Assembly: GCA_965202585.1 (NCBI GenBank)
Contig: OZ241830.1
Location: 60,698,001 to 60,762,000 of the forward strand
DNA length: 64,000 bases
Direction: 5' to 3'
DNA from: Thalia democratica
Lineage: Eukaryota
The position numbers and the translations under genes were made by a program. The notes below the pieces were generated by a model. The model saw nothing but the letters and a program-made list of their open reading frames with translations. It ran no database searches and was not told the origin of the DNA. Below, piece after piece: positions 1 to 64,000 of the stretch; position 1 is the stretch's first letter; the number at the start of each line of letters is the position of its first letter.

Positions 1-3000
1 ATTTGTTTGTATGGAATGGCCAAGACGGAAGTGTAAATAACATTAAAAATTATCACAACTCCAGCATCACAGCCGTATCTTGGTCTGGACTCAAGTTAGC
101 TTCAGCAGACAAGGTACTGTTTTAAAGTTATACTTTTGAATTTGTCAAATATCTTTTACAAGTTTGATTATTGTAATTGTTCTGCTAGCTAGATCTTGCT
201 TTGAGCCATCTTTATCTTTTATTCTTACAAGTTTTAATATGTTTGACTTTGTCTTTACTTAGTTATTTCAAAGACTAAACTATAAGTTATTTTTTGCGGT
301 TTTAGGATCTCAGACTAACTACTTTATTAATCTTGTTTTGTAAAAAGATTGTTGTGTATGTTCAAGAAAAGCAATGTTTTCATAGATTAAAAAAAAAGTA
401 TTTTGAAATGTTAATTTTCAATGCAAATAATTTGTTATAGAAAAATGTAAGTTTTATGCTTAAGTAAGATCAGTTGGAACTAATTTATATTTTCTCTGAA
501 GCCTTATTTGAACTTTTTTATAGGCAGGAATACTTGCTGTTTGGAAAATAGATGGTTTGGGTCAAAGTCAACAAGAACCTATCTGCAAACATGAATTTGA
601 ACATGGTATTACAACTGTAATACCAAAACACTACTCCAGAAGTTCGAATAAAAGGTAAATAAAATTTTAAGAAAATACAAAAATATACTTTATCAATTAA
701 AATTTCTTGAAGTCCAAGTTTTTAGATTAATATAAGGTTTTATATTCGAAACTAATTGCATTAATTTGCTTTAAAAGTTTTAAAATATACCTTCCAAAAA
801 TATTAAAATAACTCTTTTGAAAAAATATTAAGTTATAGCTTATCCTTCCAAACAGTGGAGTTGTTTTTAACACAAAAATAGTAAATTAATGTTATTTTTT
901 TACAGTATCACAAATCTTGCCAAGGCGGCCGTCAGTGGAGATCAAATTGCTCTTGATCTTTTTGCCGATTTTAACTCTGGGTTCAACTCCAGAATGAAAC
1001 TGTCTCAAAAAGATGGAGAAGTTTTTTTTGTTGCAACCGAAAAAGGTAATGCTTAACGTTTTTTAAGGTTAGCTTTAAATTAATTGATTTTAAACACAAT
1101 TTTTAAAAGGAAAAGTTTTCTATGCAAATGACAAAGGAAAGTGTAAAGAATGTTTAAGCCTTGAGCATCCTATAAAACAACTTCTTAATTCTAAAGATGG
1201 CAGCTATTTGGTTGCTTTGTCAGAAGACCTAGAGGTTACTGAATAAAGTTTTATGTTTGACTATATCAGTTTAAGTTTACTTAGTAGGTTTTTAGATACT
1301 TTTATTCCTGTAATGCTAATAATACTAAATCAGGGTTGCCACTCGGTCAGGAAAAGTCAGGAAATCAGGAAAAGTCAGGAAAAATTCAAAAAGTTGACAA
1401 AAGTCAGGAAAAGTCAGGAAAAAATGGGGGGTTTTGAAAAAATGTCAGGAAAAGTCAGGAAATTTGATAACATTTTAAAAAAAGTCAGATTTTTTCAGTT
1501 TAAATTTACAAAATTCCTTGTTTTCAAAAGCCTTCAAATTGTAAAAATTAATTAAAAGTCCTTTACTGTCAGAAAAAAATTCCAAAATTTTCCTAGAAAT
1601 TTACAAAAATTTTTAATTTTATTTCCAATGCCTTCACCTAGTATAAATTAGTTAAATATCCTTTATAAAACTGCAAACATTTTCTATTAACATATTGAAC
1701 AAGTACCCTACTTGAACAAGCAGATTTTGTAAGCTTTTTAGTATTGATGATCTGTAGCAAGGACTTTTCCATAGTGAAACTGTATACGCAAAAGTTTATC
1801 TAGCATAATTTTAGAATCAAAATGTTTTTGTTTGAATAATTGAGTTCTTTATGAAAATATACTTAGTTTAGTATTTTATGTAACAAGTTAATGTGTATAC
1901 TTAACCTCTTTATAATTTTTTCAAAGTTGTTTAAATTTATAAAATAAGTTATAAGAGAGGTATATGCCAAGATTAAGTTTACTTATTTTTTGTAGAGTAA
2001 CTTAAGTTTTTAAAATAAATAAGAGTATATTTATTTGTTACAAATTTTATACTAAATGATAAGAGGAAATATTTTATACAACAGATATACAGTTTACTTT
2101 TTTATGTCTTTTTTTACAGTTACTTAAGTATATTCTTTTTTAATTGATTTATAAGTTAAGGATTTTATATTAAATAGTTTGGGTAGTATTTTATTAAACT
2201 AAGTGAAAAATTTATATAAGTAAAACTGATTTAGAAAAGTCAGGAAAATTTTGGTAAAAAGTCAGGAAAAAGTCAGGAAATATTTCTCAGCTTGATCAGT
2301 GGCAACCATGCTAAATATACGTTTTTCTTAAAATAGGAATATAAATGTTTTGTTTTTTAAAATATTGTTGTAAATTAAATATGCAGTAACAGTTTCATGT
2401 ATGGCGTTATTTTTAGAATAAATTTTGTTTTTACTAGTTTTAATACCTAAATTAATGATATAACTAAATAACTTTACTTTAATTTAGGTTGTAAATTTCA
2501 AACTTGAATATTTATTTCAGTCTAAGGGTAAAAACTATCTTTAATTTTTTTTATTATAGTCATAAAGTATTTTTTTTAGACATTGACTTTTGATACAAAC
2601 TTACTAAATTTTATAAAAACTTAACACATTATTAATTGTTCAGGTTCACAAATGTAAAGTGTTGGACGGTGGCAGTGTTGACTTGGTGCAAAGTATAAAG
2701 TTCAGCAGTTCAGGTGAAAACTCGTCATCGGCTGTTATCTGCTGGGCTGGCAAACACCTCATTGCTGCCGCTACAAATGATAGAGCTTTGAGGTAGTACA
2801 CATTATTCTTTCACAAATCTACTTTGTCTGTTAAAATCGAAGATTATATTTTTATCGTTTTTTGATATAAATTTATTAAAGACCTGTTGTTAAATAATTT
2901 GTAGTTAATTTCTATATTGTGTTTTATTTACTTTTAATTATGTTTTTTCATCTTTATTGATTAACACCTCCTATTTTCAGAATGTACGATGTAGCTACTG

Positions 3001-6000
3001 GAGATAACTTTTCTCTTTCACTTGACGAAAGTCTTGGTTTCAAGTCCGCAGAGCAGATTATTTGTGTTGATTACATGCAAGAAAAAGGTCAGTTGAAAAT
3101 AATTTGTAGTAAATACATATGCTGATTAATTGTTTTATTTTTGTGTGTATGTTTTAGTTTAGATATCAGAAGTTAAGTTAGTTCATTAAGTTTCTAAATT
3201 TTAAAATAGTTAAAGTTTGTTTGAATACATTTTCACTGATTTTTTTTGTTACTGATAGGTTACATAGCCGCAAGCACCAGTTTGAATAGATTAGCTGTGT
3301 GGACTACCGAACCAAGTAGTAAACAAAACTCAAGTGAAAATTCCTGGAAGCTACAACCTTCCTATGACATTAAAGTTCTTCCTTCTTATTTAAAAGTTTG
3401 TTTCGTTTTCTAAGCATCTAGTAAAATACTATTAATTTTTTTTTGTGCAATCGTTGTTTTATTTTCTGATAGTTATATTTAATTGCTTTTAAGTTTACTT
3501 AAAATAAACGTAGTAAATATCAGTTTTAAAGCTTGGCACATTAGTTATGAGTACATGTTCAAATTCATATGTAAATAATGCAGTTTAATTTTTCTGTGTT
3601 GCAAGTGTGATTAAACGAAGTGTTTGATTAAAAAGTATTTTGTGTAAATTTTCTAAGGTTTAACATTTAATTTGTGGCATGTAAAACAGTGGAGCAACGT
3701 TCGCACGGTATTAAGCGTGATATGCGACAACTCATCGTGGATCTTCACAGAGCAAGTTGCAAAAAGCGCAATTTCATCCACCATGGTGGCGCATCAAACG
3801 AAAGAAAATCAAGTCAGCGTTGATTTCATTGCCGCCAAACCCTCGGTTGATGATCTCAATCTGTCTGGTTCGTTTGTTGAGTGAATATTTTTTTTTAGTC
3901 TTTTTTTTTATAAAGTTTTGATGTTAAAGAAGTATATTTTATCAAGTATTTAATTTTTATTATGATTTTAGTTAATTGGATATTTTAAACAAAAATGTTG
4001 TTTCATAAGAAATTGTGTGTTAAAATAGCATGTTTTTTAACTTTATCTCAAACTCTTTTAATACTATACGTATAATCTTTTGTTTTTATAAAATGTTGAT
4101 GTTTTAGAAATATGTTTTATTAAGTATTTAATGTTTATTATGATTTTTTTTTCTTGGATATTTTCAACAAAAATTTTGTTTCATAAGAGATTGTGTGTTA
4201 ATATAGCATGTTTTTTAACTTAATTTCAAACTCTTTTAATACTATACGTATAATCTTTTGTTTTTATAAAATGTTGATGTTTTAGAAGTATATTTTATTA
4301 AGTATTTAATATTTATTATGATTTTAGTAACTTGGATATTTTAAACAAAAATGTTGTTTCATAAGAAATTGAGTGTTAAAATAGCATGTTTTTTAACTTT
4401 ATTTCAAACTCTTTCAATACTATCTAATAAAGAAATTTAATTTTGATGCTTATGTTGTACTTTCCTAAGTTGTATTTGGAAGATAATTTATAACTTAAGG
4501 TTTGAGCTTATCGCCCAGCAAGCAAACAATTACGAGCACAATACAGGGAGGCCACACTTTTGTCAATACAAAAATTGTATTCACTGGTTTGGGTGTTTCT
4601 TCTGTGAGTTAACTATTTTATAATGAAACATGTTCTTATTTTTTCGAAATACTGTTAAATAAATATTTTTAATATGTTTTGATAATGGTAGTGTATTATA
4701 AAACATATGGTTTTAATCTTTATTTTACTGCCAGGTATTATAAGTTATTTTATTTTTTTTAGGAGCATCTAGCAGTTTGGAATAATCAGTCAGTTGAAGT
4801 GTACAATTGTGTGACTCCTGAAAAATTTGAACTTATAGGTAAAAATAATTATACATTACTTGTTGTAGTAGCATAAAATTGAAACACAGTAAAATATGTT
4901 TGAAAACTTTGATGTTGATTTTTTAAGTACTTTTAACTTCAAGTTTGTGTAGTTTTTATTAAAATTTTAAATAACAGGTTCGTTCAATTGTGAGTCGGTG
5001 TCAAACGCTTTGCACGACAACAGCTTCTTTTCCATTGACGTCCACAAAGAAGGCCAACCTAAAATACTTGTCAGAAATTTTCAAGTCAGTTTTTTATGTC
5101 TGTGTTGAAATCGTTGCAAGTTTTTATTTATTTAATATATTTTAAAATCAAAGCAAAACTCGCGAATTTAAAGTTTGTAAGTACAGTTGGAAGTCACTAT
5201 GACTTTGTCAATACATTTTTATCTATCATTTCTTGTGTTAATTAGGTGTAAACTTCAAAACTATTTTCAATACCTTCGTGGTTAATATTGTAAATATCAG
5301 TTTCCTCGAAACTTTGACTTTCTTCTTTAAACACAGCCTAAATAGATAAGATTTCTATTGAAAATATATTTCTTTCCATAGGTTGCTCATGTTAATCCTT
5401 TTGAAACTTTAACTGCTGTAAGTGACTTAGATCGCTTCCCTATAATTTTATCTAACACGTACTAAGAATTATGGGCTTCATTATAGAATAAGTGTAAGTT
5501 AAAAGTTAAGAAATGAGAAACAAGGTTTTTATTATTTGACAAAACTATAAGTTTCACCTTTCAACAGTTATTCATTTCACGGTAAATGCAAACTGTTCTG
5601 AGACTTTTGAATGAGTTTTTATTTACAGAATTTTACAAAAGTTCAATCTTATATTTAATTCTTAACAAAAATATTTAAATATTTTACCTGCTACCTTATT
5701 TTTCTAGGGTATAGTAAAGCAAATATTACTGATGCAAGAAAATGAAGGGAATCCGATTTTATTAGATACTTGCAACAATTACATGTGTGTTGCTACTGAT
5801 ACTGGCTGTTTGAAAATATTCGATCTTTCCAGAAGGTATCATCTTATTATATTATTTCTATAAATTTTGTTACCTTGTTTTTTTAATAACTTTGATCTAC
5901 TTCTTGCACTAGAAATAGAATGTATGTTTTAGCTCTCAATTAAATCAGAGCTATTCAATTTGACAGTAAGGTTGTTTAAAAGTAAATACTTTTATCGTGT

Positions 6001-9000
6001 TTTTATGAATGTTGTATAAAAAGTTGACCCTACTAAGTTTATTTACATTTATTGATACAAAACAAAATAATTATTTTAGAGACGCTAAACAGTTGCACAG
6101 CACGAACTTGAGTGAGCATTTAGAAAGTTTTGGAAAAATTGTTAAAGCGGTGTGCGGTCCTAATGGCTCAAAAGTTGCATTTATTTGTAACCAGGTCAGT
6201 AAAAAACAACATTCGATACATTTAATGTGTTTTGATTTTAAACAAATAAGTAAAATAAACTTCAGGCCAGTGGGGAAATAAACACAAATATATACGTGTA
6301 CGACGCCGAGTCGTCGAAAATTTCCCGCTTCGACTTCGAAACCGGCGCCAACTCGGACTTGGACCTCTGCGACGTCGGGCAGCTGTCAGACGTGGACCAG
6401 AGCCGGTACGAGGCGGGACTGCTCGTGTCTGGCAGGCACCCGGTCGACGTGATGTGGGACATGGGAGAAAGCAGGCTGCTGACGTGCCGGGCCAAGCTGT
6501 TACGTCACAATAAAAACGTTCGAACCGTCAGCGACAGCGACTCCATCGTGCAAGTTGAAAACAGACTGACGGTAGTTTTGAATATTGAATAAATCCAAAT
6601 ATGTTTGAAATACTATATTGTTTATTTTTTATCAACAACATTTTCAAACAACAGAGTGAAGTTATTGTTGTGTCATTGTTCAGTACTAGTGACCAGGGGC
6701 TCATGCTTCAAGACTCATTTGAATGTAACAAAACAATTATGGGCGTCAAAATTCCGTACTTTTATTTTACTGAGGAGGTGAGATACTTGGTTTAATTTTT
6801 TGTAACAGCAGTAGATTTAGTTCTTGATGAATAAGTTGTATTAACATCCCTCGGTTTGCAACTTTACAAAGACTTAAAGGATTTTAATATTAGTTTTATA
6901 AACTTTGTGAACTTTATTCTTAGTAATATTTTATTTTTACCAGTACTGACGGTAGTTTATTTCTGAAAGAAGTTCAGTTTTAAATGAATATTTTAATAAA
7001 AGTAGTATCAAAAACTTTAGTTTTGTTTTAAAATTCAAGCACTATAAACTGATATTTTTAATTAGATGACAAAACAAACCACTGAAGATAAAGATACTAC
7101 TCTACTTTCTGAAAAAGTTAGTTCTTAGTTGTTTTAAGACATACACAATATGTTCAATTTCTAGGGTGTAGTACTGCATAAAATCAAGCATTTTCAATAC
7201 GTAATTTAACTAATAGTAAATAGTTATTATAAATTCCTTATTTTTGATTTTATTTTGAACCTATTGTTGTAACAAAATGTTTCCAGTCTTCAATAAGCCG
7301 TGAAACGATGAGAGATTTCGTCGGTTTGGACGCTTCGGACTCGCAAGCACAATCTGCCATGCTCAATTTCAGCTACCATCTTACTAAGGGCGATATGGAT
7401 GAAGCTTTCAAAGCTATCAAGCTCATTAAAGGGTAGATATAATTTGTTTTATAAATAAGCAATAGTGTTTTACATAACAAGTTTATCATATTTAAGTTTC
7501 AAGTAAAGAATTAAATTAAAATGCTTTAATTAATTTTAATTATTTTGATCTGAAAAAATATTGTTTAATATCTATTTTTATGTAGACAATGTAATTTATT
7601 ACGTGAAATTGAACTACTTACCACATATGAAGTTTGTGTAATGCTGGGTTTCCTAATTTTTTGTTAAGGTCCCCTTTAAAGAAATTAAAAAGGTATTGAC
7701 CCCTTCCAATGAGATTTTCAAAAAACTACCCAAGACCTTTTTTTTTCTCTTCATCACCAACTCCAGAATATCTAGTGTAAGTTTCGAAACTACCCATAAA
7801 AACGCCAAAGACTATTTTCTGCTCCTCATCATAGACTCCAGAATATCTAATGTAAGTTTCAAATTATGACCTTATGCCCCCCATGGCACCTTTATTAGTC
7901 ACGGCCTTCCTTTGATCCCTTTGCAGCTTATGGTCCTCAAGGGGGCCATATGATCTACTTTGGGAAGCCTTGGTGTAACGTGTATACATTATCTTCCTAA
8001 ATATCAAGGTTGATATTAAAACGTTGAAAAGCACCATGCAAATATTCCGATGTGATACAAACTTTACAGATCTCGGGTGTGGGAGAGCATGGCTCGCATG
8101 TGCGTAAAATCGAGGAGGTTGGACGTTGCGCAGGTGTGCCTGGCAAACATGGGACACGCGAGGGGAGTTCGCGCGATCAAGCATCAACAAGATCACATCA
8201 ACGCTCGTGTTGCCAGGCTCGCTATCGAGCTCAAAATGAATGTCAGTTCACATTTTTTAGCTAGTAGTGTAGTAGTAGTGTAAAGTTAAAAGTTTTGTTA
8301 ACGTTTGTAAATCTTACCATATTTTCTTACATAATTAGTTAATTATATTTGTTTCAGGGTGGCCTCTGAACCTGGAGTTTGAGATATTTTGAAAAAAAAA
8401 ATCGGAATTTTAAACAATTTTAGCATGTTAAGTAGTAGAACTTTGATTTGACTCGAAAAATCTATCATAGATATAAAAAAAATTCTCCTCATCAAAAATA
8501 TTTTTAGTTAGAAAACACATTCAAGTAGCTTTACAGTATCTTTTTAATGTTGATATAGTATTTAAACAGTTTTTAACCTTAAACTTAACTTTAAACTAAA
8601 AATAGACCTAAAAACGTGTATGATCAAAAACCTAAAAATATAAGAAAACCTGGAAGAAGTTTCTCAAAAACCAGTGGCCACCCTGTTGTTATTAAACTTG
8701 TACACATGCTGTGTTTCAAACGAGCTTTTTATTCAATTAACAGAATGAAGCAGAAAGACTTTATATCGATTGCGAACGTTACGATTTGCTAAATGAATTG
8801 TACCAAGCGACCGGACAGTGGTTAAAAGTTTGTTTTGTTTATTGTATAGTATTGGTGTCAAAGTTATAAAAAAAGTACATAGATCACTCTCAAAAAGTGC
8901 TTGTAGTATATTTGGCTCACAAGTTATTTTTTGGTGAAAACACAGAACTAATATCTCAAACGAGTTTAAATTTTTTTTAAACAAATTAAGTATTTTTTCA

Positions 9001-12000
9001 GTAATAAAAATACTATGTTGATTAAAATTTTTAATATTCTACGTTGGTTTTTATTTTATTTATAAATAAATTTTAAGGCGCTGGATGTTGCTGAGAGACA
9101 TGACAGAATACATTTACGTTCAACTTATTATAATTATGCAAAATTTTTGGAGTCTTTAGGCGGATTTAAAGATGCAATTATGTAGTAAGTTTAATTTTAT
9201 TTAGTTTTGGTATATTGCAACAGTTATATAATGATTCAAATAATTTCAGCTATGAAAAATCAGGCACTCACCATTTTGAGGTGCCAAGAATGCTTTTTGA
9301 CGAACTTGATATGCTCGAATCTTATATTATGAATTCAAAAGATAGGTTAGTTTGAAATTTTTGAAATTTAACGTTTGTCTTTTTCATTTTTATAAAGTAG
9401 TTTTTAGTATTAACACTTAAAGTCTCCAATTTAAAACAACAAATATAGGAAAGGATTAATAACTTTAGTTTAAAAAAGTTTTTTTTAATAAAACGCTTAC
9501 TAATAGTAATTTTTTTAATTGTAAAAATTGATTTGGCTCAATTATTTTCATAACAAAAAGTATCTGATTTAACTTAAACAGAAAGTTTCGCAAATGGTGG
9601 GCACAATACATAGAATCAACAGGCGATATGGAAAATGCGTTGAAATTTTACCAACAAGCCGGAGACCCGTTGTCGCTCGTTAGAGTTTACAGTTACTGCG
9701 ACCAACTCGATAAAGTTTGTTAATATTTGCTCGAATATTTTTTCTTTTGAATGATTTTTGAAAATATTATAAAAAATTTAAAGATTGTTTGATATGTTTA
9801 ACCTAAATCAATTTGCTTAAATCACTTCAATTAAATTTTTTATTTTGTTATTTTAGTTCAATATTTTTTTTTTCAATAGTTAATATATTGTTTCTAGTAT
9901 TTTATGAAAGTTTGTCATTTAGATTTTAAACATACGAACTAATGCAGGCAGCTCAGGTAGCAAATGAAACGGGAAACAGGGCAGCCTGCTTCCATCTCGC
10001 CAGACAATATGAAAAAACTGATCAGCTCGACAAAGCAATCAACTTCTTTGCCCGCGCCATGGCTTACGGAAATGCTATTAGAATTTGTAAAGTTTGTCAC
10101 TTGATATTCGTATAAAAAAATATATAAGTTATAGCACATGTAGACAATGGACCAATTTATTTTGGTAATCAAAAACTTGAAGACTAATTGTTAACTTAAA
10201 CAAACAAAAATATATAATTTTCTTAAGTAAAATAAACAACGAAGTCAAAAATTTAGGCTATTTTATATCATAGACAATGTGTTTATTTTGGAAATTATCA
10301 AATTTAAATACTGTTCGTTGGTAATAAAATAAATTTAGGAACATGGGTTCGAGGAGCGGTTAATGAACATGGCACTTTTGAGTCCACCTCATGATATGGT
10401 TGAAGCTGCTAAATATTACGAACAAACTGACAACCTCATTGATAAAGCTGTTATGCTCTACCACAAGGTTTTCACTTGATTTTATCAGTGTTACTAGTTT
10501 TAGGTGTTTTTGTTTCTTTACAAGACAAAATTTAAAAGAAGTGCGCTTTTAAACTTTAAATAGTTTGTATGTAAAAATACAATGTCTGACATTAGTTATT
10601 TATATAAGTGTATGTGTTTTCATTACTTTATCACATATAAATAACTTTTGTTAAGACCCGTTAAACTTTCATATACAAAATTAAAGGAAATTTGTTTTAT
10701 ACACTGTAACTATTTTATGAGCAAATAGTTTTAATGCTTTTAATATCTTTGTGCATATTAAAAATAAATAATTCAATAACTATTTTATTAGTGTTTCATA
10801 AATAGTTTTCATAAAGTGTTTTGTGAGTTAAAAAATAATATTACAAATTTGAATCATTAAACAACGTTACAACAACGCAGGCGGGTCATTTTGCAAAGGC
10901 GATAGACCTGGCGTTCAAGTACGAACAGTTTGGCGCGCTGGAGCTCATTTCGGAGGATCTCAATGAAAACACGGACGCCAGCTTGCTGACGAAATGCGCG
11001 CAATTCTTCGCACAGCACGGTCAGCACGATCGAGCCATTAAGCTGCTCGTGTCCGCTAAAAACGTTTGTGCTTGTTCATGTTTCAATTCGAATAAACTTT
11101 ACACCTGAACGTTGTGTTACAGATCAAAGAAGCCATACAGGTTTGCAGCGACAACAACGTTCGCTTGACGGAAGAGCTCGTCGAAAAGCTGACCGTTTCC
11201 AGCGATCACCCCGAAATCACCCTCAAAGAGAGGTTTGTTGAAACTTATAATGAAAAATTGTGTTTTTATAACTGTAAATACTTTACAAGCAAGTATGTAG
11301 TATTTTTTTATTAGATGCATTAATTAAAAAATATCAACAACTATATCATCAGTCGTTCTACAGATAAACTTAACCAAGTTTTGTGTAAATCTAAAAAAAA
11401 ACTTTTTGATACAAGTTGTTGTTTAAAACTTCGGACTGCTGAATTTAAATTATTGATTAAGAAAAAATACATATTGTTCGATACAATCAAAAGGCAAAAG
11501 CAGCTGATGATGTTGGGCGACTGCTGCATGAAGCAGGGCGAGTACCTGTTGGCGTGCAAGAAGTACACGCAGTCGGGCAACGTGGACAAGGCGATGCGGG
11601 CTCTGCTGAAGTCGGGCGACACGCACAAGATAATCTATTACGCGAACACGAGCAAGCAGCGCGACCTGTTCGTCATGGCGGCGAACTACCTGCAGTCGCT
11701 CGACTGGCGCAACCACCCTGACGTAATGAACAACATCATCGCTTTTTACACGAAGGGAAAAGCTCACGAGTCGTTGGCCAACTTTTACGAGGCCTGCGCT
11801 CAGGTATGTTTTATGTTGAGCTTTTGAAATTTTTTTTTTTTAATAGTTAATAGCGTTGTTCTTTCTGCCTTAACTAAACATGTGCTAAGTTTGTATCTGA
11901 TATTTTTTTAAATTTTGACAAATTTTTATACAAAAATAAATTTCTGATTGCTTTGTTGACCAGTTTACAAAAAAAGAATGAAAACTAATTATGGTTTATA

Positions 12001-13447
12001 TTAATTTTCCAATAAATATTCAGATACGTTGTAGCAATTTTTCTGATCTAATTTTTTGTATCTGAATAATTAATAGTAGTTTAAAGGCTTGTATACTTTT
12101 TTGTGTGTTTTATTTGTTTGTAATTTTACTAAGTTGTTTGATTTTTTTTCAAGCGTTTTAAAATTTGTAAACAGGTAGAAATAGATGAATATCAAAATTA
12201 TGAAAAAGCAGTCGGTGCATTGACTGAAGCTTTTAAGTGTTTGTCAAAATCAAAAATTGAAGATAATGAAGAAAAAGAAAACAAATTGACAAGTTTAAAA
12301 ACAAAAATAGCACTTGTTAAAAAATTTGTCTCAACAAGAAGGTAGTTATATATTTATCATTTGTTTTTCAAAATAAAAAAAGTTTATATTTTATTTATTA
12401 GTTATGAGTAAATATTTCAAGATCAATTAAATTCCTTTTTTATTAATTGAAAATATCTTTTGAAAGCTATATTAAACGCAAAAACGCTTTTATTCTAGTA
12501 AAATATTCTAATTTTTTTAAAGTTTGTTAAAAGCTGTTTTAACTAATAAAAAAACTTTTTATAATACTTACCTACAATACTTCAAAGAAAATTGCAGAAG
12601 CAATAATTTTTTTACTTAATACTATTATTGCTCATAAAAAGCCTTGTTGTATTATTCTAATGTATAGTTTATACAAAATACAACTTTTATTTTATGCTTT
12701 TTAGTAAAAATTTGTTTAATTTCTGTTATTTTTCTGAATGCAAAAACAATTTTTTTTATGAACTATAAGTTGAGCTCAACGTTACTTTTATTTAATTTTT
12801 TATAATTATAAGTCGATAGTAATTTTAACAAAAAAGTGTTTTCATCAAAGATTGTTCGAAAGTGATGCGGAAGAAGGATTGAAGCAATGTTCAGTTCTTC
12901 TCGATCACGCCGATCTCTCTTCGTCTCCAGTCAGATACGGAGACGTTTACGCGTTGATCATCGAACATTATGTCAGCCAACAACAATTCGAACGAGTAAT
13001 TATAATTTGTTTATATTTTTCGTTACAGGATACATCTTTAATTTATTCATTAACAAATTGAATTTTTTCATTATAAAAGTTTATTTGTCAACCAAATTAA
13101 TATATTAAAAATCATGTTTTTTCAAATTTTTAATGTTTGTTAACCAATTGAACTTAAGTGCTAACGGAACGTTTTTGAGTTGCTAATGTTTCCCCGAATT
13201 CAAAATAGTTGTTTATTATGTAATAAAGTAATTATGAAAGGCGTACGAGTACGTGTTGGAAGTGAAGGAGAGAGTTCCGACGATCCGCCTCCACCACTTC
13301 GTCTCCTCCGCCGCTCTCCACCAAATATCAGCCAATCAGCATCCGCAATCAGAATCGTCCTCACATGATGACGGATCGTCGGCAGATGTGAAAGAGGAAA
13401 TTTACCAAGACGACAATATCACAACACACAGTTTCGCTTTTCGATGA
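1..13447 (+). CDS. IFT140: Intraflagellar transport protein 140 (IFT-A; WD40 propellers plus TPR solenoid), 5'-incomplete in window, 30 exons
   Basis: Hand-spliced GT-AG exons: 1-113, 524-654, 906-1045, 1110-1234, 2644-2792, 2981-3087, 3259-3395, 3690-~3880, ~4500/4507-4603, 4763-4838, 4978-5084, 5708-5835, 6080-6194, 6266-6571, 6655-6777, 7066-7116, 7287-7432, 8070-8241, 8744-8827, 9078-9181, 9250-9345, 9582-9714, 9948-10091, 10339-10467, 10881-11063, 11123-11232, 11494-11803, 12175-12341, 12851-12995, 13241-13447 (TGA). Phases are consistent except one ambiguous junction. Recognised motifs: [123 protein letters not shown]. Confidence 0.96.
1331..2310. mobile_element. Non-autonomous TIR element (CAGGGTTGCCAC...GTGGCAACCATG) with 6-bp TSD CTAAAT, in an IFT140 intron
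   Basis: Terminal inverted repeats; CTAAAT at 1325-1330 and 2311-2316; subterminal AAAGTCAGGAAA repeats at both ends. Confidence 0.85.
3903..4425. repeat. Intronic tandem repeat, ~179-bp unit, about 3 copies
   Basis: The unit containing ...gtttcataagaaattgtgtgttaaaatagcatgttttttaac... recurs from ~3903, ~4081 and ~4260. Confidence 0.9.
7644..7972. mobile_element. Degenerate hAT-type MITE with 8-bp TSD GTGTAATG; counterpart at 36397-36651
   Basis: C(T)GGGTTTCC...GGAAGCC(C/T)TG ends. The TSD is perfect in the right copy and has one mismatch here. This copy carries two versions of an ~80-bp internal unit that is single in the right copy. Confidence 0.75.
8355..8685. mobile_element. MITE with CAGGGTGGCC...GGCCACCCTG ends and near-perfect 6-bp TSD; counterpart at 37029-37361
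   Basis: TIRs; flanks TTGTTT/TTGTTA; internal sequence matches 51000-51371 in reverse orientation. Confidence 0.85.
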
Positions 13448-13721
13448 AGAATGTTTATTTTGTAACAGCAGAGAGTTTAATATCAAAGTTTTTTAGATCT
13501 TATTTTTAATTTAAGTTTTGTTTATCAAATGATTGTTTATTCAAGCCAACAAAACAATTTTTAACTGTGATTTTTTGTTACCTAAGTTTTTCTGTACTTT
13601 AAGTGTTTACCTTTTTGGTATATTTAAGATTGTTTTTAGTTTAATTTTTATTTTGCGTTATTCACTGATTTCAATTAAAATTTTTTAATGTTTTTTTAGT
13701 TATTTTTGAGACTTCAGATTT

Positions 13722-13727
13722 AATAAA
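13722..13727 (+). promoter_or_regulatory. Candidate polyadenylation signal of IFT140 (also kept at 42387-42392)
   Basis: AATAAA ~275 nt after the stop codon in both copies; weak evidence in AT-rich DNA. Confidence 0.35.
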
Positions 13728-15720
13728 TACTTCTGGTATAAAATATCAAGTGTTATAGAAAATTTTAACTTATTTAAGAAAATGCTTTTCATTACTTGTT
13801 AAAAATATTTTTTAACTAAACTGAAATATAATCATTTGGTATTGATATAACCATACATATTTTTTAATAGACATCTAACTAATTTAAAAGTTTATTTGTA
13901 GTAAAGTAATTAGTAATTATTACATTAAATAAATGAAAAGTAAAATTATTAATTTAATTTTGTATGTGCTCGTTAAAGTATAAGTTAAAATCGTATCTGC
14001 ATTTTGTTTAAATGTTGCAAATTTTATTTTTTTATTACTCTATTGTTAGAATTTTAAACTTTTACAAGAAACCTAGATGTTTTTTATTTGTATCAATTAC
14101 CATTGATAAGCTAAATTCTAAAAAAGAATTACTTTGGTAAACTATACAAAATAAAGCAAGCTTTGAAAGAATAAATCTCATCTAGCAAACATATTTTTTC
14201 TGTTGTACATAACTTTTATCTATAATTAAACTTTTTTATTAGTAAAAGTTTGTAAATATGTTCAATCAAGATAACTATAAATTCGGTTTAATTTTCTCCA
14301 AATAACGCGGTAAGCCAGCGGTTTTTTTGTGGTTTTTGTTTTTAAAAATAAAAATGAAATAAGTGTTACACATTCATCATTCAGTGATCACAAACTAAAC
14401 AATACAAAAAAATAACCCCGTGTTCATAGTTTATTTTAAAACTAAATTAACAATAATTTCAATAGACTCTACCATTAAATATGAGAGTTTTAATTTCAGT
14501 TAAACAAATTTATTGACATTTTGTAAAATAAAAATTTTCAAGAACATTATATTATTCACAACATAAAATCAACGGTATAATTATAGGTCAGCTGTAGTAG
14601 TAGGAGATTATTTTGTTCACAATCTTGTGCAAACAAGATGAGGTAATAACACAGTTGGTAAAAAATTAATGTATTTTGAACAATTATAATTAAGCTTTTG
14701 TCTTTAAAGCAAAAGTTGTATGTAAAGGATCTGTATAACCACCTCCCCTTATAATTTTTTACTCTTTTTCTCAAAAACTTAACATTTTAGTGTTATATCA
14801 AGTAACTTAGTTCTTTACTTTTCAAGTAAATTATATTTTTCTAAAATTTTAAGGAAATATGAATTTTGAAATAAAAGTTTCGAATCTATGACTGTTTGTT
14901 TTAATTATTGCGTTTTTTAACATACTTATTGCGTTTTTTAACATACTTATTAACTTTTGTTTAAGTTGTAAGTGTTCCTAGATTTACACCTTTTCGTTAA
15001 ATACAACGACTTAAGTAGTTTTTTTTAAATGACAGCATCGGTTTAACTTATATATAATTTTGCAAAAAATTTTGTAAAACTTATGTGCTTAAAACATGTT
15101 TACTATCTGTTTTAGCTAGTTTTAAACTTAACATTCATATATAAAATAACCTAAGCCATTTTTTTATTTTAACAGCTAATTAAAACTTAAAAAGGATTGT
15201 AAACTTTTAACAAAATGTTAAGAGCTGAATTTAAATAGTTTTAGAAATACTTTTAACGTTTTTTTTGAAATAAATCTACTCAGAATAATTAAAGTTTGTA
15301 CCGTTAACAATATTTGTCTATAAATTTACTTAAATAGAAAAAAAATGTTGACCACATACATAAATATTTTTAATTTTCTAACAAAACTAAGATTTTATGT
15401 TAGTACAGTGCTTCCTCACTTATCCGGCCATGTTTGGCAAGTATTTTTGTCAATAAGGCCTTGAATGCAATTAGACTAATTAAAAGTATTGAAAAACAAA
15501 AGAGCTGTATAATAAATAGTTATTTAGTTGTTTACCAGATCTAGACCCGATGGGTCAATAGTTTTTTACTGATGACAAGACAAAAAAAAAACAAAAATTG
15601 ACCGCATTACTGCTTATGAACCCCCAAGTTTCAGTAATTGCCTAGTTTAATAACTAGCCGGATCAAAATGACTCAAAAGCAAGAGTCAATATGTTTTTGT
15701 AGAACGCAACGTTATAACCA

Positions 15721-16319
15721 CAAAATTGTATTCATTTATTGATAAGGTCAGCTTCAAAAACCTGCTAGTAGTTTGCTTATGTCAAAAATATTTTTCAAAC
15801 ACTTTGTCATTTTATTTCTAATTTTAAATATTAAATAATTTTTTCGTTTGTTCCATGTTCAAGTGAGCTGGGTTAGGGATAAGGGTATACAAAAATAAGT
15901 ATACGCTAGTATATATCTTAATTTAATCAATATTTTTCTGTATTTTAAAACAATTCTAAGATTAAAGTGTTTGTGAGTCACTCTTAAAATCAATACACAC
16001 TTGAATAGAAATTGGTGCATCAATTAAAAATAAGAACTACAACTAATCTAACAAAGTTTAAAATCAAGGAAATTATTTTGGTAAAATAACTGCAGCGTGG
16101 GCTCGAACTCGGGTCCCTGGATTGAGGGACGCGAGCACTGAACTCTACACCATTGTTCCACACCAAATATTACGTTTTTGAGACTATATAATTTTGCATG
16201 ATAATTTAATTGCATATAACTTTTTTAGTTCATAATATTATTAAATTGTTTAAAAATTTGTAGCGCTTATGCCTAAAATAAAACAGAAAGCTTGGTAGCT
16301 ATCAATGAGAACCAAAACA
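15721..16319. repeat. ~600-bp direct repeat A, containing a minus-strand tRNA-like SINE head at ~16159-16091
   Basis: Aligns along its length with 19566-20160. The minus strand has A-box-like TGGTGTAGAGT and B-box-like GAGTTCGAGCCC at tRNA-like spacing. Confidence 0.85.
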
Positions 16320-18952
16320 TTTTATTGGAGTATGCACAGTACCAGCTGTGACAGCTTTCTATACACAGCTTTCTGCCTTAGCTTTATAAAACTATTGAAA
16401 TATAACTATTAAATTAGCCCCTATAGTTAACTACCAAATTACTTCATGCCATAGTTATAAGCTTTTATTTAAATCGTTTCTTGCTCAGTGCAAATTGTAG
16501 TAATCAAGTAGTTAGTCGCTTGCCGTGTGCTGCAAGTATGACCATCTCTGTTCTAAGATAAAGTTGTTAAAAATAAAACCGTCAGACTGGTAATCAATTA
16601 TTTTTATAGCTTAAACATAATTATAGGCTAGATATGAGGCCGAATCCGTCCTACCCAACAAAAACATCTGACTAGAAACGTAATAAATAGAAACGCAACT
16701 AAAGTTGAGTTTTTTATATTTTTTCAAAGAAGATGCTATTAACTTTATTTTTAGTACAAAGTTGTGCTTACTTCAATGTTCTTTGAAATTACTTTTGCTT
16801 TAAAGATTATTTTTGCTGTCGTCTTCAACAATTATCGCTTCACGCAGTATAACATTTATATGTTTAGCCCGCCGACCAGAAAAGTTTCTACTTATATTAA
16901 AGGTCAAAAAAAAAAGTATAGTTGAAGTGAAATTTAGAACAAATAAATTAAAAAAGTACCTTGTTGCGGACCGCAACTTGTGGATTTTTCTGAACATTAG
17001 ATACTAGTAACAAAGTAAAAGCACAATGTATTGATTAATGCTTAAACGGTTAAAAGTTTAAACCTCCTAACAAATTAATGTTTTTTTACTATTTTTAAAA
17101 CTTGCATTTAAAAACAAAAATAAAGTCCATTATTTTAAAACTAACATTTTGTGGGTATTAAATTAGATAGGTTATGTTAGATTATTTTATAATACAATTT
17201 ATGTACTAAAATTTGATATGTAAAACATTTCAATAACTAGAAACGAAAGTCCAAGTAGTGCTTAAGTTGTAACAAGAAATACATCTAATCATTTTTTAAA
17301 CTACACTTCAAATTTATCTTTGTCGAACACAAAACCTTATCTTTTTTTATTTTTTTTTTAATTCAATAAATTTTTTAATCTTTTTCAAAAATTAAATTTA
17401 CTATTGATTTTTATTCAAGTTATATATATTGTTTATTGAACGATAAAAAAAAAACGCTTAAAAAATTTTGGTATAAGGGTCTGGTGTAGAAAAGAACCTT
17501 TCGGTTATCGAGTTGTACAATACAGTATATAAGTATATATATTTTAAACAGTATAACTATAAAGGAAAAGTCTTTACCTAACTATAAATAAAACTCAGTT
17601 TTAAGTTAATATCAGTAATAGTTATGAGATGAAAAAAATAGTAAACTTCTTTACCCCTGAAAACTTGTTGTATTTAGACATAAGTTTACCGTGAACTTTA
17701 CTTTTGTTGTATACCTTTAAAAATAGATTAAATTAATAATAAACAGATTTCTTTTTGTTGATAACTAGTTAGGAATTTGTTAACTTCTTATTTCTTGTGA
17801 AACTTTTATGTTAACTAAATATAACACAACACACTTTATAAAAATTATCTGTAAAAAGTTTATATCTTAAAAAACAGTCTTTACTGATAGTATAAAACTA
17901 ATTATAAATAAAAAATACTAAATTTAGTTTTGAGTTAACTCCTTTTTGTAGTAAAGACTTGATAAAACTGGAAGATTTATTTAGCTTATAGCCGTAGCAT
18001 TTAATTTTAATTGTGTGCATAATTAAAGTCAAAGTTAATCGTAAACTGGTACCTATCTAAAAATATAGAATATTTTATCTAAAATAGGTATTTGTATCGG
18101 TTTGTCGTAGAACTAGCAAAAAAACTTTTCTTTTTAGCTATTTGTGTAGTTACAAACTATAAGTTAATTTGAAAAGATTTAGTTGTTTTTCCAAAGCTTT
18201 TTTAGTTGAAGTAAGTACGGTCCTAAATTAGCTATAGTTTGCTGGCTTCTAGTCTAATTTAAAATTTTATACTTTTGCATTGTTTTTTTTAACAACTTTT
18301 ATAACAGCTTATTTCTAACTTTTATTTTATGATGAAAAGTAATTTTTTTCATAAACGGTTTTACCTGTTTAAAAATTAACTTTTGTTAACATTTTGTATC
18401 ATTAAAAGTTTAAAGCAAAATGTTTTTCAGAAAACTTTCCTTTATACTTAACTGTAATAAACGTTTGTTTTACTTAATATAACACCTTTACGAATTTATA
18501 GAGTAGTACATGTTGATAAGCCGTAGAAAATACCTTTTGTTAAATATACTTAATAAAAGCTTATAGTTAAAAAAGTTAATAATAAATAAGTTGACGATTT
18601 CAGCATCTAAATATTGACGATTAGTATGAGAAAAGTTTATATTTTAGTATAGTGACGATTAGTATGAGAAACGTTTATATGTTCTTTTTTAGTTTCAACA
18701 GTAATAAGGTTAGGTATTGGTATATTGTTTTACAACCAGAAATTTAATGAGAAGCATAATTAAATTGTTTTAAGTTTTACAAAGTAACACAGAACTTGTT
18801 ATTTATCTTATTTAAAGTTTGTAAAAAAAAATATTCAAATGCCTAGGTCCAGAGTTAGACAATAAACTGACAGTAATCAAGCGTTGTTACTTTAGAAAAA
18901 GAAAACAAATATAATACAATAAATGAGTTTATTCAGTAACATCAGAGTATAT

Positions 18953-19111
18953 TTATTGGTAATCGAAGTAGAAACCCTTGGCGGTGTTAGCGCTGTCAGA
19001 TCTGAACACGATGTACATCCAGTTACCGGTCGCTTCAATGTGGTACCTCTGGTTGTAGTTGTCGAAAATGTTGGCCAGTTGGGCGTCTGATTCGGTTTGT
19101 CCGTCGTACAC
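18953..19111 (-). CDS. Isolated terminal exon encoding the C-terminal half of a CUB domain
   Basis: tttttaaag acceptor, then VYDGQTESDAQLANIFDNYNQRYHIEATGNWMYIVFRSDSANTAKGFYFDYQ*. This fits the CUB pattern VYDG...S.GN.M.I.F.SD.S...KGF...Y. AATAAA follows at 18933-18928. It is a GC-rich island in AT-rich DNA; no partner exons were found. Confidence 0.75.
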   Translation of the reverse strand: MYDGQTESDAQLANIFDNYNQRYHIEATGNWMYIVFRSDSANTAKGFYFDYQ

Positions 19112-19565
19112 CTTTAAAAATGTTTAACTGATTGTTTTAATCTCTAAAGAACTTGAATGTTAAAAAAAGTAGAACATTTTTCAAAATAAAATAAGCCATT
19201 GGTTTAGAGCTTGTTTATCGTTTTTTATCTTACAAGTTTAAACAAATTCTTTTATAAACTCATTATAGAATCCTTTTATGTTAATATATGCTGTTTTAGC
19301 TCCGAATTTATTTCCAAACGCTTTAGTAAATAATAACTTAAAAGTGTGAACTAACAACCAACTCTTCTTTTCCGTTAACTGAGTTTTACATATTTCCTAT
19401 TATATTTAATATTTTGTTGCAAAAATTTTGCTTTGTCGAGTTGCTACAAGTAATTTTTTTATTAATTAAAGAAAACTAATGTAAATGCTATGCTTTAACC
19501 GTAATGAATCTGGTGTTGGTGTATTAAAATAAACTAACCTTACAATATAAACTTTTATAATTAAA

Positions 19566-20160
19566 CAAAAATGTATTCATTTATTGATAAAAGCCATCAA
19601 AGGTCAGCTTCAAAAACCTGCTAGTAGTTTGCTTATGTCAAAAATAATTTTTCAAACACTTTGTCATTTTATTTCTAATTTTTAATATTAAATATTTTTT
19701 TGTTTGTTCCATGTTCAAGTGAGCTGGGTTAGGGATAAGGGTATACAAAAATAAATGTATACGCTAGTATATTTCTTAATTTAATTAATATTTTCTGCAT
19801 TTTAAAACAATTCTAAGATTAAAGTGTTTGTGAAATCAATACACACTTGAATAGAAATTGGTGTATCAATTAAAAATAAGAACTACAACTAATCTAAAAA
19901 GGTTTAAAATCAAGGAAATTATGTTGGTAAAAAGTAATGCTGCGAGGGCTCGAATTCGGGTCCCTGGATTGGAGGGCGCGAGCACTGACCTTTACACCAT
20001 AATTCCACATGAAAGTTATATGTTTTTAGAGATTATATAATTTTGCATGATAATTTTATTGTATACAACTTATTTAGTTTATAATATTGTTTACAAATTT
20101 GTAGCGCTTATGCCTAAAATAAAATAGAAAGTTTGGCAACTATCAATGAGAACCAAAACA
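19566..20160. repeat. ~600-bp direct repeat B, containing a minus-strand tRNA-like SINE head at ~20006-19940
   Basis: Aligns with 15721-16319; A-box-like TGGTGTAAAGG and B-box-like GAATTCGAGCCC. Confidence 0.85.
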
Positions 20161-23100
20161 AAAAGTAAGCACACTACCATGGATGAATCAAAAAGTAGTA
20201 TATAAACACTCCATTAAACAAACTTCGATGCTTTTTATACAGTTCAAAGACAGTTAACTATTTAAACGATGTACTTCAAGACAATATTAATTCATTAATA
20301 ACTAGTGTCGCGATATTCACGCGATACATTTATTTAAAAACGGATGTGGTAAACTGTTTTACGCAGATTTCGTGACGTGCTTCCAAAAAAAAACATTTTT
20401 TATTGTTAGCAGTTAATTTTTTTTCAATGAATATGTAAGAAAAAAAAAGTTTTCTTTTCTTGATATAAAATAAACAACATACTGAAAGTTATTAGCATTC
20501 GGCAGTTATTGGTGTGCTTTAAGTTAAGATGCATTTTAAACATGTTAAACTAAGATTTTTTCTTGATTAAGTTGTAAGATACTTATTATTATTGTATTAT
20601 CATTTGTGTTTAAATGTAGTTCTAGTATAGAGTGATGTATCTTTGTGTTGTTTAGTTTATGTAAATAAAATATAAGTGTTGTTTTGATTGTTGTACTAAT
20701 CTACTTTACTAATCCCTATTACCCCTTAATAACATCTTCGTAACGGGATACTAGTATGATAAGTTATAAGTTTAAACTTTGATAAACGTAAAGTAAGTTT
20801 ATTATTATTTAATAGAAAATTTAAGCAGATTTTTACAAGATTTTAATTGTCATGTATAACTAGCAAACTTCTTCATTTTAAAGATAGAATCTAAACAGTT
20901 TATTGGAAAGATAAAAAATGATTTATTAGTGTTTTAGTAAAAAAAATTAATAAATAAAATTAAAATCAGATAGCTTGATTGTTACGTCATTTCATCGATT
21001 AAGAACATTTAAGTAAAAAAATAAATTATATTTAGTGTTTAATAAAATAGACAGTTTACAAATTTAATTACAATATGATGTTTTTTTTAAACCAGAGAAA
21101 TTTAAAGCTTTAAACTAAAAACATTGAAATTGAAAATAAAAAAACCTGATTTCTTACTTAAACATTAATAATGTTGTCTTTATTGTCAGTTACTTATAAT
21201 GGTGATGTAGAGCTAAGGCTTGTTTGAATATTAACATGTAGTATAGATTGTTAAGATTTAATTGTAATTAAACTAAAATAGAGACATAATTAACTTATAG
21301 TCTACGCGAAAACAAGACTTATAGGTGTACTTAAACTTTTATAAGTAGACTATATAACTGTATAGAAGTTACTTTAGTTATTAACTTTTGTCTTGTCAGG
21401 TGCTACTTAAACGACATATTATCGTACTAAAAAATAGTACCTAAAGTCGATTACAAAAGAATTATTATAACAAATTTAATTACAATAACTTTTAAAAACT
21501 GTTGAGTCGTTGCTTTATTGTCAAATAAATCCATGTGGTTGCTTATAAATTTTAAGTAAAACAAATAACACGTAGTATGTCTAATTGAAATTAAACTAAG
21601 TTAGTGACATGAGCAACTTTTAACTGACTTTTATAAACAAACAATCTACAAGATAGTTAAATACTAAGCAAAAAAATTATTTGCTATTTATGAGACTTAG
21701 TATTAAATACCATAAAATAGTTTAACTACTTGAATTACAATAGATACTGATAAATTAAACTACAATGCAAAACTGTTGTGTTACTTATAGAATAATACCA
21801 AGGTTGTCTACTATAAAAATGCATCATTCATAGTACAACACCAAGGATATATACTATAAAACATCAAGCTTTACTTTTAGTTTAAACCTATCGGTTAAAA
21901 AATAAAGTTCTGCTTAGTTTTTAATTAGTTTTGGGCTGTTAGTAGAATTAAATACGAAACAGCATTAACTCTCAATAACAAACGCTATTAGTTCAGGTTG
22001 AACAAAAATTAAAATAACTTGACAGCCATAAGAAATTATAAGCTATCTAACAATACGAAACTTGATACAATTTAATTTTGTTTATATTGAAACATGTATT
22101 TTAGTTAATCCAAAAGTTTTATTCACTTATAAATCAATAATTATCCTATCTTTAACGACTCTATAAGATTTCCAAAACATACAAAATACACTCAAAATAT
22201 AAATATATGTAATTATATTCAGTCTTTACTTACTGGGCAAGAAATAGAACTAAATAGACAAACAAAAAAACATAATATAACAACAAAATAGACTTATACA
22301 GAAATAACATTGATTAAAAAGAACACATAGATTTATTTTTAAGTAAACCTTATAATAATTTTACTGAAACAACAAAAGAACAATGAAGTGTTAATTAAAA
22401 GTATAAAAATGGATCTAACTATAGTTTATTAAAGTAGAATTAATTTATGAAATAAGAAATTTGAAGCAAAATAACAAATTAGACTTATAAATAAACATTA
22501 GGACAATTTTTTAAGAAACCATACAAACATGTTTTTACAATTTTAAAAAGTTCTACAGCAACATCAACTAAAATATGATGTAATTTTGTTAAAAGGAAAG
22601 AAATAAATCATCAGTAAAATACACTTTAGAACTAATTCCGAGTTTTGTTGAACTTAAAGTCAATACTTATCCAATGGAAAACGATCCCATAACATTAGAA
22701 AAAACTACATTGAATACAATGAATGCTACAACGAAGTAGTTACATTTGGAAAACTCGCAAACATTTGAAACGAAAATTAATTTGCCTAATCAGAATCGTT
22801 AAGAAAAGATGGGCAATAAATCATAATATAGTTATAATTGAGGCATTGTTAAACCAAACAGTTTAGATTTCATAAGACTCAAAATTTAGTACTTATTTTT
22901 AATGTTTTTCAACTTTATTGAAAAATTTTCCAAAAATAAACTTAGACGAGACCATTATGTATGAAATACAAAAGAAAAACTTGGTTCTATATGGAGTTAT
23001 CAAAATTACTGTAAACAATAACTAAAGGAGACCCCAAAATAAAATGGTTTTTGAACTGGCCTTGATTATAATAAAAACATAAGTTAAGTTGGCTATTGTT

Positions 23101-26100
23101 TAATTTTTAAATTTAGAGACACATACAATTTTTGGCGGTAGAAGTCCTAATAAGTTTTACAGGACGTGAAACTAAGACTAAAAAATCACAAAGCTTTTGT
23201 ATAGGAAGTATATTCGAGCTGTAAATATTATCTTTAATGTTAAAGCTAAATGTTGTTTAAAGAATAAATCTGGAATAACTCATATAAACCAGCGCGACAA
23301 GATGATAGTTAATGATAAAATACTAAGAGCAAATTTTAATTGAAAAATCAGTATGTTCTGAAAATAATAGGAGAATAAAACAAAATATATAAATGTATGT
23401 ATTAGACTGATTAAATAGAAGTAGTTAAAGAAAATTTTAGTTAACATCACAGTAATACGAACGGAACAATGTTATACCAACTAAAAAAACGAAATTGGAT
23501 CTAATTTTAGTCTTGTTGAGAATAAGTATATTCATTCACGAATACGACATAAATCATAGTTCAAAGCTCTATGCTAAACCAATATTTATTTAAATTGAAA
23601 TGATTGAATAACGTAAATTTTGACAAAAGTAGGACAAATTTACGAACCAGAGTTGCCATAATACCACTATCAATTGAACGCTGTACGCTTATTAAAATTT
23701 ATTTCATTCAAAACTAATATCTCTAGTGAATAAATTGTAAGGTAAGCAAGTATGTTGCAGACATTTAAAAACTAGATTTAAGGATTCAGTTGAATTTTAT
23801 ATTGGTAATAAACATACTTTTTTAGTAAAAATAGATGTAGAGTAATTAGTCTAAGTAGATAAGGTAGTTCCAAGCAGGATTATTTGTAGTTTTGAAGTGA
23901 AATTAAAGGAAAACAGTATTATATACGTAAACAACAGCTTCATTTAAATTAAGTACAAACGCATGCATATATTTCTAATAACCTAACGTTCAATTGCATC
24001 CAAAATCAAACCAACCAAGTAGTTCTACAGATCATTAATAATAAACAGAAATACATCTTGACACTTTAAAGCATATGTTATTAAAATTTAGAGAAAATTA
24101 CCACACTTAATGAGACTATATGATGACGAAATAATAGTGTGTAATAAGACTAAATATATTTCAACTAAAACACCTAAACTAAATGGGGAAAAAAAAGATA
24201 TTTCGTTACTTTAATAATGCATACAATTTTATGTGGACAAACTTAGACGTTTATTATGACAAATTTGAACTTTATTGAAAATTATTATGCAAAATTACTT
24301 AATTGCATTTACAAACATTATTAACTACAGAGAACCCGTGGAAAAGTTTTTAAATAAACCTTGGTTTTTACATTGTAAAGTTATTTTACAGTAACATCAA
24401 CAAAACAATGAAGTGTTAACTAAAAATATATCTAAACCACGAGTAAAACAAACTTTATAATATTAAACTCACTTTTAAACCAGAATTTATCAAAGTAGAA
24501 TTAGATCAAGAAAAAATAAATTTAGAATATAATAAGAATTAGACTTATAAACAAACTTTAGAACAAATTCATGAAAAACCAATAAAAAAAAAACTTTCAA
24601 GTAATTCTACAGTAATAACAATGAAATAATCACTAAAACATGATCTCCGTTTTTAGTTGGTAAGACTTTGATTGACCCGAAATAAATTAAAACTAAATAA
24701 TAAAAAACTAAATAAATCCACTTCACCGTTTTCTAACCTTTCTTTATATATAGATTTCAAAAAAAGAACTGTAAAAAAAAAATATTTTGAAACGTTTAAA
24801 TGAAGTAGACGAGCTTTAGAATATGTAAAACTAAGGAAGTTTTCAAACTAGTTGACAGAAAATAATACAATCTTATAGAGTTAAATGACACCAAAAGCAA
24901 CTAAACAAGTTGAAAAAAACAAAATACGACCTCAAAATTGAAATGTTTACATAATCGGCATAGTTTTATAACTTTGCCAGTATTTGGTTAAGAGTCATTA
25001 TGTTAGTGTAAAATACATAACGATTTAATTTAATACGGACCGTTTTTTGTTTAAAACATAAAAATGGAAATAAATATATAAAGCAAAGATTAATTAAGAA
25101 TAGAATTTAAAATTAAATATTAAGAATTGAAAATAACTATAATGTAAATTTATCTCAAGCGCGGTAAGGTATTGTTTAAAACTGAATGCATACTTAATGT
25201 TTACTTAAGAAATACTGATCTATCAAAGTGATTAGTATAAAAAAAACAAAGTTAATGTAGAAAAATAAGTTAATGAAAGGGTAAACTAGTGATAATTAGC
25301 TATTAATTGATTGTTTAATTAGACAATTAAAACAAAACTGATGATCTAAGTTGAAAGATTAAGATCTTAATTATTTATTATTAGTAATACAATAACTGAG
25401 AAACAAATATCACACATTTTTACGTATATAACATAAGGCGTACCTGTATTTTTATTATTTAGTTTACATAGGTAAAATGCCTTTGTTATTTGAGATTTGA
25501 AGAAAATTACAGTCGAGCAAGAAAATAATTATATTAAATAGATGCACTTTAAAACATACTAAGTAGGAAGGTTTAACTTTTTTTTAATTACATAACAGCA
25601 AGTTCGTGCTTAGATAAGACATTAGCAATCATTATGTATGATATACATAACCTTTTAGAGCAAAAATTTGGCTTAAATGGCACAACATAAACTACAGCTG
25701 AAAAAATAACTCTAAACAATAACTTTAAACTCATAAAGCCTGTAAGTGGGATGTATATTTGAACTGTAATTGTTACTTGAAAGAAACAGTTTAATCTTTT
25801 TAATTTATAGTTAAATAGTACATATATTGTTCGTGACATAATACTAGAAATAGTCATATAAACTAGCGCAACAAGATGATTACTAATAAAAAAACACTAA
25901 TAACTGACTGTAGTTCGAAGATTAGTTTTTAGTTTAATAGCTAAATCTTAACTGATGATACAGTTTTAAAGACAAAGATGAAAAATATATATTGTTCATA
26001 CATTTTTCAGTATTTTAGTTAGATTTTATTATTGCAAAGACGACGTTTGGCTGAAAATTATCATTTATAGCAATTAATTAATTTGATTAAGAAACGATTA

Positions 26101-27633
26101 CAGTATACTATTTAAAAGCAACTTTGTGCTTATATCAAACATTATGTATGGTATACAGAAACTTGTACACCAAAAAATGTCTCAACATAAATTACTGCTA
26201 ACAAAAGACCTCAAAGTTAGAGTTATTTGTTATAACGGTATTTTATTTATATTGAAAGTATAGAGCTGGTAATCGCTCATATAATGAGCCATAATGAGTT
26301 TAGTTAGCGTAAAGTAATGAGACATGTAACGTTTAAAGCTAATAGATAACCTAAATTTACACTTTAAACTAATAATCAATTGGTATCATAAAGATTTTAA
26401 ACTGGACGTACATTAGACTTTCAATTGTTGCATACTTGAAAGAGACACTTTAATCTTTGAAATTTATAGTTAAATACATGTTGCTTGAGACATAAAGTTA
26501 ATAACCATACAAACCAACACAACAAGATGATAATTAATAATAAAATACTAATAAATGACAGTAGTTTTAAGATTAGTTCATTTTTAAAATATTAAAAAAT
26601 TATAAAATCAAATTGATAAGTAATGCTGCACCAGATCAAAATAGTATAAAAAGAATAATTTTATGTACAACAAAATGTGAACTAATAAATAAGGAATTTA
26701 ATTATTTGATAATCTCCTACATACAATATTGTATGGATGCTACTTACACAAGTATATGATTGCAAAAGATGATAACTAATGATAAATTACTAAAATTTTA
26801 TTGCAGTCTGTATACACTTCTAATATAAATATATTTAATATTATAAAATCATTGTATTTAGTTGATTGTTTACTAAACACTGCTGTAATAAAAAAAAAGG
26901 TGAACTAATGGATTATTAGCAAGAAATTGAGTTTTTAATTTGATAATTAAGACTAAACTGATGGTCTTCGTTTTAAGATAGAAATAAATATTATATAGTT
27001 GTGCCTATAAAATTGAATAATTGAGGTTGACTATCGTATATATTTATACGTAATAGTTTAATTAAATCACAGACTATCTAATATTTATTATGGATAAACA
27101 ACTAGAGTAGTAAAGCTTTTTTTAACTATGCAAGTTACTCTACTTTGACCATTAAGTCTAAACGTTACTAAAAGGAAGAACTAAAAAATAACAGACCTTA
27201 AACAAAAATTAAGTTAAGTGGTATCTTAAGTTAAGTGGAAAAACTTAAATTAAGTAATAAGATAAGTAAGTAATGATTAAGATAAGATTATACTAAATGA
27301 TACTATTGTATTATGACGTAATTATAAATAAACAATTGATATAAAATCTTAACAAATTTAACCGAAAAACTATGGACAAAAACAGTATCTTGATAGAGGC
27401 CAACCTTTTTCATACAAGTTAAGACGTAATACTTATTAATGGAAACGTATATAAAAAAAAGCTTAGTTTCTATCTGAGTAAAATAAATATTCCACATACA
27501 ATTTTGTGGTACAAATGTGTTAAAATTATGACTTAAAAGTACTAGCACATTTACTAGTACATCCAAGTCATAACTAAAAAAGGTGCCGACCAGCAGAGTA
27601 ACCGGGCCTAAAGGACAAGAATTAAAAAAAACT

Positions 27634-27694
27634 AAGGGCAGGCCGGGGAGATGACAGGTGCGAAGCACCGTGTCATCGACCGGCCGTAGCCCTT
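27634..27694. other. GC-rich 61-nt imperfect hairpin capped by GGTGC-GAA-GCACC and followed by a T-run
   Basis: AAGGGC/GCCCTT, GGCCGG/CCGGCC, ATGACA/TGTCAT and GGTGC/GCACC pair in nested order. Confidence 0.8.
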
Positions 27695-28000
27695 CGATGT
27701 TTTTTTTTAATTCTTGTCCGCTACCTCAAACTTACTAATCAAACTCACCAATATAAAACCACTCAGTCAATAATTGAAAAACTATAACTGATATTACCGT
27801 CAGGCCTTTAATGGTTATACATCAATAAGTTAGATCACATAAGCACAAGGTTAGTAAAAGATAACAGATAAAGACCGTACAAATATACAAACGTACATTT
27901 GTTTGGCAGTTACGCTACTCACGGTCCATTTGACAGAAAAAGGTGGCCTTCAAGAAAAAAGGCCGTGGAGAAAAAGGGAAAAGGAAAAATGTAAAAAATT

Positions 28001-28023
28001 TTTCGCCGGCGGAGCCGGCGAAA
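28001..28023. other. Perfect hairpin TTTCGCCGGC-GGA-GCCGGCGAAA
   Basis: 10-bp perfect stem with a 3-nt loop, inside a GC-rich transposon-like fragment (27920-28256) that carries GTGCGTAC repeats. Confidence 0.85.
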
Positions 28024-28298
28024 CGCCTTAAAAAAAATATTTTAAATAATCTTCATCAAAAATTTCCGCCCCAATTTTCAGTTTCGAGGAATCCCCATTT
28101 TGAAAAAATGGGTGACGGGCCTTTTAAATTTAGTGCGTATCTTATGCGGGTGCGTACTCCATAAAGAAAACATTTAATTGCAACAGAAAATGTGTTATTA
28201 AAAAATTAGTTCGTACTTTATGCGGGTGCGTACTTCTTAGAATGCGTACCTTATAGAAGCATTTTGTTTAAATCACATTTAATGGTTATGGTTTAGAG

Positions 28299-31265
28299 CA
28301 GGGTTTCCCAAACTCATTTACTAAATCGCCCCCTTTTCAGTAACTTGAAAAAAAAATCGCCCCCCACGATTTTACAACGTAGTTTTTCTTTTGAGTACAA
28401 ACTTTTGAGCTAAAAAAAGTTGTGTTCAAAATGTAATTTCGTCTTGTACTTCTTATGCACGCACTTTTGTGTTCAAAGTAGTTTACAGGGCTTGAGAAAA
28501 TAATTTACAGTTATTTTCTTAGAAGCCCAGTAAAGTGTATTATTAAAATACTTGATTATTAAAAAGCCTTGAGTAATCTGTAATCAATCCTGTTTAAATA
28601 TGATCTGTTTTGAAACTATTGAAACTTTTAGGTCAGTGGTGGACAACTTTTGTAGTCAGCAATTCATATTTACTAAAAAAATATTTTCTATTTTCAACTT
28701 GTTAGAAAATGTAATTGCGGGCTGCATGATTTAGAAAAATTACAAATATCTATACAAGAGATTAAAAAACTATAAAATAATTAACAGTTTATTTTACACA
28801 TAATGAAATAAATATTAAAACATTATTTCTGATCTAGTTAAAGGAAGTTTGACCGACTGGTTGATTATCTCACATGAAAAGTGGTTTCATCAACAGCTTC
28901 AGTTAATGCAGTAAATTTACAAATTTCAATGCTAAGATATATTGTAAGCAAGTTAAGTAAAGTTAAAAATTTAATTTTTAAATTTTTAAACTGTTTGTTT
29001 CGTAGTAGAATACCATGAAATAGCATTTGACTTGAAATAATCTTTAGGGAACTAAACCTTAATTCTAACAATTTTTTTTCTTTATTTAAGTTTAAAAAAC
29101 AGTTAATTCTGTGAACAGAAAGTTATCAATTAAAAAAAACTTTTAACTAGGTTTAAATTTTGTTTTGTAACTTAGCAGTCTTTTTGATGGCTTATTTAAT
29201 TTTGTTTAAAAAGTTTTTTTTTCTAGCTTTTAGCCTACAATAATTTAACAGAGGAAAATAGTGAAAAACTAAAAGCTAGTGTTGAAGTATTAAAATAAAC
29301 TAAGTATATTCTAATTGCTAATATATATTGAATTCAGATAAAACAAAAAACAGTTGTATTAATAGTTTAAAACTCCTTATATTATAATAAACTTTTGAAT
29401 AATAATAAATCAAGTTAGAAAATAAAATTGTGTTTAAGAAATTTTAAAATGAAAAAGTAGAAGTCATTTCAAATAGAGACCTCAAATTTATACTCTTTTA
29501 AAACCAAAAAAATCTTTTTAGAAATAAAAACTTTAATGGTTGTCAAAATATAACAATCAGATAATAGTTTTATAGTGATATAAGTTGTATACAGATTAAA
29601 CTAGTAATAACAAAAACCTGTCAAATAAATTTTTTTTAAACAAATATTTTAATCACTATGCTATAAAAACTTTTAGTGTAATGTAAAACAACGAACATCA
29701 ACTACAAAATTAACCAGGTCAAAATAAAATTATTAAAATCTTTAAAACATAAACCATTTAATAAATATAGTAGACTTCCGCTTGATCTTGCACTTTGAAA
29801 AAAATCAAAAAGTGCTAACTCAAAAAATTATTACCATATTTTTTTTTACAAAATGACAAATTTCAATATGTTATATGCAATGATGTTATGAATAAACATG
29901 AAATCCACTAAAACATAAAACAAACTTTCATTAAAAAAAATAGATCTATATAAGCTATTAAATATTTTTTGTTTTATTAATATTTAGTTAGTAATAGACT
30001 TTACTTTAGATAAATTTAAGAAAATATAAATTTACACTTTTTTTTTGGGTAAAAAGTGCGAACTCAAGAGGAAGTCTACCGTAAATAATATTTATTAAGC
30101 ATTATGCAAACCTGTTGTAGAATAAATAGCTTGATAAAGTTGTTATTATAAAAAGACTACTTAAATACAATACAAACCAGATTAAATAAGAAATACTTCA
30201 AAAGATCAAAAAAAATTAAAAAACTTTCATAAAATAATGTCTGCTACTGAAGTCTAATATAATGTGAAGGATGAGGAATATGACTGCTTGCAAGTTTTTC
30301 TAATCTAATTCTTAATTAGTAAAGTAGACCCCTAAGTCACCTCCTTTATAAATATCTAGATTAGAAGTTTTGCTCAAGATGTTGATAACTGAACTGAAAG
30401 TTTTCTCAACAACAAAGCTAGAAGGAAAAGCTATAAACAACAATCTAAATTCCTCTAAAATGATTGGATACTTTTGCCTTAGTTTTTGTTGAGTCCAAAA
30501 GCTTTCATATCGTTCTTTGGAAGAATTTACTTTAAGTTCAAGGTCAGTTTGTAAGTCTGAGAAGATTTCCTGTAAGTGTTTACTTCAAAAGTATTTGCAT
30601 CGAAGGGATCCATACTTTTATCTATATGATAGATTTTTTGTGTCAAATCTAAATTATACTACTTAATATGTTAAAATTGTTAAAAATTCCAAATTTTTTC
30701 CAGGTTTTTTTTTTGCTTAAATTGTCAAATTCTAGGTTTTTCCAGGTTTCTAGGTAAATTGGCAACCCTGTATAGTTTTATTTCTTAGTCTAACTTAGTG
30801 ACTTTTCAAAAAGCAACTGGAAATATCATGAGGTGATAGTTAGTAATAAATAACATAGATTTTTACAAACCATTTATAACCCCAAATAACATATGTGTCA
30901 GGTTATAAAACAGTGAGAGGGATTCCAATCGTCTATGATATATGTAACTGTTAAATATGGAAATATATAAATGAAAATATAATATTTACTTGAAAGTAGG
31001 AGTCATAAGCACTAGATTTTTTTTTTTTTTTCATAAATAAAATAAACTTTTTTGTTTAAGTTTTAACTCAGGGTCAAATAATTAATAGCAAGCTAATAAT
31101 AGTAAAATAGCAAGAAAAAAAGTAAAAATCTTATGACAGCCCAAAATTTTAAAATCGCCCCCTTACTAGTTATCGCCCACCCTTTCGCCCCCTTACTAAT
31201 TATCGCCCCCCAAAATACTAAAATCGCCCCCAGGGGGGCGATATCGCCCACTTTGGGAAACCCTG
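28299..31265 (-). mobile_element. Internally deleted hAT (Buster/Charlie-like) element with 8-bp TSD GTTTAGAG
   Basis: TIRs CAGGGTTTCCCAAA / TTTGGGAAACCCTG; TSD at 28291-28298 and 31266-31273; ATCGCCCC subterminal repeats. A minus-strand remnant at ~30590-30260 reads ...YESFWTQQKLRQKYPIILEEFRLLFIAFPSSFVVEKTFSSV...GDL...LEKLASSHIPHPSH, like the hAT C-terminal dimerisation region, with stops. Confidence 0.9.
30610..30770. mobile_element. One-ended fragment of the CAGGGTTGCCA MITE family nested in the hAT element
   Basis: Ends in TGGCAACCCTG; the interior resembles 51190-51371. Confidence 0.65.
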
Positions 31266-31659
31266 GTTTAGAGCCTAAATCAAATGAATATAGTTTCAGG
31301 TATCACATCATCCTAGTTAATTACCTAATGTTTTACAAATACATAGAAAACAGTTCATCAATATCATAGATAAGTGTACTTTTTTATGACAAAATGTACC
31401 AAATAAAAATATGAGTCTAAATGTGTACATTGACAAATCTATTTATATGATTGAACTGTATTCTATGTATATTTAAACAACAGTCATTTAACTTGCTTAT
31501 GTAAATTGATTTTAATTAGTAACCTTTTCAAAACAGTATAAATCTTAAATTTTTCAATATTAAATAAATGCTTGAGATTAGACTAAACAGTTTAAATTAT
31601 TTTGATTTGAGTAATAACTGTACATATGTTTAACTTCAATTCTATACTGTTCCTACTAC

Positions 31660-32800
31660 AGGATATCATTTTACTTGTCACCATCTTACATAAGCTAAAA
31701 TTTCCCATGACAGTTAAGTTTGTCTCATTGTTAAGTAATTATCTAGCAATCTAATAAATACAAAGCTTTCTCATGCACAGTTGCTACCATTACTACTTAT
31801 TAACTGGTATACTTTAAATATTTACTAATAGACTTAAACTTTTAATGCTTATCATTGAACTAATCATTGAATACAGACAACTTATTGTGTGTTTCTTAAA
31901 GTGTGCATAGAAATTAAAGGTGCTTGATGTTTTGAATTTATAATCTTAATACATTGTTACAAGCTAAAACAGTTAAACCACACTACTTTGTGTCAATAAC
32001 ATATGTAGTTCTTTTCAAAGTTTGTCAAATACTTGCATCTTAAATACTCTGCGTTTAACATCATTTAATTAATATTTATACTGTTCCAAAATTTAGTCTG
32101 TACATTTGTCATATACATAAAAAACAGTACAGCAAGTTGTTGTCAAAAGCTTATTAGTGCAAACATATGAACAAAAGAATTTATTGATAGATAAAAGAAG
32201 AGAAAGAAGTTAGTGATAGAAGAATAGAAAAATTAAACAAAGGTAAGAATAAGCTAACAACTTTTAAATTTTGCTTGCTGTGAACTGCTTTGTAAATATA
32301 TGAATGTAAGCTTACAATTTTGGAACATTTTGTTTACTAGCAAACCTAATCCTCATATGGTTTAACTATTTTCTTTTGTAAATAATTTAATTAATAATAA
32401 CAATTTGTTTTATAACTACTCTTGCCTATTATGTTTCATGCACAACTTAAGAAGTACTTTTTATTGCAAATAATTAATCTATGAACACATAAACTACATT
32501 AATACAACCAGAATTTAAATTTTATGTTGTAAATAAACTTCTACACTTAGCTTGCTGTCTCTTTGGGCTTCATTCATGAATGCAACACTTCTTTATACAA
32601 GCTTGTAAAATTTAACACAAGTGTTGCTACTTTTTAATAATTTCATTTATTTCCTTATTTAAGTTTTCTTTTAAGGTAACCTAGTAATCTTAGGAGAATG
32701 AAGCCCAACACGACAAATATATGTTTATGGTATAAGCCAAGTTTTCAACTCTATGAATAGAAAGTGCTAGTCTGAATTTGGGCAAAACTTAATTACATCT
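31660..32800 (+). mobile_element. Possible highly decayed non-LTR retrotransposon reverse transcriptase fragment
   Basis: Only short motifs (ILL...HKLKF...KFVSLLSNYL at ~31666-31745; YGI-like at ~32724) amid many stops. Confidence 0.3.
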
Positions 32801-35800
32801 AAAGCTTAATGTTATTCAAGCATGAGCCTTTAAAAAATTTGATAGTAACAAAAGGACTCAACAATTAATAAGTAAAAAATATAAAATTTTAAGATTTATT
32901 ATAATATCCTATAATCTTTAACTTTGTAATACTCAACCAGTCTGGCTGGTAACCCTAGCAAAAAATACTAAGTTTTGCACAAATTAAAACTATCTAATTA
33001 ACTATTAGACAAACTAACCTCAACAGCTGCTGTAGTAGGTACTCATCATCCAAAAAAGTGTGATCTGAACTCTGCATAAAGGAAAAAGTAACAGTAACAA
33101 CTTATAAAGACAAAGGCTTTGAAACAAGCTCAGAAGTTTTAAAACTTTACTGAGGTTCAAAAGACTTTAAAAAAGATTTTTTTTGAGCTTTTTTCTACCC
33201 AGTTCACTTTACAATGATGTTTCAAAGATTAAAAAAACTGAGATGCAAGATTTCAAAGCCACTTGATGATTTTTTTTGACATCATGTAAAAGCATTTTTA
33301 ACATGTCATTGTAAATATAAATGTGCATTATATGATGAACTAGAAGATAAAGTAAAGAATTATTTCAAAGGTTTTGCATGAGAAAAACAATATAGATTAT
33401 CAACATAAACTTTCAAGACTGCTGATTCCCAAACTAGGTCTTAAACTTACACTCACTCAGTGAAGAAAAATAAGAATTTTAGAAGATAAAAGGAGCAACA
33501 ATTATCAAGTTTTATCTTCAACAGTATTGACAATCAAATAGAGTTCGCTCAAGTATTCTACAAAGCTCACATAAACAGTAGAAAAATTAAAAAAAAGTTA
33601 AAATTTACACCTACAGCATCCAGAGCTCTTACTACTACAAGTGCTTTTCTCAAAAGAATTTTCATTGAAAAAAAATTATTTTCTAAAATACTATTTTTGT
33701 ATGATGTCACAATAAAATGTAAGATTTTACAGAATTTATCAAAAACTACAAGTTGAAACACTATGTTAGCATAGCAGGGTGGTTTTTAGCTTTTTCGAAC
33801 ATAAAGTACTTTACATAACTTAATTTCTACCTTTTTTACTGCATTAGTGATAGTTGGTTGAACATATTGTTTAATATTTTAGCTACAGTAATTCATTATG
33901 CTTCTATAAATTACATTGACAACTTTATTTAAGTAAATGAATTAAGTATTTAACTCTAAATTTTACGAAATTGTTTTTTATTTGTTTTAAAGATGTTTAA
34001 CACCTAACAATTTGTATAAGATTTTTTATATTTAGCTTAAAGCCTTTAATTTCATCAGATTACATTTAACTTTTGCAAACTCATTTCAGTTATAATTTAG
34101 TTCGAATCGTTTTGCCATATTTGCCAAAACTACTGAGTTTTTGTAGTCATTGATATAACAACTTTTTGAAGCAGGTAGAAAACAAAAAGCCATATTGTTC
34201 ATAGTGAGTGAATGCTAAATAAAGACACAATTAACAAAATATTTTTGTATGACTGTGAAAAATAACTACTTATATTTGAGTGAAACATATTTTATATCAA
34301 ATAAAACCATCATTACATTATGATATTTCAAGTTCAGTTTTAAGCCACAAAAATGATAAGTTTAAATTTTTCTAAACTCTTTATTTGTTTTAATTAACTA
34401 AATAAGTATTGATATAATACTGCTGTAAAAACTTCTTATGTTGCTAGACTAAATTGTATCTTAGAACTTAGTCTAGTTTTGGAAAGTTATGAACATTAAC
34501 TACTTGTGAGCTGTATTTAAAATGTTTCATTTATATGAAACTTTAGTGCTTATAACTACTTAAATTAATCTTCAAAGTCTTTGAAGCATTCAAACCATAC
34601 AACTATTTATATGAATATCTTAAAGTACAAATTAATTTAAGTAAACAGAAAAATTTTATCAAGGTACCCAACACAAGTAAAAGCTTAGTATTAACAATAT
34701 TGTTAAACTTCTAACAGAAAATGTATTAAAATCAACTAAATCTCATCACCAAAAAACCTTATATGAACTGAGCAAGCCTATATGGTATTATGAAAAGGCT
34801 GATCTGAAGAAAACATCTAGTTTTGAAAATGGAATTCCTTCTAAAACCGAGTTGAGATATAGGAGTGAGGGACCCAAGATCATACAAGAAGTTTTGTAAG
34901 TGATTTTTATTAATTTATCTTATTTTATCACAAGTCCAAGTTTATTTTTGAAAAGGGCTGAAATCTTTCAGTTTAAAATTCTTTGAATAGATTATGATGC
35001 TAAGTTATTCACAAGCTTGTAGCCAATTAGAATGTGTACAAAAGTTTTAGTTGTATGAAGATTTATTCTGAATAAGAATATGTGGAAGTTAGTCCTCAAA
35101 AAAAAGTTTTAATTGTATTTTTAACTTGAGTTTTAAACAATGGTATCTTATTTTCCTAACAAAATTTTGAGGTTTAAAACTTTATTATAACCAATAATAT
35201 AATATTTCATAAAGCTTTATATCTATTTACTTAATTGCTTGAATGATTTGAAATGTTAAGTATTGATAACAAAAAGCTTAGAGTTGCTGTCAGACTATAG
35301 AAAAATAATTATTTCTTTTTTGCAATAAATATTTATAGAAAAAAAAATTGTTCTAAATAATATTTTAAACAACAAAAATTAAAACTTTATGTAAAGTTGT
35401 CAATGTGTCAATTTTTTGTTATTTAAACTTAGTAATTTACAAAAATTAATTATTTTTGTTGATTGTTTTTAAGTTGTGGACATCAAAAATAAGTAATAAA
35501 ATATTTTTGTTTAACACAAGTTTACATTGTTTGTTGTTTATATTAAGCTGTAGAACAATAAGTTTATTTTTGTATTAGTTGATGAATAAATTATATTAAT
35601 ATCTCTCGGTTTGCTACTTTACAAAGACTTAAAGGGTTTTAATTTTAGTTTTATAAACTTTGTGAACTTTATTCTTAGTAATAATTTATTTTTACCAGTA
35701 CTGACGGTAGTTTATTTCTGAAAGTAGTTCAGTATTAAATGATTATTTTTAATAAAAGTAGCATCAAAAACTGTAGTTTTGTTTTAAAATTCAAGCACTA

Positions 35801-35821
35801 TAAACTGATATTTTTAATTAG

Positions 35822-38800
35822 ATGACAAAACAAACTACTGAAGATAAAGATACTACTCTACTTTCTGAAAAAGTTAGTGTTAGTTGTTTTAAGACATACA
35901 CATTAGTTCAATTTCTAGGGTGTAGTACTGCATAAAATCAATCATTTTTAATACATAATTTAATTAATAGTAAATAATTATTATAAATTCCTTATTTAAG
36001 ATTATATTTTGAACCTATTGTTATAACAAAATGTTTACAGTCTTCAATAAGCCGTGAAACGATGAGAGATTTCGTCGGTTTGGACGCTTCGGACTCGCAA
36101 GCACAATCTGCCATGCTCAATTTCAGCTACCATCTTACTAAGGGCGATATGGATAAAGCTTTCAAAGCTATCAAGCTCATTAAAGGGTAAATATCACTTG
36201 TTTTATAAATAAGCAATAGTGTTTTACATAACAAGCTTATCATGTTTAAGTTTCAAATAAGTAATTAAATTAAAATGTTTTAATTAAATTTCATTATTTT
36301 GATCTGAAAAATATTGTTTAATATCAATTTTTATGTAAACAATGTAATTTATTACGTGAAATTGAACTACTTACTACATATGAAGTTTGTGTAATGCTGG
36401 GTTTCCCAATATTTTGTTAAGGTCCCATTTGAAGAAATTAAAAAGGTATTGACCCCTTTCAATGAGATTTTCAAAAAATTACCCTAAGACCTTTTTTTTG
36501 CTCTTCATCATAAACTCAAGAATATCTAATGTAAGTTTCAAATTATGACCTTATGCACCCCATGGCACCTTAATTAGTCACGGCCTTCCTTTGAACCCTA
36601 TGCAGCTTATGGCCCTCAAGGGGTCCATACGATCTACTTTAGGAAGCCCTGGTGTAATGTGTATAGGTTGATATTAAAACGTTGAAAAGCACCATGCAAA
36701 TATTCCGATGTGATACAAACTTTACAGATCTCGGGTGTGGGAGAGCATGGCTCGCATGTGCGTAAAATCGAGGAGGTTGGACGTGGCGCAGGTGTGCCTG
36801 GCAAACATGGGACACGCGAGGGGAGTTCGCGCGATCAAGCATCAACAAGATCACATCAACGCTCGTGTTGCCAGGCTCGCTATCGAGCTCAAAATGAATG
36901 TCAGTTCACATTTTTTAGCTAGTAGTGTAGTAGTAGTAGTGAATAGTAGTAGTGTAAAGTTAAAAGTTTTGTTAACGTTTGTAAATCTTACCGTATTTTC
37001 TTACATAATTAGTTAATTATATTTGTTTCAGGGTGGCCTCTGAACCTGGAGTTTGAGAAATTTTGAAAAAAAAAATCGAAATTTTGAACAATTTTAGCAT
37101 GTTAAGTAGTAAAACTTTGATTTAACTCGAAAAATCTATCATAGAGATAAAAGAAATTCTCCTCATTAAAAATATTTTTAGTTAAAGTACACATTCAAGT
37201 AGCTTTACAGTATCTTTTTAATGTTGTTATAGTATTTAAAACAGTTTTTAACCTTAAACTTAACTTTAAACTAAAAATAGACCTAAAAACGTGTACTATC
37301 AAAAACCTTAAAAAAATCAGAAAACCTGGAAGAAGTTTCTCAAAAACCAGTGGCCACCCTGTTGTTATTAAACTTGTACACATGCTGTGTTTCAAACGAG
37401 CTTTTTGTTCAATTAACAGAATGAAGCAGAAAGACTTTATATTGATTGCGAACGTTACGATTTGCTAAATGAATTGTACCAAGCGACTGGACAGTGGTTA
37501 AAAGTTTGTTTTGTTTATTGTATAGTATTGGTGTCAAAGTTATAAAAAAGTACATAGATCACTCTCAAAAAGTGCTTGTAGTGTATTATGGCTCACAAGT
37601 CATTTCTTGGTAAAAACACAGAACTAATATCTCAAACGAGTTTAAATTTTTTAAACAAATTAAGTATTTTTTCAGTATTGTTAATACTATGTTGATTAAA
37701 ATTTTATATGTTCTACGTTGCTTTGTATTTTATTTATAAATAAAATTTAAGGCGCTGGATGTTGCTGAGAGACATGACAGAATACATTTACGTTCAACTT
37801 ATTATAATTATGCAAAATTTTTGGAGTCTTTAGGCGGATTTAAAGATGCAATTATGTAGTAAGTATTAATTTTATTTAGTTTTGGTATATTGCAACAGTT
37901 ACATAATAATTCAAATAATTTTAGCTATGAAAAATCAGGCACTCACCATTTTGAGGTGCCAAGAATGCTTTTTGACGAACTTGATATGCTCGAATCTTAT
38001 ATTATGAATTCAAAAGATAGGTTAGTTTAAAAATTTTGAAATTTAACGTTTGTCTTTTTCATTTTTATAAAGTAGTTTTTAGTATGAACACTTTAAGTCT
38101 CCAATTTAAAACAACAAATATAGGAAAGGATTAATAACTTTAGTTTCAAATAGTTTTTTTTTTATAAAACGCTTACTAATAGTAATTTTATTAATTGTAA
38201 AAATTGATTCGGCTTAATTATTTTCATAATAAAAAGTATGTAATTTAATTAAAACAGAAAGTTTCGCAAATGGTGGGCACAATACATAGAATCAACAGGC
38301 GATATGGAAAATGCGTTGAAATTTTACCAACAAGCCGGAGACCCATTGTCGCTCGTTAGAGTTTACAGTTACTGCGACCAACTTGATAAAGTTTGTTAAT
38401 ATTTGCTCGAATATTTTTACTCTTGAATGATTTTTGAAAATATTATAAGAAATTTAAAGATTGTTTGATATGTTTAGCCTAAATCAATTTGCTTAAATGG
38501 CTTTAATTAATTTTTTTGTTATTTTAGTTCAATAATTTTTTTTCAATAGTTAATTTATTGTTTCTGGTATTTTTAAAAAGTTTTTCATTAAATTTAAACA
38601 TACGAACCAACGCAGGCAGCTCAGGTAGCAAATGAAACGGGAAACAGGGCAGCCTGCTTCCATCTCGCCAGACAATATGAAAAAACTGATCAGCTCGACA
38701 AAGCAATCAACTTCTTTGCCCGCGCCATGGCTTACGGAAATGCTATTAGAATTTGTAAAGTTCGTCACTTAATATTTGTAAAAAAAAATATATAAGTTAT

Positions 38801-41800
38801 AGCACATGTAGACAATGGACCAATTTATTTTGGTAATCAAATACTTGAAGACTAATTGTTAACTTAAACAAACAAAAATATATAATTTTCTTATGTAAAA
38901 TAAACAACGAAGTCAAAAATTTAGGCCATTTTATATCATAGACAATTCGTTTATTTTGGAAATTATCAAATTTAAATACTGTTCGTTGGTAATAAAATAA
39001 ATTTAGGAACATGGGTTCGAGGAGCGGCTAATGAACATGGCACTTTTGAGTCCACCTCATGATATGGTTGAAGCTGCTAAATATTACGAACAAACTGACA
39101 ACCTCATTGATAAAGCTATTATGCTCTACCACAAGGTTTCAATCATTTATATTTTATCAGTGTTACTAGTGTTAAGCGTTTTTGTTTCTTTACAAGACAA
39201 AATTTAAAAGAAATGCGCTTTTACACTTTAAATAGTTTGTATGTAAAATACTATGTTTTGCATTAGTTATTTATATAAACGTATGTGTTTTCATTACTTT
39301 ATCATATATAAATAACTTTTGTTAAGACCCGTTAAACTTTAATATACAAAATTAAAGGAAATTTGTTTTTACACTGTAGTATTTTATGAGCAAATAGTTT
39401 TAATGCTTTTACTATCTTTGTACATATTAAAAATAAATAATTCAATAGCTATTTTATTAGTGTTTCATAAATAGTTTTCATAAAGTGTTTTGTGAGTTAA
39501 GAAATAATGTTACAAATTTGAAACATTAAACAATGTTACAACAACGCAGGCGGGTCATTTTGCAAAGGCGATAGACCTGGCGTTCAAGTACGAACAGTTT
39601 GGCGCGCTGGAGCTCATTTCGGAGGATCTCAATGAAAACACGGACGCCAGCTTGCTGACGAAATGCGCGCAATTCTTCGCACAGCACGGTCAGCACGATC
39701 GAGCCATTAAGCTGCTCGTGTCCGCTAAAAACGTTTGTGCTTGTTCATGTTTCAATTCGAATAAACTTTACACCTGAATGTTGTGTTACAGATCAAAGAA
39801 GCCATACAGGTTTGCAGCGACAACAACGTTCGCTTGACGGAAGAGCTCGTCGAAAAGCTGACCGTTTCCAGCGATCACCCCGAAATCACCCTCAAAGAGA
39901 GGTTTGTTGAAACTTATAATGAAAAATTGTGTTTTTATAACTGTAAATATTTTATAAGCAAGTATGTGGTACTTTTTTATTAGATACATTAATTGAAAAG
40001 TATCAATATCATCAGTCGTTCTACAGATAAATTTAACCAAGTTTTGTGCAAATCTAAAAAAAACTTTTTGATACAAGTTGTTGTTTAAAACTTCGGACTG
40101 CTGAATTTAAATTATTGATTAAGAAAAAATACATATTGTTCAATACAATCAAAAGGCAAAAGCAGCTGATGATGTTGGGCGACTGCTGCATGAAGCAGGG
40201 CGAGTACCTGGTGGCGTGCAAGAAGTACACGCAGTCGGGCAACGTGGACAAGGCGATGCGGGCTCTGCTGAAGTCGGGCGACACGCACAAGATAATCTAT
40301 TACGCGAACACGAGCAAGCAGCGCGACGTGTTCGTCATGGCGGCGAACTACCTGCAGTCGCTCGACTGGCGCAACCACCCTGACGTAATGAACAACATCA
40401 TCGCTTTTTACACGAAGGGAAAAGCTCACGAGTCGTTGGCCAACTTTTACGAGGCCTGCGCTCAGGTATGTTTTATGTTGAGCTTTTGAAATTTTTTTTT
40501 TATTAAAAGTTAATAGCGTTGTTCTTTCTGCTTTAACTAAACATATGCTAAATTTGTATCTGATATTTTTTAAATTTTTGACAAATTTTTATACAAAAAT
40601 AAATTCCTGATAGCTTTGTTCACCAGTTTACAAAAAAAGAATGAAAATTAATTATGGTTTATATTAATTTTCCAATAAATATTCAGATACGTTGTAACAA
40701 TTTTTCTGATATAATTTTTTGTATCTGAGTAATTAATAGTAGTTTAAAGGCTTGTATACTTTTTTGTGTGTTTTATTTTTTTGTTATTATACTAAGGTGT
40801 TTAATTTTTTTTCAAAGCGTTTTAAAATTTGTAAACAGGTAGAAATAGATGAATATCAAAATTATGAAAAAGCAGTCGGTGCATTGACTGAAGCTTTTAA
40901 GTGTTTGTCAAAATCAAAAATTGAAGATAATGAAGAAAAAGAAAACAAATTGACAAGTTTAAAAACAAAAATAGCACTTGTTAAAAAATTTGTCTCAACA
41001 AGAAGGTAGTTATATATTTATCATTTGTTTTTCAAAATAAAAAAAGTTTATATTTTGTTTATTAGTTATGAGTAAATATTTCAAGATCAATTAAATTCCT
41101 TTTTTATTAATTGAGAATATCTTTTGAAAGCTATATTAAACTCAAAAACGTTTTTATTCTAGTGAAATATTCTAATTTTTTTAAGTTTGTTAAAACTAAA
41201 AGCTGTTTTAACTAACTAAAAAACTTTCTAATACTTACCTAAAATACTTCAAAGAAAATTGCAGAAGCAATAATTTTTTTACTTAATACTATTATTGCTC
41301 ATAAAAAGCCTTGTTGTATTTTTGTAATGTATAGTTTATACAAAATACAACTTTTATTTTATGCTTTTTAGTAAAAATTTGTTTAATTTCTGTTATTTTT
41401 CTCAATGCAAAACAATTTTTTTATGAACTATAAGTTGAGCTCAACGTTACTTTAATTTAATTTTTCATAATTATGAGTTGATAGTAATTTTGACAAAATT
41501 TTTTTCATTAAAGATTGTTCGAAAGTGATGCGGAAGAAGGATTGAAGCAATGTTCAGTTCTTCTCGATCACGCCGATCTCTCTTCGTCTCCAGTCAGATA
41601 CGGAGACGTTTACGCGTTGATCATCGAACATTATGTCAGCCAACAACAATTCGAACGAGTAATTATAATTTGTTTATATTTTTCGTTACAAGATACATCT
41701 TTAATTTATTCATTAAATAATTAAATTTTTTCATTATAAAACTTTGTTTGTCAACCAAATTAATATATTAAAAATCATGTTTTTTTTTCAAACTTTTTAT

Positions 41801-42113
41801 ATTTGTTAACCAATTGAACATAAGTGCTAATGGAACGTTTTTGAGTTGCTAATGTTTCCCCGAATTCGAAATAATTGTCACTCATGTAACAAAGTAATTA
41901 TGAAAGGCTTACGAGTACGTGTTGGAAGTGAAGGAGAGAGTTCCGACGATCCGCCTCCACCACTTCGTCTCCTCCGCCGCTCTCCACCAAATATCAGCCA
42001 ATCAGCATCCACAATCAGAATCCTCCTCACATGATGACGGATCGTCGGCAGATGTGAAGGAGGAAATTTACCAAGACGACAATATCACAACACACAGTTT
42101 CGCTTTTCGATGA
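35822..42113 (+). CDS. IFT140: 5'-truncated duplicate of IFT140 (TPR half only; 15 exons, 726-aa open frame); expression unknown
   Basis: Exon-for-exon copy of 7066-13447; every GT/AG is retained and there is no stop or frameshift in 2181 coding nt. The first exon starts ATG ACA AAA (35822). Hand comparison gave 11 synonymous and 4 replacement differences. No copy of the upstream exons was seen between 15.6 and 35.6 kb. Confidence 0.8.
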
Positions 42114-44066
42114 AGAATGTTTATTTTTGACAGCAGAGAGTTTGATCTCAAAGTTTTTTAGATCTTATTTTTAATTTAAGTTTTGTTTATCAAATGATTG
42201 TTTATTCAAGCCAACAAAACAATTTTTAACTGTGATTTTTGTTACCTAAGTTTTTCTGTACTTTAAGTGTTTACCTTTTTGGTATATTTAAGATCGTTTT
42301 TAGTTTAATTTTTATTTTGCGTTATTCACTGATTTCAATTAAAATTTTTTAAAGATTTTTTAATTTTTTTTTGAGACTTCAGATTTAATAAATACTTTTT
42401 GGTATAAAATATCAAGTGTTATAGAAAATATTAACTTATTTAAGAAAATGCTTTTAATTACTAAACTAATATTTTTTAATAAACTGAAATATAACTATTT
42501 GGTATTGATATAAGCATATATATTTTTTAATAGACATCTAACTAATTTAAAAGTTTATTTGTAGTAAAGCTAATTATTACATTAAATAAATGAAAAGTAA
42601 AATTATTAAATTAATTTTGTATGTGCTTCGTTAAAGTATAAGTTAAATTCGTATCTGCATTTTGTTTGAATGTTGCAAATTTTTTTTTTATCACTTTATT
42701 GTTAGAGTTTTAAACTTTTAGAAGAAACCTAGATGTTTTTAAAAATGTATCAATTACCATTGATAAGCTAAATTCTAAAAAAGATTTACTTTAGTAAAAT
42801 ATACAAAATAAAGCAAGCTTTGAAAGAATAAATCTCATCTAGAAAACATATTTTTTCTGTTGTACATAACTTTTATCTATAATTAAACTTTTCAATTAGT
42901 AAAAGTTTGTAAATATGTTCAATCAAGAAAACTATAAATTGGGTTTAATTTTCTCCTAACAACGCGGTAATAAGCTGTTTTTTTTTGTGGTTTTTGTTTT
43001 TAAAAGTAAAAATGAAATAAGTGTTATACATTCATCATTCAGAGATCACAAATTAAATAATACAAAAAAATAACCCCGTGTTCATAGTTTATTTTAAATC
43101 TAAAACTAAATTAACAATAATTTAAATAGACTCTTTCATGAAATATGAGAGTTTGAATTTCAGTTAAACAAATTTATCGATATTTTGTAAAATAAAAATT
43201 TTCAAGAACATTATATTATTCACAACATAAAATCAACGGTATAATTATAGGTCAGCTGTAGTAGTAGGAGATTATTTTGTTAACAATGTTGTGCAAAAAA
43301 GATGAGGTAATAACACAGTTGGTAAAAAATTAATGTATTTTGAACAATTATAATTAAGCTTTTGTCTTTAAAGCAAAATTTGTATGTAAAGGATATGTAT
43401 AACCACCTCCCTTATAATTTTTTACTCTTATTCTCAAAAACTTAACATTTTAGTGTTATATCAAGTAACTTAGTTCTTTACTTTTCAAGTAAATTATATT
43501 TTTGTGAAATCTTAAGGAAATAGTAATTTTGAAATAAAAGTGTCGAATCTATGACTGTTTGTTTTAAAGAACTTTTGCGTTTTTTACAATACTTAACAAC
43601 TTTTGTTTAAATTGTAAGTGTTCCTAGATTTACACCTTTTCGTTAAATACAACGACTTAAGTAGTTATTTTTTTCTATTTTAAATGACAGCATTGGTTTA
43701 ACTAATATGTAATTTTGCAAAACATTTTGTAAAACTTATAATGTGCTTAAAACATGTTTACTATCTATTTCAGCTGGTTTTAAAATTCATATATAAAATT
43801 ACCAAAATCATTTTTTAAACAGCTAATTAAAACTTATAATGGATTGTCAACTTCTAACAAACTGTTAAGAGCTGAATTTAAATAGTTTTAGAAATACTTT
43901 TAACGTTTTTTTTTTTGAAACAAATTGAAGAAATCTACTCAGAATAATTCAAGTTTGTACCGTTATTAATATTTGTCTATAAAGTTAATTAAATAGAAAA
44001 AAAAATGTTGACCACATACATTAATATTTTCTTGTTTTCTAATCAAACTAAGATTTTATGTTAGTA

Positions 44067-44689
44067 CAGTGCTTCCTCACTTATCCGGCCATGTTTGGCA
44101 AGTATTTTTGTAAATAAGGCCGGAAAAGAACAATATATCCTTATTTTCAAGTCTACCTCAATAATATTATATAATTCATATAGTAAACCGTACACGTAAT
44201 ATCTGTTAATTTAATTTATTTTAACTTTTTTCAAAAAACCAAAGCATTAAAACAGAGAAAAACTAAACGAAACAAAACTTTTTAAAATTTAAATTTAATT
44301 TACTGAAATAAATTTATATCGTGAACAGTTGAAATAATATCGGAAATCTTTCTAAATGAGCATAAAGATTTGTTTGACATAACTTTCTTGTTTCTCAACA
44401 TAAAACACAAGGAATCGGATAAGTTGTGAAACACTTTCTTGTACTAATGCTAAGGTATTTCCTGGTAACATTCTTAAATGCAATCCGGTTTCATCGCAAT
44501 TAACAATTTAATTAGCCCTTGGTTGGATATCTTATATTTGTACAGCGCGAAAAATATGAATTATAAAACCAAATTTAGTTTTTAGAACATAGAACTGATT
44601 TTATCTAAGAAATTAATCTACTTCTAGTAAAACTGGTTGAATAAGTGAGGAAATAGATAAGTGAGGACCGGATAAGTGAGAAAGCATTG
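44067..44689. mobile_element. Tc1/mariner-pogo (Tigger-like) MITE with TA TSD, between the IFT140 copy and the WASHC4 3' end
   Basis: TA|CAGTGCTTCCTCACTTATCCGG ... CCGGATAAGTGAGAAAGCATTG|TA. Only its left ~55 bp survive in the left duplicate (~15406-15460). Confidence 0.88.
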
Positions 44690-45257
44690 TAGCTTGTAAA
44701 ATACACTAAAATTTATACTTATTTTTGTTTTATGTTTCGTAGATTTCAATAAAACACTAATTACAGTAATAAAGTTTTTAAAATTAAAACACTTGATAAA
44801 CTAAGAAAAACAACTATTTTAATACAATGAAAAAAGTGTAAATTCTAATCATGAAGTTTAATATATGATTAATAAAAAAACAATTGCACAACATACACAT
44901 GATCACGAAATCAAAAAAATAAAAAGAACAAATAAGTTCAATGGATGAAAATGGAATTGATTACTACAAGTTATTCTTTAATAACTAGATAAATATATAA
45001 ATAACTTAACTCTAAACATGAATTTAATGTTTTAGAAAGTAATTCCAAGCAGCTTTGAAAGTATTTAAAGCAAAATAAATTTTTCAAAACTATTTTTTAA
45101 AACTGCAAATGATTTACTTCAAGCAATAATGAGTTCTAAATAAAAGTTTTTTTTTTTTGCAGTAACTGTTTTATATATTTAATAAAACTGCAAATATAAT
45201 TACTACAATATAGTATTTAATTAAATATACTAAAAATTTTAATTATCACAAAAATTT

Positions 45258-48200
45258 TTAAGCTTCTGGTTTAGATGTTTTTTCCTCATTTTCTTTCTCA
45301 GCTTCTTGTTTATTTTCTGACTTCTCCTCAGTTTTTTGCTTTTCGTCGTTTTGAAAGAATATTCGGGCGCTTCTCAGGGAAAATTTCAACAAATCAAATT
45401 CCTAATTGTTATTTTGCATTTAAATATTCTGAATAATATTTGATTATGGGTGCTTTATTATGTTAAAAATATTTATGGTATGAATAGAATATTTTAAAAT
45501 ATTTCTTTGACAAATTTTATAATTTATATATATATATATATCTCTTTGTTTTTTATTTTATAAAAAGTATCTTACAGTATATACTATAACTTTTCAAACA
45601 AGATTCAATGTTAATAATGTATACCCCATATGCCCATAAAAAGTACTGTATTAGCCTTGAATGCAATTAGACTAATGAAAAGTATTGAAAAAACAAAAGA
45701 GCTGTATAATAAATAGTTATTTAGTTGTTTACTACATCTGGACCCGATGGGTCAATAGTTTTTTACTGATGACAAGACAAAAAAAAACAAAAAAAAAAAT
45801 AAAAAACTTAAAAATCAATAAACTTGTAAAATTTTCACATAAAACGACTACATTTTTAAATAATTTAGTAGTTTTGTAGAAAAAATTTACCCTATTAGAA
45901 AAACAATATCGGGATACTAATTTATTGATTCGATAGATCACCAACAATAGTAAAAACATAAAAACTAAGATGTTTACTTCAAAAACATTTTCAGAAACAC
46001 AAAAACTCAATATACTAACCCGATCGTATATTTCAATTCTCTTCAGGGCCAGTATTCTCGTCTGCTGCAAGCTTTCCGTCTCGCTGTAACTCGATGTCTT
46101 GGAATTCATCTCCGCATGCTGGCGCTGCTTGTCGTGGTTGTATTTTGATTTGACGCTGTCGAACCAGTGGAGCGAGTCGAACCTGGAGTTGGAACCCATC
46201 ACTTCCAGCAAGTACGCCAGTCCTTTAAAAAATTCTTTTTAAAGATTACTAAATCACATTATTTCAACTATAGTTGTACATCATAATTTATTACATGGTT
46301 ATTTCATGCTTTATCACCTTGAGCAAGTAAAACAGACCTTTCATGAATTTAAACATCTTTTTATAAACTTGTATATAAATAATAACTTCCATAATTATTA
46401 ATTAATTCTTCATCTTTACTTAATTATTTGTTATTATGTAATACATTATTAATTGATCCTTAACGAAAACAAAAACCAATTTTTACAAGTAATAAAATAA
46501 TTTAACTGTTTTGTTTTTTATTTCTATTTTAAGCGTTTAGATTTGATATTAGTAATTTACTTAGTTATAATAATTGTAGTGTATTTTTGATATATGTATA
46601 ACAAGCTTATGTCAATTATTTTAGTGTTTTCTTATTACCCATAGCAAATCCATCATCAGTGAATGCTGCTCCTTCTTTGTTCTTTTTATTCATTTTCTCC
46701 TTGCTGATTATTATATTTTCCACAAAGTTTATTGTCTAAAACAATAAAGTAAATATTTTATATCAACCACTTCTTTGTTTTGAGTGATTTAAATATAGAA
46801 CATTTTAGTTGTAAAATCTTAAAATGCAACACTATCACGTTTAAATTTTTTCTGCACCTTTAGTGAACAGATTTTAAATTTTCAACATAAAAGCCTATTT
46901 CATAGCGTTCAGACAAAGAAATAAAATCAAAAACATAACTAACGACAACAATGAATAAGTAACTTTTGTAAAACATAAACAGTAAAGATTTACGCAATAT
47001 TCCAAAACACTTTTTTCTACAAAAACACTTTAACATCAATTAATAAAATTCAATAAAAAGTTCGAAAATTCATATCAAAAATGCGATAATGTAGAAATGT
47101 CTGCAATGTTTTAAGATAATTATTATAAAAAAAATAATTAATAAATGAAACAAACAAGCGCGGGAACGATCAGGTAGAAATATCTGCAGTGTTTGTGCTG
47201 CTCCCCCCTCAAAATTGGCGCGAAAGTTTTCACCAGTTTGCTGAACAAGTCGCCGCCACCCCCTAATTGCTTCACCAATCTCTTCACTATGACGTCAAAT
47301 TGCGAGAACGAACTGTTTATCTGGTGTGATAAAAAAATATAGTTATGATATTGTTTAATATGTTGATATGTGTAATGTTTGGGTGGCACGACTATTCGAA
47401 TTAGTACAATTCAAATTCCGACAACTCGAATTCCTAAAAAAATTCAAGGGGCCACAAATAAAAAAGGAATGTGTATTTATCAAAAATAAAAAATACATAT
47501 CTAGGTAACATTAATATCTACAAGCCATTTTTCTTTTTGCAAATCACTAAATATTTTTTGAGATATGGTTGAATAAAGTAAAAAATATAGTTTTTGTTTA
47601 GCAATTTTAAAATATTTTAAACTATATTTTAGATTTTGCAAAAATGTAAAAGTGGCTTGTAGTTGATAAGATCTTAATATGTACTTTTTATTTTTATAAA
47701 ATTAATAACACTTATTGAGAAATAATCTTTAAATATTTTTTCAAGAATTTGAATTGTCGGAATTTGAATTGTCATGTAACTGTTGTCATATGTAAAGTTT
47801 GATGCAAAAAAAAGTTTTATTATACTATACGTGAATGTGAAAAAAATATATATCAAATATCAGAGTTTTAATTTATTTTAAGAATGCTTTCTTAATTAAC
47901 TTTGCTCGTAATTTAGCTTGTTTCTTTTATCAAATTATTTAATAAAAACGATTATAACTAAATCGATAATAAATAACTGTTTTTTCTAAGATACATTAAA
48001 AACTTTTAATAAAAAAAAAACACTTTTTTATATAAAAACTATATAAGAAACATTTATAGAACTTTTCTTTATACATAAATTTAAAACTTAATTAGTCATT
48101 TTACTTACACAACTAGTATACTAAAATCATTATGCTAAAACTTAGCAGTAATTGTACAAAATTAACAAACTAGCTTTGTTCAGATAATTTATCTATGTTC

Positions 48201-51200
48201 AAAGAGTTTAACATATAAAAAACATTAATATCTGAATATTTAACTATATAAGTTTTGAACACTTTAACAGCTAAAACTAGAAACCTATTTCATGATTGGA
48301 TACTACAAGAATATTAAATTTAAATATTAAGCAATTATAATATGTTAGAATTTAAATTCTATCTTCTGTAATCTTTTTAATCATTTGATAAAATTAATAC
48401 TACACAATACTTTATTTTTAATCAACAAAGTTTTAAAAAGCTCTACAAAAATTTTTTTGTTTGGAGCTAAAAGTCAAGTAAAATTGTAAAAATAATATAA
48501 AAATTTATAAACTTCTTCACTGATATCGTCAGCTTTAGCGAGTTCTTCGAAATTGACAATTTCTTCAACATCGGGCACAAACGAAATGGCGTCACTGCTG
48601 TAATGAAGACCCCCATTTCTCATAATTCGCACGAACCCCATAGCGTTTCCTGGAAAAAATCAAGAAAAAATACTTATTTTATTTAAAAATGCGTGTTTAT
48701 AAATGCTAAATAAAAAAATAAACACTTTTTTCTTCGAACTTTCTCTAAAAAAAACACAAAATTTCTATTGACTTTGTAGAAATATTAATATTTTTATACA
48801 TATAAACGTCGTTAGTTGAATAAATTACAGTATACTACCGCTTAAGTAGGCACTTTTTTTTGGTACGCACCCCGGCTTAAGTACGCACTTATCAAGAAAG
48901 ACAAAAAAAAAATTCTAAATTTCTTATATTTTTTTCATATATTTATAACAAATTTAAATAAATTTTTAAACTAGGATGAGTAGTCCTGAGTAGTCTAAGT
49001 GGCTTGAGATTGTGACAGTCTTTTAATTAAATGTTAATAAATTAAATACTTATGTAGTGGTTGCAGAAAAGTGAAAAGAATAATGATATTTGAGCTGTAA
49101 TGCTATAAAAAAAATCTAGATGACAATGTTAAAAAAAACCTACAAATACAACATAGTTAAGTCATAATTTAAGTTAAATGTACACGCATTTATATTTTGA
49201 AAATGTTTGGTAAACAGAAAGTAGTTTGGTACTTTTCCTCTAACAAAACAAAATATGGAAAATATGGCTTAATATTCTTTTTTATATCATTGACTGACAT
49301 TGACTTTCTATATTAAATGTATGTATTAATTATGTAGAAACTTTTTATAGAAAAAATAAATCATTTCAAAATCTATTAACAAATTTTGCAGATTAGAATT
49401 ATGTATTAAATGTTATTTAAAATAAAAAAACTTGTTTATTTGGTTTAATTATTTGGTGGCTAGTTGTAAGAAAAAAAAAAACAACTAAATTTCATATTAT
49501 ACTATGTCGTCAAAAAGTACGCACTACCCGTGCTAAGTACGCACTTTTTGGTCGGGTTCAACTTGCGTACTTAAGCGGTAGTCTACTGTATTCCTAAAAA
49601 ATGTCCAAAATTTTCAATCTTAAATACACATTACGTTTTAACTAGTTTTTAAAGTAGAATACTATAAACTTAAGTATTTAGCAAAATAAATTATTTACTT
49701 GGTAATTAGAAATAGTGATATTTTGAATACTTTATTATAGACTTCATTACAAAATGTTTATAAATATTTGACTGACAACAACTCAAAATTTATTTGATAT
49801 ATAAGGTTTTAAAAATAAGCTTAGCTTTCTTAAATTAACCACAATACTTCAACAATAACTATTTTAAAAGTATAACCAAAATACCCATTTGAGTGATGAG
49901 CTCTCGAAACAGGCTGATGTAATTTTTTCTGCCAATGATCAGCTGTTTCACCAGGCTCTCTGCTCTCTCGTACGGAAACTGGTGGTCCAGTCGATCTCGG
50001 TTTTCTTTGAAGTACGTTCTATCCTGAAATTTTAAATGTTTCATTAAGTTTGTAAAAACTTTATTGGTTAAGGTCAAGTGCAAAATTTAGCTTCGAAGTT
50101 TGCTAATTATGTTATTTTATATAAATGGAAACTATATACATAGAGTAAATTCAAGTTACATTTTAGGTGGAAGTACTACAGTGGAAAACTGTTTAACAAG
50201 TGTGTAGCACATAAACATATAAGCTACAAGAACGATTTTTTTCTTTTTACATCAATTTGTTAATATTTTTGCTGAAAAGATTTACTTTATCAATACCGGG
50301 TATACTTTTAGGAAATAACTAATTAGTTAGCATTTTTTTTGTAATGTTTATAAATTTTGCAAGACTTCTTGATACTTACTTAATTACTTAATAAAGAACT
50401 TAGTGATAACTTTTTTTTTTATTGAACGAAATAAATCATTAGACTTTAAATAAAACTACAAGTAAGATATTAAAAAAAACACAGGTTCAAAGTTTTTTTT
50501 ATAAAGTTTTAATGCAACAAACTATTATGAATGATAATTTATTATACATAATTTATTCGATAGAACAATTATTTGAACAAAATCTTTTTAAATAATTAAG
50601 TATAACGTTTTCAAGATAAATATTGGAAAAAATAATCATAAGTTAACAAAAACAAATTACCCTCATCATTGGCGATTTAACTTGGTCGTCAATTAAGAAT
50701 TGAGAAAAAATTCGAAATCTTTGTTTGAGTAGTTGGTATGTGTAATTGATCTGAAAATTTTATATCTATTATGATTCATATACAGCTTATGTTTAAAAAA
50801 AGTAGCTCAAGTTTCATTTGATTAAAGATATCATAAATGAAATTATTTTAAGATAGCAAGTTAACAAAGTATACATAATAAAAGTACAACTATTTTATCA
50901 TGATTCGTATACAGTTTATGTATAGAATAAAAAGTAGGCCAAGTTTTATATAACAGAAGTATCATAAATGAAATTATTAAGATAGCAACTTAATAACTAC
51001 AGGGTTGCCACTGGTTTTTGAGAAATTTCTTCAAGTTTTTGAAATCACATTTTTTTGGGTCTATTTTTAGTTTAAAGTTAAGTTTAAGGTCAAAAACTGT
51101 GTCAAATAGTAAACAAAACTGAAAAGATACTGTAAAGCTACTTTAAATATGTTTTCTAATAAAAATTTTCTTGATGATGACATAAATTTTTTATCTATAT

Positions 51201-54200
51201 GATAGGTTTTTCATGACATATCAAAATTTGACTACTCAACATGTAAAAATTGTTTAAAATTTAAAGTTTTTTAGTTATTTTTGTTTAAAATTCCAAGTTT
51301 TTTTTCAAAATTTCTCAAACTCCAGGTTTTTTAGCCTAAACTGACAAATTCCAGGTTTTGTGGCAACCCTGTATCTAAAATATAATAAAACAACAAGTGA
51401 GTACTAACAGTGGTGTTAATGATGCCACTTCCATGAGTTCTTATCGAGTTTGCTATGTGCTGTATGTTGATGGTGTTCAAGTGCTTGTTGTTGCTTTGCT
51501 TTTCAACAAACAGCTGTAAATTATTAATAATCATTTTGTTTGGATTGTAACTTGTATACTTTTGATTTAGCTCAAGAGTGACAAACAAAAATCTCAACTT
51601 GCAGCCAAGGAGAAAATCTACTTGAACAATAATTTATTACAACTGATTATTTCGTTAATTTTATTAACTGAGTGAAACATTGGTTTTCAAATAAATTCGT
51701 CATTCAAAAAATTTAAATTAAATTTAAATATACAAACAATGTACCTGGTTGCTCAAGCTGTACCTGTAAGTGCTTGTGAACACGTCAATACTCTTCATAA
51801 TATTCAGCACGTCCAATCCTTGCTCCAATTGCTGATTGGGTAGATGTACCTATTAATAAGTTTAACCTTTAAAAATATGTCAAAGTTTATAAAACTTAAA
51901 TAAAATTAATTGATGATAATACCATGAATGTGAATACTTTCATTAAATATGTTTAAATTTTACAATTTTTTTTTAATCTATTAACTTTATTACAGTTTAC
52001 CAGGTAAGACTTTTTTTAAATTAGGTTGCACAAAGCTAAAAAAATACTTTAAATGGTTAAAATAAATAATCAAACTTGTTGCATTTTAAGATTGTACTTG
52101 TCAGTCGCAACTTTCCTCATCTTGCTGTAAGTTTTCCAGTCATGCAAAGCAACGGTAGTGAGATTGTAGAAAGTTTGATCCAAATAGTGAGTCACCATAC
52201 CTTAAAAACATATTGATTGAGATAAGTAAAATAATAAACCAAAACTTAATCGTTTAAAATTTTAAGCTACGACTTTCATCAATTTGTTTATTGTTTTATA
52301 TACATAATAATGAATTATCTTATACCAGTTGCTGCTCATATTTTGAAAAGCTTTATGAAATCAAAATTGCTTTTTAACTTTAGTATTAAAAGTAACATGC
52401 AATTTATTTTAATTTTATGATTGATAGATTACCATTCAGTTCAACTAACTTACTAAAAATATAACTACTACGTAAAATAAAACTAGTATAAACTTAAGAT
52501 ATAAAATTGTAGTACTAAAATCTACAATTAAAAAATGCAAAACACTGCAAACTTACCTTTAATATCGAGAATGATGCCCATGAAACGGATGGGTTTAAGG
52601 GACAGGGACTGGTTTAAGGGCTTCACCCCCACGTTGAACGGGTTTCTGTCGTCCAACTTCAAGTGGGTGTGCACCGACAACCTCAAGTCGTTCTCTACGT
52701 CTGTGTTTTGTTGTTTGATAAAAATTACATGTATACATAGCTTTTAATAAAGAATGTTTAGGATTTATAACTGGTACAGTATATATAATAATACATAAAA
52801 CATCAGTATAGTTTTTAAATCATTTAAATCTTAAGTCGTTCTCAACGTCTGTGTATTTTGTTTACAAATTCATTTTAAACTGTACATGCATACATTTCTT
52901 AATAAATTTTAAGAGGGATTGTAAAATATATATAAAATCTAGTTTTCTAAAAAATTTTATAAGTTTTTTTTAAATATTTTACAACTAAAAACAATACTCA
53001 CTCTTGAACAATTTTTCAAGGAAATTCTCTTTGAACATTTCAACAGTATCATCTCTGTAGCTTTTGTAGAGAGTTGTTGAATTTTCAAGATGAACTGCTA
53101 ACTTCAAATAAGGTGCACAATCTTCGAGTGCGGACATCATGAACTAGTAAAAGGTAAACACATTTTGCTAAACGAAAAACAAATAAAAATAAACGTTTCT
53201 ACGTATTTAATTATTTATACATCATATTATTTATTTAACTTGTTAAATATTTAACAGCAAACGTTAAACTGAATATTAGAGTAGCTATTAACTTTTGGCT
53301 TCATAAATGGATAAAATGATGAAATAAAAATGCATGCTTACCATATAAAGATACCTAATATATCTTCAATTTTTTTTAAGCAAGCTAATGTTTGCTTATA
53401 AAATAGTAAAGAATTAGTACCTTAAGACTTTCATCAAAAATCTAATTAAAAAACTAAACATTAACCTGCAAATCTGTGACGTCTAATGACTGTATGTGAA
53501 AATAAAAATTCTAAAAAACTTATAAAAAAAGGTACAAAATATTATCAAAGTCTAATTAAAAAAACATCTAATTAAATAGTTTATACAACAACTAATCGTG
53601 AATAAAACAAAATCAAAATTATTATCAAACTAAAAAATCTAAACAGCAAACTTGCAAATCGGTGACGTCTAACGAAGAAGTGTGAAGGCTGGCGAAGTAA
53701 GTGGGCAGTATGGACCGGTGCCAGTACAAGTGACCCTGCTGGCAACTTTCGTCTGCCCTGTTGAGCAATTGGGACAGCGTGTCCAGCTGCCACATCTGAC
53801 TGTGGACCACCAAATACTCCTCGTCCCTCATCAAACGCTGTTGTAAAAAAAATAGTCCAGTTATTTGATTAACTTTAATTTTCAAAGTTTAAACCTCCGT
53901 TGTATTTTTGTAATTAATTGTTTAAACTTTGATACAACTAATTGGGTAAATAACTTAAAAATTTTATTTTTTATCCATGGCAAAGTTGATTCACTGTATC
54001 GTAAAAACTTTTGTAATAGGTTATAAAACTATTTCGTGTGAAACTTGAGAAAGTATTACAAAGAAACTAATTATAAAATACTACAGCCGAAATGCAAACT
54101 ATATGTTATTTTACAAACCGATTGGTTAGCAATGGTGAGGGACAGTGAAGCAACCAGCAATCGTTGCGTTGTGGGGACGTTGTTTATATTGTTGCAAAAC

Positions 54201-57200
54201 AACACCAATGCAGACAACATGTCCAATCTTCTACTGCTGTACCGCTTGTCCGATACTAACTTTTTCTATAAATAGAAAATTGTTTAAATTTCAATATAAC
54301 TTTGTTTTATACGACATTTAACAACTGGCCATACATTTTAATTTGCTAGAGGTTTTAATAGTAATGTAATTGAAAGCTTATTTAACCTTAATGATTTAAA
54401 ATAACAAAAAATAACGTAAATTGGGCACAAAAATATCATCAACAGCAAATTATATTAGAAAAAATAATGAAAACTATCACATCATCCAGTACAACTAAAA
54501 CTTTATAATTTATTTTAATTAACAAAGAAAACGACAGTGCTGGTAAACTTAATTTAGAACAAATATATCAATTTTTTTACAAAATGTCTACAGCTTCATA
54601 AGGTAAAAAACAAAAACCATGTTCTTATATAAACCACTAAACCTTAATAGCGAGCTTTCTGTCGATAATTTTGAACTGAATTTTTAAACAAAAGAATAAA
54701 AACAATACCAGATTAGTAACTTATCAGACCATAAACTTGTTTTCAAACAAAAAACAAAATTTTATGTTACTATTTGTGTTACTTAAAATTAAACAATTTT
54801 ACAACTTTCAAACAAACATATGCGTTTGAAGCGAACAACACCTAAACAGCGAGCGAGAAAATCAAGTTTGCTGATAGACTTAATTTAAAGTTAAAATAAT
54901 CTTTTTTTATTAAATTTTGTATAAATACAAACAGGCATACCTTAACAGCGAGCATGCTGTTGAGAATGTTGAACTGAATCCTCTGCACTACATGTTGCGA
55001 ATTGAACGCAACATGCTTGGTATGCCGGTAGAAGCAATCCTGCACGCTCTTGATCAAACTTACGAACTTGCATATCAATAATACTAGCTGCTTGCTCATC
55101 GGACGTGATAATATGATGTGTAGGTTCAACAGGCAACTAGTCAAACGTTGAAGCCTCCCACCTAGTGATATTCCCTTGAAAAAATTTTATTATAATTTTT
55201 AGTTTCAATTTGATTTTTCAAATAACTTGTTTATAGATAAAAGCACCAATCTAGCGAAAAGCATCTTTCAGGTTTAATTTCTCCAAGATTGAAGATAAAA
55301 ATATTATTTTTCAATTAACTCGGAAGTAGATAAACTTTAAAATATCTACAGTACACTGAAGCTGGTGTAAAGAAGTAATGTTTAGATTAAGTAAAGTTAT
55401 TTATTAGAACAGTATTTAATTAAAATGGTTTTGAACATACAATAAAATTGGTAGAATAAATTGTTTTTTTTAATGTTTTTAATTACTTTATTTTAATATG
55501 GTTTTCAACTAACTCTTAGGTAAATAAACTAATATTTCTCAAGTTTTCTAAAAACGGTGTAAAGCAGCACTGTTTATATAGAATAAGTAAATGAATAGAT
55601 ATAATTGAATAGTTTTTTATTTTCAAAAAAAAACTATTACAGTTTTCAACTTCATTTCAAGGAGAAATACAAATCTTATTAGTCAAACTTTTACGATTGT
55701 CTAATCTTTTAAATAGATAAAAAAGAATGGAAAACAGTATGAAACAAACTTCAAAATAAGTTTTGGATCTTTCAGTGAGCACAGCAGCAGCCGATGTGTT
55801 TTCAGATATAACTTCACAAGATGCAGTCATTTTCACCAGCCATTTGTTGATTGAAAAGAAATAATGTTGGAACTCTCTAAAAGTTAGTGTTCTTACTTTC
55901 ATTGGTTTCAGAATATTTTTTTACAACATACCTTTATAATTACTCTCTAACTCTTTAAAATTATGTGTATAAAATAGAGATTCATATCATTCTTACTCGA
56001 CTATAACTTGAAAATAATTTTTATTGGCTTATGAATTTTTGTCATCTCTTAAAACCTTTTAATTACACTTAATGATTAGTTTATCAAAAAAATAAGATTA
56101 AGTCTGAGGGAAACTTATTATAAAGAAATTATTTTTTTTAATTACATTAAACTTTTCATGTATAAAATCTCAAAACTACTACTATCATACCATAGTTTTC
56201 GTCTAATTAGAAGTAAACAATTATTCAAGCTTGGAAAGTTACCTGTTTAGTTGGCTGACTTTAGTATTGAGCCAATTGGCACGATTGCTTTCACACTGGT
56301 CTTTCATTCTACTGGTTATAATTCCGACTTGTTCGTTTGGCAAATTGTCCATGAAAAAATTTTCAATCAACCAAGTTACAGGACCAAACAAGACAACACA
56401 TGGCAACTAAAAGTAAAAACATATATCTTTTTTATTTAAAAAACCCATTTAAAAACGTTGATGTTTTACAAAAAAATATAACAACTTAAAATACAGTTAT
56501 TTAAACAAATTTAAAACTACTACTTTTAGTATTTATTGTTAATATATTTGTACATTTGTACTTAAGCATATCAAAGAAACAATAACAAAATAGCTGGTAC
56601 TGCTACTTATCAAGTCATTTAAGAAACTAAAATTCTATGAAAGGAAACTTTAGATGTAAAGCAAATTTATAAGTATAATTTAAGTACGTGGTTAAAAAAC
56701 ACACTTACTTTTTTATTGACATCCCAGATTTTATTAAAAAACTTTTTGTCAATATCATGGAATAATCTGGAGTTGAACACAAACAGGCAGCAAATTGCAA
56801 CAAATTCTTGCGCATGGACAAACTCACATACGTTATCACCTGTATTTTTAATAAAAAGTTCTGTAAATACCTTATAAAAAACAGCTTCAAACAAAAAAGG
56901 GCTAAAATAATTTAATTTATAATATCATATTTTTGACTTTGTAAATACATCATAACGGACTTTAAAGTAAAGATATTAATGTAACTTAAATACAAAAAAA
57001 AATTTCTAGTACTATTTTAGTTATATTTGATATAAGACACATAATTGAAATATCGTACTATTTTTAAATATTTAAATTTTCAACAATTTTTTAAATCTTA
57101 GGCTGTTTAAAAACAATACAGTTCTTATTTAAAATTTACGTTTCAAAAGCTTACCCAGTTTAACCTCCAGTTTATTAAATAAAAACTTTATGTTAGTCAT

Positions 57201-60200
57201 AAACTCTTCAATGAAAACAGAATTCTTGGATACAGGGATTCCTGAATCATCAAAATCTTGATCGATGCAATGCTGAAATTTAAAAATTTTAATCAAAAAA
57301 TACAAATTTAATCAAAAAACATTTCTGTATTGTTTTATCTTAAACAGAATTTTGTAGTTTTTATTTTTTAGTTATTCTTAAATTAGCTAAAAATTAAGTA
57401 GTTAAACAAAGAAAGATTTTAATGGTTAAAAAAACATGCTGAAGTTTATATAATATACTTAAAAAAATGTATTTCAACTGCCCTTATCTTTTATCTGAAA
57501 ACAAGTATAATTTTATAACATTGAAAAAATAAGCTCAAGTAAGCTTTAAGTTGTAAGAAATTTAGCTAGAAATCAAAAACGTAATAAACAATTAGTTAAG
57601 TATAATAACTACTGACTTTTGTTTCAAAAATAGGTTTATTTTCAGCTTATAATACTTTAACAATCTAACAGTAAAAGTTGAATTATTAAATTTGCACTCA
57701 AATATTTTTTATCTAGATGCAAGTTAATAGAGTTTGTTATTGATTTTTATTGTGATACGTTATTTTTTTTTTGTCATTATTAGTTCTTTATAAAAAATTG
57801 CTAACAGTTTCTGTCTAAACTTTTGTTTTATACAAAAAAAAAGTTAAAATATAAACAACAACAATTTTTTTTTTACGTAAAAAATAATTTTCTTAAAAAC
57901 AATATCAAAAAAATTATTATGATTTTTGTTAAAGAAAACAATAAAGTAGGTATTTGTAAAAATAACAAACTTTAACAAGTATTTGACATATTTTTAATTT
58001 AAAACCACAAAAAATAAAACAAACAAAAGGTACAATTTAGTTTATTAAATTTTAAATAAATACTTAAACTTAATAATCCTTATCAACAGATTTTTTTAGA
58101 AACAAATTTACAACCAAAAGGTATAGAAATGTAAATATTTTTTTATGTTCTGTTTACTTTAGTAAAACTGTCTAAATTTAATTTTCAACAGTTAAAATAC
58201 AGAGTTTTATGAAGAATATAAATCTTCAAGAAACTTTGTACTTACATAAAATAATCGGCTGGATATCACCAAAGTATCAACTTTTTTAACAAGCTTTTTA
58301 AGATGTTCAAGCTTGTCTTTTGTTACTTCAAAACTCGAAGGATTCAATTCAATTGACTTGATCATTCTGTAGACAAATATTATATTATTTTCAAAAAAGT
58401 TAACGTTTCAATATCAATTCTGCACTAGGTAAACTTTAGTTCACTAGTTGTAAATAAGAACAAAAAATTAAAACTAAACACTTTAAGTAAATTGTTTTAT
58501 ACAGTTAAAGCAAAAAATTAAAAAGTATCACATATATACGTTTTAAAGTAATTTTTCACAATTAACATATAAAATAATATAAGGTTAAAACGTTACATAG
58601 CTTTTAATTTTGTAAAGGTTGACAGATTTAGAAATATCGTTTATAAAACATAAAAATACTAGCTTAACAAATAATTTTAATACGCAATATTTATAACTAA
58701 AATATGAAAACAGTTTTAGGCACAAATGATTTGTCTAATAAAGTTATAAGCTATATTTCTACTAGTACTCTTCCTTTAGTACCTATAAATAACAAAAAAA
58801 AATTACCCTTTGTAAATATTCCAATGAGTTTGAAGAATGCTGTTGTTTGCAACTATTTCATCTATAGTGTGTAAAACTTTTAGTAAATGAGCTATTTTTT
58901 CAAATATGATTGAAAAATGAACTTGGCTGACATCAATAACTTTAGGCAAAGTCCTTCAAGTAAGTTAATGATCACATAACTTTGAAATAACATATATCGC
59001 TTTAGATTTAACGAATAAAATTTATAATTTAATTGCAACAACACGATTACAAACTTATTCTTATTTTTACACAAACACTCTTATATTGTAATAAGTATAT
59101 TGTATATACTTGTTATATAAAGCTGCCATTTGCTGAATTGAATTTTTGAGAACTTCACGGCACCTATGCACAAAACAGAGCAGGTTTTGCAGAGTGGGCA
59201 TTATTTTAGAAACTTTAACATAAGTTTCTGATATTTTACCTCCATTTTCAACATCAAGCTTTCCTGTAATTAAAGTTTCTACTTGATGAATTACCAATGG
59301 ATTTTTTTTATAAAACTGAGTTATATTTTTAAAATAAACAATTTTATTACCAGTTTCACCATAAAAAAGCAACTGATTGTAAAAAGAAGTTTTAGCCTCA
59401 TCCTCCAACAAAAACACTTCATTGCAGAGGGCAGATAATGTGATCAGAACCTTGTTCAGCACTTTGTTGTCTGTTGTTATAATGTCAACAAATGATACTT
59501 TTTCCTCTGCTTTTGTCTGTTAACATTATTAATTAGTTAAGTATTCACTTAATATTGACACTTCAATGAAAAAATATTCTTCTGTCTAAAACTGTGTGGC
59601 TAAATAATGCCCCTTTGAAATATGATAAGATTGCTTAACTTAGGAATATAACCAAACCAACTTAAGCCATAGAAAGGTAAAACACTTTTTTATACAAAAA
59701 TTAACTTTGGCTTTTATATGAAAGCTTTTAATACAAACTACAAACCAGTTTTTATAGAATTCAAAAATATCATTTAACTTTTAAGATATTTTATTTTTTG
59801 TAAAAAGTTTCCGATACAAACATATGGACTGCAAATTTTTTGGGGTCAATTTTCTTGGAAATTTTTAGATTCACTAAAAATCTATCTTCTCCTTCATTTT
59901 TTAAGCAATCATCTTCAAATTTTCAGGAAGTATTCCTTATATTAAAAGGAAAAAAATTTACTAATGAAGTTCAATAATACAAAAAAATTAAAATTTTATC
60001 ACAAAAACTATAAAAAAAAGTGTTATTTTTTCAAAATAAAAATATTTTTACAAAACTTTTTTTAATTCCAAAGTAACGTTTTTTCTCATTGTATAAAAAT
60101 TAGACTGTGAAAGTTTGAAGAAGAATGCTAAAAAAATGTAGGAGGATATAGATTTTAAATAAAATAGTTTTTTTTCGCTGTTTTAGTTTTCCATTCCCAT

Positions 60201-61090
60201 AGAGAACCTGTTATTCGGCCCAACTTTGATTCGTCATATCTTGAAAAATAATTCGAGTTTAAAACAATAAAAAGCATCTTGAAACTTAAAAAAAAACTCT
60301 ATAAAATAAGTTCAACTTGTAAAAAAACATGGTTTACTTCCCCTATGGCCTTTAATAAAATGATGAAATTCATTTAACTTCTATATAATATGCTATACTA
60401 ATAAAAAACATAGGGACCTACAAATATTTCATGTTTCTAATGCCTAACTACTAAGCAACTATATTGAAACAACATAACTCTAAATTTCTTATGCTTTACC
60501 TGTAGAAAAGTTTACAACTGAATTTAATTTTCTAAAATTTCGTTAACCATATAGTTTATAAAACTGTTATCAAAACAACTTAGTAGTTTATATTTTAGAA
60601 ATAATTTAAGGAAGTCATGATATAAATTTTTATTCACATAAGAAAAGACTTTAAAAAAAAGTTTCACTCATAGAGCAGCAAATATTAACTTGTATAACAA
60701 TTGGGTGGAGATCTTTGTCATTATTAGTACTGCATCCTAAAGCACCTTCTATTCCTGAAAGCTGAGTTTGAAATTTGTTCATGAACTCGAGGTAATTGTT
60801 GAAATGGGTTTCAGCAACATGACCTGATAATCAATGATTTTTTTAGAACATATTAGTATCACTTTTCAATACAAGTAAAAACGGAACTGAAATTTACAAA
60901 GCTAGTTTATAGTCCTGCAAAAAGTAAAGACAGTCATTACGCAAAATATAAATGTTTTGAAGAAATAAATGAGTTCCAATGTTTCAATCCAATATCTTAT
61001 ACATATTTTTAGTAAAAAAACTTTAAACTGTTCTGTTTATTTAAGTATCTAAGTTTACTTACTTTTGGCAAGATCATTTATTTCATCCAT
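45258..61090 (-). CDS. WASHC4: WASH complex subunit 4 (SWIP/KIAA1033), complete, 25 exons, ~1155 aa
   Basis: Minus-strand exons: 61090-61063 (MDEINDLAK), 60823-60690, 59516-59351, 59278-59110, 58953-58807, 58366-58246, 57272-57155, 56839-56709, 56406-56243, 55876-55750, 55174-54941, 54265-54119, 53837-53652, 53143-53002, 52700-52557, 52200-52076, 51849-51745, 51513-51409, 50750-50661, 50023-49885, 48649-48513, 47320-47156, 46735-46639, 46222-46020, 45401-45258 (TAA). They sum to 3468 nt, in frame. Motifs: [114 protein letters not shown]. The start exon is the least certain part. Confidence 0.96.
48828..49588. mobile_element. Tc1/mariner-pogo-type MITE with TA TSD in a WASHC4 intron
   Basis: TA|CAGTATACTACCGCTTAAGTA ... 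TACTTAAGCGGTAGTCTACTG|TA; subterminal GTACGCAC repeats. Confidence 0.88.
50769..50999. repeat. Diverged intronic tandem duplication (~128-bp period)
   Basis: atgattc.tatacag.ttatgt...tatcataaatgaaattatt..aagatagcaa occurs twice. Confidence 0.75.
51000..51371. mobile_element. MITE of the CAGGGTTGCCA family with near-perfect 6-bp TSD, in a WASHC4 intron
   Basis: CAGGGTTGCCAC...GTGGCAACCCTG; flanks TAACTA/TATCTA; same family as 8355-8685. Confidence 0.85.
59666..60351. mobile_element. Degenerate TTAA-flanked TIR element (Kolobok-like or piggyBac-like MITE) in WASHC4 intron 2
   Basis: TTAA|GCCATAGAAAGGTAAA versus the reverse complement of the right end, TTAA|AGGCCATAGGGGAAGTAAA; imperfect. Confidence 0.55.
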
Positions 61091-62569
61091 ATGCTTTGTT
61101 TAAGTTTCTAAGCCAGATTTACACTTTAAAACTGATAAAAAAAGTTAACTCTAATATTTTTTAAGGTTTTAATAATAAACAACTAATTTAAGTAACTTCA
61201 ATACAAGGTTTGTGAGCAAATTTGAAAAATTTAGACTTACATTTAATCTAACCCTTGTTGATAAGCACCCTGTTGGGTGTATAAATAGATAAAAAAAAGT
61301 AATCATTAATTTAGTTGGCTAAGCCTTTAAACCTTGATTCTTTATTTCAATATTTTTGTTAGATGTAGCCCCAGAAAATTATCATAAGAATTCAAGTTCT
61401 TAAAACTTAATTTTTTCTTATAACAGCTACAAACATATTTGATTTTTTTCATAATGCTAGCTCACATAATCTTAAATTTTTAAAATAATTTAAACTACAG
61501 CATTTCTTAAGTTACAGTCAAATTTATTTTTGCAAAACAAGTAATAAAAATAAGTTAAAAAATTAAGGCAAGAAGAAAATAAAATCTAGGATTTAACTGG
61601 GTTTCCACTATTTTTGAAATGTTTATTTAAAAATCTATCAGAGTTTGTACAGCATTAATGAAAAATAACACATATTGCAAGTTGATCATTGTTATTTTAG
61701 AAATTTCTTACAGATTTTCTAACTTTCTTCCAGTGTTTTAAGAAGTAAAAGTTTTGTTTTAGATTTTACGTTTTAAACTAAACTTAAGGTTAAAAAATAC
61801 ATTTAATAGTATAAGATAAATGAAAAGATAATGTAATGCCACTTACAAAAGTTTTTTATTTTAAATAGAATTATAAAAACAGTATATTAATTTTTGTTTA
61901 TAATAGTTATTTTTTATGTAATCTTAATTTCATTGTTAAAATCATATGTATTTTTTTAATTTTATTCTAGGTTTTTCTAGGATTCTAGGTAAAACAGCCA
62001 CGCTTATATTGTTTCTTCTTATTAAAAAAAACTCAGAAAGTTTAACTGATTATGAGTAATTACAGACTTTTCACTGTGTCTTTTTATAGACATTCAAATA
62101 GTTTTCAGATTTTTAAGTTTCATTATTTGTTATATAAAAACTTTACATGTTTAGTATTTCAAAGATTTCTTTTATAAAACTATGTTTCACCCTCTAGGGC
62201 ATTTTGAATTCAAGTTCAAAAGTCTACTCAATGCACTTAAAAACATCAAAAGTAAATAAAAGTTGTCCAAAATTCCAGTTTTTCCAAAAAAATTCAAATT
62301 CTAATTTTTATTTGACTAAATTTCAAATCTTAGCTATTTTCAGATATTAAAAGGTTTTCAGGTAAAATAGCTAGGCCACTTTGTTGCTTTTCAAAAATTT
62401 ATGCTCTATGTTAATTCCATTTGTTTAAATTTTTAGTTATATTTATTATGTTAACATTTTTATGCTTTGATGACAATATATATATATATATGTATATATA
62501 TAAAAATAGTATTTTTGAAAAGTTTTGGTCAATAGCTGATGGATACATCTAAAACTCAATATATTAAAC

Positions 62570-63470
62570 TCAAGCTACCAACCCTACAATAAACCAAACT
62601 CACCAATTTTATACGTAAACAACAACTCCAATCACCCGACAAGTACTAAACAACTATCCAAAAGAATAAACAGAAGACTAATAAAACTATCTAACAATGA
62701 AGAATCTTTTAACAATGTAAAAAGTGAATACCTAAAAGCATTCGATTTAGACAATTTTAATGATATTTTAAAATAAGATAACACCATTCTTTCAAAAAGA
62801 GAAAAAAATATATATAACACTTTTCAACTCAACGTTTAGTCAAATGTACGTTCTAAAATAGGCATACAATTTTTAAATCTAATTACCACATCCTTTGATG
62901 AAAGCCATCCATATAATAAAATATTTAACCACAACACAATTAAAATATCATAAAGTTGTACAAATAATTATATAAGCAAAATAAAAGCACACAACAATAG
63001 AATATTAAACAAAAACAATATAAACCATAAGAGCAAAACAAAATATAAACTTTGTAGTTGCTGCAAAGAACCTTGCCCTTTAAACAACTAATGCCTAGTT
63101 TTTAACATAATATATAGAGCAACAATAACATCCAATAAACCAACCAAATAGTACTTAGGATATACAGGATGTAGTTTTAAACAAGGATATAGGAATCACA
63201 AATCTTCATTCAACAACATTAACAAAAGACATACAAAGAACTGGCAAACTACATTTGGAATTTAAAAGATAGCAATACAGACTACAAAATTAAATGGGAA
63301 GTACTAAACATGACAATATCAAAATTCAATAATACATTCGGCTGCAAACTTTGCAACTTAGAAAAAAACGAAATTGATAAATCAGACAAGAACATAACAC
63401 TAAACAAGAAAAGCAAAAGACAGAGTATATGCATTTATTACCAAAATATTTTTTTATCAAAATTAAAACT
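62570..63470 (+). mobile_element. Decayed Penelope-like retroelement fragment (RT C-terminus plus GIY-YIG endonuclease)
   Basis: Fragments YQPYNKPNSPILYVNNNSNHP, IGIQFLNLITTSF...HPYNKIFNHNTIKIS*SC, CPLNN*CLVFNIIYRATI...YLGYTGCSFKQGYRNHKSSF; several stops and frameshifts. Confidence 0.85.
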
Positions 63471-64000
63471 AACTAAATACTAAATCAAAGTAAAATTAAG
63501 CCGCAAACACAAACAGTTTAAAACACTTTTTTAATACAGTTTAAAAAATTTTCTAAAACAACCTTTCCTTACTTTTCAAAATACATAAATTTTTAAACTA
63601 ACAAGATCAGCGTATTTTCCTAACTTAACTTGCTGTACAAAAATATATATATATAAAATGAGGTTACTATTCAAACTTGAACACCTTCTACAGAGCCCAC
63701 TTGAAGGGCTTTTAAATAATTTATTGGAAAAGTATAATTTTAAAACTACTGGTACATATGTTCTGGTACATTATATATATATATATACATATATATAAAA
63801 GTTTATTACAAGATGTCAAGATGTAAAAACTTGCAGAACTGGAGTTTTGTGCCTACGCACTCCTCAACTGCAAAACAAGATCAAAATAAAGCACAAAACA
63901 CTCAAATAAAAGTTTAAAATTTAAGCATAAATACACTATGACTTAATTTTGAAACTATCAAAATTCATGCAAAACGGCTTAGGTAAAAATAAACTTAACA

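Follow-up and report, generated by a model that had tools for sequence, protein, structure and literature searches.

A partial duplication of IFT140 in Thalia democratica with exons far better conserved than its introns

The 3' half of an IFT140 gene is present twice in a stretch of the Thalia democratica genome (GCA_965202585.1, contig OZ241830.1, positions 60,698,001-60,762,000 of the forward strand; 64,000 nt, hereafter the window). Exons of the downstream copy (copy B) are about eight times better conserved than its introns relative to the upstream copy (copy A), a short-read contig joins copy B to the spacer in front of it, and no RNA contig carries a letter private to copy B. The leading account, which we give about an even chance of being correct, is that copy B arose as a partial duplication, young and probably polymorphic, of an allele that had already diverged, and that the contrast between exons and introns reflects selection on the functional gene.

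Results

Layout of the duplicated segment

Self-BLAST and a MAFFT alignment of the window reveal a single direct duplication, 6824-15597 aligned to 35579-45793, whose copies are about 94% identical (Table 1). The duplicated unit measures 8.8 kb in copy A and comprises the 3' half of IFT140 with 2.15 kb of downstream sequence. The 20-kb spacer between the copies, spacer M, has no homology to the duplicated segment by self-BLAST; it contains a CUB-domain exon on the minus strand (Pfam CUB on 18956-19123) and internal repeats. There is no gap in the spacer, and the count of N across the window is zero. The 1.5-kb segment confined to the downstream flank of copy B arose either by insertion into B or by deletion from A, and a short open reading frame within it (44355-44507, minus strand) has no Pfam match. 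A search of the whole window against Rfam also returned no match.

The right boundary of the duplication sits in an A-rich low-complexity run found in both copies, a few hundred nucleotides past the last recognisable coding residues of the convergent gene WASHC4. A reading in which the last WASHC4 codons lie inside the duplication was dropped when translation exposed that part of the open reading frame as a poly-T artefact; the ancestral gene order is therefore not deducible from it.

Table 1. Features of the window
Feature	Position	Strand	Evidence
IFT140 5' half (beta-propeller exons), single copy	871-6777	+	tblastn of IFT140 homologues (907-6777); Pfam Beta-prop_IFT140_2nd (6254-6589)
Copy A of duplicated segment	6826-15597	+	self-BLAST, boundary alignments
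Copy A, 15 exons, 727 codons plus stop, IFT140 TPR half	7066-13447	+	splice model
Spacer M, 20 kb, between copies	15598-35580		self-BLAST
Spacer/copy B junction, break 35580/35581	35432-35634		one X1 short-read contig, 203 nt, 0 mismatches, depth 33.1
Copy B of duplicated segment	35581-45793	+	self-BLAST, MAFFT, boundary alignments
Copy B, same 15 exons, intact	35822-42113	+	splice model
1.5-kb segment confined to copy B downstream flank	44121-45654		alignment gap (self-BLAST, MAFFT)
WASHC4, convergent with copy B	45735-59519	-	Pfam WASH-7_C (45735-46238, minus) and WASH-4_N (59070-59519, minus); translation check

Gene identity and exon structure

Sequence homology identifies the gene as IFT140. 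For exon 12 the match is to residues 1192-1291 of human IFT140 (PDB 8fgw; E = 3e-42), and the TPR half as a whole has 799 library matches and is about 57% identical over 716 aligned residues to an IFT140 of vertebrate length (1462 aa). Pfam TPR_IF140-IFT172 is recorded on the closest relatives.

Homology-guided splice modelling yields 15 exons in each copy, running from 7066-7116 to 13241-13447 in A and from 35822-35872 to 41907-42113 in B. Exon lengths are equal, every acceptor is AG, every donor is GT, and the frame is open over 727 codons, which bears out the preliminary description, made from the sequence alone, in its exon set and in its claim that splice sites and frame are kept. All 28 splice sites of copy B are intact, and exon 1 opens with an ATG in phase 0. 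Eight splice joints are listed as GT..AG in RNA contigs, and the remainder are implied by a single continuous spliced contig of 3616 nt. All 14 introns of copy B are kept and can be aligned to those of copy A, whereas a processed (retro) pseudogene would be intronless, with a poly-A tail and target-site duplications; the A-rich right end is common to both copies.

A complete IFT140 combines two N-terminal WD40 beta-propellers and a TPR solenoid in one frame. Propeller exons are found only upstream of copy A, which together with 871-6777 has this architecture. Copy B begins at the TPR part with no upstream IFT140 exons adjoining. In terms of the IFT-A complex (PDB 8fgw, 8bbf, 8bda), its exons align with the TPR solenoid, approximately residues 740-1462 of 1462 in the human protein; in contrast to IFT140 in that complex, copy B lacks both beta-propellers and cannot encode the complete protein.

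Divergence between the copies

Coding sequence differs at 15 of 2184 nt (0.69%), with 11 synonymous and four replacement changes (A to B: E56K, V349I, L471V and L510V), no exon indels and seven of the 15 exons identical. The preliminary description had counted the same differences and identical exons by hand. Introns differ at 225 of 4073 nt (5.5%) plus 160 gap columns, the 3' flank at 108 of 1965 (5.5%) and the 5' flank at 13 of 242; the 3' UTR is about 3.6% diverged. The earlier claim that exons are far better conserved than introns is thus upheld (exon versus non-coding, Fisher P = 7e-29). Misalignment does not account for the high intron divergence, as it is still 5.2% at least 10 columns from any gap, and non-coding divergence away from gaps and high-copy repeats has the same value.

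The transition is sharp. At 7-20 nt from the exons, intron divergence is 4.6% on the donor side and 7.7% on the acceptor side, as high as deep in the introns, and the longest stretches of identity (151-244 nt) consist of exons and a further 15-50 nt. Such edges fit selection on coding sequence. A signature of purifying selection between the copies is real, with dN/dS of 0.092 (NG86) or 0.14 (YN00; Fisher P = 1.5e-5), and drift of copy B alone over the whole divergence time would be expected to leave about 60 exonic differences, not the 15 seen (P = 4e-12). The dN/dS signal cannot, however, be assigned to the B lineage after duplication. Silent sites are also depleted: pS is 0.025, and divergence at synonymous and four-fold sites is 2.2-2.3 times lower than in non-coding sequence (P = 0.004-0.005). 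Of 270 four-fold sites, eight differ, whereas non-coding rates matched for composition predict 18.7 (P = 0.005).

At three of the four replaced positions, copy B departs from the consensus; K56 is found in none of 42 homologues. Exon changes towards B favour AT by nine to four, which is not significant; non-coding changes are symmetric (126 versus 117). In large protein collections, the closest open reading frames to exon 12 are 89% and 82% identical, and no DNA or transcripts from the same species were found there. At the DNA level, the Tara contigs carrying them (L001-L005) share only about 80% identity, which is too little to polarise the two differences in exon 12. Neither an exon-12 stretch nor the spacer/B junction had an exact match in scans of JGI metagenome contigs.

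Presence and dose of copy B

Read evidence comes from Logan contigs, in which minority variants are dropped, mixed paths are possible and depths are rough. Depths are given per contig or per site, as summed depth per 200-nt bin is unusable because of repeats and holes. X1 and X2 are one sample, probably the source; X4 is a second individual, X3 a metagenome, X5 and X9 are RNA, and X9 consists of wild transcripts. Finding copy B in X1 may not be evidence independent of the assembly.

One X1 contig crosses the left junction of copy B; it includes 147 nt of spacer and reads on through five letters specific to B (35590-35615), so an assembly artefact is unlikely. At this junction, copy B departs from a retained haplotig, in which no reads would span the join and each copy would have half depth. 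The depth comparison that the preliminary description proposed, made here on contig depths, likewise gave something other than half depth for each copy: copy-A-like contigs lie at 88-110, heterozygous branches at 46-59 and the junction contig at 33. A contig over the exon-10 run that is identical in A and B has depth 120, about 88 + 33. At site 36338, the A letter has depth 57.8 and the B letter 85.

Of the 31-mers of copy B, 37-38% are common to A. The share held is 0.69 in X1/X2, 0.38-0.39 in X4 and 0.41 in X3, where A alone explains 0.37-0.38. In X4, exon 10 is crossed without branching by one contig (39388-39926) that has all eight A letters; in X1, contigs break at both ends of the identical exon-10 run. 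Words specific to B are abundant in the probable source sample alone, where they reach roughly one third of copy A depth. Judging from word shares and contig shape, copy B looks absent from X4 and X3; in X1/X2, where it is clearly present, its dose appears to be one to A's two.

Transcription

Sorting RNA by diagnostic exonic sites, a check put forward in the preliminary description, yielded no sign of copy B expression. The X5 and X9 contigs have A's letter at all three visible B-private exon sites (35836, 36155 and 39028, where B has T, A and C, respectively), and none has a B-private letter, although these contigs drop rare variants and low expression is possible. They extend upstream into the A exon ending at 6777, which is spliced onto duplicated exon 1, and represent only full-length mRNA. 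This is the only upstream joint seen, and it occurs together with A's letter at 35836. Upstream of B exon 1, neither RNA data set has depth at 35380-35779, and 440 nt are uncovered.

Variation shared with copy-A-like haplotypes

Several A/B differences segregate among copy-A-like sequences. X1 has A's letter at 35762 with B's at 35773, and a combination of B's G at 40211 with A's C at 40328 occurs in X1 and in an X5 RNA contig; X5 RNA also matches B in exon 7. An X1 contig over 40576-41114 differs from B at four positions, whereas A differs at 13. Between the X9 wild transcripts and B there are 30 differences in 1153 exon letters, compared with seven in 1153 between A and B, placing the distance between the copies within natural variation. 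No copy-A allele that is B-like over its whole length was seen in the data sets compared, and X1, X4 and the assembly have copy-A haplotypes that lie far closer to each other than to B, so a deeply diverged donor allele must be assumed if the duplication captured one.

Discussion

Competing explanations

The preliminary description held that the promoter-less half gene has been under purifying selection. The signature stands; that selection acted on the half gene itself is not supported, given the missing B transcripts, the lower dose of B and the shared variation. Copy B as a functional piece, encoding a TPR-only protein from the exon-1 ATG or serving as an alternative 3' cassette joined by long-range splicing to the IFT140 exons upstream of copy A, is unlikely. 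Its intact frame and splice sites, low dN/dS, exon changes far below those expected of a drifting B, sharp exon edges and in-phase ATG agree with such a role. With only 15 differences, however, an intact frame is expected by chance, and the non-consensus residues of B, including a lysine seen in none of the 42 homologues, count against it. The RNA contigs also speak against it, as they leave the stretch upstream of exon 1 uncovered and their sole upstream joint goes with A's letter, and B looks absent from the second individual and under-dosed in the first. A false duplication, in which the assembler placed two alleles of one locus in series, had been named as an alternative and is very unlikely: the allele-sized divergence, the near-restriction of B words to the probable source sample and a right-hand boundary in low-complexity sequence would suit it, but the contig joining spacer to B-specific letters without mismatch, the two-copy depth of A-like contigs, the still higher depth of the shared exon 10, and 20 kb of unrelated, gap-free sequence between the copies, an unusual form for a retained haplotig, do not.

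Interlocus gene conversion or another form of homogenisation could keep exons alike while introns escape, in which case copy B may be old and non-functional; we regard this as improbable. The copies are direct repeats just 20 kb apart, the silent-site deficit is of the kind that homogenisation would leave, and other data sets hold mosaic combinations of A and B letters, though these could also come from de Bruijn path choice. Conversion between paralogues has been reported mostly for exons, with diverged introns thought to impede it (PMC3966223). Caenorhabditis paralogues whose exons evolve in concert (PMC3966223) share with the IFT140 copies the nearby direct repeats, exons more alike than introns and the synonymous deficit; here, in contrast, no tract-like gradient runs into the introns and the residual differences are strongly protein-constrained. 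DNA conversion tracts should ignore exon borders, and identity tracts of that kind are missing: introns are fully diverged within 7-20 nt of the exons and the longest identical runs are little more than exons. Nor does conversion account for the low dN/dS among the remaining differences. Exon-precise repair templated on spliced IFT140 RNA or cDNA, which would leave introns fully diverged as far as the splice sites, would produce a synonymous deficit and would not require a functional copy, is highly improbable.

A young partial duplication from a diverged allele

The dose and distribution of copy B, the shared variation and the missing B transcripts favour another possibility raised in the preliminary description, a recent duplication joining already diverged alleles. 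In this account, a DNA-level duplication would have placed the TPR half and about 2 kb of downstream sequence 20 kb further on, next to WASHC4, leaving copy B without a promoter, propeller exons or a detectable transcript of its own. We infer that copy B is young, hemizygous and of allelic origin; it is probably not fixed. The copies most likely derive from two already diverged alleles of a single functional gene, or from later exchange with such alleles, and for most of the time since their split both lineages would have been working IFT140 alleles. Selection would then have purged exons of indels, replacements and part of the synonymous changes as drift took introns and flanks to 5.5%, and the contrast would have been inherited from selection on the parent gene instead of being made by selection on the half gene. 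By itself this allelic reading does not explain the 2.3-fold deficit at four-fold sites, which requires the added assumption of selection on synonymous sites.

In other animals, partial duplicates dominate among young, segregating duplications (PMC3449122). Like the partial duplicates known as copy-number variants in C. elegans and Drosophila (PMC3449122), copy B retains introns, is truncated within its parent, lies near it, appears unfixed and has neither promoter nor 5' exons; it differs from them in its 5.5% non-coding divergence despite a young appearance and in its 20-kb unrelated spacer.

The spacer is not accounted for by simple unequal crossing-over. When duplications arise between the homologous chromosomes of a heterozygote, the copies start as different alleles. 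Such an origin would explain allele-sized divergence, low dN/dS without a function for the new copy, and A and B letters shared among haplotypes. Simple unequal crossing-over between homologues leaves no spacer, however, and both such an event and its donor allele are assumed here.

Implications

The case is chiefly a warning: where a genome is highly polymorphic, low dN/dS and conservation of exons over introns can both appear in a dead partial duplicate if the copies come from different alleles of a functional gene. Intactness and paralogue dN/dS alone are therefore no proof that a new copy is functional. If copy B were expressed and fixed, it would represent a rare instance of an IFT-A subunit's TPR half standing alone, and dominant effects on cilium transport would be possible. 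If the synonymous deficit instead reflects exon-precise homogenisation, it would bear on RNA-templated repair in animals.

Structure and gene content of the duplication

The AT-rich window (27% G+C, N count 0) contains, on self-comparison, a single large direct repeat, 6824-15597 against 35579-45793, with ~94% identity. Boundary alignments place the left break at 6825/6826 (equivalent to 35580/35581) and the right break at 15597 (equivalent to 45793), within an A-rich run. Copy A, the first unit, covers the 3' half of a full-length gene plus 2.15 kb downstream, and copy B, the second, carries an extra 1.5 kb that interrupts the repeat. The CDETG-containing ORF in this segment, which we take to resemble pogo/Tigger-type DDE transposases, has no Pfam match.

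The repeat carries IFT140: one of its exons aligns with residues 1192-1291 of the human protein (PDB 8fgw, E = 3e-42) and has 799 relatives in the representative library. By tblastn, five full-length homologues find the exons once from ~900 to 13000, with the second half recurring at 36000-41700. Because the propeller exons lie upstream of the repeat, copy B comprises the TPR half of IFT140 only. Homology-guided splice-site choice yields 15 exons per copy, of equal lengths and with AG/GT borders throughout, and a 727-codon frame is open in both copies to the same stop. Spliced RNA contigs confirm the exon joints, bearing out the half-copy with 15 exons, intact splice sites and intact frame of the preliminary description. 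In copy A IFT140 (7066-13447), the exons span G+C values from 0.26 (exon 13) to 0.56 (exon 12), against 0.18-0.36 for the introns.

Several repeats lie in and around the duplicated segment. The spacer between the copies holds a direct repeat and further short repeats at 22.4-26.6 kb, indicating that it is partly built of repeated elements. The ~300-nt intron 3 repeat reaches a summed k-mer depth of 2.8e5-4.1e5 in DNA runs versus ~90 for single-copy DNA, which implies thousands of genomic copies; it is also present in RNA contigs. A second high-copy stretch, in intron 2, is probably a small mobile element differing between the copies. An apparent overlap of the last WASHC4 ORF with the duplication was rejected as an artefact of translating poly-T and does not allow the ancestral order to be deduced.

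Features of the window around and within the IFT140 duplication
Feature	Position	Strand	Remarks
Tandem repeat	3899-4423		178-nt unit x3, 90% matches; intron of IFT140 5' half
Propeller exons	6254-6589		Pfam Beta-prop_IFT140_2nd; upstream of repeat
Spacer direct repeat	15720-16319, 19565-20160		600 nt, 88% identity
CUB exon	in spacer	minus	
~300-nt repeat	8395-8695, 37069-37371	plus	IFT140 intron 3, both copies
~300-nt repeat, elsewhere	50990-51272	minus	
~300-nt repeat, fragments	30616-30721		
Second high-copy stretch	36380-36579 (A: 7680-7880)		copy B intron 2; depth 7e4-1e5; site of ~74-nt A/B indel
1.5-kb segment	44121-45654		copy B only
Short ORF in 1.5-kb segment	44355-44507	minus	CDETG motif
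WASHC4	45735-59519	minus	convergent with copy B

Divergence of coding and non-coding sequence

Coding sequence differs between the copies at 15 of 2184 nt (11 synonymous, 4 replacement), with seven exons identical and no exon indels, reproducing the difference counts first made by hand. Introns differ at 225 of 4073 nt (5.5%) plus 160 gap columns, the 3' flank at 108/1965 (5.5%) and the 5' flank at 13/242, giving an exon versus non-coding contrast with P = 7e-29. Misalignment was rejected as its source, as divergence is still 5.2% away from gaps. Intron divergence 7-20 nt away from an exon is already 4.6% next to donors and 7.7% next to acceptors, and edges this sharp are more in keeping with coding selection than with tracts of DNA conversion.

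The A-B dN/dS is 0.09 (NG86; P = 1.5e-5). A model with A frozen and B drifting throughout their divergence predicts ~60 exon differences and gives 15 or fewer a probability of 4e-12. For three of the four replacements, it is A that keeps the residue usual among 42 homologues, B having the unusual one; among them is E56K, whose lysine occurs in none of the 42. Silent divergence is also low (pS = 0.025), with 8 differences at four-fold sites against 18.7 predicted from composition-matched non-coding rates of 9.4% at G/C and 4.4% at A/T sites (P = 0.005). Accounting for this low silent divergence requires the assumption of either synonymous-site selection or a degree of homogenisation.

Read and transcript evidence on copy B

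Read evidence comprises Logan contigs, fragmented and branch-rich, for the stretch 35380-41379. The runs include X1 and X4 (DNA-like, the latter from a second individual), X5, and the metatranscriptome X9; X5 has the same organism label and behaves as RNA, its contigs being spliced and its intron-only bins having no depth. X1 and X2 are one sample, possibly the assembly's source. A 203-nt X1 contig (35432-35634) crosses the junction of spacer and copy B with 0 mismatches, spanning 147 nt of spacer and five B-specific letters. The junction is thus present in reads, and a simple retained haplotig is unlikely. Its depth is 33, compared with 88-110 for copy-A-like contigs and 46-59 for clearly heterozygous branches. 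The X1 contig of the 244-nt A/B-identical run in exon 10 has depth 120 (~88+33), and site 36338 splits into 57.8 for the A letter and 85 for the B letter. These depths, which are rough, fit two doses of A plus about one of B. Contigs of both X1 and X4 track the duplicated segment to 35663 in copy B and then run on for at least 255 nt of sequence that the window lacks, possibly at a further copy boundary or in an insertion allele.

Copy A shares 37-38% of copy B's 31-mers. X1/X2 hold 0.69 of B's words, X4 0.38-0.39 and the metagenome X3 0.41, the last two being the expectation from copy A plus spacer flank. Through exon 10, X4 has one unbranched contig with all eight A letters; the X1 contig breaks off at either end of the A/B-identical run. 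Copy B looks under-dosed in the sole sample clearly holding it and missing elsewhere.

The A/B differences are partly common to copy-A-like haplotypes. Among the 40 other letters with the strongest support, 29 are those of A, but combinations are mosaic: X1 has the A letter at 35762 and the B letter at 35773, X1 DNA and X5 RNA read G, as B does, at 40211 but C, as A does, at 40328, X5 RNA agrees with B all through exon 7, and the X1 contig 40576-41114 has 4 differences from B where A has 13. Wild X9 transcripts differ from B at 30/1153 exon letters, a fourfold excess over the number separating A from B in those exons; they are identically spliced, with 2.6% exon difference. Tara contigs L001-L005, from several ocean metagenomes, are ~80% identical in DNA across IFT140 exons 12-13. 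The plankton seems to harbour several related lineages side by side.

X5 and X9 RNA carry the A letter at the B-private exon sites 35836, 36155 and 39028, and upstream of exon 1 continue into the sequence of A's exon ending at 6777; these contigs represent the full-length mRNA. Over 35380-35779, RNA coverage in X5 and X9 contigs is zero. Copy B looks unexpressed, with room for weak expression since contigs drop minority variants. Two further X5 RNA contigs only partly follow copy B. In one (39783), the match to B begins 9 nt ahead of exon 11, after at least 255 nt with no counterpart in the window; in the other (40501), it ends 36 nt inside intron 12, where sequence in neither copy takes over. 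Such contigs may point to a third partial copy, a chimeric transcript or an allele of different structure.

Origin of the copy pair

The preliminary description attributed exon conservation to purifying selection on the promoter-less half gene. The selection signal itself is genuine, but it is not assignable to the half gene. Copy B looks unexpressed, under-dosed and missing elsewhere, and its differences from A lie partly on copy-A-like haplotypes. The most economical reading, and one we consider about an even bet, is an alternative raised there: a young, still polymorphic partial duplication joining diverged alleles. Two long-separated alleles of working IFT140 would be the ancestors of copies A and B, and the exons would have been kept alike by selection acting on full-length IFT140 rather than on the half copy. 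Partial duplicates are the most frequent class among young, segregating duplications of other animals (PMC3449122), and copy B belongs to the same known kind of partial gene duplicates and copy-number variants. Against an allelic origin, a B-like donor allele was not seen among the sampled copy-A haplotypes, which are much closer to one another than to B; moreover, the 20-kb spacer is left without explanation and the shortage of synonymous differences calls for a further assumption.

A functional TPR-only gene or alternative 3' cassette would account for the intact frame and low dN/dS, yet neither RNA set shows a transcript with B's private letters and a non-fixed copy fits it poorly, making it improbable. 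We regard homogenisation of exons by gene conversion, a process reported mostly for exons (PMC3966223), as similarly doubtful: the synonymous deficit and mosaic letters speak for it, whereas the divergence gradient into introns that it predicts is absent. The false duplication also raised at the outset is opposed by the depths and by the junction contig, which covers the spacer-B junction only, and misassembly is accordingly very unlikely. Read as diverged alleles joined by a recent duplication, the copy pair is a worked example of allelic divergence mimicking selection on a pseudogene-like copy.
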